Assembly (NCBI GenBank): GCA_047602425.1
Contig: JASGHG010000001.1
Coordinates: forward strand, 928,001-992,000
DNA length: 64,000 nucleotides
Direction of reading: 5' to 3'
Source: Nibricoccus sp.
GTDB taxonomy: Bacteria; Verrucomicrobiota; Verrucomicrobiia; Opitutales; Opitutaceae
Under the pieces are notes generated by a model. That model had not been told where the DNA came from. It saw nothing but the letters and a program-made list of their open reading frames with translations, and did no database searches. The position numbers and the translations under genes are program-made. Numbering within the stretch: position 1 is the stretch's first letter; each line of letters starts with the position of its first letter. Shown here one piece after another: positions 1-64,000 of this stretch.

Positions 1-2
1 GG

Positions 3-179
3 TTTCATGAACTTATGACTCCAGCTGATAAACTCCACGTAGATTATATGGGAGACTATCCAGGCACATACTACATAAATTGTGGATTGGGCTATGCAGG
101 ACTCGCAGTGCAGGACGTTTGTAAGAAACAGAAAGAGAATCCAGCTTTAGCAGAGGTTACTGGTGAGATTGAGTTCTAG
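3..179 (+). CDS. 3' end of a hypothetical protein (probable integron gene cassette), truncated by the window edge
   Basis: Open frame FHELMTPADKLHVDYMGDYPG...EVTGEIEF* ends at TAG 177-179, 16 bp before an attC; low GC. Confidence 0.65.
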   Translation, partial: FHELMTPADKLHVDYMGDYPGTYYINCGLGYAGLAVQDVCKKQKENPALAEVTGEIEF

Positions 180-195
180 GCAGCCCAGAAAAATC

Positions 196-289
196 GCCGA
201 ACCACGCGCTAGAGGACAACGCCTATGATCACATCCGTCCTTTTAGTCCTGGCTCGCCGGTTCGGCGTGGCTGACCTGTAATGTTAGCC
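196..289 (+). mobile_element. integron attC recombination site
   Basis: R''-like GCCGAAC (196-202) and R' GTTAGCC (283-289), inner arms AACGCC...GGCGTG; lies between two co-oriented ORFs with the next ATG 8 bp downstream. Confidence 0.75.
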
Positions 290-297
290 GAAAGAGC

Positions 298-690
298 ATG
301 ACGAATCTACCCGAAGGTTGGACTGACGATATGAGGATACCGATTGCGCCCGGTGCGCAGTCCGAGGAACTCGTCGATATTGTTTTTGAAGCTATGCTCG
401 CATTCGAGGTTTCAGATGACGTCTGCAGAAAATTGCAGACGCGATTTGGTCTGTCGCTAGATGACGCGATGTTAGCTCTAGATCGAGTTCCTGGTGGTGT
501 AGTTCGCGCAATCACTGCGAATCCAGCCAATTGCCCGGACAAAGAAAAAGATCCGCTTGCGTTCATTGCCTACAGCCGGGTTTGGGCGACATTGCCGAGA
601 CGACATCTCTTTTCGAGGCAGAAGAAGCCGGGTGGAAAGTGGCTTAAGTGGTTTGAAGAAAGGCGAACGATCGAAAATCAGAAGGGCTAA
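298..690 (+). CDS. hypothetical protein, integron gene cassette
   Basis: 130-aa ORF starting right after attC; stop codon lies within an R''-like GGCTAA. Confidence 0.75.
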   Translation: MTNLPEGWTDDMRIPIAPGAQSEELVDIVFEAMLAFEVSDDVCRKLQTRFGLSLDDAMLALDRVPGGVVRAITANPANCPDKEKDPLAFIAYSRVWATLPRRHLFSRQKKPGGKWLKWFEERRTIENQKG

Positions 691-768
691 TCGGGTAGCC
701 GGAGGTAACTAGCCTCCGGCCCCCACACCACCCGGAGTACGGGTCCGTACCGGGCGGTTCCGATCTGA

Positions 769-1030
769 TTACGTCGCTTTCGCTTTCGTCGCAGATTCTT
801 GTCTCTGCAATGTTGGTTTAGGCGGGTAATGATAGGCGATCCATTGAGCCTGCAGATTTGGCATGCCTTGTTTTTGCTCGGCTCACGGCCCGTTGCACGG
901 GCACCCGTTCGCCTCGCCCTTCGCGTCGCTCCGGGCCACGCCATGCGGCGTGACCATCTCCGCGCTTCGTCCAGCCATTCGTTGGTTAGCGCGGCTTGCA
1001 CGATGCTGTTGCTGTTCATCCGCCAGAGCC
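769..1030 (-). pseudogene. group II intron reverse transcriptase/maturase C-terminal fragment, interrupted
   Basis: Peptide reads continuously (WLEKQGMP) if 876-970 is removed; stop TAA at 769-771; in-frame stop just upstream of QWLWRM. Confidence 0.75.
876..970. mobile_element. 95-bp hairpin-rich insertion (MITE-like/non-autonomous element)
   Basis: Splits the RT remnant codon G|AA; hairpins GGTCACGCC-GCAT-GGCGTGGCC and GCCCGT-GCA-ACGGGC; no target duplication seen. Confidence 0.6.
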
Positions 1031-1123
1031 ACTGTTATAGCGAGCGATGAAGCAGGTATATAGCAGGCCAAACAAAGCAGCTTTAGAGCATTTTTAAAAA
1101 TGTCATAGCCGCACAATCCGGCT

Positions 1124-1194
1124 GTAGGGGCGCAGTCTTGCTGCGCCCGGTTTGGCTTCGCTACAGAAAAGGCGCAGCAAGACTGCGCCCCTAC
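1124..1194. repeat. GTAG-type REP doublet (REPIN)
   Basis: Perfect 24-bp inverted pair GTAGGGGCGCAGTCTTGCTGCGCC (1124-1147) / GGCGCAGCAAGACTGCGCCCCTAC (1171-1194), each internally palindromic. Confidence 0.85.
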
Positions 1195-1421
1195 GAGGAC
1201 AGCTCGGTCTGTAACACCGATTTACGGGTACAGTTTTATTGTGTGTGCTCTAGCAGAATGCCTATCGTCACGTCCGGTCTTTTAGACCCTGCCCGTCGGC
1301 ACGGTGTGGCTGGTCAGAGATCGTTCGGCCAAAACTTTTTAGAAGAGTGTCCGGAAAGGTGCAGATGGATCGTCGGGATAGCAGCACATGTCGCTCGGTT
1401 GCTTCGTGTGTCTTCAAAAAC

Positions 1422-1892
1422 ATGCTTACCACACCCAAAGTACGCCTTACGTCGTCGTCACTGGCCGCGGCTATTCCTCTTTCCGTACCGCGCGATGAGA
1501 TTCAAGAAGCGATGGGCCCGGCACTCCAAGAGCTTCACCGGACCGTGAAAAAAGAGAAGGCCGCCCTCACCGGCCCATGGTTTACCCACCACACGAAAAT
1601 ATCGGCTGACCGTTTTGAGTTGGAAGTGTGCCTCCCGTTGGAAAAACAAGTTTCTCCACGCGGACGCGTCAAAACCGTCTCTTTTCCTTCCATCCAGGTG
1701 GTCGAATCAATCTACCAAGGAGATTATGAAGGGCTCGGTGAAGCGTGGGAAGCGTTCCTGGATCGAATTAAGAAAGACGGTTATAAAACAAAGGAAGATA
1801 TGTTTGAGTTTTATCTGGTCGGTCCAGACACGGAGGACGATCCGAACAAATGGCAGACGCGACTTTGCAAGCCACTCCGCGAAGGCTCCTGA
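1422..1892 (+). CDS. GyrI-like small-molecule-binding domain protein
   Basis: EIQEAMGPALQEL, GPWFTHH, YQGDYEGLGEAW, EFYLVGP...WQTRL; ATG 1422 preferred over the ORF-track start 1347. Confidence 0.8.
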   Translation: MLTTPKVRLTSSSLAAAIPLSVPRDEIQEAMGPALQELHRTVKKEKAALTGPWFTHHTKISADRFELEVCLPLEKQVSPRGRVKTVSFPSIQVVESIYQGDYEGLGEAWEAFLDRIKKDGYKTKEDMFEFYLVGPDTEDDPNKWQTRLCKPLREGS

Positions 1893-1956
1893 TCGGCCGA
1901 ACCACAACCTGAGGCCAAAAGTATAAGCAAAGTACGCAGGCACCCTGTGCCGTGCT

Positions 1957-3660
1957 TCAGGATTCCGCGCGTTTTGCCTGCAGCATGGTGCCTTTGACGC
2001 GGATACCGTTGAGTTTCGTGACGATCAGTTCGGCGTCTTCCTCGGCGACGTCGACGAGCAGGTAGTCCTCGTGGAGGTCGATCGCTCCGACGACGTTGGC
2101 AGGAAGTCGGGTGACACCGGCGATTTTGCCGACCACATCGGCAGGGGTAACCTGGTGCTTGCGCCCCACATTGAGCACGAGTGAAACCATGCCCGGCTCG
2201 CGCCCCGTGCGCGCGGGGCGTTCGTACTTCTTTTTCTTCTGGGGAATGTTTCGGGGCGCGTCTTCCTTGTCCCAGTCAGGCAGACGTTCCGGAGCGCGTG
2301 AGGGCGTGGACGCAGTAAAATCCTTGTCGCGTTGCAGCGCCGGCGCCGGCTGCGGTTTTTCCGAGGCTTTTTCGCCGTTGACGATCAAATGGATGAGCGC
2401 GGAGGCGATATCGTTGGAGGCATAGCCTTGCTCCAGCAGGCGATCGAACATGCGGTCTTGTTTTGCGAACTGGCCGGCATCGAGCGTGGCGCGTAGTTTC
2501 TCGAAGAATACATTCTCACGCGCCTCCTCGACCTGATCGAGCGAGGGCACGGTTTCGCGACGGATCTTCAGCTTCGCAAACCGAACCATGCTCTGGAGCT
2601 TATAAAGCTCGCGGCCGGCGACGAAGGTGATGGCGCGGCCGGATTTCCCCGCGCGGCCGGTGCGGCCGATGCGGTGAGTGTAATCCTCGGCGTCGTTCGG
2701 CAGGTCGTAGTTGAAAACGACTTCAAGGTCGTCGACGTCGAGCCCGCGCGCCGCGACATCCGTTGCGACGAGAAATTCGAAGCCACGCCGGCGGAATTTA
2801 TCCATCACACGTGTGCGTTGGGCCTGGGAGATGTCGCCATGCAGACGGTCGGTCGCATAGCCGCGCGAATGCAGATGCTCGTCGAGTTCGTCGACCATGA
2901 TCTTCGTGCTGCAAAAAATAATGCCGTAACGAAAATCGTTCACGTCGATCAGACGTGTGAGCACCTCGATCTTGGAGCGGCGATCAACCTCGTAGTAAAC
3001 CTGGTCGACCTGCGGAGCGTTTTGCGCGAGCGACTCGATCTTGATCCATTCGGGATTGTTCGCGTGATTGTGGATGAGCTGTTGGATCGGCTTTGGCATC
3101 GTGGCCGAGAAAAACAAAGTCTGCCGTTCCTGCGGGCTCGCGCTGAGGATGCGTTCGATGTCGTCGCGGAAACCCATGTCGAGCATGCGGTCGGCTTCGT
3201 CGAGGATGGCGACGCGGAGTTGATCCAGTTTCAACGTGCCGCGTTCCATGTGATCCATGACGCGACCCGGCGTGCCGATGATGATCTGAGCGCCGCTCGC
3301 GAGGGCGCGAAATTGCCGTTCGTAGGATTGACCGCCATAAATCGGCACGGCGTGAAGACCGCGTTTAAAGAGGGAAAGTTTGCCCATTTCCTCGGCCACT
3401 TGCACGGCGAGTTCGCGGGTCGGGCAGAGCACGAGCACCTGCACGGCGCGGAGGTGAGGATCGGTTTTCTCGATCGCCGGGAGGGCGAACGCGGCAGTTT
3501 TGCCCGAGCCGGTGGACGACTGGCCAACGATGTCTCGACCCGTGAGTGCGACCGGGATCGTGGCCGACTGAATCGGCGAGGCTTCTTCAAAACCCATTTT
3601 ATCCACTGCCTTCAGTGATTCGGCGGAGAGACCCAGCTCGGAGAAAAGTCGTTTTTCCAT
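1957..3660 (-). CDS. deaD: DEAD-box RNA helicase (DeaD/CsdA-like) with C-terminal DbpA RNA-binding domain
   Basis: Q motif, TGSGKT, PTRELA, TPGR, DEAD, SAT, ARGLD, HRIGRTGRAG; start MEKRLFSELG. Confidence 0.9.
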   Translation of the reverse strand: MEKRLFSELGLSAESLKAVDKMGFEEASPIQSATIPVALTGRDIVGQSSTGSGKTAAFALPAIEKTDPHLRAVQVLVLCPTRELAVQVAEEMGKLSLFKRGLHAVPIYGGQSYERQFRALASGAQIIIGTPGRVMDHMERGTLKLDQLRVAILDEADRMLDMGFRDDIERILSASPQERQTLFFSATMPKPIQQLIHNHANNPEWIKIESLAQNAPQVDQVYYEVDRRSKIEVLTRLIDVNDFRYGIIFCSTKIMVDELDEHLHSRGYATDRLHGDISQAQRTRVMDKFRRRGFEFLVATDVAARGLDVDDLEVVFNYDLPNDAEDYTHRIGRTGRAGKSGRAITFVAGRELYKLQSMVRFAKLKIRRETVPSLDQVEEARENVFFEKLRATLDAGQFAKQDRMFDRLLEQGYASNDIASALIHLIVNGEKASEKPQPAPALQRDKDFTASTPSRAPERLPDWDKEDAPRNIPQKKKKYERPARTGREPGMVSLVLNVGRKHQVTPADVVGKIAGVTRLPANVVGAIDLHEDYLLVDVAEEDAELIVTKLNGIRVKGTMLQAKRAES

Positions 3661-3810
3661 AAAGCACGCTGTCGGCAAGCGGGAGAAAAGAACACTCAAA
3701 AGAAGCCCCGCGATTCCTACTGGGTTTCCGGCTCCTCAGTGAAACTCGCGACTATTACGGCATAAAAACCGCTGACTCTCGCCCAACCTTTGATCAACTT
3801 CACCACCAGC

Positions 3811-5322
3811 ATGACCCCAACCGACGCCACGCCTCCGCCACCCTCCCCCATTTCGTCCGTCGAAACGGGTGGACTGCTTGGACACCCGCGCGGTTTGACG
3901 ACGCTGTTTTTCACCGAGATGTGGGAGCGTTTCAGCTACTATGGCATGCGGGCGTTGCTGGTGCTGTTCATGACAACCAAACTCGCGGACGGCGGTTTGG
4001 GCCTGCCCGATTCCAAGGCGGCGGCGATTTACGGCAACTACACGATGAGTGTCTATCTGCTGTGTATCCTCGGCGGTTTTATCGCGGACAACTTCATCGG
4101 CTCGCGCCGCGCCGTGCTCTGGGGCGGCATCATCATCGCCAGCGGACACTATTCGATGGCGATCCATTCAACATCGACATTTTACGCCGGCCTCTGCCTC
4201 GTCGCGATCGGCACGGGCCTGCTCAAGCCCAACATCTCCACGATGGTCGGCGGCTTGTATTCGCCGACTGACGAACGCCGCGACGCGGGCTTCTCGATTT
4301 TCTACATGGGCATCAATCTCGGCGCCCTCACCTCTTCGATTGTCTGCGGCTTCCTTGCCCAACACACGTGGTTTAAAAATTTCCTCGCGCAGCTCGGCCT
4401 CGATCCGTTGCAGAGCTGGCACTGGGCATTCGGCGCGGCGGGCGTCGGCATGACGTTCGGCTTGATCACTTATGTTTTGCGCCGCAGGACACTCGCGCAC
4501 GTTGGCGCGGTGCCGCCGGTTCCGGTTAACGGGCGGCCTTGGGGAAAACTCGGGCTGGTTGCAATCGCCTCGCTTGCACTGATCGCGGTGATGCGACTGA
4601 GCGACGAACATAAATGGATCGTCATATTGCTCTTTTTGGTGGAGACCGCGGCGGTTCCGGCTTTCGCCTTTCGAAAAAACGAGGACAGCAAACGCATCGC
4701 CGCGATCCTCGTCTTCTTCATCGCCGCGCAAATTTTCTGGGCGATCTTCGAACAGGCCGGCTCGTCCATGTCGCTCTTTGCCGACCGCCTGACCAAAAAC
4801 CAGGTATTAGGCCTAAATTTCCCTTCGTCGTGGTGGCAATCGGTCAACGCCGCGTGGGTCATCACCCTTGCCCTGCCTTTCGCCTGGCTCTGGACAAAAC
4901 TCGGCCACCGCCAGCCTTCCAGCCCGCTCAAGTTTACGCTTGGGCTTTTCTTCGTCGCGCTTTCGTTCGTGTGGATGATTCCCGCCGCGCGACTGACCAC
5001 TGCGGGCCTGGTCAGCCCGATCTGGCTGCTCGGACTTTATTTTCTCCAGACCGTCGGTGAAATGTGTCTGAGCCCGGTCGGTCTGAGCACGATGACCAAG
5101 CTGGCCCCGCCGCGCCTGGTGGGCTTGGTGATGGGCATTTGGTTCCTGGCCGCTGCGTTGGGCAACAAACTCGCCGGGGTGCTCGCCGGCGATTTCAAAT
5201 CGGACGATTCCGCGAGCCTCGTCACGTTCTTCTGGCACCAAGCCCTCTGGGTGGGCGGCGCCACGCTGGCACTTTTCCTCCTCGTTCCCTGGTTGCGGAA
5301 ACTCATGGGCGGCGTGCGCTAA
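3811..5322 (+). CDS. POT/PTR family proton-dependent oligopeptide transporter (MFS)
   Basis: GHPRGL, EMWERFSYYGMR, GLLKPN, FSIFYMGINLG motifs; multiple TM helices. Confidence 0.93.
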   Translation: MTPTDATPPPPSPISSVETGGLLGHPRGLTTLFFTEMWERFSYYGMRALLVLFMTTKLADGGLGLPDSKAAAIYGNYTMSVYLLCILGGFIADNFIGSRRAVLWGGIIIASGHYSMAIHSTSTFYAGLCLVAIGTGLLKPNISTMVGGLYSPTDERRDAGFSIFYMGINLGALTSSIVCGFLAQHTWFKNFLAQLGLDPLQSWHWAFGAAGVGMTFGLITYVLRRRTLAHVGAVPPVPVNGRPWGKLGLVAIASLALIAVMRLSDEHKWIVILLFLVETAAVPAFAFRKNEDSKRIAAILVFFIAAQIFWAIFEQAGSSMSLFADRLTKNQVLGLNFPSSWWQSVNAAWVITLALPFAWLWTKLGHRQPSSPLKFTLGLFFVALSFVWMIPAARLTTAGLVSPIWLLGLYFLQTVGEMCLSPVGLSTMTKLAPPRLVGLVMGIWFLAAALGNKLAGVLAGDFKSDDSASLVTFFWHQALWVGGATLALFLLVPWLRKLMGGVR

Positions 5323-5380
5323 CTGGCCGCCAAGGCTGCGCCATGCACCGTGAGAGGCAGGGTGTTTGGCCAGCAAGTTC

Positions 5381-5408
5381 TTGAACCTTTTCGCCGAACC
5401 AATACAGT
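5381..5408 (+). promoter_or_regulatory. putative sigma70 promoter, near-leaderless
   Basis: TTGAAC-16 bp-TACAGT, 8 bp before ATG 5417; no Shine-Dalgarno. Confidence 0.4.
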
Positions 5409-5416
5409 TCGCTGGC

Positions 5417-5830
5417 ATGAAATACCTCGTGATTGTGTTGCTGCTGTTCGCCGTGCTCATTGGAACCCGCGCGAAAAGGGCTCCTTCGGGAAAACCAAAA
5501 CAAGCCGACTACGTAACCCAGGCGGAAATCGCCACCGTCGCACGGTCGACGAATGAGAAAGTCCTGCTCTATTTTTGGAAACCAAATTGCCCCGGCTGCA
5601 CCACCATGGGGCCCATCGTGGATCAAGTCGCGGCGGAATTCCCCGACATCCCGATTATTAAAATCAACACAGCCGACGAAAAGAACCGTCCCGTCCACGA
5701 CGAATATCGAATCCACTCAACGCCTTCCTTTGTGATTCTCCAAAATGGAAAAGAGGTGTCGCGCTACGAACGCCCGTTTTCCGACCGGAAAGCGTATGTC
5801 TCGTTCCTGCGTCCCTCGAAGGTGTATTGA
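5417..5830 (+). CDS. thioredoxin family protein with N-terminal signal/anchor
   Basis: FWKPNCPGC (CxxC), cis-Pro STP; hydrophobic N-terminus. Confidence 0.85.
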   Translation: MKYLVIVLLLFAVLIGTRAKRAPSGKPKQADYVTQAEIATVARSTNEKVLLYFWKPNCPGCTTMGPIVDQVAAEFPDIPIIKINTADEKNRPVHDEYRIHSTPSFVILQNGKEVSRYERPFSDRKAYVSFLRPSKVY

Positions 5831-5926
5831 GGAACACCCGCATTTGCCGCGCGTCTCAAGTCGGACCAAACCAGTTGCAGAATAGACTCCCCAACCGCCT
5901 GCGTTGCGTTCACCGTCGGTTCCAAC

Positions 5927-6781
5927 ATGGCACTCATCGGCAAACGCAACGTCCTTCCCATCGTCCGGAGCTCACCGCCCGGATTTTATCTGGACGGGGG
6001 CACGCATGGTGAAATCTTGCTGCCCGGCCGGCTGATCCCGCCCGGCGCCGTTGTCGGCGGCACGATCGACGTTTTTGTTTACCGCGATTCCGAGGACCGG
6101 CTCGTCGCTACTCCGCAAAAGCCCCTCGCCATGGCGGGGCAATTCGCGTCGTTACGGGTCGTCAGCGTCAATCCGCGCATCGGCGTTTTTCTCGACTGGG
6201 GCATGGACAAGGACCTGCTCCTCCCCATGCGCGAAATGTTCCGCCCGGTCAGTGTCGGCGAGTTCGTTCTCGTCCAGATCGTACTCGACGAAAAAACCGA
6301 CCGTCTCATTGCCAGTTCCAAGCTGAATCGGCGCCTCACCTTCCCCGAGCCCGGCACTTATCGCGAAGGCGATGGTGTCAGTTTGATGGTTATGAGTCGC
6401 AGCCCGCTCGGTTACAACATGATCGTCAACGACGCGCACCGCGGCATGCTTTATGAAAGCGACGCGCCCGGCCGCCTCGAACCCGGCGACCGTTTCGAAG
6501 GCTACGTGCGGTGTGTCCGCCCGGATGGAAAACTCGATCTCGCGCTCGGCAAATCCGGCTACCGGCGCATCGCGCCGCTCACGGATCAGATTCTCGCCGC
6601 ACTCATGGAAAAAGGCGGCCGCCTGCCCTACAGCGACAACAGCCCGCCAGAAGAAATCCGCGACTATTTCGGCGTGAGCAAAAAAGCCTTCAAGCAGGCC
6701 ATCGGCTCCCTCTTCCGCGAACGCCGCATATATATAGACAACGACGGCATTCGTCTCGTGCGCCCGCCTTCACAGCAGTAA
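5927..6781 (+). CDS. CvfB-like S1-domain RNA-binding protein
   Basis: VFVYRDSEDRLVAT, GVFLDWGMDKDLLLP, SKKAFKQAIGSL winged helix. Confidence 0.9.
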   Translation: MALIGKRNVLPIVRSSPPGFYLDGGTHGEILLPGRLIPPGAVVGGTIDVFVYRDSEDRLVATPQKPLAMAGQFASLRVVSVNPRIGVFLDWGMDKDLLLPMREMFRPVSVGEFVLVQIVLDEKTDRLIASSKLNRRLTFPEPGTYREGDGVSLMVMSRSPLGYNMIVNDAHRGMLYESDAPGRLEPGDRFEGYVRCVRPDGKLDLALGKSGYRRIAPLTDQILAALMEKGGRLPYSDNSPPEEIRDYFGVSKKAFKQAIGSLFRERRIYIDNDGIRLVRPPSQQ

Positions 6782-6967
6782 ACGCCTGCGTTCCCCACAA
6801 ACCGTCAATCTTGTTCACAAAAGCGAACGAAGGAAAATAAAGCGCCTCAAGTTGTCTTTCGTTCTCCTTCCAAGCGTTGCCTGCCAATTCGATCACCGCC
6901 CGCTCAACACCGCTTCGTTTCCTTCGTTCTCTTCTGTAAAAGATCGAATTCCAAAAATTCCCGCTTC

Positions 6968-7225
6968 ATGAAAAATCCTTCCGGCCCATCCACCGCCACC
7001 AACAACTCCTCCACGCGCGACGTCATCGTGCGCGGCGTACCGATCGAGCTCTGCCAATTCATCAAGTTTGGCGGACTGAGTGGGAGTGGCGGTGAAGCCA
7101 AACAGCTCATCGCCGAAGGCAGCGTGCTGCTCAATGGCATCGTCGAAACCCAAAAGCGCAAAAAACTCGCAGCCGGCGATCGCGTGACCGTCGCCGGGCA
7201 GACCCTTGTCGTCCGACTCGGATAA
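6968..7225 (+). CDS. S4-domain RNA-binding protein (YbcJ/YaaA-like)
   Basis: IELCQFIKFGG..SGGEAKQLIAEGSVLLNG.VETQKRKKL. Confidence 0.9.
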   Translation: MKNPSGPSTATNNSSTRDVIVRGVPIELCQFIKFGGLSGSGGEAKQLIAEGSVLLNGIVETQKRKKLAAGDRVTVAGQTLVVRLG

Positions 7226-7665
7226 GCTCTGCGAAAAAAATCCGACGACTTCGGGTTCCCGCGCACTGCAACGGGCAATTCCGTCAGATTCACGACCGCT
7301 CGCCCCCGTCAGTGGGACGCTCTTTCGGATTTGCACGGATGCAAATCAGGGCGGTTTCCCATAAGGCAAAATGCAATCAGGAGCGGGTCTAAATTTCCTA
7401 GGCAAAATCCCCTTGTGAGCAAAATTGCCGGGTAATGAAAATTTGCTGATTTTATATCAATTTATATACTTGGGATTTGCGAAATATATTTACGAATTTT
7501 GAGCCAGTTTTGTAAAAAACTTGGTACAAAACGAGGACCGGGGGGCCATTAGCAAAAGTTGCCTACCTCATAACGTCCAAATCACTGGACCTAGTCTGAT
7601 TTTTGCTCAGAGAGGAGCGCGCTTCGATAGGCGGACCACCCCGCCGACCCGGGGCACCAAACGCC

Positions 7666-8454
7666 ATGAAAACAATCCTCACCCTCATCATCGTCGGAGC
7701 CCTTAGCCTCAACAGCCAGGCCAACACCAACGCCGTGCTGCGTGGGATTCGCGTCGTCGAAACTCAAGACCAACTTCATCCCCCGCGCGGCAAATTGGGC
7801 GAGCGTGGGCCCTACCAATTCCGCCGCAGCACCTGGCGGATGCACACCAAATCCAGTTTTGACCTCGCCGAAAATCGCGAGGTCGCCAACACCGTCGCAA
7901 AGCGCCATTATGCGTGGATCGAAAGCCAGCTTCAGGCAAACGGTGTCGATTCCTCCCCCTACAACGTCGCCATGGCTTGGAACGCCGGCGTGAACGCGGT
8001 CATTCGCGGACGCGTACCGGCCGTCGCCCGCGACTACGCCAGTCGCGTCCTTAACATAGCCAGCACCTATGGCACCGACGCTCCGGCCGAACCAACCGAA
8101 ACCGCAACAGCCGTTGCCGCGGCTGAAACACCCGCTTCACAACCGGAAGCAATCGCCACGGAAACGCCCGCCGTTTCTATTCTATCTCCCGTGGAAGACC
8201 CCGCGTCCGCGACCAGCAATGACGCCGCAACCAATGTCGTTTCCACCAACACCATTCCCGTAGAATACGTCTACACCGTACCGCCGAGCGCCAATGACCC
8301 CGTTCCAGTCCGCTTCCATACGAGCCCCATCATGCTCGCGTTTCACCGGCCCAGCCCTGCCGAACCCGTCGAGGAACCGGCCCCCGCACAAGTCGCCGCT
8401 CTCGCCACCCCGCCCTTTGCCAGCGACCTCCTCCAGACCGCGGGCCGCATGTAA
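7666..8454 (+). CDS. exported lysozyme/lytic-transglycosylase-like protein with Pro/Ala/Thr-rich tail
   Basis: Signal peptide; IRVVET (catalytic Glu), GERGPYQF, MAWNAG, YASRV match SLT-fold motifs. Confidence 0.65.
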   Translation: MKTILTLIIVGALSLNSQANTNAVLRGIRVVETQDQLHPPRGKLGERGPYQFRRSTWRMHTKSSFDLAENREVANTVAKRHYAWIESQLQANGVDSSPYNVAMAWNAGVNAVIRGRVPAVARDYASRVLNIASTYGTDAPAEPTETATAVAAAETPASQPEAIATETPAVSILSPVEDPASATSNDAATNVVSTNTIPVEYVYTVPPSANDPVPVRFHTSPIMLAFHRPSPAEPVEEPAPAQVAALATPPFASDLLQTAGRM

Positions 8455-8674
8455 AACCAATCGCCACCACCAGAACGCTTCTTTCCTTCCATCAAAGGCT
8501 ATCTCAACATGGCCTTCTGCCGCGCAGCCGGTGCCGCTGTGTTAAACAGCGGCTTTCTGGACTGGCGCATCGCCAGCCGCAATGCCGCAGAGACGATAAT
8601 AGTGCGCACCGAAACAAGCGCTTGCTCTAACATACCTAAGCGTTTGCTCGTAAAATATGCAGCCCCGCAGCTTG

Positions 8675-9820
8675 TCACTGCTTCAGCCATTGAAACCAAT
8701 TATAACCTATCGCTTCGTAATATGGTTTCAACGGCGGTTCGCTGATTTTCTCAAACAATTCTTTGAATCGTTTAACATTTTGCCGATCAGCAGCTGTTCG
8801 GTTATTCCACGCACGAAATGCTGGCAACAATTTAGCCATCGTCTCGAGCAACTTCCTTTTATTTAGCGAAAACTCATTCGCCGTCATCCCCGCGGGCATT
8901 GTCAGTTGACCGATTGGATCTCGCCACGCATGCAATCCAAAGTCCTCCGGGTTTGTCGGACGCAGATCTATCATTTTCCCAGAAGGGTACTCGATTGTCT
9001 GCAGCCATCGCGGATGAGATAGGGTCGAACTGCCCGGCCGGTCCATTGAACCATAATATACGATGGCCAGAACTACTTCTTTATTTTTCAACACCGGAAT
9101 AGGAAGCATTTGGCGAGTGCCCTCGAAATAGACACGGTCTTGAATCGAAACCCATGCTAAAGCTGTCATTTCCGCTAAATCGATGTCCCCTATGCTGATT
9201 GGGCACTTCTTCGCATTTTCATGCAGCCAATCGAAATAACTTTTACCCACTGTTGCGTAAAGTGACGCCAATGGCTTTTCACTAATTTCGCTGAAAATGG
9301 TTAGAAAACTCTTACACTTTTTAGGCAAATCCGCCGTTGGCTCCACCTGTTTAAAATATATAGGAATCAGTTCGTCATAAAGCCGATCGAGCTCCTCTCC
9401 CATTTTGTCACAATCATCAAGGGTCTTCCCGAAGGGCATTTTGTGCAACGCTTGGGATCCGGCGGGAAACGATCCCCCTCCAATATCGCCTGCATTCGTA
9501 ATCTTTCGCAACCCTCCTGTCGTTTTCGCGATCCAGTCGTACTCGAGCGAATAGGAGGGAGGGGACAACAAGGCTCCTTCCCCGGGCATGACGTGTTGTG
9601 GGCAAAACAGAAACACGATTTTACTCCCTGTCGGCGACAATATAGGTATTGGGAAAGATTGTCGTGTTTCATCAGGAAGCGTGAAAGCGGCCTCGCGGGC
9701 TATTTGTACGACGTCTTTTATTGGCATGGGATTAGATTTTGGAAAAGCGGATTCCTGATTTGCCGAAACAGCGCAGACCTCTAATAATACTGCGAAGTAT
9801 ACAAAACATCGCGCTACCAT
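8675..9820 (-). CDS. putative T6SS immunity protein, exported, two tandem homologous domains
   Basis: Overlaps the PAAR-effector stop by 7 bp; signal-peptide-like N-terminus; internal repeat TRQSFPIPIL/TRQMLPIPVL and ISEKPL..YFDWL/ISEPPL..WFQWL. Confidence 0.65.
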   Translation of the reverse strand: MVARCFVYFAVLLEVCAVSANQESAFPKSNPMPIKDVVQIAREAAFTLPDETRQSFPIPILSPTGSKIVFLFCPQHVMPGEGALLSPPSYSLEYDWIAKTTGGLRKITNAGDIGGGSFPAGSQALHKMPFGKTLDDCDKMGEELDRLYDELIPIYFKQVEPTADLPKKCKSFLTIFSEISEKPLASLYATVGKSYFDWLHENAKKCPISIGDIDLAEMTALAWVSIQDRVYFEGTRQMLPIPVLKNKEVVLAIVYYGSMDRPGSSTLSHPRWLQTIEYPSGKMIDLRPTNPEDFGLHAWRDPIGQLTMPAGMTANEFSLNKRKLLETMAKLLPAFRAWNNRTAADRQNVKRFKELFEKISEPPLKPYYEAIGYNWFQWLKQ

Positions 9821-10770
9821 ATTGGATTTTCCGTCACAACATGCGGAGCACCGCCCCGTTTAGCCAGTGCTTTTTCAAACTGCGCGGCTGGTATTGGCTC
9901 TGCGGATTGCCCAGTCCCTGTGTCGTTTATCACAACATTTGTCAGCGTTCCGTTTTCGTCGTAAGTGGCACCGGTGACGACTACGGCATGAAAAGAACCT
10001 GCAGGGGCACTCCCGGGAGGCCATAAGTATGCCGCATCTACGGCCGCGATTACCCCTTTCCCCTCCGACAGCGAAGATTCCATATTGCTCATCGTCGCTG
10101 GCATTGTCTTAGCAGGGACGCCGTTAGCCTTTAGTATCTCCACTCGCGTCGTCGGGCTTGTTCCTCCGCTAAGATAGCTTCGGTTGTTTGCTGTCACGAT
10201 TACGCCGCCTTGTACACTTCCAATCGCCGGTTCAGAAGCCCATTTGTTTGATGTTGCTTGACCAAGCAATGCCTCTTGTTGGATGGCGTTTCCGGTGGCC
10301 TGCATGATGATTTGGCGAGATGATTCCACTCCACAGTTATTGTAGCTTTGCTGAATAGTCTTTGGAACAAGTGCGTTGCCGTAGACATCTGTCGAACCAG
10401 AAGCAGGCTGCCGACCATCCACCATTTTCCCGAAAATGTCGGCTGCCACTGGAGGGTTGCCCGTTGTGCCTGCCAGCCCAATCAGCACCGTTGGGCAGCC
10501 CGCGACAATCACGCCGCCGTGTGCCGTGGTATCGGTCATGCGGGCTGCGGGTTTGCGTCCGATGGGGACAACAAAAGACCCCTTCACAATTGTATCCGGC
10601 GGCCCCATACAGGTCAGTTTGTCGCTCACGCGGGCCGCGGGCTGACCGCCGATTAGCACGGTAGGAAAACAGGCTGGGAGGACGGGGCCTCCCACGTGAG
10701 GTTTTGGCCCTGGGTCAATCATCGGGCATGTATGCATGTCTCCCAAACGGGCTGCAGGTTGGCCAGGCAT
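9814..10770 (-). CDS. PAAR domain protein with C-terminal papain-like (C39-like) peptidase effector domain
   Basis: Three PAAR motifs in aa 1-98; QQSYNNC146, H261AVVVTG, IND283TG. Confidence 0.85.
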   Translation of the reverse strand: MPGQPAARLGDMHTCPMIDPGPKPHVGGPVLPACFPTVLIGGQPAARVSDKLTCMGPPDTIVKGSFVVPIGRKPAARMTDTTAHGGVIVAGCPTVLIGLAGTTGNPPVAADIFGKMVDGRQPASGSTDVYGNALVPKTIQQSYNNCGVESSRQIIMQATGNAIQQEALLGQATSNKWASEPAIGSVQGGVIVTANNRSYLSGGTSPTTRVEILKANGVPAKTMPATMSNMESSLSEGKGVIAAVDAAYLWPPGSAPAGSFHAVVVTGATYDENGTLTNVVINDTGTGQSAEPIPAAQFEKALAKRGGAPHVVTENPIW

Positions 10771-10781
10771 ATAAAACCTCT

Positions 10782-12641
10782 TTAGTTAATTTTGACCATC
10801 GGGCCCTTGATTGTGATGATGCCGCCGGCGTCGATGTTCACTTTGCCTGCTCCACTCTTCGTAGTGACGTCCACCCCAGCGATCTCGATTTTGCCGTCTT
10901 TTTTCATCGTGATACTGGCTGCGCCACAAACGATCGATATCTCCTCACCGACTTTGAGCGACAGTTTTTTTCCAATCCCGATCGTTTCGTTTTCACCTAT
11001 GGTGAGTGATTCGTTTTTTTTCACCTTAGCGGTGCGATCATTGCCGATTTCAATTTTCTCGTCGTGTTTGACCGTCTCGGTGTTGTCGTTCTTCACGAGC
11101 ACCGTGCGATCTTTCTCGGCTTGGATGTAAAGCAGCTCTTTGCCCTTTGAATCATCCATCTTGACCTCATTGAAATTGTCCGCCGCACCGCCTTTGGTGG
11201 AACGGCTCGTCAAGGTGGAAATGTTCTTGTTGCCAGGAAGCGCATAAGGAGGCTTCTGCTCGCCGTTATAAACGCGGCCCGTGATAATCGGACGATCCGG
11301 ATCGCCGTCGAGGAACTCGACGATCACTTCCTGTCCGATGCGCGGGATGTGCATGGCGCCCCATCCCTTGCCCGCCCAATATTGCGACACGCGAATCCAG
11401 CACGACGAATCGGCATCGAACTTCCCGTACCGATCCCAATGAAAATGCACCTTCACCCGCCCATGCTCGTCCGTATGGATCTCCTCGCCCGACGGCCCCG
11501 TGACAATGGCCGTTTGCGGGCCGACCACCATGTGTTTTTTGGCAATTCTCGCCGGCCGATAGGGCTGGTCCGACGGTATGGCTTCAAAGCTACAGGAAAA
11601 TGTTTCCGGTAAATCATGTCCTTTGCTGCCAATGTGCGCTCCCGAAAACGCGCCGGCGTCAAAGGAGAGCCGCACGGATGTGATCAGATATTCGCGGTTT
11701 TGATCGGCACGCGGATGATCCTTTAAGGAAAACAAAGCGCCCACACACAGGCCGCGTGCCGTGCTGCGCCCTTTCAACACGTCGTGGACGTGCTGAAGCT
11801 CCTGAATGTGCATCTTCGCCAGTCTCTCGCCGTCTGACTGTTCCACGTATGCCCCGGGATAGTCGAAAACCTCGAATTTTGCCATGCCGTGTTGGCGAGC
11901 CAGCGGCACGGAAGCCAGCAGGCTCGTGCTTGGCTTCTTAAAATCAAAATCTGTATGAGCGTAAGTTCCGGTTAGGGCCGTCCGTTTCACCTCCCAGCTG
12001 CTGATTGCGCCAAGGATCTGACCCGCCGTGTCGGATTCCCTATAGGGTATGGTTTCGTATCCCGGTATGGCCTTATGTTTGCTCACGGAATCCGTGAGCA
12101 CCATCAGATGCCGGTTTTCCTCATGCTTGAAATGGTAGCCAATGCCTTCCTTTTCCATTAGCCGCGAAACGAAGTTCCACGCACTCTCCCGATATTGAAC
12201 GCAAAATTCGAGCGGCTTGTAGCTTTCGGTTAGTTGTTTCTCAAAATCGGAGAAACCGTGTGCCTTGAAAACTTTCGCAATGATATCGGGAACGCTTTCA
12301 TTTTGAAAAATTTTGCAGTCCGCGGTCTGATCGAGAAACTTGAACCACGGCAGAATGGTCACCGAATAGTGCGCAAGATTCGACTCGCGTCCCTGTTGTT
12401 GGATGGATGCCACGATGCCATGGAAACGTCGGGGATTACTTCCCTTGTCCAACGTCATGCGAAGACTGACGGGCTGGCCAACGACCTTGTCGTAAGCCAG
12501 CGTCTGGTCGGTGGCGACGAGGGACGCCTGGATCTCGAAGTCACCATTGAGCGCTTCTGCATAGGTGAAGCTCCGCAGCAGCAGCTTATCCTTGCCAAAC
12601 GGCGTGGTGATGGCGATCGGGCGATTATCCTGGGTGATCAT
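10782..12641 (-). CDS. tssI: T6SS spike protein VgrG
   Basis: FCVQYRES, GPQTAIVTGP, GRVKVHFHWDR, SCWIRVSQ, IPRIGQEVIVEFLDGDPDRP. Confidence 0.96.
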   Translation of the reverse strand: MITQDNRPIAITTPFGKDKLLLRSFTYAEALNGDFEIQASLVATDQTLAYDKVVGQPVSLRMTLDKGSNPRRFHGIVASIQQQGRESNLAHYSVTILPWFKFLDQTADCKIFQNESVPDIIAKVFKAHGFSDFEKQLTESYKPLEFCVQYRESAWNFVSRLMEKEGIGYHFKHEENRHLMVLTDSVSKHKAIPGYETIPYRESDTAGQILGAISSWEVKRTALTGTYAHTDFDFKKPSTSLLASVPLARQHGMAKFEVFDYPGAYVEQSDGERLAKMHIQELQHVHDVLKGRSTARGLCVGALFSLKDHPRADQNREYLITSVRLSFDAGAFSGAHIGSKGHDLPETFSCSFEAIPSDQPYRPARIAKKHMVVGPQTAIVTGPSGEEIHTDEHGRVKVHFHWDRYGKFDADSSCWIRVSQYWAGKGWGAMHIPRIGQEVIVEFLDGDPDRPIITGRVYNGEQKPPYALPGNKNISTLTSRSTKGGAADNFNEVKMDDSKGKELLYIQAEKDRTVLVKNDNTETVKHDEKIEIGNDRTAKVKKNESLTIGENETIGIGKKLSLKVGEEISIVCGAASITMKKDGKIEIAGVDVTTKSGAGKVNIDAGGIITIKGPMVKIN

Positions 12642-12688
12642 GGCGTTTTCCCTGTTTTATTTTAGGCAATTACCGCTTGAAGCTGGTT

Positions 12689-13942
12689 TCAGTTTTCGAG
12701 ATCGAGAATTTCAAGAGGGAGATAAACATGACTGGCCTGCGGTTTGAGTCCGCGCTTGCGCGCGAGACGGCAGAGCGCGAGTCCGTGGACATCGAGCAGT
12801 GCGATGGGTGCGACGGTGCCGCCACGTTGAAAATGGGCTTCGCGAATCGGCATACGTGCCGCTAGCGCCTGGTTAAAGGCTGTTTCTTTTTTTTCCACGA
12901 GAGCTCTAAGCAGTTCGTAGAAATTACGCATTTCGGGCAAATCAGGATCGAGTTCGCTTGGCAGCTTCTCCTCGAAAAGGCCTTTGCGTTCGTTTTCCAA
13001 AAGCACCTGAAGATCGGCCTCCTTTTTCAAAAAGAGATCCATCACAATCCGAATCCGCGTGATCAGCCAATTTACCGGTCGTATGCGGTTCGTGTCCCAT
13101 TCCGACTGGCGCAGGCGGATGACGGTCTGCGCGAGTTTGAAATGGTCGACCGCGATGGCTTCGTGGAGATAGTCGTTGATCTGCCACGCATGAGCGGTGA
13201 AGCCGAATTCGAGAGCCTGCGCGGCATGATCGCAGCCACGGCGCAAGCGCGATACAACCTCCGGCAAAGGCCGGTTTACCAAATAGTCGGTATAACCTTC
13301 GATAAAGCAGGCCGAGGAAAGTGTTTTGAAGAAATCGCTGTTTCGCGCAGCGCGCGCTTCCGCAAGCGGCCCTTCGGCATCGTTTTTCTTTCGACGCTCG
13401 ATTGAGTCCTCGCGCTGCAACTCCATGCTGCGCGGATCGGGCAAGTGCGGCATCAGACGCCAGCCATTTTGGTTAGATCGTTCCACGCGGAGTTTCATTT
13501 CGGCCTCACGGCGAGCATCCTCTTCGGCTAGAAACGCGAGTTTCCACGCCTCGAATTTTTGACGGATTTCTTCGATGTCGGGTTCGTGAGGCGGGAGGGC
13601 TTTAAGCTTAAATTGGCTCTTATTATAAAAATCCGAGAAAAGATGGTTCAAAAGAGGCGTTAAAGGAAGATCTCGATCCCATTCCAGCAACAGTTGTCCT
13701 GGATTACCTTCGTGTCGTTGGCGCTCCGTCGGCCATTGCGCCGCTCGCATGCTGCTGTGCATGTAGAACAAATAGTTCAAAAATCTGCGAGATTGTCGCA
13801 ATGTATAGATATTTTCATCGTGAGGGCCTGGAGTATATTTCCCGTTGCAATAAATCCCCATAAGATGTGCCCAGGTCGCCCGAATGGCATTTTGAACCGC
13901 TGCGTAGAAATCTTCATCGTTTGAAAACCACAATTCGTTCAT
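12689..13942 (-). CDS. putative immunity protein with C-terminal Imm49-like domain
   Basis: C-terminus GLALCRLARKRGLKPQASHVYLPLEIL resembles Imm49; starts 4 bp after the upstream toxin-like gene. Confidence 0.65.
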   Translation of the reverse strand: MNELWFSNDEDFYAAVQNAIRATWAHLMGIYCNGKYTPGPHDENIYTLRQSRRFLNYLFYMHSSMRAAQWPTERQRHEGNPGQLLLEWDRDLPLTPLLNHLFSDFYNKSQFKLKALPPHEPDIEEIRQKFEAWKLAFLAEEDARREAEMKLRVERSNQNGWRLMPHLPDPRSMELQREDSIERRKKNDAEGPLAEARAARNSDFFKTLSSACFIEGYTDYLVNRPLPEVVSRLRRGCDHAAQALEFGFTAHAWQINDYLHEAIAVDHFKLAQTVIRLRQSEWDTNRIRPVNWLITRIRIVMDLFLKKEADLQVLLENERKGLFEEKLPSELDPDLPEMRNFYELLRALVEKKETAFNQALAARMPIREAHFQRGGTVAPIALLDVHGLALCRLARKRGLKPQASHVYLPLEILDLEN

Positions 13943-13946
13943 AATG

Positions 13947-15257
13947 TTATTTGATCAGGCTAGCATTGGCGTTGGGATCGTCACCCACCGATTTGTATGG
14001 CAAACAAACTTGCACAGGACCACCCGGCTTGTTGCTACAGCGGGGAGCCCCAATGCCCATCAGGACTTTCGTTGGCTTGTTTATCTCGCAGGAAACGAGT
14101 TTTTCTCCTGTTCCGCCCTTAGAAGTTGGTTCATTGGCCTCGACAGGAAACAATGCGTTTTCCACACGAGGATCTCCTTCCAGAGGCGTGAGCGACCACC
14201 AGCCTCCAGACTCGAGTGAATCTCCTCCACAATAGCGCCACAGTTTTCGCGGTTCAGGAAGTTGCACAACGCGCGTGGTCGAAGTTAAAAAGCCACCACC
14301 ACCTTTGTTGCCCAACGTCCAGTCGCCGTTGTTTTTAAGATTCTCAGCACTTCCAAACCAATCCTTAACCTCCTGATCCGCAGAATCCGTGCTCTCTGAT
14401 CTGCAATTATGTGCAGGGCAAGTATCGTCGACTTCGTTTGGTAACGCCTCAGGTTTGTCGGTTGTCGGTGTTTTGTAAGTTTGCGGAGCGTCGGGACTCT
14501 TTTTCGGAATCTTCTCCAATGAGTTTTCTGATTTGGCCGAGCCAAGATCGATCTCGTATTTCTGCGCATACTCCTTGGCGGCGGCCTCGTATTCTGCAGC
14601 CGTCAGCGGCTTTTCCTCGGTGGCCGCTCGCATGGTGAACTTTGCGAGCTCTTCGTAGACGGCGATCTCTCCCTTTTCGATGGCCTGCTTGGCCCATCCT
14701 ACAAGTTCGGCATGCGTAATTTTGGTGAAATCGAATTCACGGCCTGCACCTCCGGCCGTTTGTTGCCAACTGTAGCGTTTCAAACCCGCCAGTCGGGGAC
14801 CTGTCTCTGTTTCGTCGTAGGGTTCGATGGGAAACCATTGGTCAAGCAGCGGCTTCACGTCCTTGGGCAAGGCCTGCTTGCGCATCACCGTCTGCTGGAA
14901 TCTGACCTTCGGCACCAGCCACCATCGATCGCTTTGGCGATCGGCTTTAATCGGCCAGTCCGCCGGGGACAACCACTCCATGTAGACAACTACATTTTCC
15001 CAGCGCACGCTTTCCTCCAATCGTTCCAACAATTCGTCGTCGCTCGGATCCGGCGCTGAATGACCGAAACATCCCGCTGCGCGCGCCAGCAACATATACC
15101 GGCTGCGACAAACCGAGGAATGCGGCCTCCACGCCTCTTGCAAAAAGTCGCACGCTTCCGTTGGGCGATAGCGCTTGCGCAAAACCGACGTGCTATAGTT
15201 GCAGGCCGCATCGGCCCGCACGATCTTGTTTCGGTCAAGATGGCTTAGCGTGATCAC
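13947..15257 (-). CDS. putative T6SS cargo effector; C-terminal TNT/Tne2-like NAD(P)+ glycohydrolase candidate
   Basis: LWRYCGG, GGWWS, ENALFP, GIGAP, KPGGPVQ in TNT-like order; GTG start with GAGGAA upstream; lies between tssJ and vgrG. Confidence 0.55.
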   Translation of the reverse strand: MITLSHLDRNKIVRADAACNYSTSVLRKRYRPTEACDFLQEAWRPHSSVCRSRYMLLARAAGCFGHSAPDPSDDELLERLEESVRWENVVVYMEWLSPADWPIKADRQSDRWWLVPKVRFQQTVMRKQALPKDVKPLLDQWFPIEPYDETETGPRLAGLKRYSWQQTAGGAGREFDFTKITHAELVGWAKQAIEKGEIAVYEELAKFTMRAATEEKPLTAAEYEAAAKEYAQKYEIDLGSAKSENSLEKIPKKSPDAPQTYKTPTTDKPEALPNEVDDTCPAHNCRSESTDSADQEVKDWFGSAENLKNNGDWTLGNKGGGGFLTSTTRVVQLPEPRKLWRYCGGDSLESGGWWSLTPLEGDPRVENALFPVEANEPTSKGGTGEKLVSCEINKPTKVLMGIGAPRCSNKPGGPVQVCLPYKSVGDDPNANASLIK

Positions 15258-15276
15258 GGTGTCATTTCCTCGTCGG

Positions 15277-15801
15277 CTATTCCTTTTGGTTCTTTTGTTT
15301 GGTGAGAAGTTTCATTCCGCTCTCGGTGATCAAAATCTCCAGCGGGTCCTTGCGGTTCCAGAGCTTTTTATCAAGCGGGATGATCAGGCGGCGGGGATCG
15401 GCGTTGCCGGCCTGGTCGTTGGCGATACCGGGGAGATCGGCAAGGATGACCAGATGCGACACGCCCGACTTAAGCCAAACCTGCCAATGAGGATGTTCGC
15501 GGCTAACCACCAGTCGTGAAGGCAATCCCCGGCCAAACTGTGCGCAAAGATGCGAGTCATCACGGCGCAAGGGGTTGTCAGGCTGCCAGTAGTCCGTAAC
15601 CGAATACGAAGTCCACTTCGGTAAATCCGCCAGCGTATTGGCGCCAACCAAGTCAACTTGCAGTGACGTGTTCGTGAGCGCCGGATCGACCGTCAGACGC
15701 ACTTCAAAGGCGCGCGGCTTGACGGTGCTTGAAGCACAGCCGCCAAGGGCAATCAGCATCGTTGTGATCAGGGAAATGAGGAGACGTTGAGTGGATTTCA
15801 T
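15277..15801 (-). CDS. tssJ: TssJ-like T6SS outer-membrane lipoprotein
   Basis: Lipobox LGGC, 174 aa, SLQVDLV..LVILADL..RRLIIPL transthyretin-like pattern; only lipoprotein in the locus. Confidence 0.6.
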   Translation of the reverse strand: MKSTQRLLISLITTMLIALGGCASSTVKPRAFEVRLTVDPALTNTSLQVDLVGANTLADLPKWTSYSVTDYWQPDNPLRRDDSHLCAQFGRGLPSRLVVSREHPHWQVWLKSGVSHLVILADLPGIANDQAGNADPRRLIIPLDKKLWNRKDPLEILITESGMKLLTKQKNQKE

Positions 15802-15805
15802 AAAA

Positions 15806-17755
15806 TTAACGCAGACGTTGAATGACGCGGGCGACTTCGCGGTTAGCCAACCAATCGCTCAGGAGCAAACTGCGCGAATGCTGAATCAGGCGTTCGAGGT
15901 CTCGCAGCGGCTCGTCGTAGGTCTTGTGCAAGGGCAACTCGGTCGGATCGTTGAAATCGGGAGCGTGACTGAACACGCCTGCACCAGGAAAGAAACGAGC
16001 CAGCGTGGCCACCGCATCCCACCAAAGCTCCATCGGAACCCAGCGGTACCCCTCCTCAGGCGTCGCACAGCCATGCCCGTGGTGCTGCGGCCCGAGGGCG
16101 GCGTGCCAGCGAGCATCCGCCAAAGCGAGTTGCTGCGCACGCTGTGCGGCTGTCAGGCCATCCACCCGACCCATCGCACGCGCCAGGCTCAGAACTTCGT
16201 CAATCGATTCCGCGAGCGAGTGGCGCGCGTGGGTCAGCAGGATTCGCGTGCCGATGACCCCAAGCGAATACAAATCCTGCCGCGCTCCAAGATGAGCAAC
16301 CGTTTCAAATCGTACATTCCGGAATACGTGGCCCTCCATGCGGCTCAAGGTGGCGTGCACCGTGGCAGACCATGCTGACGGGAATGAACGAAACCGCCGT
16401 TCGTGCACGCTGAGTGCTTCAGCGGTATCGAGCTGTCCGTACACCGCCACCGAACCTTCGCCGACCATCGGCAACTCGAAACAAAGCAAATCGGAGTCCC
16501 GGACCGAAAGATATTCGTCGGTCGCAATCGTGGCTTCCAAGATAAACCGATCGGCTTCCGTAATCAGTTTCCGAATACGGAGTGCGCACTCGCCCTTGGC
16601 CTGCGGGGTACCGAGGGGGGCGCTGTAGATCATGGAGCGTGGTTCGGCTAGGCGTTGGAAACGGCGCTTCTCCGTCGCGGGCAGCGGGATGACACGGGCC
16701 AAGGAAGCGTCCACCAGTGAGGCGCGCGCCGTCCACAGGATTGGCAGTTCGGATGCCGGCGCCGCAAAATCCACCCTGAACGATGCAGACGAGAGTCCCA
16801 ACATCGGCATCTGAAGCGATTCCGTGCTGGCCTGCACTGCCTTCACGATTTGCGCAAAGAGCATCAGCTTGAGATGAAATGTTTCGAGAAACCGCCCGGC
16901 GAGGCCTCGCGTCGTCGGGATGAAAAAAGCCCCGCTTTGTTGCAATTGATCACAGGCATCCAGCGGCGGTTCGTTTGAAGGATCGACGAATACAAAAGGC
17001 GAACTGGTGTTATTTCGGCCCAAACCACGACCGCTGAGAAAATCGGCGTAGGTATCGAGGTCAAAGGGGGCATGACGTCGTATCAGCATGCGGCCCGCCT
17101 GCGGGTTAACAGCCAGCAGGCCATTGGCCGGGGCCGCCCATGACGGCACAGTTTGGATCAGGGCGGAATCCCCCGAAACCAAAAGAAAACCGTCCTGCGG
17201 CCGGCCCTTCCGCCACAAATACCGCGCAGCCGAACCAGCGTATGACGGTAATTTTTCGGCGCTCAAGGCGGCTTCGTTCGTGCACAGCTCGATGTCCGCA
17301 TATTCGCCCGAGGTTGGAGGCCAGGATTCGCTTCGCTCGACATCCAACCAGAGAGGTTGCGTCGCACTACATTCACAACCCGTGACCAGCACCTTGGCGC
17401 GATCGGTGAGCAACATGCTTTTCACCAAGGCGTCCCAGCGTGCATCGAGAGCTGCGTTGATGCAGTCAGAACCTATGCGTTGGTTGTGGGCGGGGTTTGG
17501 TGGAGTTTGCAACCAAATCTCAAGCCACTCGCGCACAGCGCCGCCTCGGTCGATAAGCGCGGCCAGTAGCACACGCACGTCCACACAAGTTCTAAGCAAG
17601 ACCGGCGCCCACGGCTCTTCGTCCGCGCTGCGCGAAAGGGCAAGATGCACTTCCAGCCACGCGCCTCCGTTTCTCAGCGGAATAAATCGCAAGTCATGGC
17701 GCTCTCCGAGCGGGCTTACGGGGGAAGCGAGGCGAAATTGGCCGTCGAGAATCAT
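15806..17755 (-). CDS. T6SS-associated protein with degenerate protein-kinase-like motifs (pseudokinase candidate)
   Basis: PMLGLSSASFRV (catalytic-loop position), LVDAS, IYSAP, QDLYSLGVIG in kinase order; no HRD or DFG. Confidence 0.5.
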   Translation of the reverse strand: MILDGQFRLASPVSPLGERHDLRFIPLRNGGAWLEVHLALSRSADEEPWAPVLLRTCVDVRVLLAALIDRGGAVREWLEIWLQTPPNPAHNQRIGSDCINAALDARWDALVKSMLLTDRAKVLVTGCECSATQPLWLDVERSESWPPTSGEYADIELCTNEAALSAEKLPSYAGSAARYLWRKGRPQDGFLLVSGDSALIQTVPSWAAPANGLLAVNPQAGRMLIRRHAPFDLDTYADFLSGRGLGRNNTSSPFVFVDPSNEPPLDACDQLQQSGAFFIPTTRGLAGRFLETFHLKLMLFAQIVKAVQASTESLQMPMLGLSSASFRVDFAAPASELPILWTARASLVDASLARVIPLPATEKRRFQRLAEPRSMIYSAPLGTPQAKGECALRIRKLITEADRFILEATIATDEYLSVRDSDLLCFELPMVGEGSVAVYGQLDTAEALSVHERRFRSFPSAWSATVHATLSRMEGHVFRNVRFETVAHLGARQDLYSLGVIGTRILLTHARHSLAESIDEVLSLARAMGRVDGLTAAQRAQQLALADARWHAALGPQHHGHGCATPEEGYRWVPMELWWDAVATLARFFPGAGVFSHAPDFNDPTELPLHKTYDEPLRDLERLIQHSRSLLLSDWLANREVARVIQRLR

Positions 17756-17764
17756 GGGGCAAAA

Positions 17765-18475
17765 TCAGCGGGTGAGTAAAAAAGCTGCGGCAATCCCGAT
17801 CCATGCGGTGATACCAAAACCAAGGGGCTTTCCCCAATCCGTCCGCCAGGCGGCCTCGAAAGTCCGCGCGTTTAGAAAATTTCGATGCGGAATTGCGCCC
17901 GTGAAGCACCAACCGATAAAAAGAGCCACGTACCCAATTCCCCAATACAGCAGGGGTCCACAGGGAATCGCCGCAAAATACAATGAAAGGGCTGCCACGA
18001 CCGCCAAGGTCCAGACTGCGATCCAGAACCACGAAATACCTCTCCAAACGGTCTCGGATGTCGCGCGATGATTTTGCGCCATCAACACCGAACCCATCAG
18101 GGGCGTAAAAAAGACCGACAGGCCAAAATACATCGCGGGTGACCAGATCGAGATGCGCGGTCGGTGATCCGGCTGCGCCCAAAATGACAGCGTGCCCGGC
18201 GTACCGGCACTACGGTTGGGCGAGTTCGGGTCTTTCCTTGGCTCCAGCAACTGGGTTTGGTTTGTCGAGCCATTGGCAAGTCGCGTCTTGGGTGTCGCCG
18301 GGACAATCACTCCGGGCAAATCCTTCACTTTTTCCCAACGGGGCATGCCCTTGACCCAGTATTGATCGTCGGGCATCACTTCACCGCTGGCGAGGCCTAG
18401 GTTCACTTCGGAAAGCGACATCGGACGCGAAGATTGGCCGGGAGTCGCAATTTGGTATTTTCCTGAATTCAACAT
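17765..18475 (-). CDS. GYF_2 (DUF4339) domain membrane protein
   Basis: GEVMPDDQYWVKGMPRWEKVKDLP; about four C-terminal TM segments. Confidence 0.75.
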   Translation of the reverse strand: MLNSGKYQIATPGQSSRPMSLSEVNLGLASGEVMPDDQYWVKGMPRWEKVKDLPGVIVPATPKTRLANGSTNQTQLLEPRKDPNSPNRSAGTPGTLSFWAQPDHRPRISIWSPAMYFGLSVFFTPLMGSVLMAQNHRATSETVWRGISWFWIAVWTLAVVAALSLYFAAIPCGPLLYWGIGYVALFIGWCFTGAIPHRNFLNARTFEAAWRTDWGKPLGFGITAWIGIAAAFLLTR

Positions 18476-18490
18476 GAGGGAAGTGGTTTT

Positions 18491-19639
18491 TTAATCGCCG
18501 GCAAAAACGGGGAACGATCGCGCCTTCGATGCGCCAAAAAGCCGCCAAAACAAGCCCTTGCCGCTGGCGCGGGCGCCGTCGAGCCGAACCAACGCTTCAG
18601 ACAAATTTTTCAAGGACAGTTGTCCGTTGAAAAGCGAAGTTTGCGGGATCTGATGATTGGCAAGTTCAGTCAATTTCTGTGTGAGCAAAGGTTCGAGGCG
18701 CGGAATCGGTTTTCTCGATTGGTCCGTCACGAGTGGAATGTGACGGCAGCCGGCGCGCATCCTGAACATATCGCCACCGCCAGGCTGTCCGACCATGAAG
18801 TCCGCCCACGAGCCACCCGTCGGCATGATGGCCAACAGCGGCACCCCCGGATCTAATTCGCTCAACAGAAGCGCAGACCAGGCATTGATCGTCGCCGCCA
18901 CCGAATTATTGATCGCAGGCAAACGCATGCCCTGGGCACGTGGGGCCTGGGAAAGCGACTTGTAGTTCAAAATGCCGGGCGCGAAGGGACTGAAACGTTC
19001 CACGATGTCGTGGTAAACCGGATACAACAGCAGGCCGTCTTCACGGATCCGTTGCGACATGACGTCAAGGCCCGTCGTGCCAAGAAATCCAGCCGCATCG
19101 CGGACGGAAGAATCGGGATGCGCGTTGCGGAGGTTGTCCAGCGTCTCAGTGACCGTCGAAATGACGCGCCCCGAGGTCGTCGCCGCTTTCAGGGCGGAAA
19201 ACAAGTACTCGAACATGGGCATCACCGAACTCCAAACCCAGCTCAGGGGTAAATCGACCATGTGCGCGCAGAGAACCATCGGATAGAGGCTGCGCCCCTT
19301 GCCGTCTTTCGACGACGAAATGTAACCGAGCAGGCATTCCCGCGGCCGCAACCAGAGGAACCAGTGATCAAATTCCGGAAGGCGGTCCGCCGCCGGAAGC
19401 TTTTCCCACGTCTGCGCCTCGATTTCCGCACGAATCCCCTGCTGGTAGAGAATTTGTTTAGCGATTACAAGTGATTCGGTTTCCAGTCCAAAATCGAAAT
19501 GATCGTTCCATCCGGGGTGCTTGCCAAAGGCCCCCAGATAGATGCGCGGTCCGGCCGGGCGGTCCGACCAGTCTTCATTCAGGAAATCAGCGAGAAATTT
19601 CATTTTATCACGCGTGGTCGCTTCCGTGGTTAGGGCCAT
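18491..19639 (-). CDS. tagF: TagF-like T6SS regulator
   Basis: AFGKHPGWNDH and SSKDGKGRSLYPMV match TagF GK and SxDxxGRxYP motifs; directly after tssM. Confidence 0.72.
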   Translation of the reverse strand: MALTTEATTRDKMKFLADFLNEDWSDRPAGPRIYLGAFGKHPGWNDHFDFGLETESLVIAKQILYQQGIRAEIEAQTWEKLPAADRLPEFDHWFLWLRPRECLLGYISSSKDGKGRSLYPMVLCAHMVDLPLSWVWSSVMPMFEYLFSALKAATTSGRVISTVTETLDNLRNAHPDSSVRDAAGFLGTTGLDVMSQRIREDGLLLYPVYHDIVERFSPFAPGILNYKSLSQAPRAQGMRLPAINNSVAATINAWSALLLSELDPGVPLLAIMPTGGSWADFMVGQPGGGDMFRMRAGCRHIPLVTDQSRKPIPRLEPLLTQKLTELANHQIPQTSLFNGQLSLKNLSEALVRLDGARASGKGLFWRLFGASKARSFPVFAGD

Positions 19640-22600
19640 TGATCAACCGGGGGAATCGGCTGTTCGAATTGAAGGGTCAAAACGAAGTAGCTGCGTGTTT
19701 CGCCCGTTGCTACCTCGATGGGGCAAAGCCAGGTCTTGCCTCCGTCCGTTGCCAGGCAGTTTTTCTCCTGGGCGATCAGGCGCAAAGGACCCCAGGATCC
19801 TGTGACCGCCGCACGCGCATCCGCCTTGGGTTTTGTTTCAGCACCGACGAAGAACTCGCATTCCGGCAAGGCTTCCGAACCCAGGATCGCAGTGATGTCC
19901 GAGGCCGTGGCGACTTGGGTTCGCACCGCTTTGCTACCCAGCCTCAGGGTGCGGAAGCGATTACCCGCAAATGCGTCCGCAAAGGACAAACTCGGGGCAA
20001 TTTTCTCCAACAACCGTCTCTGATCGGTAAGGCTGGCGACGCCGATCTTCACCGTGCAACCCAGTCCGCTTGGTTTTGCAACATTGCGAACGAAATCCGT
20101 AACCTGGCTGATGCGCGCGGCAAGCCGTGTGTAGGCGGTTTTCGCCGATTCGGGAACGCTTTCAACCTTGCCGTCGGCAACGGCGTTCTGGAGGTCCGCA
20201 TACAACTCACGCATTTGAGCTTCCTTCATTCCGCCAGCTCCGCGAATGACCGGAAAACCAGCTTTGTTAACCAGCAACTGCTCAAGTTCGCGGGAGTATT
20301 TTTCCACAAGATTAACCGGACCCGAAATGCTTGAGCGCTTCTGAAGCAATCCGGCGGCGCGCATGAACTCGGAGCGCAGTTCGCCCTCGTATTTCATGGT
20401 CCGGGCGTTGATGGCGCTCAAGGCGGCCTGCTGTTCAGAAAAGGCGGCGCCAAGGCGGCCGAGCAGATTCGCCGTGCTCTCGGTGCGCACGTACATCTGC
20501 GCCAGCCAATCCCGATACACTCCAAACCGGTAAGAATAAACGCGGTCCGAGGTACCGGCGGCCGGCACCGTGGCCTCCATGTCCAGCTTGGGGATGCTGC
20601 TCATTTCGCCAGGGGTGAGCGATTGTTGGTAGGCCTCGTCAATGGTTCGGTCGACCTCGGCAAGACGGCGTCGAATCTCGATGAAGAGTGGTAGATCGGG
20701 CGGCCGGGGGGATTTCTTTTCCAAACCGGCGGGATCGACGCAAGCCGCGGCAATCGAACGGGCGGCGGCGCGGCTGCGTTCACGCGCGTGTTCGAACATC
20801 GCTTGGTACGCGCTCTTCAGCGTGAAAAGACTGGAGGGCATACCGTCGAGCGCGGCGGTGCGATTCAACATTTCCTCAACTGTGCTGCGGCTGGCCGCCA
20901 TCGCGTCATAAGCGGTATCCACTTCCAACTGCCAGCGTTCGTTATCCACAGCGCTGTGCACGGCGCGAAGGAAGTCGCGCTCACGGGACAAGTGATGCTC
21001 AACGGCCAGACGCGTGTTACGGATCAAATCCACGCCCATTTGCTGGTCGGCGCGCACATTGCGCACGGCATTCGTGAACGTGCTCCAGCCTTGTTCCAGC
21101 GGACGGTTTTCCTCGAAGGACCGCCCGGCCGACAGCCATTGCAAAGGCCAGGGATTTCTTCCGGATTGCAATGTCGCGTCGAAAACGCGCGCGAGTTCAT
21201 GCGGTACAGGTTTGAGCCCAAGCCAGGGTTGCAGCGCAGCGTGGAAGAAATGTCCCGGATCGGTCCGTTGCTCAACGCCCACCAATTTCCCAGTGCTGTT
21301 GCGTTGGTTGATCATGCCTTCGAGCTTGAGAAGAAAGGCCATGCGGCTGGCGTTGATGTCGTCCCAGCCCACGTTTACATCGAGCAGAGTTTCACGCATG
21401 GAGGTAATGAGTGGTTCCACCACGCTGCGTTCATACACCACGCGTTGTGCCTGCCGTCGCATGGTATCCAAACCCACGACCATGTTTTCCATCGGCTTGA
21501 AAACCCACGGCACAGACATGTCTTTGCTCGCGAGTTTTTCGAGTTCGTCGTGGAAATTGACGACCGTGCACGACTTTCCGCCCACCTTGACGAGGTCGTC
21601 ACCCGTGTAGCGCCATTCTCCCGGAGTCTTTGAGGGTTCGACGATCGGGTGCCAGCGGGCGCCGGTCCATCCGCTGGCCGCCGTCTGCCAGTAGTCGAGT
21701 TCGGAACCGACGCTGTTTTTCAAGGCCGATGTGCCAATCCAAGAAACGAGCATGAGCAGCGCCAACCCTGCCGCAGCAATAGTGCCGAGAATCGTGTAAC
21801 GACGACGCATGATAGCGCGTGTATCCGACGCGTCGGTGACGAGGCCTTTTTCGCAAAAGATCTTTTGCATGAAAACGTCACGCAGGAAAAACGAGCGGTT
21901 TCTGTCCCAAGCTTTTTGTTCGGGAAGATGATCGACCGGAATGCCAAGCGCGCTGGCCAGTTCGACATCGAGCGCCTTGCCCTCGATAAGAGCGGAGGTA
22001 AAATAGATTCCGCGCAGGAAAAGCGGCTTTTGTGTCCATTCACCGGATACAAAAACAACATCAAGATACTGTTTCAGCCGGGGCGCGATCGCTCCCACGC
22101 TGGCGGGAAAATCGAAGAACGAATCCACCTCGTCGATACGACGGCCTCCGGTGGTGGCCGGTACCGGGTCCCGCATCAGGAGCAAGCGGCGCTTGCGCAA
22201 ACGGGCGGTCACGGAATCGATGAACGAGGTCACCAGATCGGGCCGGAAGGGAACATCCAGTGGCTCGGGATTCGACCAACCCAGCATCTGCTGCTGCATC
22301 TGCTGATCGTTGATGTTGGCGAAAAATTCGCGGAAGCCGTAAATCAAATCGCATTTCGTGATCAGCACGAAAACAGGAAAACGAACATCCAGGACCTTCT
22401 GAATTTGTTCCAGCTGGCGGACGATGCGACCCGCCTTGCGTTGAATCTCGTCCGAGCTGTCCTTCAACAAACTTTCGGCCGGGATGACCAGGAGCAGTCC
22501 GTTGATCGGGCAATTTTTGCGATGCGTTTTCAGCAGCTTGAGGAATTCCGTCCATTCCGAAGTTCCTCCAGGCTGCGCCTCGTGGAAAAGCATTTTGCCC

Positions 22601-23109
22601 GCGGTATCCAGGAGAACGGCATGATTGGTAAACCACCAATGCATGTTGATTGTACCGCCCACGCCTTGCATCTCGTCTTGCAATCCCGGGGGAAAACCGA
22701 CGCTGCTATGGCGAATGGTTTCGGTTTTTCCCGAACCTGGTTCTCCGCAAACCAAATACCAAGGCAAGCTGTAGAGGTCTTTGCCCGCATCGTTGAAAGC
22801 TTTCAGTCCTTTTTCGAAAACTTCGCGCAAATCCGCCAGTCGCGCCCGCTGCGAGGGATCCGAGATCGAGCCCGTCAAACTGTTGGCTCGGTCGAGTCCT
22901 GTGCTGAAGGCCTGGCTGGCTTGTTTGGTTTTCCAACGTCGATAGAGGAAAAAGCCACCTGCCAGAAGGCCAACAAAGACAAGCGCGCCCAAGACGAACC
23001 AAACCGCCCTGAAATCGATCAGTGCGACGATGCCGAGCACGATGAGCACCGCGACCACGATGATCAGAATTCTAAGACCCAAGGGGAGACGTAACCATTT
23101 TTGCCACAT
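19630..23109 (-). CDS. tssM: T6SS membrane complex protein TssM/IcmF
   Basis: Two N-terminal TMs, LPWYLVCGEPGSGKT, WWFTNHAVLLDTAG, ITKCDL..GF.EFF, LRGIYFTSA, third TM. Confidence 0.92.
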   Translation of the reverse strand: MWQKWLRLPLGLRILIIVVAVLIVLGIVALIDFRAVWFVLGALVFVGLLAGGFFLYRRWKTKQASQAFSTGLDRANSLTGSISDPSQRARLADLREVFEKGLKAFNDAGKDLYSLPWYLVCGEPGSGKTETIRHSSVGFPPGLQDEMQGVGGTINMHWWFTNHAVLLDTAGKMLFHEAQPGGTSEWTEFLKLLKTHRKNCPINGLLLVIPAESLLKDSSDEIQRKAGRIVRQLEQIQKVLDVRFPVFVLITKCDLIYGFREFFANINDQQMQQQMLGWSNPEPLDVPFRPDLVTSFIDSVTARLRKRRLLLMRDPVPATTGGRRIDEVDSFFDFPASVGAIAPRLKQYLDVVFVSGEWTQKPLFLRGIYFTSALIEGKALDVELASALGIPVDHLPEQKAWDRNRSFFLRDVFMQKIFCEKGLVTDASDTRAIMRRRYTILGTIAAAGLALLMLVSWIGTSALKNSVGSELDYWQTAASGWTGARWHPIVEPSKTPGEWRYTGDDLVKVGGKSCTVVNFHDELEKLASKDMSVPWVFKPMENMVVGLDTMRRQAQRVVYERSVVEPLITSMRETLLDVNVGWDDINASRMAFLLKLEGMINQRNSTGKLVGVEQRTDPGHFFHAALQPWLGLKPVPHELARVFDATLQSGRNPWPLQWLSAGRSFEENRPLEQGWSTFTNAVRNVRADQQMGVDLIRNTRLAVEHHLSRERDFLRAVHSAVDNERWQLEVDTAYDAMAASRSTVEEMLNRTAALDGMPSSLFTLKSAYQAMFEHARERSRAAARSIAAACVDPAGLEKKSPRPPDLPLFIEIRRRLAEVDRTIDEAYQQSLTPGEMSSIPKLDMEATVPAAGTSDRVYSYRFGVYRDWLAQMYVRTESTANLLGRLGAAFSEQQAALSAINARTMKYEGELRSEFMRAAGLLQKRSSISGPVNLVEKYSRELEQLLVNKAGFPVIRGAGGMKEAQMRELYADLQNAVADGKVESVPESAKTAYTRLAARISQVTDFVRNVAKPSGLGCTVKIGVASLTDQRRLLEKIAPSLSFADAFAGNRFRTLRLGSKAVRTQVATASDITAILGSEALPECEFFVGAETKPKADARAAVTGSWGPLRLIAQEKNCLATDGGKTWLCPIEVATGETRSYFVLTLQFEQPIPPVDQWP

Positions 23110-23123
23110 GGAAAATCCTTTGT

Positions 23124-23828
23124 TCAGCGTTGCGCGCCCTTACGGCTTTGATCGTGTTCCACGATCGTGTTTAGCGCATCGTGAATATCGGTCGATGAAC
23201 GCTTGAAGAGATAGAAGTTCAATCCGCCGACCAGCACGACCAGCCCCACAATGATGAGCACCAAAGGTGTCACACTTTCGCTTACCGGTAGAGGCAAGTT
23301 CGTCGTGTCCGTATGCCGGTAGGCGTCGGGAGTAACGAGGGTTTGTTCATCCGGTTCGATGTAGTTCGTGATGCGCTGGGCCACCTGACGCATTTTCTTC
23401 CTCAAATACTCCGGCTGCAGCTGGTACCAGCCGGTAAAACCGAGACCGATGCATGTATAAAACACGGCGAGGCGCTCTTCCGCGTCCGCACCTTGTTGCG
23501 CAAGATTTTCATCGATGATGTCGAAGAATTTTTCGTCGCCCGCGAGTTCGTTGCGCTCGTAGGCGAGACGTTTTTGGTTCCATTGCGCGGCAAACGGCAG
23601 GGAACTCTCGGCGATCAGGGAATCGACGAAAAAGATAAGGGCTAGTTCGACCTTTTTATATTGCTCGGCCAGGCCCGGACTTTCGCGTGAGGCGGCGGCG
23701 GCTTTGGCAAGCAACTCCCGGACTTCCGTCCGCACGATATCGTGGTCGGTGGGCTGCCCCGAGCGTGCCAGCCGGTTGAGGCGGCATACATAGTTGAACA
23801 GAGGTTCACAAAGTTCGATCAGTGTCAT
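23124..23828 (-). CDS. tssL: T6SS TssL/DotU protein (no OmpA extension)
   Basis: ALIFFVD, AGDEKFF, VFYTCIGLGFTGWY, C-terminal TM. Confidence 0.9.
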   Translation of the reverse strand: MTLIELCEPLFNYVCRLNRLARSGQPTDHDIVRTEVRELLAKAAAASRESPGLAEQYKKVELALIFFVDSLIAESSLPFAAQWNQKRLAYERNELAGDEKFFDIIDENLAQQGADAEERLAVFYTCIGLGFTGWYQLQPEYLRKKMRQVAQRITNYIEPDEQTLVTPDAYRHTDTTNLPLPVSESVTPLVLIIVGLVVLVGGLNFYLFKRSSTDIHDALNTIVEHDQSRKGAQR

Positions 23829-23843
23829 GGCGATAAGCGCTGG

Positions 23844-25205
23844 TTATCCGGCTATGGTCATGTAGAGGGTTACCTGGAGGTCCGAGGCCGCCATGTTGGG
23901 CCACCGGACGATGACCGATTTCTCGGCCTGAATTTGCTGCCAGATGCGTGCACTGTCCGACCGGATGCACCGGAAATAGGTCAATCCCGCCTGGGCCGGC
24001 AATTGCAGCGGCGCCACCCTCTCCTCCTTCAACAGCATGCCACGCACCGCGCGATTCGCCAGGCTGCGAGGCATGAATTTGAATTGATCCGGATCCTCAA
24101 CGAGCCGGATAACCTCGCGCGGGTCCTGTTTCGATTTGATCGCAAGGTAGTATTCGATCGGGCGCGTGAGGTGCTCTTCGCTGAGCACCGTGGCGAGATG
24201 GGTTTCTTCGGTGGTAAACTCGAGCCGGAGGAAGCTCGCACCGCCCGCGTTCTTCAACAAAGCCCGCGTGCGAACATCGATATCGTTGAACGAGCGCGCG
24301 AGTTCGTCGTGGTCGTAGTAAGCCGCCTCGTAATCGGCGCGCTCAGGATGCAGCGCGGTCAGCTCCGCATAGAGACTGCGCAGTTCGAGGTGCCAGGAAA
24401 ATGGCGAAACTCTCCCCATCTCCAAAAGCGCGTTAAGCCGGGCGATCCCGCGGCGCAGCGTGCGCAGGCGCAGCAGTTGTTCGAATTGTATTCCTCGCAT
24501 CGTGTCCACGGCGAAACCGCCACGAGTCAGCACAACGGCAAGTTCCTTGCTGCTGACTTCGATCTGGTTGACGAGATCCCGGACCTTCTTGTGAAGCAGC
24601 GGCGAGCTTTCGAGAAACAGGCAGGGCGGCACGAATTCAACGTCGATGCGCGGTGTGCCGAGATTTTCGCCCGCCACGCGCAAAATCCGGATAAGCGGAA
24701 TCGCCTCGATGTCCGAACGGTCCTCGCGCTCGGTGATCAGTCGCGCATTCAAGCGCCGCATGTAAACCGGTTTTGGGTTTTCGCCCGTGTTTTCGTCGAA
24801 CAGCGTCATTTCACGCGGCACATACGTCAACTTCACGCGAGGATCGACGTGCGCGCCGATTTCAAAGGCATTCGCGCGCTTTGACTGCCACAACGGAACG
24901 GCCAGCGAAATCAGAAACGAATTTTCGCCCGTCGCAAAAAGCGGTTTCAGATCGAGGTCCGGCAGATCGGCGTTTTCAAAAGCCGATACAACCAAACCAG
25001 ACGGCATCACCACTTTCAACTTTTCGAAACGCAACCGATAATTCGCGAGTTCGTCCTGGGAAACTTCGGTTTCCCAAATACCGTATGCTTTTGGCAGGCT
25101 CAAGCGTCGAACCTCGGCAATCTCATCCGACATGCCGTGCTGCAAGTGTTGCAGATGATGCGGAAGCAGGAAGAGACCTTCGTGCCAGTGAAGTTGTGGA
25201 CTCAT
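23844..25205 (-). CDS. tssK: T6SS baseplate TssK
   Basis: LHWHEGLFLLPHHLQ, MPSG, FVPPCL, YDHDEL..SF. Confidence 0.93.
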   Translation of the reverse strand: MSPQLHWHEGLFLLPHHLQHLQHGMSDEIAEVRRLSLPKAYGIWETEVSQDELANYRLRFEKLKVVMPSGLVVSAFENADLPDLDLKPLFATGENSFLISLAVPLWQSKRANAFEIGAHVDPRVKLTYVPREMTLFDENTGENPKPVYMRRLNARLITEREDRSDIEAIPLIRILRVAGENLGTPRIDVEFVPPCLFLESSPLLHKKVRDLVNQIEVSSKELAVVLTRGGFAVDTMRGIQFEQLLRLRTLRRGIARLNALLEMGRVSPFSWHLELRSLYAELTALHPERADYEAAYYDHDELARSFNDIDVRTRALLKNAGGASFLRLEFTTEETHLATVLSEEHLTRPIEYYLAIKSKQDPREVIRLVEDPDQFKFMPRSLANRAVRGMLLKEERVAPLQLPAQAGLTYFRCIRSDSARIWQQIQAEKSVIVRWPNMAASDLQVTLYMTIAG

Positions 25206-25249
25206 GTTTGGATGCGTTTAATTGTTTGTTTAAATTGGTTTTGTGATGC

Positions 25250-26185
25250 TCAACGGTTTTCGCCCCGGGCGAGCTCCTCGGTAAGCCGCACCAGATGCTC
25301 GCGGATGTCGGCTTCAATCGTCGCTTCAGTGAGTTGGGCGGTTCGCTCGGTATAACGCTGCCAGGCACGTGCCTCTGGATTACCGAACAACCCGGGCTTG
25401 CCCTCGGCGCGAACCACTTCGCGAATCGCGTCCGGCGAATAATGCGCTTGGTAGGTGTGCGCAAAACCGCGTCCCACCGCATCGAGCGAAGCCAGCAACG
25501 CAGAGAGCAACTGCCGTGTTTTTTCGATCTGTTGGTAAACTTGCGTGGACGACGATTCCATTTCCCCAACAAGCGACCGGCGCATCAAGATCCGCAGTTC
25601 TGGCACCATGTGATCGCGGCGCAGTCCGGATTTCGGCGCAATCGAGCGCCATACATTCCAAGTCAATTGATCCAAAATGCTCGCCATTTCCGCCAATAAA
25701 GCAAAGAGACGGCCCAGTCGTTGCGGATCGATTTTGTCCGAGGAATTCAGCTTCAGCCGACTCTGGATTTCCACCAACGCCTCCCCGTCGATCACGCGGC
25801 CGGTTTCTTTCACCAGGCCCGCTTTCGCCAGGCGGTCGGCAATGGTGGCACGACGCTCCGGCGTGAGCTGGGGAGCGACTGCACAAAGCGCCGTCACGAG
25901 TTCGTCGGGCGTCTGCGGTGTCGGGGCCGCACCCGCCGCGTCGAAACTCACGGTCGCCATTTGCCAGGTGGGAAACCGTTCGGCAAGTGCGTCGAGATAT
26001 CCGCGGCGCTTGTTGCCCGGTATGGGTTGCAGTGCACGAGAAATTTCCTCCCCCAACCGCGCTTCACGGGCTTCCACCGTTTCTTCCGCCAGTGATGCCT
26101 GAAGATACGACAAACGCTTCGCGAGCGCCTCGGCCCAAAGGCCGGCTTGCGTGTCGGATGAGATCGTAGAGGTGACGGCGCTCAT
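25250..26185 (-). CDS. TagH/Fha C-terminal-like protein lacking an FHA domain
   Basis: QLLSALLASL..YSPDAI..ARAWQRY resembles the Fha1/TagH C-terminus; ATGA overlap with clpV; sits upstream of tssK. Confidence 0.5.
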   Translation of the reverse strand: MSAVTSTISSDTQAGLWAEALAKRLSYLQASLAEETVEAREARLGEEISRALQPIPGNKRRGYLDALAERFPTWQMATVSFDAAGAAPTPQTPDELVTALCAVAPQLTPERRATIADRLAKAGLVKETGRVIDGEALVEIQSRLKLNSSDKIDPQRLGRLFALLAEMASILDQLTWNVWRSIAPKSGLRRDHMVPELRILMRRSLVGEMESSSTQVYQQIEKTRQLLSALLASLDAVGRGFAHTYQAHYSPDAIREVVRAEGKPGLFGNPEARAWQRYTERTAQLTEATIEADIREHLVRLTEELARGENR

Positions 26186-28872
26186 TTGTAGGAAAAAGTG
26201 AATTCGTTTTCGTTCGCGCTAAGCTGAACTTTTTTCAACGGGGTGCCGGTGCTGATCCGCGACAGGACTTCGCGTGCGATTTCGGGCAATATTTCCTGCG
26301 TGATCAGTCCCTCGACGATGCGGGCCCCGCGTTCGAGTTCGCCGCAGCGTTTGCCGATAAGCGTGAGCACATTCTTGTCATAGGTTAGCGGTATCCCGTG
26401 GTTCTCTTGAATACGCTTCCCCACGCGAACGAGGTTCAACTCGATGATCTTGTGCAACGTCGACTGGGAAATCGGCGCATAAGGCACCACCACGAGCCGG
26501 TTCAGCAATGCGTCCGGAAAAACTTTCATCAATGGCTGGCGCAGCGCTGACTCGATCGCCGCCTGCGTCGGCACGAGTTCTGGATCCTTGCAGAGGTTTA
26601 CGATCACATCCTGCGCCGTGTTGCTGGTCAGAAGGATGAGCGTGTTTTTAAAATCGATGAAGCGCCCCTCGGCATCCTCCATGAAACCTTTGTCGAAGAC
26701 CTGGAAGAAAATTTCGTGCACATCCGTGTGCGCTTTTTCAACCTCGTCGAGCAACACGACGCTGTAGGGCTGGCGACGGACGGCCTCGGTCAAAACGCCG
26801 CCTTCTCCGTAACCCACGTAACCCGGAGGCGATCCCTTGAGTGTGCTCACGGTGTGCGCCTCCTGGAATTCGCTCATGTTGATCGTGATGAGTTTTTGTT
26901 CACCGCCAAAAAGTGCCTCGGCCAGCGCCAGCGCGGTCTCGGTCTTTCCCGTACCACTCGGTCCCACCAGCATAAAAACTCCTACCGGACGGTTCGGGTT
27001 GTCGAGTTTTGCGCGGCTGCTCTGGATGCGGCGCACAATGGTTTCCAGCGCGGACCGCTGGCCCAATACGCGTTGCTCCAGCGTTTCCGTCAGACGCAGC
27101 ACGCGCTCCACTTCGTTTTTGACCATGCGGCCCACCGGAATGCCCGTCCAGTCTGCCACCACATCGGCAATGGCGAATTGGTCAACTTGCGGCCAGATCA
27201 TCGGCGACTCGCCTTGAAGTTTTTGCAGTTCGGCGCGAAGCGACAAAATATCGCCTTGGGAGCCAGCGGATTTTTTCTGCGCTTTTGTCGCTTTGCCGCG
27301 CTTGGCTGGAGCGATCACTGCAGCAGCCGGCGCAGCGGTCGTCAGGGAGCCAGCGTTCTGGACCGTCAACAACCGGTCGACCAGCGTCTTCTCTTGCCGC
27401 CAGCGGGACTCAATCTTCTCCAGTTCCTGTTTTGCCTCTTTTAATTGGAACTCCAGTTTTCCGCGGCGCTCGGAGTTCTCCCGGGCTTCGCCGGCTTCCC
27501 GTTTTAGAAACGCCAGCTCTGTATTGAGCAATTCGATACGCCGCTTCGCGCTGTCCAATGCGGCAGGGACCGCCTGCTGGCTGAGCGCAACACGTGCGCA
27601 AGCGGTGTCGATCAAACCCACCGCCTTGTCGGGCAATTGCCGCGCAGTGATGTAACGATGCGAAAACCGGACCGCCGCTTCAATCGCTTCATCGAGAATG
27701 CGAACCTTGTGATGCTTCTCAAAATTGAGAGCGACATTGCGCATCATCTGCACGCACTTTTCCTCGCTGGGTTCTTCAACTTTTACGATTTGGAATCTGC
27801 GTGTAAGCGCCGGATCTTTTTCAATGTGCCGCTTATATTCCTGCCACGTGGTCGCTGCGATCGTGCGCAACGAACCGCGTGCGAGCGCCGGCTTCAATAA
27901 GTTCGCGGCGTCGCCCGTGCCCGCGCTGCCTCCGGCACCGATCAAAGTGTGAGCCTCATCGATAAACAAAATGATCGGTTGCGGCGAGGCCTGTACTTCG
28001 TCGATGACGCTGCGCAGCCGTTGTTCGAATTCGCCCTTCATGCTCGCGCCTGCCTGAAGCAGGCCGACGTCGAGTCCGCAAATTCGCACGTCCTTCAGTG
28101 ATGGAGGAACATCGCCCGCCACCACGCGCAAGGCAAGCCCTTCCACCACCGCCGTCTTTCCTACACCAGCCTCTCCCGCCAAAATTGGATTATTCTGACG
28201 GCGGCGCATCAGGATATCCAGGCACAGGCGAATTTCCTCATCGCGACCGATGATCGGGTCGAGTTCGCCTTTGCGTGCCTTGTCCGTGATGTCGGTCGTG
28301 AAGCGTTTCAACGCTTCCTGCTTCGCGTTGCCGGACGGAACCGCCTGGCTGGCCACTCCGGGCGCCGCGCCCGACTGCGACGATGCCAGCCCGTTTTCCT
28401 TCGAACGTTGAAGAATTTTCGCAAATTCCTCCGCCAGCACGTCGGCTTTTATCCGGCCGAATTCGACCGATAGGCCGAGCAGTACGTTTTTCAGCGAAGG
28501 CGTTTTTAGAACGCCCAGCAGCACATGACCGGTACGGATCTGCAATTCGCCGAAAACCAGCGACGCATACGTCCATCCGTGTTCGACTGCTTCATCCAGA
28601 TGGGGTGAGAAATCTGCGATCGCCGTCGCGCCGCGCGGTAAGCAATCCAACGCTTGCGCGAGGTCTTCGTTCAAGCGCCCGAAGTCACAACCAAAATATC
28701 CCGCCACAATAAAAAAGTCCGTATCCGCAGCCGTCAGCATTTCCGCAACCCAATGCGCGAACTCCACGTAGGGATTTCCCCGCTTTTTGCAGAGTACCGT
28801 AGCCGACTCAATCAGCTTGAAGGCGACGGGGTTTAGCTTTCCGAAAAGTGTGGAGCGCTTGATTTCAGACAT
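26182..28872 (-). CDS. tssH: T6SS ATPase ClpV
   Basis: LFGKLN, RRRQNNPILAGEAGVGKT, GPSGTGKT, NMSEFQEAHTVSTLKGSPPGYVG. Confidence 0.97.
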   Translation of the reverse strand: MSEIKRSTLFGKLNPVAFKLIESATVLCKKRGNPYVEFAHWVAEMLTAADTDFFIVAGYFGCDFGRLNEDLAQALDCLPRGATAIADFSPHLDEAVEHGWTYASLVFGELQIRTGHVLLGVLKTPSLKNVLLGLSVEFGRIKADVLAEEFAKILQRSKENGLASSQSGAAPGVASQAVPSGNAKQEALKRFTTDITDKARKGELDPIIGRDEEIRLCLDILMRRRQNNPILAGEAGVGKTAVVEGLALRVVAGDVPPSLKDVRICGLDVGLLQAGASMKGEFEQRLRSVIDEVQASPQPIILFIDEAHTLIGAGGSAGTGDAANLLKPALARGSLRTIAATTWQEYKRHIEKDPALTRRFQIVKVEEPSEEKCVQMMRNVALNFEKHHKVRILDEAIEAAVRFSHRYITARQLPDKAVGLIDTACARVALSQQAVPAALDSAKRRIELLNTELAFLKREAGEARENSERRGKLEFQLKEAKQELEKIESRWRQEKTLVDRLLTVQNAGSLTTAAPAAAVIAPAKRGKATKAQKKSAGSQGDILSLRAELQKLQGESPMIWPQVDQFAIADVVADWTGIPVGRMVKNEVERVLRLTETLEQRVLGQRSALETIVRRIQSSRAKLDNPNRPVGVFMLVGPSGTGKTETALALAEALFGGEQKLITINMSEFQEAHTVSTLKGSPPGYVGYGEGGVLTEAVRRQPYSVVLLDEVEKAHTDVHEIFFQVFDKGFMEDAEGRFIDFKNTLILLTSNTAQDVIVNLCKDPELVPTQAAIESALRQPLMKVFPDALLNRLVVVPYAPISQSTLHKIIELNLVRVGKRIQENHGIPLTYDKNVLTLIGKRCGELERGARIVEGLITQEILPEIAREVLSRISTGTPLKKVQLSANENEFTFSYK

Positions 28873-28944
28873 GGAAATGGTGTGGCCGAAGGAAGGGATT
28901 CAAAAGGTTGGTTTGCCGTTTTTTTGTGGTTCCGTTTTTTGTTT

Positions 28945-29934
28945 TCACGCAGCGCGACTTTCGAAAACGACACGACGCAGTTCGTCTTTGGGCGAATCCT
29001 TACCGATCCAGCTGTTATATCCTAATTGGGAGCCATCGCCGAGCTGCACGGCGGGAATTCCCCTACTTTGCACATCGAAGGCGACATCCCAAAAGAAGGT
29101 TTCTCCCACGTAACTTTTCACCCAGCAGCAAAGCCGCTTGAAGGCAGTGCTCCCGGGCTGAAGTTTTTTAAACTGGCTGTAGGACAGCGGTCCCATCAAC
29201 ACGCGCAACGAAAGGCAACCGTCCCATACCGACTCGCCCAGAATCAACGATTCGCCCAGCAGGCCGCTCGAACGCGGTCCGGCTAGTCGCGAGCGGTTTT
29301 CCGGCGGAATTGTCAGCCAACGGCCTTGAAACGGCTGAATCTCGGCTTTGGTTTCGAAAAAATCCCCCAAAATTTTACCAAGGCCTTCGGAAGAACGCGT
29401 CCCGCGGCTCAGCCATCCTGAAAAGTAAAACCTTCCGTTATCAGGAAGTTCGTCGCGGTCCATCAAGCTGTCCTGGCCCTGCCCCACCAGGCTGGCGACA
29501 AAACGGCGGTAGTGACTTTCCTGCGGACGATCCATGTCCACCGCGATATTGTTGTCTGCCCAGGCCCGCGCGAGGAACGACATCATGCGGTGGTGAAACA
29601 GGTTTAAAAACTCCACCATTGTTTCATCTCGATGGTTGTGGAGCCTCTCGTACACGTATTCGGTGTAATTCGTCGGCAGCGGCCCGTTCACGCCGAGCAA
29701 GCCGTGGTAAGCGAGTTTAACTCGTGTCGGCCCGCCTTCCGCCGGCGTCTCCACTGCGTCGATTAAGGCGGTGGGAAATGTCAGCGACGGTGTCTGACCA
29801 AAACGTACGGGCTCGTCCTTCGGCAGGTTGGCGTAACCAATTCTCGGATACGCCACGCCATGACGCTGCAGCAGCCGTACGGCCTGAAAAAACTCGGTGC
29901 GCAGCAAGCTCTCCGATCCGGCTAAGCTCATCAC
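28945..29934 (-). CDS. tssG: T6SS baseplate TssG
   Basis: FFQAVRLL, GLLGVNGPLP, FLNLFHHR, LGYNSWIG. Confidence 0.93.
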   Translation of the reverse strand: MMSLAGSESLLRTEFFQAVRLLQRHGVAYPRIGYANLPKDEPVRFGQTPSLTFPTALIDAVETPAEGGPTRVKLAYHGLLGVNGPLPTNYTEYVYERLHNHRDETMVEFLNLFHHRMMSFLARAWADNNIAVDMDRPQESHYRRFVASLVGQGQDSLMDRDELPDNGRFYFSGWLSRGTRSSEGLGKILGDFFETKAEIQPFQGRWLTIPPENRSRLAGPRSSGLLGESLILGESVWDGCLSLRVLMGPLSYSQFKKLQPGSTAFKRLCCWVKSYVGETFFWDVAFDVQSRGIPAVQLGDGSQLGYNSWIGKDSPKDELRRVVFESRAA

Positions 29935-31829
29935 AACACCCCTTTCTGGCCGGTTCGCGCGGGCCAGCGCATGAGTTCACCGCGTTGCAACGTGGCCACA
30001 ACCGTCTCTGTGAAGGAATTTACCGTCACGTATTTTCCGAGGAAATATTCCAACACACCGCCAAACAGAAATACGCCCGCGCCTTCGAAACATGCTTCGT
30101 CAAAAGTCAGGATCACTTCCAGCCCGCGTGCAAAACACACCGGGCCCGGCGTAAAAATCCGGCGCAGGACCGGCCGGCTTTTAGCTTCGCGCAAACCTTC
30201 AATCTGACGGCGCCCCGCAGCCATCCGTTCTCCCTCGGCACAATAGAGCTCCAGCATCTCGCGCAAGGCCGCGGGGCCTTCGCCAGCCCGACCCTCCAAT
30301 AGCGAAAGATAGTTGAGCGAAAGGTGACTGATCAACTTCCACGCGAAATCTCCCTCGGCTTGTGAGGGCAGCGGCTCCGTGGGATGAACAAGACAGCGCG
30401 TCGCTGTCACTGGTACGCAAACTTCAAGCGTAAAGTCGGTCGAACCACCTCCAACCGCCATCATGGTCGGGAGATGACGATTTGTGCAGAGCGCTTCGAA
30501 GCCCAATTGCCGCAGGGTCGTGGCGACCGGCATATTTCTGCAATCGACGAGCGAGAGGTAGACATCGGTACCGGCACAAGCCGCGCGCTTGTTATGCTCC
30601 TTGAAATAGACTTCTTCCTCTTTCGTCGGCATGCGCGGCACCCGTTTGACGCTGTAAAATGCATCGGAGGCTCCGGTCTCGTGTTGCGTGTGAAAAAACG
30701 GCTTAAACTCCCGCGCCTCGGCCGACTCGGCGCCGTAACCCATGACTTTTTCAAACTCGAAAATCTCGTAATCCAACGGCCGGTTTTGATCCGGACACAC
30801 AAAAACTTCCGCCGCCCGGCCGTTCACCGGCAGACGATCCAGCTTCTGCGAAAACAAATTGATCGCCGGCGTACAGTGTAACTCGAACGAGGAGCTGTCG
30901 AAGCGGTTTTCCAACCGGCCTTCCACGGAGTCGAAAAGTATGGTGATATCGATTGTTTCGCTTTCGCAATTTTTGAGGGCCGATTGGAAACCGCCCAGTT
31001 CCACAAACAAAAATCTCTGCGGAAGCGCGAAATATTCGCGCAACAGCCGGTAGCCTTCAAAACCTCTCGGCGTCGACGGCAGCAATGCCTCCTTGGCCGA
31101 AAATCCCTTGCGCCGGACTCCCTCGCGTCCAAATACGCCGTGCGTGACGGGCCGTTCCCCCTTCTGCTGGGTTTGCACGACGATGGCCGTGGCGTGCCCA
31201 ATCAACAACTCGTAGAGAAGAAAAGGAATTTGGTCGCTTCCGTTCAGATGGATATCCAACGGATCCAGTTTGATCTTGGAGAATGGCAATCCGCCCCCTG
31301 AAGTCAGCCGAAGCCGTAGCGCCGACCGCGCGGAGAGATGCCCCGGCAGTTCCAGCGATGCAAGATTGCGCGTGAAGTATTGCGCCTCCGTCAGGCGAAC
31401 CGGAAGCAGACGGACATCGTGTGCGGTCGTGAAAACGCAACTCGTGCTCTCGCCGCGGGACCGCAGCGATTTCAAACGCGTGCCCCGCGCCAGCAAAACC
31501 CCATCCGCAAGCGCGGTATCCTGCCAGTCGGGATCGAACCGCACAATCGTCATCGATGGCATTGGCGCCAGAAATTGCGGGAAAACAATTTCGAAAAGCG
31601 ACTGCGTAAACCGCGGAAATTCAGCATCGAGTTGCAGATGGATACGTGCCGCCAACCAGGCAAAACCCTCCAAAAGTCGCTCAACATGCGGATCGGGACA
31701 GACCTCCTTGCCGTTCGGATCGAGCGCCAGCCGTGAGGCAATCTTCGGATACTCGCGCGCAAATTCCCCGGACATCTCCCTGAGATGCCGAAGTTCCGTG
31801 TTATAGTGCTCGAGTAGGCGTCGGTCCAT
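29931..31829 (-). CDS. tssF: T6SS baseplate TssF
   Basis: YNTELRHLRE, DPHVERLLEGFA, GYRLLREYF, CTPAINLF, LISHLSLNYLSL, NSFTE. Confidence 0.96.
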   Translation of the reverse strand: MDRRLLEHYNTELRHLREMSGEFAREYPKIASRLALDPNGKEVCPDPHVERLLEGFAWLAARIHLQLDAEFPRFTQSLFEIVFPQFLAPMPSMTIVRFDPDWQDTALADGVLLARGTRLKSLRSRGESTSCVFTTAHDVRLLPVRLTEAQYFTRNLASLELPGHLSARSALRLRLTSGGGLPFSKIKLDPLDIHLNGSDQIPFLLYELLIGHATAIVVQTQQKGERPVTHGVFGREGVRRKGFSAKEALLPSTPRGFEGYRLLREYFALPQRFLFVELGGFQSALKNCESETIDITILFDSVEGRLENRFDSSSFELHCTPAINLFSQKLDRLPVNGRAAEVFVCPDQNRPLDYEIFEFEKVMGYGAESAEAREFKPFFHTQHETGASDAFYSVKRVPRMPTKEEEVYFKEHNKRAACAGTDVYLSLVDCRNMPVATTLRQLGFEALCTNRHLPTMMAVGGGSTDFTLEVCVPVTATRCLVHPTEPLPSQAEGDFAWKLISHLSLNYLSLLEGRAGEGPAALREMLELYCAEGERMAAGRRQIEGLREAKSRPVLRRIFTPGPVCFARGLEVILTFDEACFEGAGVFLFGGVLEYFLGKYVTVNSFTETVVATLQRGELMRWPARTGQKGVL

Positions 31830-31973
31830 GTGCAGGTCAGTTCACGCCAAAATTTAAAGCAGGCCACCGTTCATCACAGGAACGTTCCGCACCATTCACG
31901 AACGATCCGATGTGAGCCGCAGTTCCATCAAACCGTTTTGGCGAGCCGAGTCGAAGTGTTGCCGGGACTTTCA

Positions 31974-32489
31974 TCAGGCCAAGCCTCCCTTAAACTTCTC
32001 GCCGCCGGTAAGCACCTCGGCCGAGCCGGTTTCGAGATCGACTTTTGTCTTGATGAGTTTCCTTAAAGGAACTGGTTCGGCCCAGTACTCCGCATCGATT
32101 TCGAAGAAAACGGCGTTACCCTCCACCTGGCCTTTGACCGCCAGCGTATTCGGATTAATCCGCGGCTCAAAAGTGCGGATTGCCTGCGTGAGCCGCCGTT
32201 CCAATTCATGGATTTCGAACGCACTCTGGCCGACCGCCTGCCGCACACCAAAGTTGATCACCGACTTCTCGGCGTGCGGAAAATCGAAGAGCGGGTTGCG
32301 TTTGCCCTCGACCTCGGGGATCTGTGCATTGCAGTTCAACAACCATTCCAAATCTCTAATCAGCGCCGCTTCGTACGCCTGCGGTGTCACCATGCGGGCG
32401 CGCCCGCTTTCCTCGTTGTTTCCGGGCTGGTTGTCAGCCAGGCGGTCAATCAGGCATGGCTGGAATCGGGTTACGCTTTGGGCAGACAT
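31974..32489 (-). CDS. tssE: T6SS baseplate TssE (gp25-like)
   Basis: PCLIDRL, RDLEWLLN, SVINFGV, AIRTFEPRI. Confidence 0.92.
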   Translation of the reverse strand: MSAQSVTRFQPCLIDRLADNQPGNNEESGRARMVTPQAYEAALIRDLEWLLNCNAQIPEVEGKRNPLFDFPHAEKSVINFGVRQAVGQSAFEIHELERRLTQAIRTFEPRINPNTLAVKGQVEGNAVFFEIDAEYWAEPVPLRKLIKTKVDLETGSAEVLTGGEKFKGGLA

Positions 32490-32493
32490 CGTT

Positions 32494-33288
32494 TTAACTC
32501 CTGGCGTCGAACTCAATGGTTCGGACCGTTGTCAGGGGATAATCGCCTTCATCCGTCGACAGCACACGAACGCCGGTCCCAATGTGGCCACCATGGCCGA
32601 TTTCTTCCCACGCCACCGTGCGCGCGAGCACAAGTTGCGAATCGGATGACTGTTCGGTGCCGGGATAGCGCGCCGGAATATGTCCGACAACCATGCCGCC
32701 ATTGGCCCACGTCACCCTGGCTTGAATCCAAATCAGATCCTGCAAATCGCGCGGCGGCTCAATGTCGATGCGAGCAATGCATTCAAACGGCAACCAGTAG
32801 TAGTTGCCCTGCAAATACAGCTCGATCAGTGGCCCAAAACGGGCATCGGCGTCAGCGAGCCACTCGAAACGTCTGCCATCGATTCGACCCGCGCACGCCG
32901 GGGCATCCTTCAAGGCTTTGCCGTAGGCCCGGCCGACTTCGGATTTCCGCCGGACGTTCGCGGTCCAGCGTTTTTCCAGCAAGGTTTCGAGCCATTTGGG
33001 TTTCGGGCCAAAAATCTCGGGCTCGCGTTGTCCGGTAAAGACCGCAACACGCACCTGCTCCAGCTCGACCAAACTGCGCAACAACATCGCCAACGGGGCA
33101 TATTTCGGTTCGAGCGAAACCGCCGTTTGTACCTGAACAATGGCTCGGTCCCAGCGTCCCGACGTTGCAAGCAGTTGAAAAAGCCCAAGCCGCAAACTTG
33201 CGTTACCGGGTTGTTGTTTGATGTCGCTTTGCAACCGGTTCAAAGCCTCCTGTGGCTTTGACTGATGCAGCAGTTCCTGTGCGGTCAT
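32494..33288 (-). CDS. tagJ: T6SS accessory TagJ/ImpE
   Basis: LFQLL..G.WDRA, WLADADARFGP..E, DLQDLIW, IPARYPG, LARTVAW. Confidence 0.92.
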   Translation of the reverse strand: MTAQELLHQSKPQEALNRLQSDIKQQPGNASLRLGLFQLLATSGRWDRAIVQVQTAVSLEPKYAPLAMLLRSLVELEQVRVAVFTGQREPEIFGPKPKWLETLLEKRWTANVRRKSEVGRAYGKALKDAPACAGRIDGRRFEWLADADARFGPLIELYLQGNYYWLPFECIARIDIEPPRDLQDLIWIQARVTWANGGMVVGHIPARYPGTEQSSDSQLVLARTVAWEEIGHGGHIGTGVRVLSTDEGDYPLTTVRTIEFDARS

Positions 33289-33354
33289 TTGACAATAAAG
33301 TGCTGTGCCGCCACCCGCCGATGCAGGGAGCGGCACACGTTCAGAGGGCGCCGA

Positions 33355-33837
33355 TTAGACGACTTTGTTTTCAGACACGCTGTAACCCATTGAGTAGTGC
33401 GAGCCCTTGCCGCCCTTGTCGCTCTGGGTGTCGTAATCGACCTTCATTTGCGCGAAGTTCAAAGCAACGGTCTCCTGGAGACGGTCGGACGCTTGCGCAC
33501 CGCTGGTCTGCACGCCCGTGACCAAAACCTTCGTCAAGGTGATAACCATGTATTCGAGAGGTTTGTCGCCGGCCTTGCGTACGAAGAGCTTCGCTTCGTC
33601 GAGATGTTTGCCGGTCATGCAGCACTTCAGCAATTCCGTGGACGAAGCATCCACGAACTTGACGATGTTCAAATCGGAAATGGAGGCCTTGCCGGATCCA
33701 CCGCCGGGTCCCATGTGGAACGAACCGGAGTTCGATGCGTTCCAAGACCATGAGATCACATCGATGTCATCTTTGTGATTGCTGTCTGTCGACTCTCCCT
33801 TGATGCCGGAGAGCTTGAGGTACATGTCTGTTGCCAT
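33355..33837 (-). CDS. hcp: T6SS tube protein Hcp
   Basis: IKGESTDSNH..IDVISWSW, KFVDASS, GKH, ETVALNF. Confidence 0.96.
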   Translation of the reverse strand: MATDMYLKLSGIKGESTDSNHKDDIDVISWSWNASNSGSFHMGPGGGSGKASISDLNIVKFVDASSTELLKCCMTGKHLDEAKLFVRKAGDKPLEYMVITLTKVLVTGVQTSGAQASDRLQETVALNFAQMKVDYDTQSDKGGKGSHYSMGYSVSENKVV

Positions 33838-33932
33838 ATTAGTTACTTTATGTGTTTAGTTCTGGTGCCGGTAGATTGAAGAGGCCATGCGCTACGGCAC
33901 CTCCTGCCATAGCCTCTGAGAATTCTGAGAAA

Positions 33933-35426
33933 TCAGCCTGCTGCCGGAGCGGGCAGCTTGGACACCAGGCGCAAGGAAGCGGTCAAGCCTTCCAGTTGAT
34001 AGTGCGGACGAAGGAAGAATTTCGCCGAGTAAAAACCCGGATTGCCTTCGACCTCGGTGACCTCCACATGCGCCTCAGCGAGCGGACGCTCGGATTTTTC
34101 TTTGTCGGTGGCGGATGGTGTAGCCGTCGTGTAATTTTTGATCCAGTCATTCAGGAACGACTCCATTTCGTTGCGCTCCTTGAATGAGCCGATCTTGTCT
34201 CTCACCATGCACTTGAGGAAATGCGCAAAGCGGCAGGTCGCGAAGAGGTAGGGCAACCGTGCGCCGAGCTTTGCGTTGGCGGTGGCATCCGGGTTGTCAT
34301 ATTCATCGGGCTGATGCAACGACTGCGCACCGATGAACACCGCGTAATCGGTGTTTTTCCAATGTGAGAGCGGCATGAAACCGTTTTTGGCCAGCTCGGC
34401 CTCACGACGATCGGTGATGGCGATTTCGGTGGGGCATTTCATATCCACGCCACCATCGTCGGTCGGGAACGTGTGCACGGGCAGGCTCGCCACTACGCCG
34501 CCACTTTCGACACCGCGAATACGCGAGCACCAACCATATTCCTTGAAGGAACGCGTGATGTTGACACCCATCGCGTAGGCCGCGTTGGACCAGGAATATT
34601 TACCGTGTTCTCCGGCGGTGCCGGTGTCTTCCACGAAGGAAAATTCCTCAACCGCGTTTGTTTTCGGCCCATACGGCATGCGAGCGAGGAATCTCGGCAT
34701 CGCGAGTCCGACATATTTCGCATCCTCCTGTTTGCGGAGCGAACGCCACGCAGCGTGCTCGGGGGTTGTGAAGACCTTGGTCAGATCGCGCGGATTTGCG
34801 AGTTCCTGCCAGGAGTTGAAACCCATGACGTCTGGCGCCGCGCCAGTAATGAACGGGCTGTGCGCGGCCGCTGCGATTTGCGCCATCCGCGAAAGGATTT
34901 CCACGTCGGGAGCGCTGTGGTCGAAATAATAATCGCCGATCAATGCGCCATAGGGCTCGCCGCCGGGAGTACCAAATTCCTCTTCGTAAATCTTCTTGAA
35001 CAACGGACTCTGGTCCCAGGCAACACCCTTGAAGGAACGAAAGACCTTGCCCAGTTCCTTCTTGGAAATGTTTAGGACCCGGACCTTCAACTTCTCGTCG
35101 GTGGCGGTGTTGCTCACCAAGTATTGGAGGCCGCGCCAGGTCCCCTCAAGGCGGCGGAACTCGTCGTTGTGCAGAATCACATTGATTTGCTCGGAAAGAC
35201 GACGGTCGATCTCCGCCTTGATGGCGTCGATCGTATCGAGCACGCTGTCGGAAACGATGTTCTCGTTGGTGACCGCGAGATCGACCAGGGTCTGGACTTC
35301 GCGTTGCACGACGTCCTGGTTGTTGCGGAAGGTCTGGCCAAGAAGACGGTCAAGATCCGAACCGTCGGCGATTGTGGTCGTGGCTGTCTGGCCGTTGGTA
35401 GCGGCGCTGAGATTGGGCGTGGACAT
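33933..35426 (-). CDS. tssC: T6SS sheath large subunit TssC
   Basis: LEGTWRGL, AAAHSPF, PRFLARMPYG, KCPTEIAITDRREAEL, LRPHYQLEGL. Confidence 0.97.
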   Translation of the reverse strand: MSTPNLSAATNGQTATTTIADGSDLDRLLGQTFRNNQDVVQREVQTLVDLAVTNENIVSDSVLDTIDAIKAEIDRRLSEQINVILHNDEFRRLEGTWRGLQYLVSNTATDEKLKVRVLNISKKELGKVFRSFKGVAWDQSPLFKKIYEEEFGTPGGEPYGALIGDYYFDHSAPDVEILSRMAQIAAAAHSPFITGAAPDVMGFNSWQELANPRDLTKVFTTPEHAAWRSLRKQEDAKYVGLAMPRFLARMPYGPKTNAVEEFSFVEDTGTAGEHGKYSWSNAAYAMGVNITRSFKEYGWCSRIRGVESGGVVASLPVHTFPTDDGGVDMKCPTEIAITDRREAELAKNGFMPLSHWKNTDYAVFIGAQSLHQPDEYDNPDATANAKLGARLPYLFATCRFAHFLKCMVRDKIGSFKERNEMESFLNDWIKNYTTATPSATDKEKSERPLAEAHVEVTEVEGNPGFYSAKFFLRPHYQLEGLTASLRLVSKLPAPAAG

Positions 35427-35456
35427 AGTTTTGCGAGGCTCCTTTTTTGGTTCTCG

Positions 35457-35948
35457 TTATTTGTTGTTTTTGGCCTTGCTCTTGAGGGCCGTGCGATCGT
35501 TCAGGAGCTTGTCCAGCGCCTCCTCGACCTTTGTTTTTCCATCGATGCGAGCTTTAAGGGCTTCGAGCTCCTTGCGTTGTTCGAGCAATTTGCGGAGCGG
35601 TTCGACTTTTTCCGCGATGCGACCCGGCGAAAAATCGTCCATGCTGTCGAACGACATTTCGACCGAAAGCTGCCCCTCGCCCGTCAAGGTGTTCGGCACG
35701 GTGATGGCGATTCGCGGTTTCGCGGCCTTCATGCGTTTGTCGAAATTGTCGACGTCAATCTCCAGGAACTTGCGGCTGGCAACTTCCGGCAGTGCTTCCG
35801 CGGGATTTCCGGAAAGATCGGCCATCACGCCCATAACAAAGGGCAGATCAACCTTCTTTTGAGCGCCGCCCAACTCCACATCATATTCGATTTGGACGCG
35901 GGGCGCGCGGTTTTGTTTGATGAACTTCTGTCCACTCTGGTTAGCCAT
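35457..35948 (-). CDS. tssB: T6SS sheath small subunit TssB
   Basis: RAPRVQIEYDVE, LPFVMGVMADLSG, IDVDNFD, DDFSP. Confidence 0.97.
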   Translation of the reverse strand: MANQSGQKFIKQNRAPRVQIEYDVELGGAQKKVDLPFVMGVMADLSGNPAEALPEVASRKFLEIDVDNFDKRMKAAKPRIAITVPNTLTGEGQLSVEMSFDSMDDFSPGRIAEKVEPLRKLLEQRKELEALKARIDGKTKVEEALDKLLNDRTALKSKAKNNK

Positions 35949-35983
35949 ATATACCTTTCAGATTAGGGGTTATTAGAGAAATA

Positions 35984-37015
35984 TTACCGGTTGTTGGTGG
36001 TTTCCTTGCCGACTCCCGCGAGACTTTGGAACGCCGGGAGCGCATCGGGCGCCAGTTCGTCCAACAGACCGAGAAAATCCCGGTCAACCAGACGCGCCGC
36101 CCGGTCGACAAAATAGGGCACCGGACTCGCCGGCTCGGTTTTCCGAAAAAACTCCGCCACTTCGTGGAGCACACGCACCGCATCGGCCCGGGTATGGATT
36201 CCGTCTTGCATGGAAATTTTCACCTCCGCTTTCGCCGCAACTTTTTCGTTCTTTTTCTGAACCACCGCTTCGCCCACAAATTCCGCCAAGCCCCGCAATT
36301 CCTGCATCAAAGTCTGCAAGGGTCGAAGCCCTCCGTTCGACGGCGCCAGCGACTCGGGAGTTTGCTCGATCAAAAGCCGTTCGATTTCCCCCGTTTCAGC
36401 GATGGCCGCTGTCAACGCCGCACTCGCCTCGCCCCGCTCGCCCGCTGGAACACTTCGCCATTCCGCCCTCATGCGCTCCAGCAGCGTGACGTCCGCGCCA
36501 CCCGCTTTGTTCCGAGCCGCAAGAACCTCGCGAAAGCAGAACGTCCAGGCATTGGTTTTCACCAGCGGCACGTTCCTCAATCCTTCGACAATGCGGAGGA
36601 AATCGCCATCGCGCTTATAAGGGGCGGAAAGCCCAACCACGGTGTACCACCGCTCAACCATTGTGTCGGTGGCATCTAGTTGTGGATAAGCGCAATACTC
36701 TTTTGCGCCAAGCAGTTCCTTGATCGCATACAACCCTTGCGCGAAACCGGCAAAACCATGCACACGCAGCATCGCCGCGGCATAAAATACAGCCACGCGA
36801 AGATCACGGCTGACTTCCAACAACTCCACGCAACGCTTCTCCACATGCGTCCAATCGGGCTCGTGTTCGCTGAAGTCATTCGTGACGCGCTTCCCCTCGG
36901 AATTGATTGCAGGAACTGGTTTTGCCAACGATTCAAGCTCCAGCAGTTCACCGGATATCGATAAATCTGCGCCCTCATTTCCCAGTCCCAACGCAGCTTT
37001 TACCATACTATCCAT
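35984..37015 (-). CDS. tssA: T6SS TssA (short ImpA type)
   Basis: EPDW, SRDLRV (ImpA_N); C-terminal FFRKTEPASPVPY..RAARL. Confidence 0.9.
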   Translation of the reverse strand: MDSMVKAALGLGNEGADLSISGELLELESLAKPVPAINSEGKRVTNDFSEHEPDWTHVEKRCVELLEVSRDLRVAVFYAAAMLRVHGFAGFAQGLYAIKELLGAKEYCAYPQLDATDTMVERWYTVVGLSAPYKRDGDFLRIVEGLRNVPLVKTNAWTFCFREVLAARNKAGGADVTLLERMRAEWRSVPAGERGEASAALTAAIAETGEIERLLIEQTPESLAPSNGGLRPLQTLMQELRGLAEFVGEAVVQKKNEKVAAKAEVKISMQDGIHTRADAVRVLHEVAEFFRKTEPASPVPYFVDRAARLVDRDFLGLLDELAPDALPAFQSLAGVGKETTNNR

Positions 37016-38479
37016 AATAATAAATAATCCTCTTTATTAAATATTACAAAGCTTCCACGTGAGCCTCTTAAAGGCGGCGTCTGAGGCGAAAACCTCCGTG
37101 CAGTGCATCCGTCCAGAGAGAATTCGGAGCTTTTTGTGAATGTGATTCCTATTTATCATATTGGTTTTATGTTAGTTAAACATATTCAACTAAATCGCCG
37201 TTCCGCGGATTGATGCCGGGCGAATGAACCGCATTTACGGAACGGCAAATAATTTGAAGCAAACTATTTTGTGCGCCAAAAACGCAATTCAGGGAAAACA
37301 CTACATTTGATATAGTGTAATACAGATTTTTTTATATGGGTGTTACGCTGGATATATAGAAACTGGCAGGGGTATTTTCTGGCATCTAATATTGATCGAA
37401 TCGCTTGAAAAGTGCATAGCACAGCCCTACACATGCCATGATTTTGCATTAGTCTCGCTCCTCTTAATAACTACCAACTAGAACCAAGCTCCAAATCTTA
37501 CCGCAGTGTGGTCAGAACCTCGAAAAATTTGGCGCTATGGACTAGTGCTAGGTTTATGCCCCCAGGCAATCCAGTCAAAAACGCGTCCGATTTGTTAGTA
37601 TATTGTCAAAACGCTTTAAGTTCTTGACTGATCAATTTTGAATTGCAGGCGATTTGCATCACAACGCAATGGAGATAATTCATTATAAATAACCACTCTA
37701 TTGATCTAACGCCATATAATCGTTTCGTCATGAATATGAATGAGAAAAGCCGCCATTCTTCCTAGTTTAGGAAAAACTGGCACCGCTCTAAAAAACCCCA
37801 CAGTAGCGCCCTCTATTTATTGTAATTCAAATTGTTACGATAATCATTCAGCCCGTTTTAATTTTGTGCACATCAAATATGGGAGGCCGGAAAATTTACA
37901 ACCAATAAGCAGATGCAATTTTCCGTTAAATCAAAACTACGAAGATCTCGGAAATTTATAACCGGAAATCGATTCCACTTTTTTATGCCATAACCATTGG
38001 TTTTTAATTTTTTGCACACAACCAATGGTTTTGCACTTCGGTTTGCGGCAAAGGCGTCAAATTCAGCTCCGATTGTGATCGACCGCGAGCAGTCCAACCA
38101 AGAATCTCCGCCATTTTCTGGGTCAACAACCACATGGCATGCGCGAAAAAGACGGTACGGAATGGAATTAATTAGTTCAAATTATGCTTCGAAGAAGAAG
38201 CCGCGTTTCCCATACACTTCCATGCGTTTACTACAAATTGGTATTCGAGTATGATAAAGATTTATACAATTTCCATGTGCCCAATGGATTTTTTCGCACA
38301 ACAAAATGTCGGGTTTATCAAATCTTTGGCGCGCCGCATTCGGCTAGCAGGCGACGCTCGGCCTTTCAGCAGTCATTTCAGAGCGACGAGGTCTTACGGT
38401 CGAACGCCATATCGACAGTAAGAATCCCTAGACAGGCTGAGGACGGCTGCTCATTTTCGTCTGAAAGGGCTCAGTGGAG

Positions 38480-38507
38480 TCAATCGCAGGACGGAACGTG
38501 ACGATAA
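38480..38507 (+). promoter_or_regulatory. putative sigma28-like promoter
   Basis: TCAA-16 bp-GACGATAA versus consensus TAAA-N15-GCCGATAA; 8 bp before ATG. Confidence 0.4.
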
Positions 38508-38515
38508 TCGTACCT

Positions 38516-38725
38516 ATGAACATCTCCTCATCTGCCAATTTAAGCCAACTTAGCAGCGTCGAGCCGCAGGGAGCCTCCGCGCGTCAGGACTATGGAGTAG
38601 CCATCGCCGCGAAGATCAAGGATCAGATCCAACAGGAAGGTGCAGCCATTTTGAAGCTTACGGAGTCCGCCGTCACACCGGTTACCGACGAAACAAAGGG
38701 TAAGAATTTTTCCGCCTACGCCTGA
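38516..38725 (+). CDS. YjfB-like putative motility protein
   Basis: 69 aa; VAIAAKIKDQIQQEGAAILKL..KGKNFSAYA. Confidence 0.65.
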   Translation: MNISSSANLSQLSSVEPQGASARQDYGVAIAAKIKDQIQQEGAAILKLTESAVTPVTDETKGKNFSAYA

Positions 38726-38775
38726 ACGCCACCGCGGCTCACAGAGCGGTTTTTCCTTTTGATCCGCCTTTAAGT

Positions 38776-38863
38776 TGGTGCCCGGAGTCGGGGTCGAACC
38801 GACACGCCTTTAGGGGGCGCGGGATTTTGAGTCCCGTGCGTCTGCCAATTCCGCCATCCGGGC
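38776..38863 (-). tRNA. tRNA-Leu(CAA)
   Basis: GCCCGGA acceptor stem, TGGCGGAATTGGCAGAC D arm, CGGGA-CTCAAAA-TCCCG anticodon arm, long variable arm, GTTCGA, encoded CCA. Confidence 0.97.
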
Positions 38864-39335
38864 TAACGAATGAAGGAGCCGCAGACCTTAAAAACGTCCG
38901 CGCCGTTGTAAACGGAAAATTGCAGGATGTTTTCAGACTCCGCAATTGGACCGCAATTCATCCTGTACGGGCGCTCGTTCGAGACTCGGTTCGGCTCGGA
39001 TAAGTTGAAGGAGTTTGTCTTGAAGGCGAAGGAGGCGCTCTGCTTTTCAACTACTTTGATAAAGCGCCACGACGAATGCGGGCCATGTCAGCGCGGTGGG
39101 TTGAAAAAGCCCAACGCGATTCGTCCCGATTTTTCTTCGAAATTTTCTCGGTGATTTTGAACGCCCACAAGCCTTGGGCGTCTTACTCTGCGTTAGTTAC
39201 CCGTTCTTTTTAGTGTTTTCATCGTTTGTAGTTAAAAGTCGGCAAGGGCGCGGCGCCAAAAGCTCCGCGCCCTTACTGTTTTTGGACGCTTGCACCGCGG
39301 GATGGTTTGCCTCTTCACTCTTTGGCTTTCACGCC

Positions 39336-40094
39336 ATGCCTGACTTCCGCGCCTTTTGCTCCCTGAACGAACGTGAGCCCGCCCAAATTCGCCTCTCCGG
39401 CGACGAATCGCATCACCTCGTGGCCGTCAACCGCGCCCGGAAAGGCGACACCGTCGTGGCCTTTGACGGCAAAGGTGGCGAATGGATTTGCGAACTCGTC
39501 GACGAGTCGAAAAACGCCGCCGTCTTGAAGGTACGTTTCAATCAGAAGATCAAGCCACTTGCCTTCGAAATCACCCTTGGCCAAGCGCTCCCCAAAGGTC
39601 CGTGCATGGACGCCATCGTGCGCAAGGCCACCGAAATCGGCGCCGCACGCATCGTCCCGTTGGAAAGCGAGCGGACTCAGGTGCACCTCGACGACGATCG
39701 TCAGGACAAAAAGATTGAAAAGTGGCAGACGGCAGCGCTGGAGGTCGCCAAACAATGCGGCAACGCCTGGCTGCCCGAAATCGCCCCGGTGCAAAACGCG
39801 GCAGCTTTCATCGAGGGCAGTCGCGGCTATGATTTGAAGTTGATCGCGAGTCTCCAGCCCGGGGCGAAATCGCTCAAAGCAGTTCTGGCCGGATACAAAA
39901 CGGCCAACAATCGCGCACCCAAAAAAGTGCTCTGGCTGATCGGACCTGAAGGCGATTTTACGCCGGCGGAAATGAGCGCGGCCAAGAGCGCCGGCTTCGA
40001 GCCGATCACACTCGGGCCGCTCGTCCTGCGTTGCGAAACGGCCGCCGTTTACGCCCTCAGTGTGTTGAGCTACGAGCTTGGCAACCCGAGTTGA
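39336..40094 (+). CDS. rsmE: 16S rRNA m3U1498 methyltransferase
   Basis: HHLVAVNR, KATEIG, AKQCG, IGPEGDF, LGPLVLRCETA. Confidence 0.95.
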   Translation: MPDFRAFCSLNEREPAQIRLSGDESHHLVAVNRARKGDTVVAFDGKGGEWICELVDESKNAAVLKVRFNQKIKPLAFEITLGQALPKGPCMDAIVRKATEIGAARIVPLESERTQVHLDDDRQDKKIEKWQTAALEVAKQCGNAWLPEIAPVQNAAAFIEGSRGYDLKLIASLQPGAKSLKAVLAGYKTANNRAPKKVLWLIGPEGDFTPAEMSAAKSAGFEPITLGPLVLRCETAAVYALSVLSYELGNPS

Positions 40095-40402
40095 GCAAAG
40101 TGACATTCTAGAAGCAATCTTCAGCTTCTGCTACGGCTTCTCTGCGCGAGCAAGCCAGCCTTCGTAAAGCCGTTCGCTTAAGCGACCGATTTCACCTGCA
40201 ACGAAATATTGTCGTGCAACCGGTCGAGGACAGAGTCCTGTAGATGTACCAAAGGTTAGTATTGCCTTACGAAAGGTCAGCACTAACATGCCGCACGCTC
40301 TACCCTGTGGTCACGATATCGGCACAAGATTGCCGTAATTAGTACCGGCGATTTAACTGATAAAACCCCGCGGGAAAATCATCAACCTTCACGAATTAAC
40401 AA

Positions 40403-40738
40403 ATGTATCTTGCCATTGCCTTCTCCCTAGCGCTTATCGCTTTATTAATCGTTGCAAACTGGAAGGTCTACACCAAAGCCGGCCAGCCCGGTTGGGGCTC
40501 TTTGATCCCTATCTACAACATCTATCTTCTTCTTAAAATGGCTGGAAAGCCAGGGTGGTGGCTGCTTCTCTTCCTCATTCCTCCGGTTGGGTTCATTATA
40601 ACAATTATAGTCTTGCACTCGATTGCTAAGTGTTTTGGCAAAGATATAGTATTCACTCTTTTGCTCCTCTTCATCCCCATTATAGCAATTCCTATTCTCG
40701 GGTTTGGCGATGCAGAGTACGCAAGCCCTCTAGAATGA
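40403..40738 (+). CDS. small membrane protein (DUF5684-like)
   Basis: WKVYTKAGQPGWGSLIPIYN..GKPGWW..FGK..GFGDAEY; low GC. Confidence 0.8.
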   Translation: MYLAIAFSLALIALLIVANWKVYTKAGQPGWGSLIPIYNIYLLLKMAGKPGWWLLLFLIPPVGFIITIIVLHSIAKCFGKDIVFTLLLLFIPIIAIPILGFGDAEYASPLE

Positions 40739-40791
40739 TTCGTGAAGCCAGCTACTACCAGCTGGCTTGAGTTCAAAACTCACGACCACGC

Positions 40792-40825
40792 AAGATTCGC
40801 GGTGTGATTTCCAGCCGCGAATCTT
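40792..40825. terminator. hairpin between convergent genes (probable terminator)
   Basis: AAGATTCGCGG-12 nt-CCGCGAATCTT perfect 11-bp stem. Confidence 0.6.
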
Positions 40826-40856
40826 TATAGTGATTGATTAGTAGTTTGGCGGTTCC

Positions 40857-42464
40857 TCACCACACCAACAGCCCGCTGGCAAAGGTGAGCCCGGCGCCGA
40901 CGCTGCAGAAAATGATTTTGTCACCCTGCGCGAAAATTCCTTCCTCGGCGGCCCAACCAAGGGCCATCGACACACTGGCAGCGGAGGTGTTGCCGTACTT
41001 GCCGATCGTGACGACGAACCGCTCGTAGGGGATGCCCACGCGTTTGCTGACGGCGCGCAGAATGCGCTCGTTGGCCTGATGCGGAACGATCCAGGCAATG
41101 TCGGCCGGATGGAGATTGTGACGCGCAAGCGTGGCTTCGATCTGATCGGCAAAAGCAATGACAGCGTGCTTGAATACCGCCGAACCATTCATTTGCAGGT
41201 AAAAGTCGTCGCGATCGTGACCTTCGGGATGCGGAAGCGGACGGGCGGCGCCACCGCCGCGACGTTGGATCGCCTCGAATTGATCGGCATCGCCAGCGAG
41301 CTTCATGCGGCCAAGTCGGTGTCCACCCGCGCAATCCGTAAGCACCGCGGCGCCGGCGCCATCGCCAAAGAGAAAGGCGGTGGCGTGGTCCTTTGGATTG
41401 GTTATGCGGGAAAGGAGTTCGGCCGTGACAACGATGAGTTTTTTCGCCGTGCCGGAGCGGATGAAGGAACGGCCGACTTCGAGCGCGTAGAGCCAGCCGG
41501 CGCAGGCAGCGTTGAGGTCGAAGGCAAGCGCGTGGGGAACGCCGAGCTGTTTCGCCAAAGCGCTGGCCATGGAGGGCACGGGCTGGTCGGGAATGAGCGT
41601 GGCCATGATAACGCCGTCGATTTCCTTCACGTCGACCTTAGCTTGGGCGAGGGCGTGCTGCACGGCGGTGACGGCGAGGCTGGTGGCGCTTTCGCCTTCG
41701 GCGGCATAGCGGCGCTCGCGGATGCCGGTGAGTTTGATCACCTCGGCCTCGGTCATGTCGGGAAACTCTTTCAAAATTTCGCCGTTTGAACGAATGCCCG
41801 AGGGAAATGCGTAACCAATGCCTGCGATACAAACCGTCTCGGCCGAGTGCGGGTTGAAACCAGCAGTGGATGCGTTGGCGGAGGGCGCGGCCGCCGGCGC
41901 AGTCACCCTGGCGCGTTTTTGGAGGTAGCGATCAACGTCGTCGCCCGAAACGCGGCCGCCGGGGCCGGTGGCTTCAATGTCGGTAATCGTCGCGGGATTG
42001 AGGCCGGCTTCGGTTGCAAGTTTGCTAGCCCTGGGCGTCCAGAGAATACCGGCCGCGGGCGCTGGCGCGGCGGGTCGCACGTGAACAGTCGCGGGAGCAA
42101 TAGGCGTGGCGACGGCGGCGGGAACGGAAGCCAAAATTTCGGCGGGCGCCGGTTTGGTTCCAGGGGCGTGAACAACGCCGCTGACAGTCTTGGCCTTAAG
42201 GTGGAGCAACGACTGATCGGCAGTCTCGATTTTAAAAAAGGGCGCGCCCGAAGGCAGAATGTCGCCGGCACGACCCACGATTTCTTTGACGGTGCCGTCG
42301 CAGGGAGATTCGAATTCGAAAACCGATTTGTCGCTTTCCAGTTCGGCCAGTTTTTGGCCTTTGGCAATGGGTGCGCCGGGGGCCACAACGATGTCGATCA
42401 CCGTTAGCTCATTTACAGTCGCGCCCATTGAGGGCACGGGTACGTCGATCAGAAAGGAGTCCAT
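40857..42464 (-). CDS. fusion of lipoyl domain, E1/E3-binding (PSBD) domain and 3-oxoacyl-ACP synthase III (FabH)
   Basis: ELESDKSVFEFESP; TPRASKLA..ATGPGGRVSGDDV; LTGIRERR, NAACAG, LFGDGAGA, PHQAN, YGNTSAAS. Confidence 0.9.
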   Translation of the reverse strand: MDSFLIDVPVPSMGATVNELTVIDIVVAPGAPIAKGQKLAELESDKSVFEFESPCDGTVKEIVGRAGDILPSGAPFFKIETADQSLLHLKAKTVSGVVHAPGTKPAPAEILASVPAAVATPIAPATVHVRPAAPAPAAGILWTPRASKLATEAGLNPATITDIEATGPGGRVSGDDVDRYLQKRARVTAPAAAPSANASTAGFNPHSAETVCIAGIGYAFPSGIRSNGEILKEFPDMTEAEVIKLTGIRERRYAAEGESATSLAVTAVQHALAQAKVDVKEIDGVIMATLIPDQPVPSMASALAKQLGVPHALAFDLNAACAGWLYALEVGRSFIRSGTAKKLIVVTAELLSRITNPKDHATAFLFGDGAGAAVLTDCAGGHRLGRMKLAGDADQFEAIQRRGGGAARPLPHPEGHDRDDFYLQMNGSAVFKHAVIAFADQIEATLARHNLHPADIAWIVPHQANERILRAVSKRVGIPYERFVVTIGKYGNTSAASVSMALGWAAEEGIFAQGDKIIFCSVGAGLTFASGLLVW

Positions 42465-42598
42465 CAGTTATTGAAGTGGAGAAGGTAGGAGGTGGGCGGC
42501 AGGCGGGTCAATAATGCATCTTAGGCCCGGATTTCGTAAAAATCGTACGCGAGTGCAAGTCCATGAACTGTATAAAAAATTGAACGCGGTCCGGCGGT

Positions 42599-43393
42599 TC
42601 AACTGCGGGCGGCACGCCAAATGGCGAGACATTTGTCGAGCAAGGCGGGAAGTTCGCCGAGCGGAATCATGTTGGGGCCATCGCTGATTGCTTCGGCTGG
42701 ATTCGGATGCGTCTCAATAAAAAGCCCGTCGGCACCGGCGGCGAGCGCGGCCTTGGCGAGCGGAGGGACAAATTCGCGCTGTCCCCCACTCTTGCCACCC
42801 GCCGCGCCGGGCAATTGCACGCTATGAGTGGCGTCGAAGATGGCGGGAAAACCGTTCGCCTTCATGATGGCGAACGAGCGCATGTCGACGACGAGGTTTT
42901 GATAACCAAAAGTCGTGCCACGCTCGGTTTGCCAGATCTCGACGGCTTTGCCTTCGCGGAGTTTGTTGGTCACAAAAACCATTTCCTGAGGAGAAAGGAA
43001 TTGTCCCTTTTTCACGTTGACGATGCGACCGCTCGCAGCGGCGGCGAGGAGCAGATCGGTCTGGCGGCAGAGAAACGCGGGGATCTGCAACACGTCGCAT
43101 ACTGCGGCGACCGGCGCGACTTGCGCGGTGTCGTGGATGTCGGTCAGCACCGGGAAACCGTAGTCGCGTTTGATCAGTGCGAGGAGTTTCAACCCTTCGT
43201 CGAGACCCGTGCCGCGCGGACCGGAGGCGGACGTACGGTTGGCTTTGTCGAACGAGCCTTTGAAGATAATCTTCAGTTGGGGCTGCGCTTTTTGGACGGT
43301 GGCGAGTGTCTCGGCCACGGCGCGACAGACCTTCTCGTTTTCGAGCGAACAAGGACCAGCGATCAGCAGAAGTTTAGCAGGATCGAAAAACAT
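42599..43393 (-). CDS. kdsA: KDO-8-phosphate synthase
   Basis: [39 protein letters not shown]. Confidence 0.96.
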
Positions 43394-43465
43394 GCCCACG
43401 AACCTATCGCGGAAACGTAGAGGAACGGAAGCGCGGAATTTTACGGTGACTGAAGCAGTTTGAAT

Positions 43466-44089
43466 CTACCTATCGAAGCCCAACCCGACAGGATTGCCGG
43501 CTTCCAAAGAACTGTGCCACATACGACTTTTATCATTCATTCCAGAGTATGCAATGAAACCACTTTCGGGCTCAGGCGGATCATAAAATGTAATCGAAAA
43601 AAGGGTTAGTCCCCGTATTTCTTCGGCGAACTCAGCCATACGGGGTTGGGCTTTTATTTCCTCTTCTTTGAATGCTGCAAGACGACGCAAGAACTGATCT
43701 GCATCTTGAACGAGCGAGCGGGCACGCTGGAGCAGAATCGGATTAGGCAACCCCTCACTATAGACTGTGATTCCGACTTCTGTGGATCCAAAGAATGCCC
43801 TCCCGTTCCATTCGTCCCCCTCATGCACCAGTTCGCCAAGCACTGAATCTTCGATCGATGGGGGGATTCGGGTAATGCCCTGCTTTTCTTGACGCCGGAT
43901 TTCCCGGATAACTGCCCAGCTAGCCAAAGCAAAGGGAGTGGCAACTACGAGAATGCTCGCCACGTATAAAGGCCAGTGCACATCAGGAAAAAGAAAGGCT
44001 GGTGACGTCAAAATCATCACCCCCAGGTCCACCACAATCCCCACGACGAACCAACTGACACCCTCCCAAATAATCTTACCTTTTCTCAT
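43466..44089 (-). CDS. hypothetical membrane protein (two N-terminal TMs)
   Basis: 207-aa ORF between pyrG and kdsA, lower GC than both. Confidence 0.7.
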   Translation of the reverse strand: MRKGKIIWEGVSWFVVGIVVDLGVMILTSPAFLFPDVHWPLYVASILVVATPFALASWAVIREIRRQEKQGITRIPPSIEDSVLGELVHEGDEWNGRAFFGSTEVGITVYSEGLPNPILLQRARSLVQDADQFLRRLAAFKEEEIKAQPRMAEFAEEIRGLTLFSITFYDPPEPESGFIAYSGMNDKSRMWHSSLEAGNPVGLGFDR

Positions 44090-44167
44090 GACTTTGTTGG
44101 GAGGTCAAAACGAGCTAGGTGAATTTTCAGGGGATTGTTTCACACCCCCAGGGTATTGCGCCCTACC

Positions 44168-45814
44168 CTACTTCTTCTTCGCAGGCTTCGCTGGTTTCTT
44201 CGCCTTAGCAGTCGCGGCTCCGCCTTTTTTGTTTTTCACGGCGGCGCCGACGAAGGCGGCGAAGAGGGGGTGCGGTTGGTTCGGCTTTGATTGGAATTCC
44301 GGGTGGAATTGCACCGCGAGGAACCACGGGTGATTCTTGAGTTCGACGATTTCCACGAGGTTGCGGCGCGGGTTGATGCCGCTGACCACCATGCCGCCTT
44401 TTTGCAGTTGGGCGACGTAGGCATTGTTCACCTCGAAACGGTGGCGGTGGCGCTCGCGGATGCTTTCCTTGCCATAGGCCTTCGCAGCATGTGTGCCGGC
44501 GGTCAGCGCACATTCGTAGCTGCCGAGGCGCATAGTGGCACCTTTGTCGATGATCGCCTTCTGTTCTTCCATCATGTTGATGACGGGGTGCGCGGTCTTC
44601 GGATCAAACTCGGTGCTGTTGGCGCCTTCGAGTCCGAGGACGTTGCGGGCAAATTCGATGACCGCGATTTGCAGGCCGAGGCAGAGGCCGTAGTAAGGAA
44701 TTTTGTTTTCGCGGGCGTATTTGGCGGCGGCGATTTTTCCCTCTGTGCCGCGGTCGCCGAAACCGCCGGGAACGAGGATGCCGTCGAGGTTTTTCAGGAT
44801 TGCGAGGCCGTTTTTCTTTTCGAGGTCCTCGGCATCGATGCGGATGATTTCGACGGCGGCGTTGTTCGCGATGCCGGCGTGCGTGACGGATTCGTAGACG
44901 GATTTGTAGGCGTCTTGTAGTTCGATATATTTTCCGACGACGCCGATGCGAATCTGGTGGGCCGGGTTCTTGATGCGGCCAACGATATCTTTCCAAATGT
45001 TTTTCTCGGGGGCCGGGGCCTTGAGCGAAAAGAGGTCAACCACGAGGTCGTCCATGCCCTCTTTTTGCAGCGCGAGCGGAAGTTCGTAGATCGATTCGAC
45101 GTCGCGGCACTCGATGACGGCTTTCACCGGGACGTTGCAGAACATCGAGAGTTTGTCGCGCAAGCTGGCGTCGAGCGGGTGATCGCAACGGCAGACGAGG
45201 ATGTGCGGTTGGATGCCGATCTCGCGGAGTTTCGCCACGGATTGCTGCGTGGGCTTGGTCTTGAGTTCGCCAGCAGCAGCGAGGAACGGCACGAGTGTGA
45301 CGTGGATGAAGAGCACGTCGCGCGGGCCGACTTCGAGCGCGAACTGACGCATCGCTTCGAGGAAGGGCAGGCCTTCGATGTCACCCGTGGTACCGCCGAT
45401 TTCAGTGATGAGCACGTCGACGTCTTTTGCGGCTTGGTAAATGCGCTCCTTTATTTCGTTGGTGACGTGCGGGATCACCTGCACGGTTTTGCCAAGGAAG
45501 GCGCCACGACGTTCTTTTTGAATCACGCTCTCGTAGACTTGGCCGGAGGTGAGGTTGTTGAGACGCGAAAGTTTTCCGCTCGTGAAACGCTCGTAATGGC
45601 CAAGATCGAGGTCGGTTTCGGCGCCGTCTTCGAGCACGTACACTTCACCGTGTTGGAACGGGCTCATCGTGCCCGGATCGACGTTCAGGTAGGGGTCGAA
45701 TTTCTGAATGCGCACCATGAGGCCGCGCATTTCGAGCAGGGCGCCGAGCGCCGCAGCCGTGAGGCCTTTGCCGAGGGAGGAAACGACACCACCTGTGACG
45801 AAGATGTACTTCAT
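44168..45814 (-). CDS. pyrG: CTP synthase
   Basis: [40 protein letters not shown]. Confidence 0.98.
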
Positions 45815-46024
45815 CGGAAAGGGATATGGAGTGTGCCAAAACGGTGACAAGAAAAAGGTGGCGGCCACGCACAACTTCCTGAGGCACTTAGCCCACGCCG
45901 ATCGAGAAAGGGTCGGAACTTCCCTGTGAAATGATGTCGGAAAGCCCGAATAAGAAAACCTGGGTACGCACAACAAGCTTCCCTACTATCGAACACACGG
46001 GCAGTATCCCCCAGCTTTCCCGCC

Positions 46025-46192
46025 ATGGTTAAACTCAGCATTCTGGTCACCTCAACTGTGCTCGGCTATGGTTTCTGGTGGGTTGCTGACGCGCTCGGCG
46101 CCGATGTGTTTGTAGGATTCCTGGTTAGCAGCGTCGGTGCCCTTGTCGGCTGTTGGCTTGGTTGGAAAATTTATCAACGGTTCCTGAACTGA
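46025..46192 (+). CDS. 55-aa two-TM small protein (below the ORF-track cutoff)
   Basis: MVKLSILVTSTVLGYGFWWVADALGADVFVGFLVSSVGALVGCWLGWKIYQRFLN*. Confidence 0.7.
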   Translation: MVKLSILVTSTVLGYGFWWVADALGADVFVGFLVSSVGALVGCWLGWKIYQRFLN

Positions 46193-46409
46193 AAGGCCAA
46201 AGACTATGCTTTGGTCACAATCGGCCCGACCACCTCAATGCGTTCGACAACGAACTAGTGACCAGAACCTAGCATTGCCACCGTTTTCCCTTTGCCGGAA
46301 AAAATCAACGATGTGCCTGGCGCGGCATTTGACCAAAAAACCATAGTGGCCGATGTAGGTCATGCTCTCGTCTCCCCACGGATAGTCGTCGAAACATAAT
46401 CCACTCCTT

Positions 46410-47720
46410 ATGCCCTCCCTGCCTCGTTTCTACCTGCTGAGTTTCGGTACGTTCTTGGTTTCACTCGTCGCCTTTTCGAATCTCGCTGCGGCCACCATCA
46501 ATCCAGCCCGCCCAAAGATTCCCGAGAAAACGTTCGATGTCACGGCCTATGGTTCTGTGGCGGACGGCAAAACCGATAATACTTCCGCAATTCAAGCCGC
46601 GCTCGACGCCGCCCAAGCCGCAGGGGGCGGCATCGTCACGATTCCGGCTGGCGAGCACCTCAGCGGGCCGCTGCGCCTTTCGAACAACGTCAATCTTCAC
46701 CTCGCTGAAGGCGCCCTGCTGCGCATGCTGCCCCTCGATCGCTATCCTGGCGGTTCAAAATCTCCCGAGAATTTCATTTCGGGTTCCAAACTCCACGATG
46801 TCGCCATCACCGGCAAAGGCACCATCGATGGCCAAGGCGCACCGTGGTGGCCGCACTATAAAGAAAAGGGCTTCAACCGTCCGCGCATGATCGCCCTGAG
46901 CGGTTGCGAACGCGTTCTCATCGAAGGCGTCACGCTCAAGAATTCTCCCATGTTCCACATTGCGATCGGCGGCGGTTCGATCGACGTGATCGTGAAGGGC
47001 GTCACGATTCGCGCCCCTTCTTCCCGCGACCCGGAAACGCCCAGCCACAATACCGATGCCTGCAATGTCAGCGGGCATAATGTCCTGATCCAAGACTGCG
47101 ACGTCAGCGTGGGCGACGACAATTTCACGTGCGGCGGCGGTACTTACGATGTCCTTATCACTCATTGTACCTATGGTTATGGCCATGGCGTTTCGGTCGG
47201 CAGCCCGACCAAAGGCGGCGTCTCCAACATCACCGTCACCCACTGCACTTTCACCAACACGGAGTGCGGCATTCGCCTCAAAACCGACCGCGATCGCGGC
47301 GGCCACCTCCACAATCTCGTCTACTCGGATTTGCAGATGACCAATGTCGATTTCCCGATCCTCATCTACGGCGCCTACATGGCCCCGGATCGCCAATACC
47401 GCGATCTCACGAACCTTTCGCCAGAGATAGCCAAAACTTACCCGGCCGCTCCCGTCGACAAGCTCACCCCGCTTTTCAGCGACCTCGTTTTCGAAAACAT
47501 CACCGCTACCGTCGCCCCAGGCCGGCGCGCCGGCCTGATCTGGGGCCTGCCGGAGTCCAAGGCCAAAAACATTCTTCTGCGTAACGTGAAAATTGCCGCA
47601 GACAAACCGTTTGGCATCTACAGCGCTCAAAATGTTCGCTTGGAAAATTGCGAAATAAGAACTCCAGATGGCCTAAACAAAATCGCCACTGCCGACGCCG
47701 AGATTTCGATCAAGCCGTGA
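46410..47720 (+). CDS. glycoside hydrolase family 28 (polygalacturonase-like), exported
   Basis: Signal peptide; NTD, GDD, GHG, RLK motifs. Confidence 0.92.
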   Translation: MPSLPRFYLLSFGTFLVSLVAFSNLAAATINPARPKIPEKTFDVTAYGSVADGKTDNTSAIQAALDAAQAAGGGIVTIPAGEHLSGPLRLSNNVNLHLAEGALLRMLPLDRYPGGSKSPENFISGSKLHDVAITGKGTIDGQGAPWWPHYKEKGFNRPRMIALSGCERVLIEGVTLKNSPMFHIAIGGGSIDVIVKGVTIRAPSSRDPETPSHNTDACNVSGHNVLIQDCDVSVGDDNFTCGGGTYDVLITHCTYGYGHGVSVGSPTKGGVSNITVTHCTFTNTECGIRLKTDRDRGGHLHNLVYSDLQMTNVDFPILIYGAYMAPDRQYRDLTNLSPEIAKTYPAAPVDKLTPLFSDLVFENITATVAPGRRAGLIWGLPESKAKNILLRNVKIAADKPFGIYSAQNVRLENCEIRTPDGLNKIATADAEISIKP

Positions 47721-47737
47721 AGTAAAGGCGACGTCGT

Positions 47738-50700
47738 TCAGTTCGCCGCCGGGCACGTTTGAACTTTTCCATTGCACCGTCTCCGGATCAACAACCAAAG
47801 GCCAAAACCAAGTCCCACCCAGACAATCGGTGGCGCGGGCGTTTCCACGTGGTCGAGAGCGGCGTTCTGCCCGAGCTTGGTCTCTTCCGCTTTCTCCAAC
47901 ATGCGCCATTGTGCCGCATTTTCTACCGCGATGTAACTGGTTTCAGGCAGCAAGATCCCACTCGTCTTGCTGGCTTCAACCACCTCTCGATAACCATCGG
48001 GATTTTCGCCAGGACTCCGGGCAAATTCGCCTTCGCACATTTCAAGCCGGGCCGCCTGTGACCAAGGCGAACCTTCCTTGTGTATCCCATTATTCGATAC
48101 GACGCGCCACACTTTCTCGGAGGGCGACCAATATTCCAGCGCGCCGGCACCATTCCGGGTTGAGGCCGGGAATTGAGCTCCTCGCAGCTCCTTGATCGGT
48201 CGGATGGACGCACCTTTTCGCAGCCAAATCGTCGAAGCAGCCCCGGTTTGGATCACGGGCTGGCATTGCCCTGTCGCATCGATGACGTGAAGTTCGAAAG
48301 ACGCTAAAATATCGGTCCAGCGTTCCGTGAGCGGTAGACTCTCCTGCTTCAGCAGAGCCTTGCGGGCCGCCACCACGAAAATCGGCCGCGCAGGAATTTT
48401 TCTGGCCGACTCCGCCTTATCCAAATCTTCGTCGCGATGAAGCCGCAGCGCGTGCGCGAGTGCGAGATCGAGTCCAAATCCTCCGCGCAGCGGCAGCGCG
48501 GACCGAAGCGGCTCCGGACTTCCGATCAATTGATCAATCGGCGTCAATGCCGCGACCGTGTCCGTCACGGCAAAATTCGCCGTTGTAATCCGCATGCGAT
48601 CTACCGACGGGAAGCGCACCTTCAGTATCCGCAACAGATTGACCAGATCGCCATCGAAGCCGTTGCCTTCCGACCGATCCACGATCAGGTGCAGGTACGC
48701 TTCGTTGTTCAATTCGTTCGTCGCTGCCTCTGGTAATTGTCCCGCGATCACACTTCCCCACTCGCCCGCAGCCATCTGCAAACCCAGCCGATCGCCCAAA
48801 TCGTTCAATGCCGTTGCCGGGTTCTTCGTGTTCGGCAAACCGAGAATTTGCGAAACGCGGATTGGCACAAGAAAATCGAGTTCGACCACGGTGGGTGTGG
48901 TCGGCATGACTGGAAACACCCGCAACTCCAGCTGGCCCGATGACGTGTAAGCGAGCAAGGCTGGATCGCGCCGTTCAGAATCACGAATCATTTCATAGAC
49001 CCAATATGCCGTCTTCTTCTCAAAGATCCGTCCCGCGACAGGCACGCCGTTCATGTGCAACCGCAGGCCGCTCACGTAAATCCCCGCCGGCAGTGTTAAC
49101 GGCTGGACATACTCGGAGCTCGTCGTTCCCGTGGCCTCCAACGTGAGAGTCATCGTCACTACCGAAGCCGACTCACCGGCTGGTAGAGTGCGGACGTCCA
49201 GTCCCTTCACCACAACGTCACGCGACATGGGCAAGGCTCGCGTTTTGCCGGTCCGCGCCCGCACGCTACTGCCGCCAAAGACACCACCCCTATTTCGCAA
49301 CAAGTCAGCATTCTTACCCGAACCTTCTTTCCCCAGGAAAACAGCTTCCAGTTGCGCCAATTTGCCATCGGGCAATACCAGATTGTCGAAAACCAGCCAA
49401 CTGTAGTAGTCGGAGAGGATAGGATAATAAATGCCGTTCTTATAGGCACGATGGTTGCGGAGTGCGCGCTCCAGATTTAGCAGGCTGCCTGGATATTCGG
49501 TCGGACCGGCTTTAACGCTCGGCGTGTAGATGTAGTTGAGCGCCGTGTTCAACGCGGCTTTGTCCGCCAATCCGCGAGCGGTGTAGAGCGCGGGAAGAAC
49601 GAAAAATGACACCAGCCCCACCGCCGTAAGTGCGCCTCGGCGATGGTTCGCGAGCGGACCTCGCAACACTTGTGTGAGCTGGCTCAAGTGCAATACGAAC
49701 AAGACCGTCGGGGTAAGCACCAGGAATCCTAACCCAAACACAATTACACCGACAATGGAAAGCGGTGTGTAGGGCAAAAACACGACAAAGAAATAGAGCG
49801 AAAATGGAAACGAGAAGCACAACAGACTGAAGCTGAGCATCGGTTTTTTAGCTTTTTTCCAGGCTGCTAAAAAAAGAATTGCCGTGTTTGCGAGGGTTAG
49901 CGCGTAGACTTCCCACGCCTGAAAATCGACCGGGAAGGGAATTTCCCGGTTGAGCAACAATCCGCCAATCGGCATCGCCAGTGCAAACACGGTGATCGCC
50001 CAAAGCTCACCGGCTGTCCCGGTTTTTCGGACCGATTTCAGCACGGCAGCCAGCACGCGAATCAATCCGACAAACATCGCCAGTCCGAGCAGCACGAAAA
50101 TCGTCGCTACCATCGCCGCCTGAAAGTGCCCTGCGCGAAAAACAAGCTGCACTCCCAGATATGCCAGCACTGGCGCGCCCACCGCCAGCCCCATGCCGGT
50201 CACGAATCCCTTCCTCGCGTCTTCTATCCTCCACCCACACGCGAGCAAAAGCACACCGTAAAACAATGGCACCATCGCAAAAGCGAACTGGTTGAAGAAG
50301 TACCGATCCGTCGGATAGATCCAAGTTGTAACACTGGCAGGAAGTATTTTCCCTTCCATGCTCGCCGCCAGCCACAGGTAGGCAACTTCGACTACAACCA
50401 TAAACAACCCCCAATACGGAAGAATCGGCGAACGCCTGTTTTCCCTCCGCTTCAGGCTCCGTAACGCAAAATAACTCGCGATTCCGAAGAGCGCATTTAC
50501 TCCGCCGGCCAAACCCAGCCATCCCGCCATGCTTTTTTGCTGCGCGTCCATGTTGCCCTCGACCAGCTGAAATCCTTGCAGATTCAACGCCAACAGAATC
50601 GCGACCGGCATCACCCAGAGCCAAAGCATGGCCGAAGGTTTTAGCAAAAAAGCCGGCAGCAAATCCGTTTCACCCGTCTCCCGTTCGAAGGTCACCTGAT

Positions 50701-50824
50701 CCGGCAGCGTCACTTCACCTGGCTGGCCCGTTGTGGCAGATAACTGGTTCGTTTTTATTTCGGGCAGATTATTCTGCCCGGCGTTATGGTCAGCTGTTTC
50801 CGGTGTCGGTATTGGGGCGTCCAT
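47738..50824 (-). CDS. multi-TM VIT-domain protein with C-terminal sorting signal (MSEP-CTERM-like)
   Basis: About 11 TMs; LPAGIYVSGLRL..GRIFEKKTAYWVYEMI..RRDPALL..LRVFP; ends ETPAPP-TM-RRR. Confidence 0.8.
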   Translation of the reverse strand: MDAPIPTPETADHNAGQNNLPEIKTNQLSATTGQPGEVTLPDQVTFERETGETDLLPAFLLKPSAMLWLWVMPVAILLALNLQGFQLVEGNMDAQQKSMAGWLGLAGGVNALFGIASYFALRSLKRRENRRSPILPYWGLFMVVVEVAYLWLAASMEGKILPASVTTWIYPTDRYFFNQFAFAMVPLFYGVLLLACGWRIEDARKGFVTGMGLAVGAPVLAYLGVQLVFRAGHFQAAMVATIFVLLGLAMFVGLIRVLAAVLKSVRKTGTAGELWAITVFALAMPIGGLLLNREIPFPVDFQAWEVYALTLANTAILFLAAWKKAKKPMLSFSLLCFSFPFSLYFFVVFLPYTPLSIVGVIVFGLGFLVLTPTVLFVLHLSQLTQVLRGPLANHRRGALTAVGLVSFFVLPALYTARGLADKAALNTALNYIYTPSVKAGPTEYPGSLLNLERALRNHRAYKNGIYYPILSDYYSWLVFDNLVLPDGKLAQLEAVFLGKEGSGKNADLLRNRGGVFGGSSVRARTGKTRALPMSRDVVVKGLDVRTLPAGESASVVTMTLTLEATGTTSSEYVQPLTLPAGIYVSGLRLHMNGVPVAGRIFEKKTAYWVYEMIRDSERRDPALLAYTSSGQLELRVFPVMPTTPTVVELDFLVPIRVSQILGLPNTKNPATALNDLGDRLGLQMAAGEWGSVIAGQLPEAATNELNNEAYLHLIVDRSEGNGFDGDLVNLLRILKVRFPSVDRMRITTANFAVTDTVAALTPIDQLIGSPEPLRSALPLRGGFGLDLALAHALRLHRDEDLDKAESARKIPARPIFVVAARKALLKQESLPLTERWTDILASFELHVIDATGQCQPVIQTGAASTIWLRKGASIRPIKELRGAQFPASTRNGAGALEYWSPSEKVWRVVSNNGIHKEGSPWSQAARLEMCEGEFARSPGENPDGYREVVEASKTSGILLPETSYIAVENAAQWRMLEKAEETKLGQNAALDHVETPAPPIVWVGLGFGLWLLIRRRCNGKVQTCPAAN

Positions 50825-51389
50825 GTTTTTCGAGGATTAAATTCGCGACAATAAAAGCGGGTAGAAACACGGCCACGCCGGTGAGCATGTGCAAAAAAGC
50901 TCCATAGGCTTCAGGCAGCCGCGGCAGTACCCAACTGTGCAATTGCGCCACCGCCATGATACGAAGCCCGTTGATCGCCACCACGGCTAGCACTGTTATC
51001 AAAGCCGCGACACAGGTACTAACCAGCGTATTGCTGCCACGACGACTCAAATGCCATCCCACCAGCGCCGCCACCATCACGAAGTAGGTTATCCCGCTGC
51101 AAGCCGTCGTCACCACGACCGGAACCGACGTCGAAATCAGCCAGCCTTCGCTCACCCGCATAATGGGGTGACCGCTTAAAAATCCAGCCACCAGGGCCGA
51201 TCCGCCGCAAAATACGGTTTCTTCACAGCGCGCAATCGACACAAAGCCCCATCCGATCAGTCCCGCCAAAACCGCACCGAGAGCTCCATAAAAATGTCTT
51301 TTCTTGGAAAGCGCGTCTTCCGGTCGCGTTTCCGCCGCCGCTTCAGCGCGGTCGGTCGGCAACAACACTTCGGATTCGTCCTGAATCAT
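50790..51389 (-). CDS. exosortase/archaeosortase family protein (XrtK-like)
   Basis: Cys (ACSGITYF), Arg (NGLRI), His (HMLTG) triad in a TM protein. Confidence 0.85.
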   Translation of the reverse strand: MIQDESEVLLPTDRAEAAAETRPEDALSKKRHFYGALGAVLAGLIGWGFVSIARCEETVFCGGSALVAGFLSGHPIMRVSEGWLISTSVPVVVTTACSGITYFVMVAALVGWHLSRRGSNTLVSTCVAALITVLAVVAINGLRIMAVAQLHSWVLPRLPEAYGAFLHMLTGVAVFLPAFIVANLILEKHGRPNTDTGNS

Positions 51390-51395
51390 CGCTCA

Positions 51396-51450
51396 AGACT
51401 AATCCGCCCATGTGAAGCCCGTATGAAGTCAGGATGAAGTTTTCATGAAT
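51396..51450 (-). promoter_or_regulatory. four 11-bp-period TTCAY repeats (cre-tag/OmpR-family site) plus -10 box
   Basis: Top-strand TGAA(G/T) at 51413, 51424, 51435, 51446; bottom-strand TAGTCT 6 bp before the ATG. Confidence 0.65.
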
Positions 51451-51510
51451 TCCGCCGATTTTCCGTCCTATCTGTGCATCGTCCGGCAAAACCTCCAGGC
51501 GCAGCCACGG

Positions 51511-54363
51511 TCACAATTCATCCGGCCCCTCCAGGACCAGCCGCAGCGAATCCAGACGCAGCCGCGCCTGCGAAATTGCCGCCCGGGTGCGGTCAATCTG
51601 TTCCTGGGCAAGGGCGATTTCCTCCGGGCGCACATGGTCGTTGACTGCGCGCAAATCCACGAGGCGCTTGAGGTCGGCGCTGAGCACATCCTGGGCTTTT
51701 TGCTCCGCCGCTTTTTTCAACGCCTGAGCTCTGGCCTCCGCCGTGCGCGTCGCGGTATCGATCATCTGATTGAAAAGCTCCGGGCTAAATTCCGGGCGTT
51801 CCAGAAAACGATGGATGTCCGCATCCTCGCTTTCGGCGGCCAATTCGGCGGCATTGCGTTCTTCCGTGAGATCGCGGCCGCGCAGATCGACCAATGTGCG
51901 TACCGGCGTTGCCGCGAGAAATTGGTCCACATGCCAGCGGCTGTCCGCCACGGTTTCGAGCACGAAAATAGTTTCAAGCAAAAGGTTCGGCTTTTTGGCT
52001 GGAATAAGTCCAAAGGCCGTGGTGCCAGACTGCGAGTCGACGAGCAGGTCGATCGCGTCCTGCACGAGCGGATGGTCGGCGGAAAGGAAACGGATATCTT
52101 CGCGCGTCGCTGCCCGGCGTCGGTCGAAAGTCGCAAGCATGCCGTCGGCCGGAATCGACGGGAACCCTTCGATATAGGCATGGCTGGGATCGAGAAAGAC
52201 GTCGCCATTTTCCTCCTCCTTCATGCGCACACCAAAGTGATCGAGCAGCGCGAGCAGGAAGCGGCGAAGAAACGGGTCTGTATCCACCGCGCGGATGCGT
52301 TCGATCACACGTTCGGCGGAGGGCCGGTCAAATGACGCCATCTCCAGCAGCCGGTCGCGACCTTTCGCGAGTTTCAGGTTGAGCGCTTTTCGGAACTCCG
52401 CCGTTTCCGCGATGAGTTTTTCCAGCTCTGCTTTTCCCTCAGGTTTGCCGGTCTCGCCGTATTTCAACGCGAGCTCCAGGACACGCGCCTTGAAGGCTTG
52501 TTCATAGTCGTCGCCACCGTGCAGCGGCCGCGCGAAAGCCTCCACCCCGCGATCATACCACTCGACCACGTACTCGTCGCTGCTGCCCGAAATGTAAGGC
52601 ACGTGAATGCGGATTGTCTGCGTCTGGCCGATGCGATCGAGACGTCCGATGCGTTGTTCGAGCAAACCAGGATTCAGGGGCAAATCGAAAAGCACCAGAT
52701 GATGCGCGAATTGAAAGTTGCGCCCTTCGCTGCCGATCTCGGAGCAAATGAGGAGCTGCGCACCGTCTGGTTCGGCAAACCAAGCCGCGTTGCGGTCGCG
52801 CTGCACGAGCGGCAGATCCTCGTAGAAGAGCGCGGATTTCGCGGACATTTTTTCCTGCAACGCCGATTCGATGGCGAGGACTTTACGCTGCGATTTGCAG
52901 ATGAGCAGGACTTTTTCCGCGCGATTCGCTTTCAGGAAATCGACCAGCCAATCGATGCGCGGATCGTCCTTGAATGCATAGCGGATAGCCGCTGCGCACC
53001 CGGTTTCCTCGGCCTCGAGTTCGCGCGCGATGCGCGCCAACCGCGTGAGGTTGTTTTCCACAAGGGGCGCGGGACAAAATTTGCGCTTGGGGAAACCCGT
53101 GATTGCCGAACGGGTGTTGCGAAACATTACGCGGCCCGTGCCATGCTGGTCGAGCAACGTTTTCAGCAATGCCTCGCGGGCTCCGGCTTTGCCCTGCGCG
53201 AGCGCATCGAGATGCTGGGCGAGCCGTTCGGGCGCACGGTTGAAGATCGTTTTGAGCGTCGTGTGGTCCTTCGGTTTGAGCGGTTTCTGCTCAAGGATTT
53301 TTTCGGCAATGCCCGCGACTTCGCCAAAACGTTCGGACTCTTTGACGAACTGATCGTAATCGCTATAGCGGGCGGGATCGAGCAGGCGGAGCCGTGCGAA
53401 ATGTCCCGCGAGGCCGAGTTGAGTCGGCGTCGCCGTCAGCAGCAGCAGGCCCGGACAGCTCTGCGCGAGCCGCTCGACCAACGCGTAGCTCGGACTGGCG
53501 CTTTCCGGCGTCCACGCAAGATGATGCGCCTCGTCCACCACTACAACATCCCAGCCAGCGCTCACCGCCTGGTCGCCACGCGTCTCGTTATTCGCGAGAA
53601 AGTCGACGCTGCATAAGGCCAATTGTCCCGCGTGAAACGGGTTCTTGCCCGGATCGCTTTGCTCGCATGCCACGCAACGCGCCTCGTCGTAAAGGCCGAA
53701 CCAGAGATTAAATCGACGCAACAGTTCGACGAACCACTGGTGCAGCAAGGACCCGGGCACAAGAATCAGCACCCGGCGCGCCCGGCCGATCACAAGCAAC
53801 CGTTGAACGATCAGGCAGGCTTCGATGGTTTTGCCCAGACCCACTTCGTCCGCCAGCAATGCCCGCGGAATCTGGCGCGCCGAAACTTCCTGCAAGATAT
53901 AAAATTGATGCGGTAGCAGTTCGAGCCGGCCCCCGAGAAAACCCCGCACTTCGGATTGGCGGAAGCGTGCCTGCGCCTGCAACGCGCGATAGCGCAGGTC
54001 GAACACTTCTCCCGGATCGACTTGTCCGGCCATAAGCCGTTCCTGCGGCAAGCTGACACTAGTCACGTCCGACAATTCGTCTTCGCGCACACGCCTGCCC
54101 TGCCCCACGTAAACCAAAAGCCCTTGCGTTTCCTCAATTGTTTCCACGACCAACGTCTTTCCATCGCGTGTGACGAGCGACTCGCCCGCGCGAAATCGCA
54201 CGCGTTTGAGCACCGGCGTCTTCAGGGCATAGATCCGCTTTTCGCGTGTGGCCGGAAATTCGATTGTCACTTGAGCACGCTCCACCGCCGCGACGACTCC
54301 GAGCCCTAACTCAGGTTCTCGTTCGCTCATGAAACGCTGTCCGACAACAAAGGAAAAAGACAT
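51511..54363 (-). CDS. rapA: RNA polymerase-associated SNF2 ATPase RapA
   Basis: GQRFMSEREPELGLG, LLADEVGLGKTIEA, DEAHH, SEIGSEGRNFQFAHHL, QRIGRLDRIGQ. Confidence 0.95.
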   Translation of the reverse strand: MSFSFVVGQRFMSEREPELGLGVVAAVERAQVTIEFPATREKRIYALKTPVLKRVRFRAGESLVTRDGKTLVVETIEETQGLLVYVGQGRRVREDELSDVTSVSLPQERLMAGQVDPGEVFDLRYRALQAQARFRQSEVRGFLGGRLELLPHQFYILQEVSARQIPRALLADEVGLGKTIEACLIVQRLLVIGRARRVLILVPGSLLHQWFVELLRRFNLWFGLYDEARCVACEQSDPGKNPFHAGQLALCSVDFLANNETRGDQAVSAGWDVVVVDEAHHLAWTPESASPSYALVERLAQSCPGLLLLTATPTQLGLAGHFARLRLLDPARYSDYDQFVKESERFGEVAGIAEKILEQKPLKPKDHTTLKTIFNRAPERLAQHLDALAQGKAGAREALLKTLLDQHGTGRVMFRNTRSAITGFPKRKFCPAPLVENNLTRLARIARELEAEETGCAAAIRYAFKDDPRIDWLVDFLKANRAEKVLLICKSQRKVLAIESALQEKMSAKSALFYEDLPLVQRDRNAAWFAEPDGAQLLICSEIGSEGRNFQFAHHLVLFDLPLNPGLLEQRIGRLDRIGQTQTIRIHVPYISGSSDEYVVEWYDRGVEAFARPLHGGDDYEQAFKARVLELALKYGETGKPEGKAELEKLIAETAEFRKALNLKLAKGRDRLLEMASFDRPSAERVIERIRAVDTDPFLRRFLLALLDHFGVRMKEEENGDVFLDPSHAYIEGFPSIPADGMLATFDRRRAATREDIRFLSADHPLVQDAIDLLVDSQSGTTAFGLIPAKKPNLLLETIFVLETVADSRWHVDQFLAATPVRTLVDLRGRDLTEERNAAELAAESEDADIHRFLERPEFSPELFNQMIDTATRTAEARAQALKKAAEQKAQDVLSADLKRLVDLRAVNDHVRPEEIALAQEQIDRTRAAISQARLRLDSLRLVLEGPDEL

Positions 54364-54475
54364 CCCTTCATCAGACCGCCACCGGCCCACAATTCAAAGC
54401 GAAAGATGAACCGCCTTGCCGCATTCTTTTTGGATGATGAGAACCTGACGTTTTCGCCCCGGCGCTGTTGGGCCG

Positions 54476-54988
54476 TCAGTCTCGACCGGCGTGCAGGGCA
54501 ACGGGCTCAGCGACGTTTATTTTGCGTGCCGCTTGAAATAACCGAACCTCTCGACAGGCCTTTTCTCCGCAATGGTGAAGATCGGCACCAGCCCCGGGAC
54601 TGGCGCAGCGATGGGCTCGGTTGCAAACCAGCCACCGCTCAGCGTGTTCGAGCGCCGTAAACGCCGAATAGTCCACATCCAGTTCGGTCATTGCGGCCAG
54701 GCCGGTGTACATGCAGACCAACGCAAAGGTTTCAGGGGTCGATGCGACGAAGACCGTTTTAGCATGACCGCGCAGTTCCTCGTAGGTTTTGGCTGCGCTG
54801 GCAATTTCCTCAAAATCGGTCCGCGACATCGAGGCGATCGATGCCTCGGAAAGATCCCAAATAACATCCGGGAAAACGAGCTTGGGAAAAAACGCGTGAA
54901 TGGCACTGGCGATATCCTCGCGACACGTTTCTCCTCGCACGTGAAAGGTGGTCCAGCCGTAGCCGTTGACGACTTCGATTTTAGCCAT
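54476..54988 (-). CDS. hypothetical protein (SpoIIAA/STAS-like fold suspected)
   Basis: VIWDLSEA, KTVFVA, F..LEHAERWL pattern. Confidence 0.55.
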   Translation of the reverse strand: MAKIEVVNGYGWTTFHVRGETCREDIASAIHAFFPKLVFPDVIWDLSEASIASMSRTDFEEIASAAKTYEELRGHAKTVFVASTPETFALVCMYTGLAAMTELDVDYSAFTALEHAERWLVCNRAHRCASPGAGADLHHCGEKACREVRLFQAARKINVAEPVALHAGRD

Positions 54989-55083
54989 GGGGGGTCGAAC
55001 GCTGTTAAGACGCACCGCGCAGGCGGGTCCCGTTGTGATGCGTAGTTGCAGTGTCGTTCATCGGACCATTGTGCCAAAATTGG

Positions 55084-55111
55084 GCTCACACCGTTGTCAC
55101 AAATGTGTCAC
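55084..55111. promoter_or_regulatory. 11-bp-period direct repeats (Pho-box/OmpR-like)
   Basis: GCTCAC 55084, TGTCAC 55095, TGTCAC 55106. Confidence 0.4.
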
Positions 55112-55191
55112 AACCTGATTCGCATTCCACGGCGAGCCGGGGCTTTCCCCTATTGGTTTTTCGACGAGCCTGTTTCTAGCGAATGCGTCCA

Positions 55192-56172
55192 TCAATCCGC
55201 CATCGCGAAACGCTGACGGTACTCGGCCGGCGTCACGCCCATATCCTGCATAAACGCGCGCCAAAGTGTGCTCTGATCGCCCAAACCCGTCCGAGCGGTA
55301 ACATCTTTCAGCGGCAACGTAGTTTCCTCCAACAGCCGGCGCGCTTCGGCCATGCGAAGTCGGCGGACCAATTCGGCTGGCGACTCTTTGTACTGCTTGC
55401 GACACCAACGACTGAGCGTGCGAACGCTCATCCCCACCTGAGTTGCCAGACGCTCCACCGGGAGTTGCTCATCGAGATGCTCACGGACAAAGGTGGAAAG
55501 ATCGCGCAAGCCAGGCGACTCCTGTTCCTGAAAACGGAGGGCAGAACTAAATTGCGCCTGATGTCCCGAGCGCCGCAAAAACAGAACCATCCGCTTGGCG
55601 ACACGCATGGCGAGCGCGTGGCCGTAGTCCTCCTCGACCAAAGCTAGCGCCAGATCGACTCCCGCCGTCACCCCCGCCGACGTCCACACGCCGCGATCCC
55701 TCACGTAAATCCCGTGATCGATCACACGCACTTTGGGAAAACGCTCGCGCAGCGCATCCAAGTGCAGCCAATGCGTGGTAGCCCGGCGCCCGTCGAGAAA
55801 TCCCGCCGCCGCCAAAGTAAACGCCCCCGTGCACACTGAAACCGCCCGCTTGATGCGCGGTCGATGTAGACGAAGCCAGGGCACCAGCGGAGCGTGATCC
55901 TCCGGAACAGGATCCGCTGGCGAACCACCTGCCACCACCACGGTGTCGGGCGGTGACGCAATCTTGGACGGCAGCGGCTTCACGCCACTCAGGCAAAGAC
56001 CGTAACGAGTCTGGGTCGTCGGCGCGCCCGGACCGAAAAGATGTAGAGAGTATGCCTCGCGGCCCAGGAGGTCATTCGCGTGCCCCAAGACTTCCCATGG
56101 CCCCGCGATGTTGATCATCGACGTGCGCGGAACAACGAGAAACCAGACTTGTTTGGCGACGGAGGGCGGCAT
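55192..56172 (-). CDS. GlxA-family AraC regulator (DJ-1/PfpI domain + HTH)
   Basis: SVCTGAF, ATTHW, TSAGVTAGVDL, RRSGHQAQFS, MSVRTLSR, GVTPAEYR. Confidence 0.93.
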   Translation of the reverse strand: MPPSVAKQVWFLVVPRTSMINIAGPWEVLGHANDLLGREAYSLHLFGPGAPTTQTRYGLCLSGVKPLPSKIASPPDTVVVAGGSPADPVPEDHAPLVPWLRLHRPRIKRAVSVCTGAFTLAAAGFLDGRRATTHWLHLDALRERFPKVRVIDHGIYVRDRGVWTSAGVTAGVDLALALVEEDYGHALAMRVAKRMVLFLRRSGHQAQFSSALRFQEQESPGLRDLSTFVREHLDEQLPVERLATQVGMSVRTLSRWCRKQYKESPAELVRRLRMAEARRLLEETTLPLKDVTARTGLGDQSTLWRAFMQDMGVTPAEYRQRFAMAD

Positions 56173-56191
56173 GAACGAAGCAAGGCAGACG

Positions 56192-57370
<1,179 letters not shown>

Positions 57371-57474
57371 TCGCTCGCTGCCGGAAGTTTCGACCTAAAA
57401 GCCGAACTAACCTCAAGATCCACTCAAGACTCCGATAACCCTCGAACGTGCCATTAGCGCCGCCATTATCATGA

Positions 57475-57486
57475 TTTAACGTTAAA
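57475..57486. promoter_or_regulatory. palindromic operator (LacI-type suspected)
   Basis: TTTAACGTTAAA with central CG, 7 bp upstream of TTGACC, ahead of the GH5 gene. Confidence 0.4.
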
Positions 57487-57577
57487 ATAAGCATTGACCG
57501 CGACGTTTGCACGCGCATCAACTCGGGGCACGGCATACCCCAACATTCATGCCGCAACCCCAAAGACGGAGTCGTAT

Positions 57578-59608
57578 ATGAATAGATTAATACCCCATCG
57601 GATCATCGTGCTCGCGTGCATCCTCATGTTGCCCTTGGCAGCATTCGCGCAACTCCCCTCCCCGACCTACGGCTGGAACCTCGGCAACACCCTTGAGCCT
57701 CCCTCCGGCGAAGGAACCTGGGGTCCTGCCGCCACCCAGAACCTTATCAACGCGGTCGCCAACGCCGGCTTCAACACCGTACGCCTGCCGGTCGCGTGGG
57801 ACAGCCACGCTAACCAGTCCACATACGTCATTGATTCCGCCTGGATGGCCCGCGTCAAGCAGGTGGTCGACTGGTGCGTCGCCAGAAATCTCTACGTGAT
57901 CATCAATTGCCATTGGGACAACGGCTGGTTGGAAAACAATATCACCGACAGCGTGAACCCGACGATCAACGCGAAGATGCAGTCTTATTGGACGCAGATC
58001 GCGAACACGTTTAAAAATTATGACAGCAGGTTGATCTTTGCCGGCGCCAACGAACCCGCCGTCGATACCGCCGCGGAGATGACCACGCTCAACGCCTATT
58101 ATCAGACGTTCATCAACGCCGTACGCGCCACCGGCGGCAACAACAGCACCCGCTGGCTCGCGATTCAGGGCCCGAGCACCGACATCGACTACACAGATTC
58201 GTTGATGAATACGCTGCCCACCGACTCGGCCTCCGGTCGGCTGATGATCGAAGTTCACTATTACTCTCCGTACCAATTCACCCTCATGACGGCCGACGCC
58301 GACTGGGGAAAAATGTTCTACTTCTGGGGCCAGGCCTACCACCACGCCACCCGCACCGATCGCAACGCGAACTGGGGCGAGGAAGCGTATGTCAACTCGC
58401 AATTCGAAAAAATGCGCGCCAAGTTCATCGCCCGCGGAATTCCCGTGATTATCGGCGAATTCCAGGGCTTCAAACGCGCCGTCAGTTCCGACCTCACCGG
58501 AACCGATTACAACCTCCACGTCGCCTCGCGAACCTTCTTCCATAAAACCATCGTCGACACTGCCAATAGCAAAGGCCTCAAGCCCATCTACTGGGACATC
58601 GCCGGTCAGATGTTCGATTGGACCACCGGTGCGACCACCGACGCGGACAACCTGCGCACCCTCGTCGGCGGTGCCGCGCTGCCGCCTCCCGGAACGTCGA
58701 ACCTCACCGTATCGGCCACGTCGCTCTCGCTCGGCGCGAGTGCAGGCAGCACGACATTCTCCATCACTTCAAACGTGTCGTGGACCACGTCTGACGACCA
58801 ATCCTGGCTCACCGTTACCCCGGCGAGCGGTTCCAACAATGCGACGGCCACAGTCACAGCCACCGCCAACACCGCCACGACCTCGCGCACCGGCACCGTC
58901 ACGGTCACCGGCAGTGGCATCACCCGCACGATCACCGTCACCCAGAGCGGCGTAACGTCGTCGAACCTCACCGTATCGACAACATCGCTCTCCTTCGGCG
59001 CCGCGGCCGGCAGCGCCTCGTTCTCGATCACGTCGAACGTCTCGTGGACCACGACCGACAATCAATCGTGGATCACCGTGACGCCCGCCAGCGGATCGAA
59101 CAACGCCACCGCAACGGTCACCGTCACCGCCAACACCGCCACCGCCTCGCGCAGCGGCACTGTCACCGTCACCGGCGGCAGCATTACCCGAACCATCACC
59201 GTAACCCAGGCCGGCACAACCGGCACGACGGCAGATACCTATCAGGCCGAGAGCGGCACCATTGCCGGCGGTGTGACGATTGACAGCAACAACACCGGTT
59301 TCAACGGCACGGGCTTCGCGAACTTCCCCGCCAACGGCGGCTCGCTCACCTTCAGCAATGTGGACGGCAACGGCGGCGGCACGAAAGCCCTGCAAATTCG
59401 ATACGCGCTGGGCATCACGTCCTCTCGCACCGGCACGATCACCGTTAACGGCACAGCCACGAACATCACGTTTGCACCCACGGGATCATGGACAACCTGG
59501 AACACCCTCACCGTGAACATCACGCTGAACAACAATTCCACCAATACGATCCGCTTCGCCTCCACCGGTTCCGATCTAGGCAACATCGACCAAATTATCG
59601 TGCCCTAG
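57578..59608 (+). CDS. GH5 endoglycanase with two BACON domains and C-terminal CBM35/CBM6-like module
   Basis: Signal peptide; GWNLGNTLE, NEP, HYY, IGEF; two W..W..VTPASG..N...R repeats; YQAESG...GF.GTGF. Confidence 0.9.
   Translation: MNRLIPHRIIVLACILMLPLAAFAQLPSPTYGWNLGNTLEPPSGEGTWGPAATQNLINAVANAGFNTVRLPVAWDSHANQSTYVIDSAWMARVKQVVDWCVARNLYVIINCHWDNGWLENNITDSVNPTINAKMQSYWTQIANTFKNYDSRLIFAGANEPAVDTAAEMTTLNAYYQTFINAVRATGGNNSTRWLAIQGPSTDIDYTDSLMNTLPTDSASGRLMIEVHYYSPYQFTLMTADADWGKMFYFWGQAYHHATRTDRNANWGEEAYVNSQFEKMRAKFIARGIPVIIGEFQGFKRAVSSDLTGTDYNLHVASRTFFHKTIVDTANSKGLKPIYWDIAGQMFDWTTGATTDADNLRTLVGGAALPPPGTSNLTVSATSLSLGASAGSTTFSITSNVSWTTSDDQSWLTVTPASGSNNATATVTATANTATTSRTGTVTVTGSGITRTITVTQSGVTSSNLTVSTTSLSFGAAAGSASFSITSNVSWTTTDNQSWITVTPASGSNNATATVTVTANTATASRSGTVTVTGGSITRTITVTQAGTTGTTADTYQAESGTIAGGVTIDSNNTGFNGTGFANFPANGGSLTFSNVDGNGGGTKALQIRYALGITSSRTGTITVNGTATNITFAPTGSWTTWNTLTVNITLNNNSTNTIRFASTGSDLGNIDQIIVP
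58697..59224 (+). repeat. tandem 264-bp intragenic duplication (BACON x2)
   Basis: Both units begin TCGAACCTCACCGTATCG (58697, 58961). Confidence 0.85.
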
Positions 59609-59627
59609 TACTCATCCGTTAGTTATT

Positions 59628-59698
59628 GAATGGAGGGTCGACTTCCACGCCGACCGTTGGCTCATGCCATGGCCGACTTGGAAGTCGGCCCTCCATTC
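59628..59698. repeat. GGAG-type REP doublet (REPIN)
   Basis: GAATGGAGGGTCGACTTCCACGCCGACC ... GGCCGACTTGGAAGTCGGCCCTCCATTC, imperfect inverted pair. Confidence 0.75.
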
Positions 59699-60319
59699 CA
59701 GCGGATCGTTGAACGGCGCTCTCTTTGCCTCGACCGCCTGTTCCACGATTCCACGGCCCATCTTTCGCCCACGCCCTCAAATCGGCCAGTGAAGCGTCAG
59801 GGGACTGAAATGCGGAGCCCTCGTTGCAGTATCGACTCCCTATGCCTTGGTTCGACTGCAACTTATAGCACTCCAATGAAACCATAGCCGCTGGTTTGTT
59901 GGTAGCGGCGCAAAAATTCGGCGAGGTTTGGCAGTCTGATTTTTTGATCACAGTTTTCCACAAATGCGGTTGTATCGCCGAGCTGTAGCATCGCCTTCGG
60001 CGACCAAATTGAGATGACCGCGCCCGACACCCCCGTTTGAGGGAAAGATGTAAATCGTGAAAACAACTTAAACCACCAATTAGTACTAATAGGCGCGAAT
60101 ATCAAAACTGATACATTGATGAGGGTTGTTAGTCAGGGCTTTAAGCGCAAAGCATGAGTGGTATTGTTCGTCTCAAGAAATCAATGGGGTCCAGCTCCAG
60201 GGTTTCATTTGCACCCCCCTATGCTTCCGAGTTCTGAAGTTTCGTGTAGTTCCGCCCGGCATGCCACCGGCGTGAGGTCGCTAAACTACTCCTTAGCACT
60301 AACCCCACCGCCAAAAAAC

Positions 60320-60514
60320 ATGTCTAAAGATCACGAGCAGCAACGAAAGGAACTCTGGTGCGAGGTCTATGCTGCCGCCATAAAATCGTCTGATTCTGCC
60401 GATCCGCAGGAAGCCGAAAAACGAGCGGATACAGCGCTCAGTTTATTCGACCAACGGTTTTCACCGCCGACTATCGTGGAAAATGACGGCTTGGATTCTG
60501 TCGCGCTCATGTGA
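60320..60514 (+). CDS. small hypothetical protein
   Basis: 64 aa helical MSKDHEQQRKELWCEVY..ADTALSLFDQRF; A-rich sequence before ATG. Confidence 0.6.
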   Translation: MSKDHEQQRKELWCEVYAAAIKSSDSADPQEAEKRADTALSLFDQRFSPPTIVENDGLDSVALM

Positions 60515-60720
60515 CACGTGCCAGGGGCTCGATCTTCACCACTTCATCGAGGTCGATTGAGTTTGGAGCTTGTGGTCGGTCGCTATTGGTTCGTTCTATC
60601 AGTCCAACCGGCGAATAACATCGTGCGGTAAACCGCCTTCGAAACGGACAAGGCTGTGCCTTCCCCTGCGCTCAATCTTCTCCTCGCACCGGGCTTCGAT
60701 CGTCGCCAAGTTTGGGCACT

Positions 60721-61722
60721 GTGATCACCGCCGCTTTTTACGATACGAAGTCCTACGATCGGGAGTACCTAGCCTTGGCGCCATCGGCCGGCCAGTTGCA
60801 AAATGTGTTCCACGAATTTCGGCTCAGCCGAGAAACCGTGGCCACCGCCGCCGGCGCCCAAGCCGTCTGCGTTTTCGTCAACGACCGCGTTGACCGTCCC
60901 TGCTTGGAACAACTCGCGGCCCTCGGCGTTCGGCACGTGGCTTTGCGCTGCGCCGGTTTCAACAACGTCGATCTCGCCGCCGCTAAAGCCCTCGGCCTCG
61001 CGGTCACGCGCGTCCCGGCCTACTCACCTCACGCTGTCGCCGAACACACGGTCGCGTTGCTGCAGACACTCAACCGCAAACTTCATCGCGCCTACAACCG
61101 CGTCCGCGAACACAATTTTTCCCTCTCCGGTCTCGTGGGTTTCGATCTCCACGGCAAGACGGTCGGCATTGTCGGTACCGGCCGGATCGGCCGAATCACC
61201 GCGGAGATCTTTCGCGGCTTCGGTTGCCGGATCGTCGCGCACGATCCCTTTCCCGCGACCGAATGGGCCGACGCCCAGGGTGTCGCGTATCTGCCCCTCG
61301 AAGATCTTCTCGCGGTCAGCGACATCGTCTCCCTCCATCTACCCCTGACGCCACAGAGTCAGCATCTCCTCAACCGCACCACCCTCGCCCACATGAAACG
61401 CGGCGCTTACCTGCTCAATACCAGCCGTGGCAAACTGATCGAAACACAGGCCCTGATTGCCCACCTCAAATCCGGCCACCTCGGCGGCGTCGGCCTCGAT
61501 GTCTACGAAGAAGAGGAAGGAATTTTCTTCGAAGATCATTCCGGCGAGGTCATGCAGGACGATGCGCTCTCGCGCCTGCTGACATTTCCCAACGTCCTGG
61601 TCACTTCCCACCAAGCCTATTTCACCGCCGAGGCCCTCCGCGAAATCATGCGCGTGACAACGGAAAACATTCTCCACGGCGCGACCGACCAGGCTTTTCT
61701 CGAAGGCACCCGTCTCGCTTAA
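60721..61722 (+). CDS. ldhA: D-lactate dehydrogenase / D-2-hydroxyacid dehydrogenase
   Basis: LRCAGFNNVD, VPAYSPHAVAEH, GTGRIG, NTSRG, LDVYEEE, TSHQA. Confidence 0.9.
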   Translation: MITAAFYDTKSYDREYLALAPSAGQLQNVFHEFRLSRETVATAAGAQAVCVFVNDRVDRPCLEQLAALGVRHVALRCAGFNNVDLAAAKALGLAVTRVPAYSPHAVAEHTVALLQTLNRKLHRAYNRVREHNFSLSGLVGFDLHGKTVGIVGTGRIGRITAEIFRGFGCRIVAHDPFPATEWADAQGVAYLPLEDLLAVSDIVSLHLPLTPQSQHLLNRTTLAHMKRGAYLLNTSRGKLIETQALIAHLKSGHLGGVGLDVYEEEEGIFFEDHSGEVMQDDALSRLLTFPNVLVTSHQAYFTAEALREIMRVTTENILHGATDQAFLEGTRLA

Positions 61723-61763
61723 ACCACGCTGTACCGCCAACAGAGCGGAATCCTATCCTGTCT

Positions 61764-63413
61764 CTACGGCGTGGAGTTTTCCTGCGGCTCAAAAGGCTCC
61801 ACGCGTTTAAAGTCCGTGCGCGTCGCTTCGATCGACCGCGAAATTTTTACGAGCATCACTCGCGCACCTCCGCCGATTTTCAAAAACGCCAACTGCGGTG
61901 CGAGCGAAGGATCCAACATTTGGAAACGCGCCTCGAGTCCCGCGTCGGTCACCTTTGCGACGCCGGCGACACGCAACGGTTCGCGCAGTTTCAGCGAGAA
62001 ATCCTCGAACCCGCGGTTCGTTTTGTTCACGCGAAAACGCGCCTGAAATTTGTCGGCGGGAAATTCCGCATTCGACGCCTTTACCGGCAGTTCGAAGACC
62101 ACGACCGCCGTTTCGTCCGCACAAATCCGCACGTCGTCGATATCGACGATGCTCAGGAGCGGCGGCATCTGGCTTAAACTCACTTCAGATCCCCGCCCTT
62201 CGTCGCGCCATTTTTTTAGATACGCGGCTTTGGGCGTTTTGCCATCCACCTTGAGCAAGGTGCGGCGTTCCTCCGCCGGTTTGGAGGGATCGATCCGCAC
62301 GGTCGTCACGTGGCCGTCCTCCAACGACCGCGACGTTTCCGTGTAGGCCCAGCAGTCCTCGCCGCTTCCCAGCTTGCCGAGCGCCGTCAGGAAAAGCTCC
62401 TTCTGCTCCGCCGTGGCCGCAGGCAATTTCAGAAACGACTCCGCCCGCACTACACCCGCACCCGTGCCCGCGCTTTTCGGGGCAACCGTCGGACGATTGT
62501 AGCTGGTGATGGTTTCGGTCTTCCCGGACAAAGCCTCGAACGGCCAGCGTCCGGTGACGCGGCCGACTTTGTGCAGCCAGAAATCGATCTCCGCTTCAAA
62601 CTCGGCCCGCACCTCCTCCGCGGAAAACTCCCGTCGCTTTCCTTTTATCTTCGGCGCCACGCAGTGCCCGCGGTCCATCGCCCCCGAGGGCGACGTCAGA
62701 AAACTGCTCGCCTCCAGCTCCGGCGACGGCGACCGATGCTCCAGCGTGATCTCGGTCTTGCCGCGCTGCTGCGTCACCCAGATGCGATGCGTGCCCGTCG
62801 GCTGCACGATGCGCCATTCGTAGCCGAGGGCGCCTGGCCCCATCGACCAAATCCCATTATCCAAAACCTCCCGGGCGAGCGCCGCCAGCGGCCCCTCTTC
62901 CTTGACCACCGCCGGACTCCGGCCCTCCGGTGGACTCCATTTCTCGCTGCCCCAACGCGGTGGTGCCGACGGCAGGGTCAACGTCACCGTCCGCAACTCT
63001 TTCGTCTCCGCCGAACGAACGGCCATCGTCACCGTCACGCTCTTCTTGCCCGCTTCGAGTTCGGCCCATTTTCGCTGTTGTAGCTTGTCCGGCTTGAACG
63101 CCATCGACCAGACCGACGGCGTTTTCCCGTCGATCTTTTCAATCAGCTCCCCCGGCTTCAACCCCGCCTTGGCCGCCGCCGTATTCGGAAAAACTTCCGC
63201 CACCGTCACCGTATCGAACCCAGGAATCCGAATCGTGACATTAAAGCGAACTCCCAAATCTTCCATCCGCACGCCCCTGACCTGCATGGAGGGAAGCACC
63301 GTCACATCCTCGATCTCCCGCTCCTGCGCCACACCCCACGCTCCGCTCCCCAACAAAAACAAAAAGAACAACAGCAGGCGCACCGGTCGAACCAACCAAG
63401 CGAAGAGCAACAT
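61764..63413 (-). CDS. exported PDZ-domain protein
   Basis: Hydrophobic N-terminus; VAEVFPNTAAAKAGLKPGELIEKIDG. Confidence 0.75.
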   Translation of the reverse strand: MLLFAWLVRPVRLLLFFLFLLGSGAWGVAQEREIEDVTVLPSMQVRGVRMEDLGVRFNVTIRIPGFDTVTVAEVFPNTAAAKAGLKPGELIEKIDGKTPSVWSMAFKPDKLQQRKWAELEAGKKSVTVTMAVRSAETKELRTVTLTLPSAPPRWGSEKWSPPEGRSPAVVKEEGPLAALAREVLDNGIWSMGPGALGYEWRIVQPTGTHRIWVTQQRGKTEITLEHRSPSPELEASSFLTSPSGAMDRGHCVAPKIKGKRREFSAEEVRAEFEAEIDFWLHKVGRVTGRWPFEALSGKTETITSYNRPTVAPKSAGTGAGVVRAESFLKLPAATAEQKELFLTALGKLGSGEDCWAYTETSRSLEDGHVTTVRIDPSKPAEERRTLLKVDGKTPKAAYLKKWRDEGRGSEVSLSQMPPLLSIVDIDDVRICADETAVVVFELPVKASNAEFPADKFQARFRVNKTNRGFEDFSLKLREPLRVAGVAKVTDAGLEARFQMLDPSLAPQLAFLKIGGGARVMLVKISRSIEATRTDFKRVEPFEPQENSTP

Positions 63414-63603
63414 CCGAACTGGTACCTTCGCCTCAAACGTTTGTTCCTGCGTAACTTCACCGGTCCCTCAAATCGGTTAATTAAGGCCTAGCGTGTTATA
63501 ACGTAGGACGTGTTAGGCCAAGCTTCAGAGCCCAAACGACTGGTTCGAACAACCTTCAACAAACGATGATTTCCTCACTTCAATCAAAAGGCACCCGTAT
63601 CGG

Positions 63604-63999
63604 TCATTCAGCGAGCGCGTTAAGCCGTTCTACGAGTTCGAAAACGTTGGTCGAAGGGTTGTGAGCTTCAGCATTCCACGCTGGATAACGCGTGAGCAAT
63701 TTGCGCGCATTCTTAATTGCCGTCCGCTGACGCTCCTTCAACAATTCATACATCCCGTCGAAGTTCTTGCGATATGTCTGACCCATTACGCTTGTCAGTC
63801 TTTCTGCATATGTCTGACGGGAGATGCCGGCATCATGAAAATTGAAGTGAAGGAGATACCACAATTCGAACGCTTCATTCGAAACCGCAGTCCTAATCTT
63901 CTCGTTGCGCGCAACCTGCAAAGCCCGATTAAAATTGTGTGCGTCAAACGAATCCCGATCAAAAACGCACCATACCTCATTGAATGGTTTGTCAGCGTC
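63604..63999 (-). CDS. RloB-family protein, 5' part outside the window
   Basis: Frame open to the window edge: VWCVFDRD, SNEAFELWYLLHF, NPSTNV..LV. Confidence 0.88.
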   Translation of the reverse strand, partial: DADKPFNEVWCVFDRDSFDAHNFNRALQVARNEKIRTAVSNEAFELWYLLHFNFHDAGISRQTYAERLTSVMGQTYRKNFDGMYELLKERQRTAIKNARKLLTRYPAWNAEAHNPSTNVFELVERLNALAE

Positions 64000-64000
64000 G

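Follow-up and report, generated by a model that had tools for sequence, protein, structure and literature searches.

How is the firing of a type VI secretion system (T6SS) controlled when its locus carries neither kinase, phosphatase nor FHA genes? The question is raised by a gene cluster of Nibricoccus sp. contained in a window of 64,000 nucleotides, the whole stretch of DNA analysed here, whose first letter is position 1 of all coordinates. The genes lie on the minus strand in the order tssH, a 311-amino acid protein, tssK, tssL, tssM, a TagF-like protein of 382 amino acids, a 236-amino acid GYF_2 membrane protein and a 649-amino acid protein, with overlaps or gaps of 5-45 nt between neighbours. 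The initial annotation had described the same arrangement, a TagH-like protein followed by K-L-M-tagF, a GYF_2 protein and a pseudokinase-like protein, and it is borne out by the ORF positions combined with Pfam and NCBIfam searches. These searches also recognised the upstream core tssA, tssB, tssC, hcp, tagJ, tssE, tssF, tssG and tssH (26182..37015, minus strand; tssH itself at 26182-28872), as well as tssK (23844..25205; PF05936, TIGR03353), tssL (23124..23828; PF09850) and tssM (19630..23109; PF14331, TIGR03348), all three on the minus strand.

The absence of kinase, PP2C, FHA and TagQRST genes from the locus, already pointed out in the initial annotation, stands: the Pkinase, PP2C, FHA, FGE-sulfatase and ABC-transporter families had no match among the 22 ORFs of the T6SS region (8675-37015). 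As for control by active ppkA, pppA and fha genes located elsewhere, against which that annotation had set its claim, the whole genome (one contig, 99.97% complete) holds 7 Pkinase and 3 PP2C matches, none inside the window, but no FHA match, and an FHA HMM that we built from 30 sequences also found none at E<=10. Since no FHA was found, a canonical threonine phosphorylation pathway would be unreadable by an FHA domain in this genome. Five of the seven genomic kinases were inspected; their neighbours are ECF-type sigma factors, Ig/TPR genes, a nitrite-reductase operon or sigma-54, and no T6SS genes. A lone FGE-sulfatase gene at about 1.23 Mb, near a genomic kinase, was considered as a displaced tagR and rejected, as it lies amid pectate-lyase, glycosidase and ECF genes.

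The 311-amino acid protein (25250..26185, minus strand), whose gene immediately precedes tssK both here and in the majority of loci that extend to it, is putatively a distant Fha/TagH C-terminal domain devoid of the N-terminal FHA domain, hereafter TagH-C, with an N-terminal helical part of its own. PF20232 (T6SS_FHA_C) was matched below its cut-off, in 13 of 31 family members at E<=1 (best E 4.6e-4), and TIGR03354 gave a weak E 0.023 on the window protein. A comparison of the family with four TagH C-domains by hhalign reached P 95.4 and E 1.7e-8, and with 52 TagH-C ORFs from the delta-type loci described below only P 59.7. FHA is not among the families listed for the 31 members and the 30-sequence FHA HMM matched none of 40 TagH-C ORFs, in agreement with the FHA-less TagH-like protein first proposed.

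TagF (18491..19639, minus strand; 382 amino acids from the first ATG) has an orthologue in the same genus that begins at the equivalent of its M12. TIGR03373 scored weakly on the window protein (E 0.021), PF09867 was matched in 6 of 14 family members, and the best PDB match was 9t0n, a T6SS-associated protein (E 0.0035). Because single-sequence HMM scores are weak, the TagH and TagF identities rest on family-level evidence. Residues G39 K40, D46 and S110 D112 R116 P120 are invariant in 14/14 members and, judged by residue spacing against the available part of PMC5995506, the GK and S-x-D-x3-R-x2-3-P loops, described there as required for partner binding, are present. An alignment of the family members themselves shows no conserved D-x-W (D30/W32 in P. 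aeruginosa TagF) at the expected distance. These loops are no proof of Fha binding, because according to the accessible text of a recent preprint (bioRxiv 10.64898/2025.12.08.692957) the TagF of Acinetobacter baylyi keeps its N-terminal loops and yet binds Hcp.

Just beyond the range covered by the initial annotation (15806..26185) and directly after the gene for the 649-amino acid protein, a divergent TssJ lipoprotein is encoded (15277..15801, minus strand). Pfam and NCBIfam miss this gene, PF12790 was matched in none of 38 family members, and its profile resembled that of canonical TssJ only weakly (P 34). The fold settled its identity, the three best structural matches being TssJ proteins (Z 11.6, 11.0 and 10.6; the next 7.7); Cys22 is invariant in 38/38 members.

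The 649-amino acid protein itself (15806..17755, minus strand) belongs to an unannotated family and is predicted, from its structural model and motif mapping, to be kinase-shaped and catalytically dead, which agrees with the pseudokinase-like character first suggested. Its AF2 model (pLDDT 85.8) gave a best VIA-align Z of 17.4 (rmsd 3.9, 265 aligned), all 50 matches listed were protein kinases or pseudokinases, and the kinase fold covers residues 25-631. Sequence-only searches of the family against PDB sequences and plasmids returned nothing useful, Pkinase was not among the Pfam hits of 74 family members, and Foldseek gave no match at E<=0.001 for the model. The weak matches that ranked highest, to Sen1/Upf1 and flavin-reductase barrels, may stem from a beta insert of about 100 residues (387-486) in the C-lobe. 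No PpkA/TagE-type transmembrane helix or periplasmic sensor domain was found, the sole hydrophobic window, at residue 50, corresponding to beta strands in the model.

Mapping by hhalign through relatives that keep kinase motifs places W81 at the beta3 Lys position and L110 at the alphaC Glu position. The catalytic loop reads P317-M-L-G320-L-S-S-A-S325, so that the HRD Asp is replaced by G320, the Lys by S322 and the Asn by S325; D349 occupies the DFG position. Across 220 family members the ATP-binding beta3 Lys is never kept (Trp in 179), the alphaC Glu is not conserved, the catalytic Asp survives in 3, the catalytic-loop Lys in none and the Asn in 4, and no member has the complete set. The family loop motif is P-x-L-N/G-L, and the window protein has lost even the family Asn at 320. 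The family comprises 483 representatives at 50% identity (E<=1e-30), plus distant subfamilies. In a quick tree of 50 rows the window-type family forms one side of a branch with support 100, the tree being midpoint-rooted and giving no direction of change.

Could phosphorylation nevertheless remain in control, a distant genomic kinase or atypical catalysis by the 649-amino acid protein marking TagH-C or TssL, with the mark being read without FHA? The genome does contain kinases and phosphatases, and two distant relatives, L207 and L204, keep VAIK-, HxDLKPxN- and DFG-like motifs. Delta-type relatives, sometimes adjoining a kinase, bear ETVIL-type tails (at least two (D/E)T-hydrophobic-x-(I/L/V/M) repeats in 109 of 120), and the strongly conserved E79, Q83, D104, R106, N320 and D494 could make an unusual site. 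Against this, the genome yielded no FHA, none of the kinases inspected lies next to T6SS genes, and Trp prevails at the beta3 Lys position while N320 is G320 in the window protein; nor is there a repeated tail of this kind in the window pseudokinase or the window TagH-C. We consider persisting phosphorylation control quite unlikely.

In related loci tssJ lies directly downstream of the pseudokinase gene in 54 of the 73 with room and is followed, in 45 of 53 with room, by a second, membrane-spanning pseudokinase; in most close relatives this second protein bears a TagR-like (FGE-sulfatase) periplasmic domain. The initial annotation had placed the soluble protein in the slot of PpkA. That assignment is not supported: the 649-amino acid protein has no transmembrane or periplasmic part, tagF directly precedes its gene in only 4 of 80 loci, a minority order, and in distant relatives its gene takes the place of fha ahead of tssJ. 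Within the module it is the membrane pseudokinase with its TagR-like domain that has the shape of PpkA, and this protein is absent from the window genome.

The GYF_2 membrane protein (17765..18475, minus strand; PF14237 E 4.2e-5, 23.7 bits against a Pfam cut-off of 25.8) had likewise been counted as a core part, which is not supported either. Its gene, present in 1 of 80 related loci, was found only in the window genome, in a genome of the same genus (G168) and at locus L023; a search of 151 order-level genomes returned, beyond the window genome, no full-length match and a 55-amino acid fragment. The gene is a lineage-specific passenger and not a conserved module member. A three-part switch in which TagH-C, the GYF_2 protein as membrane input and the pseudokinase stand in, one for one, for fha, pppA and ppkA is thus very unlikely in our view. 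Such a switch would draw on the position of the gene within the operon (gaps of 16 and 10 nt), its retention in G168 and its vicinity to the pseudokinase gene in L023 (opposite strand, 27% identity), and the protein could be a local substitute because it occurs in a lineage without the membrane pseudokinase; several loci without a membrane pseudokinase after tssJ, however, have no GYF gene.

Conservation across T6SS loci of the PVC group, suggested earlier as a check on the three genes, separates the GYF_2 gene from the other two, as the pseudokinase and TagH-C co-occur tightly. The pseudokinase family is present in 6 of 401 Verrucomicrobiota-sample genomes, all within the 19 with TssC, and in the Planctomycetota sample, where 68 genomes are positive for TssC, exactly the 5 with the close family have full-length TagH-C and the membrane pseudokinase, counts that come from genomes related to one another and often incomplete. 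PVC loci without the pseudokinase (G028, G238, G049, G274) read tssJ-tssK-tssL-tssM, the TssJ-like lipoprotein gene lying immediately before tssK, and have no TagH-C or TagF match. One genome, G369, has TagH-C and TagF and no pseudokinase; a 656-amino acid ORF before its TagH-C was ruled out as a divergent pseudokinase. No T6SS or module gene was present in the fetched flanks of 11 of 80 loci, 4 of these being loci of 14-22 kb.

These neighbourhoods bear on two further explanations. The pseudokinase might be a fixed, structural adaptor in a T6SS that fires constitutively, and take no part in any switch; TagF would then act on Hcp, without involvement of TagH-C, to check spike loading as it does in Acinetobacter. 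Consistent with such an adaptor, the window genome lacks the only member of sensor-like architecture, a PAAR gene is directly upstream of the pseudokinase gene in 15 of the 68 loci with room, and TagF without the phosphorylation pathway accounts for 22% of 741 contexts in the accessible text of the same preprint (bioRxiv 10.64898/2025.12.08.692957), the Hcp-binding TagF of A. baylyi having the same loops. The PVC T6SSs without pseudokinase look complete, mostly also without TagH-C and TagF; an optional control layer therefore fits better than a core part, and the regular membrane pseudokinase after tssJ also argues against the adaptor, which we regard as unlikely. A secreted effector or effector chaperone is a highly improbable identity for the 649-amino acid protein. 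Kinase-fold effectors exist, and the pseudokinase gene often follows vgrG-effector-PAAR cassettes. Its constant partner, however, is the downstream tssJ or, in the delta-type loci, TagH-C, and not an immunity gene. It also occurs in a single copy in the window genome and is conserved from end to end, whereas the effector cassettes vary.

Phosphorylation genes are scarce in the 80 close-family loci (kinase in 1, FHA in 1, PP2C in 0). In L022 the membrane pseudokinase carries an intact kinase fused to it, a kinase lies beside the pseudokinase gene in G081 (L095), and two FHA ORFs directly follow tagF in G062 (L091). In the distant delta-type subfamily, represented by 80 metagenome loci, kinase occurs in 12, PP2C in 6 and FHA in 9. 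There, in the 58 cases where a gene lies downstream, it encodes an FHA-less TagH-C in 54, and tssJ-K-L-M-tagF comes next, so that the pseudokinase relatives sit in the fha slot. The matches forming these distant relatives are named Planctomycetota, Deltaproteobacteria and Nitrospirota. At L194 and L206 the pseudokinase gene immediately precedes a full FHA+FHA_C TagH, and in L205 pseudokinase, FHA and TagH-C are all within one ORF. The C-terminal tails of L208, L203, L201 and L209 were examined as further TagH-C fusions and gave no significant match (P 4.7), for which reason L205 is the only fusion counted.

We favour, as somewhat probable, the explanation that the pseudokinase and TagH-C form a two-part replacement of the Fha/TagH scaffold that nucleates assembly at TssJ-L-M through contacts between proteins and not through phosphothreonine, TagF serving as the brake. 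The pseudokinase would pair with TagH-C by binding and provide the contact to the membrane complex, as the N-terminal part of Fha does in Vibrio; TagH-C would oligomerise or condense and recruit the baseplate, like the short Fha isoform; and TagF would inhibit this step. In most close relatives the signal is likely to enter through the membrane pseudokinase and the TagR-like domain that it has in the periplasm. The window lineage is without it, and its system is therefore probably a reduced, more constitutive form. In favour of the two-part scaffold are the fold, the loss of catalytic residues, the lack of any FHA match, the co-occurrence with TagH-C, the place of distant relatives in the fha slot and a single fusion; against it are the distant TagH-C homology, the G369 exception and the kinase or FHA genes near some relatives. 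What survives of the phosphorylation-independent replacement first proposed is a conserved accessory module, so far undescribed, with the pseudokinase, FHA-less TagH and TagF at its base, which the evidence supports and for which our literature search found no paper describing a pseudokinase/TagH-C T6SS module; the GYF_2 protein as core and the heir of PpkA do not belong to it.

More tentatively, a whole T6SS branch of PVC, Desulfobacterota and Nitrospirota may be gated by pseudokinases. The phospho-relay would have turned catalysis-free and allosteric in PVC, running from a periplasmic TagR-like domain through membrane pseudokinase and soluble pseudokinase to an FHA-less TagH condensate opposed by TagF, and the intact-motif kinases, kinase-FHA-TagH fusions and ETVIL-tailed forms would be living intermediates of this switch-to-scaffold change.

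A 2026 review calls the mechanism by which Fha/TagH triggers T6SS assembly unclear, and the part of it that TagF blocks is an equally live question. The present loci offer a natural dissection, the FHA domain being lost, the C-terminal domain and TagF retained and a dead kinase placed in the slot, and the trigger question thus becomes testable with three small soluble proteins. They also add an unannotated T6SS accessory family, reveal that standard HMMs miss tssJ and tagH in PVC genomes, and suggest that pseudokinases serve as hubs in the T6SS as in the T7SSb, which would make it the second such secretion system.

Compared with the threonine phosphorylation pathway of the P. aeruginosa H1-T6SS (TagQRST-PpkA/TagE-PppA/TagG-Fha1/TagH, with TagF), the window locus shares a TagF with GK and SDR loops after tssM and a TagH-derived protein ahead of tssK, and its relatives add a kinase-fold protein of bitopic topology as well as a domain of the FGE-sulfatase family, to which TagR belongs (PMC13713981). 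It differs by being without active kinase, PP2C, FHA and TagST, its kinase-fold proteins having no catalytic residues; the TagR-like domain of the relatives does not stand alone but is joined to TagF or the membrane pseudokinase, and the soluble pseudokinase of about 650 amino acids has no counterpart in H1. The TSA-type TagF context of Acinetobacter likewise has TagF with conserved N-terminal loops and no kinase, phosphatase or FHA at the locus, but is defined, in the preprint text available, by tagN, tagX, tslA, tsmK and tagZ (bioRxiv 10.64898/2025.12.08.692957), whereas the window locus has TssJ, TagH-C and the pseudokinase, and a Pfam scan gave no OmpA or peptidase match among its accessory ORFs. 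GLW pseudokinases also have Leu/Trp at the beta3 Lys position, but carry GLW in place of HRD and a C-terminal transmembrane segment (PMC12599244); the window protein has neither this motif nor a transmembrane segment following its kinase domain, and the terms T6SS, Planctomyc and Verrucomicrob do not occur in that review.

Two further parallels concern the proposed roles. In Vibrio cholerae, as in the window, an FHA-less C-terminal Fha protein belongs to a system without the phosphorylation pathway; as described in PMC13389060, this isoform (Fha-S) condenses and interacts with TssE, TssL is bound by the N-terminal part of Fha, and Fha-S is an internal translation product that exists beside full-length Fha (Fha-L) and is alone unable to initiate assembly. 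In the window genome, unlike V. cholerae, the FHA-less form is the only one found and has its own N-terminal helical part. The other parallel, drawn by role and not by sequence, is with EssB/YukC of the T7SSb, another secretion system, where a dead kinase serves as a phosphorylation-independent interaction hub; the text available (PMC9600267) describes YukC as a membrane protein that binds FHA domains, whereas the window pseudokinase is a soluble protein with large inserts, some three times as big as the YukC pseudokinase domain.

The window carries one complete T6SS (Pfam, NCBIfam), entirely on the minus strand, with tssA, tssB, tssC, hcp, tagJ, tssE, tssF, tssG and tssH followed by a 311-aa ORF (25250..26185), tssK, tssL, tssM, ORFs of 382 aa (18491..19639), 236 aa (17765..18475) and 649 aa (15806..17755), a 174-aa lipoprotein gene (15277..15801), a 436-aa ORF, an Imm49 protein, vgrG and a PAAR-peptidase C39 gene. 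The initial annotation had described the locus as lacking a kinase/phosphatase/FHA triad, and for FHA this was borne out: the whole genome (G000; single contig, 99.97% complete) has 0 FHA domain matches, and a 30-sequence FHA HMM found nothing at E<=10 among its six-frame ORFs while giving FHA ORFs in control loci. FHA matches are also absent from G404, likewise of Opitutaceae type, and number 4-20 in the other PVC genomes tested.

Other features of the genome were recorded. The effector region (8675-15257) holds the 436-aa unknown ORF with an Imm49 gene, vgrG and a PAAR gene extended by a peptidase C39-like domain; after these comes a gene for 381 aa with low GC (0.47), possibly for immunity. 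At 40857-42464, a FabH-like synthase III carries fused biotin/lipoyl and E3-binding domains, and a second contractile, eCIS-like system (sheath, CIS tube, hub, spike, baseplate J) lies at C1:4712001-4726000 (L299).

The 649-aa protein is a member of a family without annotation (one search gave 90 homologues, another 483 representatives at E<=1e-30). Its close homologues, where the source is named, come from Opitutaceae-type Verrucomicrobiota, to which the genome probably belongs as well; Pkinase is absent from the Pfam matches of 74 members. A confident AF2 model (pLDDT 85.8, pTM 0.89) gave no Foldseek match at E<=0.001, and all 50 VIA-align rows were protein kinases, led by the IRAK3 pseudokinase (Z 17.4, rmsd 3.9, 265 aligned); an Atlas feature search returned the family's own cluster first, then kinase clusters. 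Profile alignment to motif-keeping distant relatives (P 100, E 1.4e-43) placed W81 at the beta3 Lys, L110 at the alphaC Glu, PMLGLSSAS (317-325) at the catalytic loop and D349 at the DFG position. Among 220 full-length members (length >=590 among P0001-P0235; 10 of 84 sequences fell under no other exclusion rule), the beta3 Lys occurs in 0 (Trp there in 179), the catalytic Asp in 3 (Asn there in 186), the catalytic-loop Lys in 0, the loop Asn in 4 and the DFG Asp in 79, and none has the complete motif set. On this model and alignment, the 649-aa protein is predicted to be a pseudokinase.

At least 80 close-family genome loci were retrieved, a sample that favours the two motifs by which it was drawn and, by title, nearly all from Verrucomicrobiota or Planctomycetota. 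In 80 of these, a core tss gene is present in 55, a core or module gene in 69 and neither in 11. A role of the pseudokinase as effector or chaperone is highly improbable. tssJ follows the pseudokinase gene in 54/73 loci with room, and a gene for 1,050-2,100 aa comes next in 45/53, the commonest order being pseudokinase - tssJ - large gene - tagH-C - tssK - tssL - tssM - tagF. The window's order is thus a minority arrangement; tagF stands immediately ahead of the pseudokinase in only 4/80. Besides the window, the 236-aa GYF_2 gene was seen only in G168, of the same genus, and in L023, and among 151 order-level genomes searched the only matches were G000 and a fragment of 55 aa; the proposed trio of FHA-less TagH, GYF_2 protein and pseudokinase, adjacent as the last two are in the window, is quite unlikely to be the switch replacing fha, pppA and ppkA. 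Several loci (L013, L016, L021, L038, L089) have an additional, divergent tssC-like gene, often adjoining the pseudokinase gene or at the margin of the operon, and many Planctomycetota-sample genomes carry 2-4 TssC matches.

The large gene after tssJ matches a kinase profile (PDB search), with HGN in 36/46 proteins, HGA in 5, HGD in 3 and HGR in 2, no DFG motif, and a transmembrane helix in 40/43. Three of four members scanned end in an FGE-sulfatase domain (E 1.3e-25, 2.5e-9, 0.0026), the L090 protein giving no match; TagR belongs to the same family, according to the available text of PMC13713981. The large gene is a second pseudokinase, and it is the PpkA-shaped member of the module. G000 lacks it: tblastn and HMM searches turned up nothing beyond ordinary kinases and stand-alone FGE proteins. 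At L035:12305-17464, and in 45/53 loci with room, an unannotated bitopic protein joins an HGN-type pseudokinase, a transmembrane helix, a long helical or PEGA periplasmic region and a TagR-like FGE-sulfatase end, and resembles a fusion of a dead PpkA with TagR; at L022:12089-17116 an intact Hanks kinase is N-terminally fused to the membrane pseudokinase as a kinase-pseudokinase tandem. TagF is lengthened by a transmembrane helix and long periplasmic tail in five loci (L046:18347-22099, L078:1-2046, L094:8614-12468, L100:7871-9970, L103:4027-8490), with FGE matches in L100 and L103, and is there a membrane-anchored, possibly signal-receiving form.

At genome level, where the genomes counted are kin and some incomplete, TssC occurs in 19 of 401 genomes of the window's phylum and the pseudokinase in 6, all within those 19. 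In 301 genomes from the phylum to which G401, recorded as Phycisphaerales, belongs, TssC occurs in 69 and the pseudokinase profile matches 17 (5 close members, 12 distant), 16 of them TssC-positive. A further search covered 80 of 88 TssC-positive genomes (68 from the second sample and, from the first, 12 that are pseudokinase-negative) and scored the best 28-32 candidates in each; it found full-length TagH-C and the membrane pseudokinase each in the same 5 close-family genomes and in G369, which has both without the soluble pseudokinase; G577 gave a TagH-C match of half length. Pseudokinase-negative loci such as those of G028, G238, G049 and G274 read tssJ-tssK-tssL-tssM, with no match to TagH-C or TagF.

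The T6SS of G369 (L141 588-2333 and 8270-10240), with TagH-C and TagF and no soluble pseudokinase, also encodes an HGN pseudokinase whose helical tail is repeat-like, and a protein in which STAS-like, transmembrane and OmpA-like parts can be made out by eye. L136, L138 and L140 (G274, G226) are divergent T6SS-like clusters with TssC, ORFs of about 1,200-1,300 aa and mostly unrecognised genes, and match no window-type profile. Open frames of ~325-340 aa about 10 kb from tssC in G525, G604, G660, G701, G487, G464 and G557 align with the TagH-C profile at its end only and are possibly further short TagH forms.

A broader profile matched 14/68 genomes at E<=1e-100 (10 of these in the alignment), plus one partial match; its weak matches fall on the part around the catalytic loop, which is what ordinary kinases would be expected to give. 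Distant relatives keep the CxxC motifs, the beta3 Lys in 61/75 and HLDLKPxN in two. They head tssJ/tssK-L-M, ahead of full TagH in L194 and L206 and of FHA-less TagH-C in L197; in L205 one is fused to FHA and FHA_C, with no tss neighbours in the 20 kb seen. The L197 (delta) type has 428 homologues, the named ones from Deltaproteobacteria, Desulfobacterales, Nitrospirota and Planctomycetia, and in 80 metagenome loci a nearly fixed order, pseudokinase - tagH-C - tssJ - K - L - M - tagF, TagH-C being next in 54/58 with a downstream gene. Its ETVIL-repeat tail (at least 2 motifs in 109/120), absent from the window type, resembles FHA ligands, whose pattern is pT-x-x-I/L. Kinase, PP2C and FHA matches lie nearby in 12/80, 6/80 and 9/80 of these loci, so the superfamily as a whole is not phosphorylation-free; within the close family, L022 has its fused intact kinase, G081 a kinase adjoining the pseudokinase gene and G062 FHA ORFs after tagF. 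The window's branch is the most stripped form. Genome-wide, G000 has 7 Pkinase and 3 PP2C matches, the five of the seven kinases examined adjoining ECF-type sigma factors, Ig/TPR genes, a nitrite-reductase operon or sigma-54, and residual phosphorylation of its T6SS is improbable.

PF20232 matches the 311-aa family weakly (13/31 members, best E 4.6e-4); the protein aligns to TagH C-domains at P 95.4 and to the delta-type set at P 59.7 only, and 0/40 TagH-C ORFs have an FHA domain. The 174-aa lipoprotein has the TssJ fold (structural matches at Z 11.6, 11.0, 10.6), so the locus is not tssJ-less. In the 382-aa protein, G39 K40, D46, S110 D112 R116 and P120 are kept in 14/14 and match the TagF loops required for Fha binding in the portion available of PMC5995506. 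A constitutive adaptor with an Hcp-binding TagF, such as the accessible part of bioRxiv 10.64898/2025.12.08.692957 describes, is a rather improbable rival reading.

The pseudokinase-containing gene set is a real, so far undescribed T6SS accessory module. Already published, as far as the available texts go, are TagF control that does not depend on phosphorylation, TagF in the absence of Fha, and an Fha isoform lacking the FHA domain (PMC5995506, PMC13389060, bioRxiv 10.64898/2025.12.08.692957). A T6SS pseudokinase or this PVC layout was not found among the titles and abstracts listed from the open literature, the TagF preprint's genomic-context supplements aside: the available text of a 2026 accessory-factor review (PMC13584744) has 0 occurrences each of pseudokinase, Planctomyc and Verrucomicrob, and that of a bacterial pseudokinase review (PMC12599244) 0 each of T6SS, Planctomyc and Verrucomicrob.

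Our analysis leans, by a modest preference, towards a two-part Fha, since only a C-terminal form was found here, the pseudokinase occupies the TagH slot or is fused to TagH in several phyla, and V. cholerae Fha offers a precedent. TagH-C would be the oligomeric scaffold, the soluble pseudokinase its adaptor to the membrane complex, TagF the brake and, in most relatives, the TagR-like membrane pseudokinase the input. In V. cholerae, according to the accessible text of PMC13389060, Fha binds TssL through its N-terminal part, and a C-terminal isoform that lacks the FHA domain forms condensates and binds TssE; in the window's genome, only a C-terminal form was found.

Follow-up and report, generated by a model that had tools for sequence, protein, structure and literature searches.

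A conserved lipoyl-PSBD-KAS III fusion of the Opitutales and its possible role in priming branched fatty acids from a lipoyl arm

A single gene of Nibricoccus sp. encodes a lipoyl domain, a peripheral subunit-binding domain (PSBD), and a KAS III ketosynthase. This fusion is genuine and is conserved in the Opitutales. Its likely role is to replace the E2 core of a branched-chain 2-oxoacid dehydrogenase. Sequence comparison makes it highly probable that an E1 of the P0121 type, described below, is the partner of the lipoyl arm. The same comparison leans towards the full mechanism, in which branched fatty acids would be primed by direct transfer of the acyl group from the lipoyl arm to the ketosynthase cysteine. 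Those inferences of an earlier note on this DNA that are accessible to comparison held, and its reading is supported. No description of a lipoyl-KAS III protein was found in the literature searched, which is mostly without subscription journals, and within that searchable literature the system is undescribed.

The fusion gene and its locus

The window is a 64,000-nucleotide stretch of Nibricoccus sp. (assembly GCA_047602425.1, contig JASGHG010000001.1, positions 928,001 to 992,000), and coordinates given without a genome or locus label are window positions. The fusion gene occupies 40857..42464 on the minus strand as a single ORF, and its product, P0001, is 535 amino acids in length. The plus frame of 40857-42464 is interrupted by stops. 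All features of the gene described here lie on the minus strand.

The lipoyl domain (residues 7-79, 42228..42446) matches PF00364 (Biotin_lipoyl) with an E value of 1.2e-14, and the PDB structures closest to it are lipoyl domains of E2 subunits. The predicted lipoylation site, Lys46, lies at 42327..42329 in the sequence ESDKS, within ELESDKS. A biotinyl carrier was considered and is ruled out by the DKS motif and the E2-type nearest structures. Linker 1 (approximately residues 90-141, 42042..42197) is rich in Ala and Pro and is followed by the PSBD, an E1/E3-binding domain (residues 142-188, 41901..42041). The PF02817 (E3_binding) match covers residues 142-177 with an E value of 6.1e-7 and 30.0 bits, above the cut-off of 23.7. 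Linker 2 spans approximately residues 189-207 (41844..41900). Both linkers are defined by composition and pLDDT; Ala and Pro account for 23/49 residues in the first and 10/22 in the second, and AlphaFold gives low pLDDT at 95-136 and 192-201.

The KAS III domain, of FabH fold (residues 208-535, 40860..41843), is assigned by NCBIfam, alignment, and structural model. Pfam places ACP_syn_III at residues 315-389 and ACP_syn_III_C at 446-535. Two NCBIfam FabH models exceed their cut-offs, NF006829 (319.1 against 249) and TIGR00747 (293.1 against 292.1), and no NCBIfam E2 model reaches its cut-off on P0001. Alignment to E. coli FabH identifies the catalytic triad as Cys321 (41502..41504), His462 (41079..41081), and Asn492 (40989..40991). 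Cys321 and His462 are invariant in the alignments, as is the HQAN.RI motif; Asn492 is found in 96/97 (one gap), 119/119, and 240/240 rows. The ORF, Pfam, and NCBIfam evidence thus agrees with the earlier note, which had read a lipoyl-lysine motif, Ala/Pro linkers, an E1/E3-binding domain, and a full FabH with a Cys-His-Asn triad in one frame.

The AlphaFold model built from 150 sequences has three folded parts separated by disordered linkers, with a pLDDT of 87.4 and a pTM of 0.77, the latter not taken as interface evidence. It is preferred to an earlier model built from 45 sequences, in which the KAS domain folded poorly (pTM 0.47). The KAS part of the model superimposes on E. coli FabH with a TM score of 0.96 and an rmsd of 1.7 Å. 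A complex prediction for the lipoyl domain with the KAS dimer, with a score of 0.02 and a mark of 0.32, has no bearing either way.

The best 119 homologues are 69-92% identical to P0001, and the named ones belong to Opitutaceae or Opitutae. A survey of domain architecture, which the earlier note had proposed, finds lipoyl plus KAS III conserved: 118 of the 119 other homologues among those listed have a lipoyl Pfam match, and the architecture is matched in 80 loci of named genomes. An assembly chimera or a frameshift is ruled out by the same counts. K46 is invariant in 150/150 rows of alignment A4 and is present in 239/240 distant homologues. In the docking domain, W142, T143, P144, A146, G167-G169, S173, G174, and D176 are invariant in 76/76 close rows; the domain is mostly gaps in 74 distant rows.

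The protein resembles the E2 subunits of PDH, OGDH, and BCKDH in having a lipoyl domain, Ala/Pro linkers, and a docking domain in the same order. It differs from them in that the acyltransferase core is absent (PF00198 has no Pfam match in P0001) and a dimeric-FabH-type ketosynthase is present instead. A fusion lacking that core would perform no CoA transfer and form no large core. It resembles FabH/KAS III of the E. coli, S. aureus, and B. subtilis types in fold, triad, basic ACP face, and scores above NCBIfam cut-offs. Unlike FabH, it carries N-terminal lipoyl and docking domains, has T28, W32, R36, and R151 replaced, and lies outside the plsX-fabH locus.

The usual position of the fusion gene is between pyrG-kdsA and a convergent rsmE. 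Among the 80 related loci, kdsA is a neighbour in 60, pyrG in 55, and rsmE in 61. In the window, the upstream neighbour (42599..43399, minus strand) belongs to the DAHP/KDO8P synthase family (PF00793); the name kdsA is a reading from family and context. The earlier note had observed that E1 and E3 genes are not adjacent, and this extends from the present locus, which has none, to 80/80 related loci. An Opitutales operon of E1 and fusion, split only in this genome, was considered and rejected, as E1 is adjacent in 0/80 loci. A promoter and terminator scan gave results at chance level. A 207-amino-acid ORF lies between pyrG and kdsA (43466-44089) and has sub-threshold Pfam matches only. Elsewhere in the window, the minus strand carries a type VI secretion cluster (9800-37000), with an ImpA domain identified by Pfam and other components recognised from ORF sequences. 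The segment 47738-51389 encodes a 1028-amino-acid VIT-domain membrane protein and, after it, a small membrane protein of exosortase-like appearance by eye.

The probable partner E1 and its association with the fusion

The genome contains two E2 cores (PDH and OGDH) and three large E1s. The third E1, P0121, is a fused E1alpha-beta of 677 amino acids located outside the window, 2.4 Mb away (G000 C1:3385805-3387838), with no E2 beside it. It is the orphan E1 without a cognate E2 that the earlier note had predicted. The motifs GDG, ENN, GHA.YD, AES, and FHS are conserved, so that the thiamine and catalytic motifs are intact; we take these to represent the ThDP motif (GDG..N), the alpha His, and the beta Glu and His. 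The E1 is followed by kdsC-lptC-lptA in 20 of 21 genomes. Genes for LipB and LipA are present in the Nibricoccus genome, a shared E3 (lpd) lies beside sucAB, and a second, canonical FabH with its CoA contacts retained is found in a plsX-fabH locus. Among the best 25 of 718 matches of the P0121-type E1 against plasmids, relatives are only 34-38% identical.

Co-occurrence was assessed in 151 genomes of the order and 61 of the family, samples that overlap and in which kin are not independent, so that Fisher P values are overstated. A KAS orthologue is present in 18/151 order genomes, and the E1 in 18/18 of these. A nineteenth match (G103, 41% identity) groups with canonical FabH and was dropped. 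Three further order genomes have the E1; in two of them the lipoyl-PSBD is a stand-alone gene, and in the third a KAS tail lies at the end of a contig. Of the 16 copies in the order sample that are fused, those of G068 and G033 each bear a single stop or frameshift.

The 61 family genomes can be sorted by the state of the fusion, with classes assigned from the match table and three split loci inspected. The fusion is intact in 31 and split into two adjacent genes in 18, approximately at linker 2. Three genomes are contig-end or unclear cases, five have the lipoyl-PSBD only, and four, representing four genera, have no module. The one-chain lipoyl-FabH design of the earlier note therefore stands for the 31 genomes and is not obligatory, given the 18. 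The pairing with E1 that it predicted is found: the E1 orthologue and the lipoyl-PSBD are both present in 57/61 genomes and both absent from the remaining 4/61. An extra E1 in G020 was considered as a hidden orthologue and rejected, since its neighbours are sugar-modifying genes and its place in the tree is a different one.

In the arm-only loci inspected, the KAS gene is simply missing behind the arm. The stand-alone lipoyl-PSBD genes of L171, L172, L297, L298, and L299 are approximately 150 codons long and follow kdsA. One of the five arm-only genomes (G348, 98% complete) also lacks the single-chain dehydrogenase described below. An arm with E1 but no KAS, in a genome without that enzyme, implies that the loaded arm has another acceptor or is decaying. 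The acceptor there would have to be the canonical FabH or an E2 core that is borrowed; otherwise the arm is being lost. A stand-alone FabH-like match is present in 60/61 family genomes. The canonical FabH of G291 (C4:108685-109794) and G546 (C1:2167786-2168895) is matched in two pieces within a 376-codon frame, which suggests an internal insertion.

More distant lipoyl plus KAS III clusters in the ESM Atlas are commonest in Fibrobacterota, Planctomycetota, and Spirochaetota. One cluster, commonest in Planctomycetota, is 688 amino acids long with approximately 250 extra residues. A distant 440-amino-acid form without the docking domain carries the names Chitinispirillaceae, Chitinivibrionales, Pirellulales, and Thermoguttaceae on its homologues. 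It occurs in 13/80 metagenome loci, two of which begin at a contig edge; the contigs bear no taxon names, and the phyla come from named homologues. In 11/11 of the loci with upstream DNA, the E1 orthologue is the direct upstream neighbour on the same strand, 39-42% identical to P0121, which bears out the proposed pairing of E1 and fusion. The E1 stop and the lipoyl-KAS III start touch or overlap in five of the 11. No E2 core was detected in these distant loci, some of which are short.

In the E1 tree, the distant E1s and the Opitutales E1s (P0121) form one clade with a bootstrap of 100. The sister clade (100) consists of E1s from an E1alpha-E1beta-E2 operon with a true E2, assigned to Akkermansia by protein records and to one other family. 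This operon is the nearest E2 case. The tree and the sister operon with its E2 imply that KAS occupies the place that the E2 core has in the nearest relatives. The 31 rows of lipoyl-linked KAS domains fall into a single group, supported at 92/92 (below the starred level of the tool), apart from canonical FabHs.

These patterns bear on the alternative of a vestigial or regulatory lipoyl part, with no chemistry shared between the two halves. The split genes in 18 and the missing KAS in five of the 61 genomes are what such a reading would expect. Set against it are the invariant K46, the match between presence of the arm and presence of E1 in all 61 genomes, and the two-gene arrangement with E1 in distant relatives, and it is considered very improbable.

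The ketosynthase active site and the proposed transfer

The CoA contacts of FabH are listed in the accessible text of one study as T28, W32, R36, R151, and two asparagines (PMC4606726). By alignment to E. coli FabH, the first four correspond to M237, E241, L245, and H360 of P0001. Two overlapping sets of Opitutales KAS domains were compared, 97 from loci and 119 proteins. W32 is replaced in 97/97 and 119/119, mostly by Glu and never retained as Trp. R36 is replaced in all by Leu, Ile, or Thr, T28 is Met, Arg, or Lys, and R151 is mostly His, being kept in at most 1/97 and 0/119. N247 is retained. All four contacts are present in 7/7 canonical FabHs from the clade. A control of 127 stand-alone FabH-like representatives (138 minus 11 fragments or fusion pieces) has W32 in 121, R36 in 111, and R151 in 110; the three occur together in 98/127, and none of the three is present in 1/127.

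All 240 distant homologues have Tyr at position 32; among them R36 is lost (Val in 239), T28 is lost (Thr in 1), and R151 is kept in 154 and is Lys in 31. Tyr32 throughout and R151 in 154/240 indicate that the distant CoA site is only partly changed. As judged from these alignments, the description of a lost CoA pocket applies to the Opitutales, and elsewhere in part.

Loss of CoA-contact residues lowers, and need not abolish, the use of acyl-CoA. It is conceivable that the orphan E1 loads the arm, that a PDH or OGDH E2 core unloads it to CoA in trans, and that the KAS domain uses the branched acyl-CoA, with the fusion only co-locating these steps. Such borrowing is compatible with Tyr32 and the mostly retained R151 of the distant forms, with the presence of at least one E2 core in all 61 family genomes, with the five E1-plus-arm genomes lacking KAS, and with the split gene in 18. 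It is regarded as rather unlikely, since W32, R36, and R151 are all replaced in the Opitutales, against 1/127 stand-alone proteins, and since KAS occupies the E2-core place of the sister operon. Also against it, Chitinispirillum alkaliphilum is a fermenter with ferredoxin oxidoreductases for pyruvate, according to the accessible text of its description (PMC4814513).

The ACP face is retained in P0001 as K432, R467, K474, and R475. The corresponding E. coli positions, K214, R249, K256, and K257, are presumably the basic ACP-docking face of FabH, and each is Lys or Arg in 97/97 and 119/119 Opitutales domains. The acyl pocket differs at V296, F364, and V522 (F87V/I, I155F, and F304V family-wide). 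F304V is present in 238/240 distant and 96/97 close KAS domains, and together with I155F marks a remodelled acyl pocket across the lipoyl-KAS family.

The FabH-fold domain could instead be a transacylase, and so a new kind of E2 core, that passes the acyl group by way of C321 to holo-ACP (then to FabF) or to CoA. Acylating activity is on record for KAS III folds in the accessible part of one report (PMC4578411), and the domain sits at the E2-core position. H462, N492, and HQAN.RI, which are needed for malonyl decarboxylation, are invariant, and CoA as the acceptor is disfavoured in the Opitutales by the lost contacts; a transacylase is thus quite unlikely.

The preferred mechanism, transfer from lipoyl arm to cysteine followed by condensation, would proceed as follows. 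LipB and LipA, whose genes are seen in the genome, would lipoylate K46. With thiamine diphosphate as its cofactor, P0121 would decarboxylate a branched 2-oxoacid and transfer the acyl group reductively to the arm. C321 would then probably attack the acyl-dihydrolipoyl thioester without CoA. H462 and N492 would decarboxylate malonyl-ACP, and the 3-oxoacyl-ACP would enter type II synthesis to yield iso and anteiso acids; this is the FabH chemistry to be expected of a domain whose triad and ACP face are intact. Finally, the shared E3 would dock on the binding domain and reoxidise the arm. The plsX-linked FabH would start straight chains from acetyl-CoA. The five arm-only genomes of 61, the part-kept distant CoA site, and the distant forms without a docking domain count against this mechanism.

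A more general reading is that a ThDP decarboxylase and a lipoyl-tethered KAS III provide, in several phyla, a CoA-free entry to membrane lipids by making 3-oxoacyl-ACP from branched 2-oxoacids. The case for it is judged evenly balanced, and equally so for the part of it in which the lipoyl arm, rather than CoA or ACP, would be the acyl donor of the ketosynthase.

Substrate and known systems

Three lines point indirectly to a branched primer. The first is a single-chain E1alpha-E1beta-lipoyl-E2 core enzyme of approximately 1030 amino acids, without an E3-binding domain by Pfam. Its UniRef name is 3-methyl-2-oxobutanoate dehydrogenase, and among solved structures the Thermus enzyme 1um9 is nearest to it. 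It is present in 36/151 order genomes and in none of the 16 with a fused gene. In the family it occurs in 0/31 genomes with an intact fusion, 4/18 with a split gene, 0/3 contig-end cases, 4/5 arm-only genomes, and 4/4 without the module. In all, 8/9 family genomes lacking KAS have this BCKDH-like enzyme. A third complete E2 core is absent from all 31 intact-fusion genomes. At L165:4935-8036, the single-chain gene follows a fatty acid oxidation multifunctional gene.

The second line is the lipid profile of carriers. Nibricoccus aquaticus contains i14:0 (19.9%), ai15:0 (19.3%), and i16:0 (14.5%) (PMC12193912, Table 1), and ai15:0 is described as dominant in C. alkaliphilum in the accessible text (PMC4814513). 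Proteins of both species, P0053 and P0372 respectively, belong to the lipoyl-KAS III family. Horticoccus luteus, the species named on a single-chain enzyme record, contains 34.9% iso-15:0 (PMC12193912, Table 1), an acid not listed as major for N. aquaticus (PMC12193912) or C. alkaliphilum (PMC4814513) in the accessible parts of these sources. As a lead only, from three species, the fusion might prefer valine- and isoleucine-derived primers, and the lipoyl-KAS route may in this way favour iso-even and anteiso acids. Relatives that have other enzymes make branched fatty acids too.

The third is the sister operon, whose E1 is the only alpha/beta E1 in 4/4 Akkermansia-genus genomes searched, a genus in which A. 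muciniphila has largely branched PE, as described below. To the partner E1 itself no NCBIfam model assigns a substrate, and its best PDB matches mix PDH and BCKDH. The possibly branched-chain primer of the earlier note gains indirect support from the complementarity with the BCKDH-like enzyme, from the carrier profiles, and from the sister operon. It is quite likely, by inference, that the partner E1 takes branched 2-oxoacids.

The same arm-to-cysteine transfer with a different substrate or product, such as pyruvate, 2-oxobutyrate, or a special chain like the 3-hydroxy acids of lipid A, is unlikely. Lipid A and LPS genes do recur nearby, namely kdsA with the fusion (60/80), kdsC-lptC-lptA with the E1 (20/21), and lpxI with the sister operon, and the E1 specificity is not fixed by a curated model. 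However, neither kdsA nor kdsC was found near the distant pairs, and no lipid A gene was recognised adjacent to the pair of L188, the sole fully listed distant locus. The genome already has an ordinary PDH as well as a canonical FabH. PRK05963, presumably a model of BioZ-type KAS III, scores far below its cut-off on P0001 (240.3 against 437). The complementarity with the BCKDH-like enzyme and the branched profiles of the two carriers, as far as given in the accessible text (PMC12193912, PMC4814513), point to branched primers.

In the textbook route, branched-chain fatty acid synthesis requires the three subunits E1, E2, and E3, a pool of free acyl-CoA, and a FabH that is permissive. If the mechanism is true, two genes and a shared E3 would replace this set, primer supply would be shielded from acyl-CoA catabolism and acetyl-CoA competition, and lipoamide would join the acyl donors of ketosynthases as a new member. 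The mechanism would also account for the iso and anteiso lipids of most Opitutaceae without a BCKDH E2, correct hundreds of FabH and orphan PDH E1 annotations, and supply a compact module with which E. coli could be made to produce branched fatty acids.

Thiamine enzymes are reported to load lipoyl carriers without free acyl-CoA in QncN/QncL and NapB/NapD of quinocarcin and naphthyridinomycin synthesis. Those systems reportedly differ in their ketose donor, E2-type transferase, ACP acceptor, and role in secondary metabolism, and have no KAS III acceptor.

The closest working precedent is in Photorhabdus, where a route to iso acids that combines a dehydrogenase with a ketosynthase, on a different carrier, has been described. 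According to the accessible parts of the sources, BkdABC (plu1883-1885) produces a 3-oxoacyl thioester with a branched chain and enables E. coli to make iso fatty acids (10.1101/2022.10.20.513026, PMC4578411, PMC3838401, PMC4901931). The BkdB carrier is described there as an internal ACP domain, for which the phosphopantetheinyl transferase NgrA is needed (PMC4578411 among the sources), and one BkdABC paper, in its accessible part, draws the product as a CoA ester. The present system is like BkdABC in pairing a 2-oxoacid dehydrogenase E1 with a dedicated ketosynthase, here by co-occurrence and adjacency. It is unlike BkdABC, compared by description, in that a lipoyl carrier and E1/E3-docking domain are fused to the ketosynthase and E1alpha and E1beta form one chain. 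ACP family domains have no Pfam match in P0001 or P0121.

The Akkermansia-type E1alpha-E1beta-E2 operon is seen at L292:7620-11771, L294, and L295, with lpxI directly after it. The phosphatidylethanolamine (PE) of A. muciniphila is 92% branched, and the genes are unnamed in the accessible text (PMC9328018). The operon is a candidate source of the branched chains of this immunomodulatory PE.
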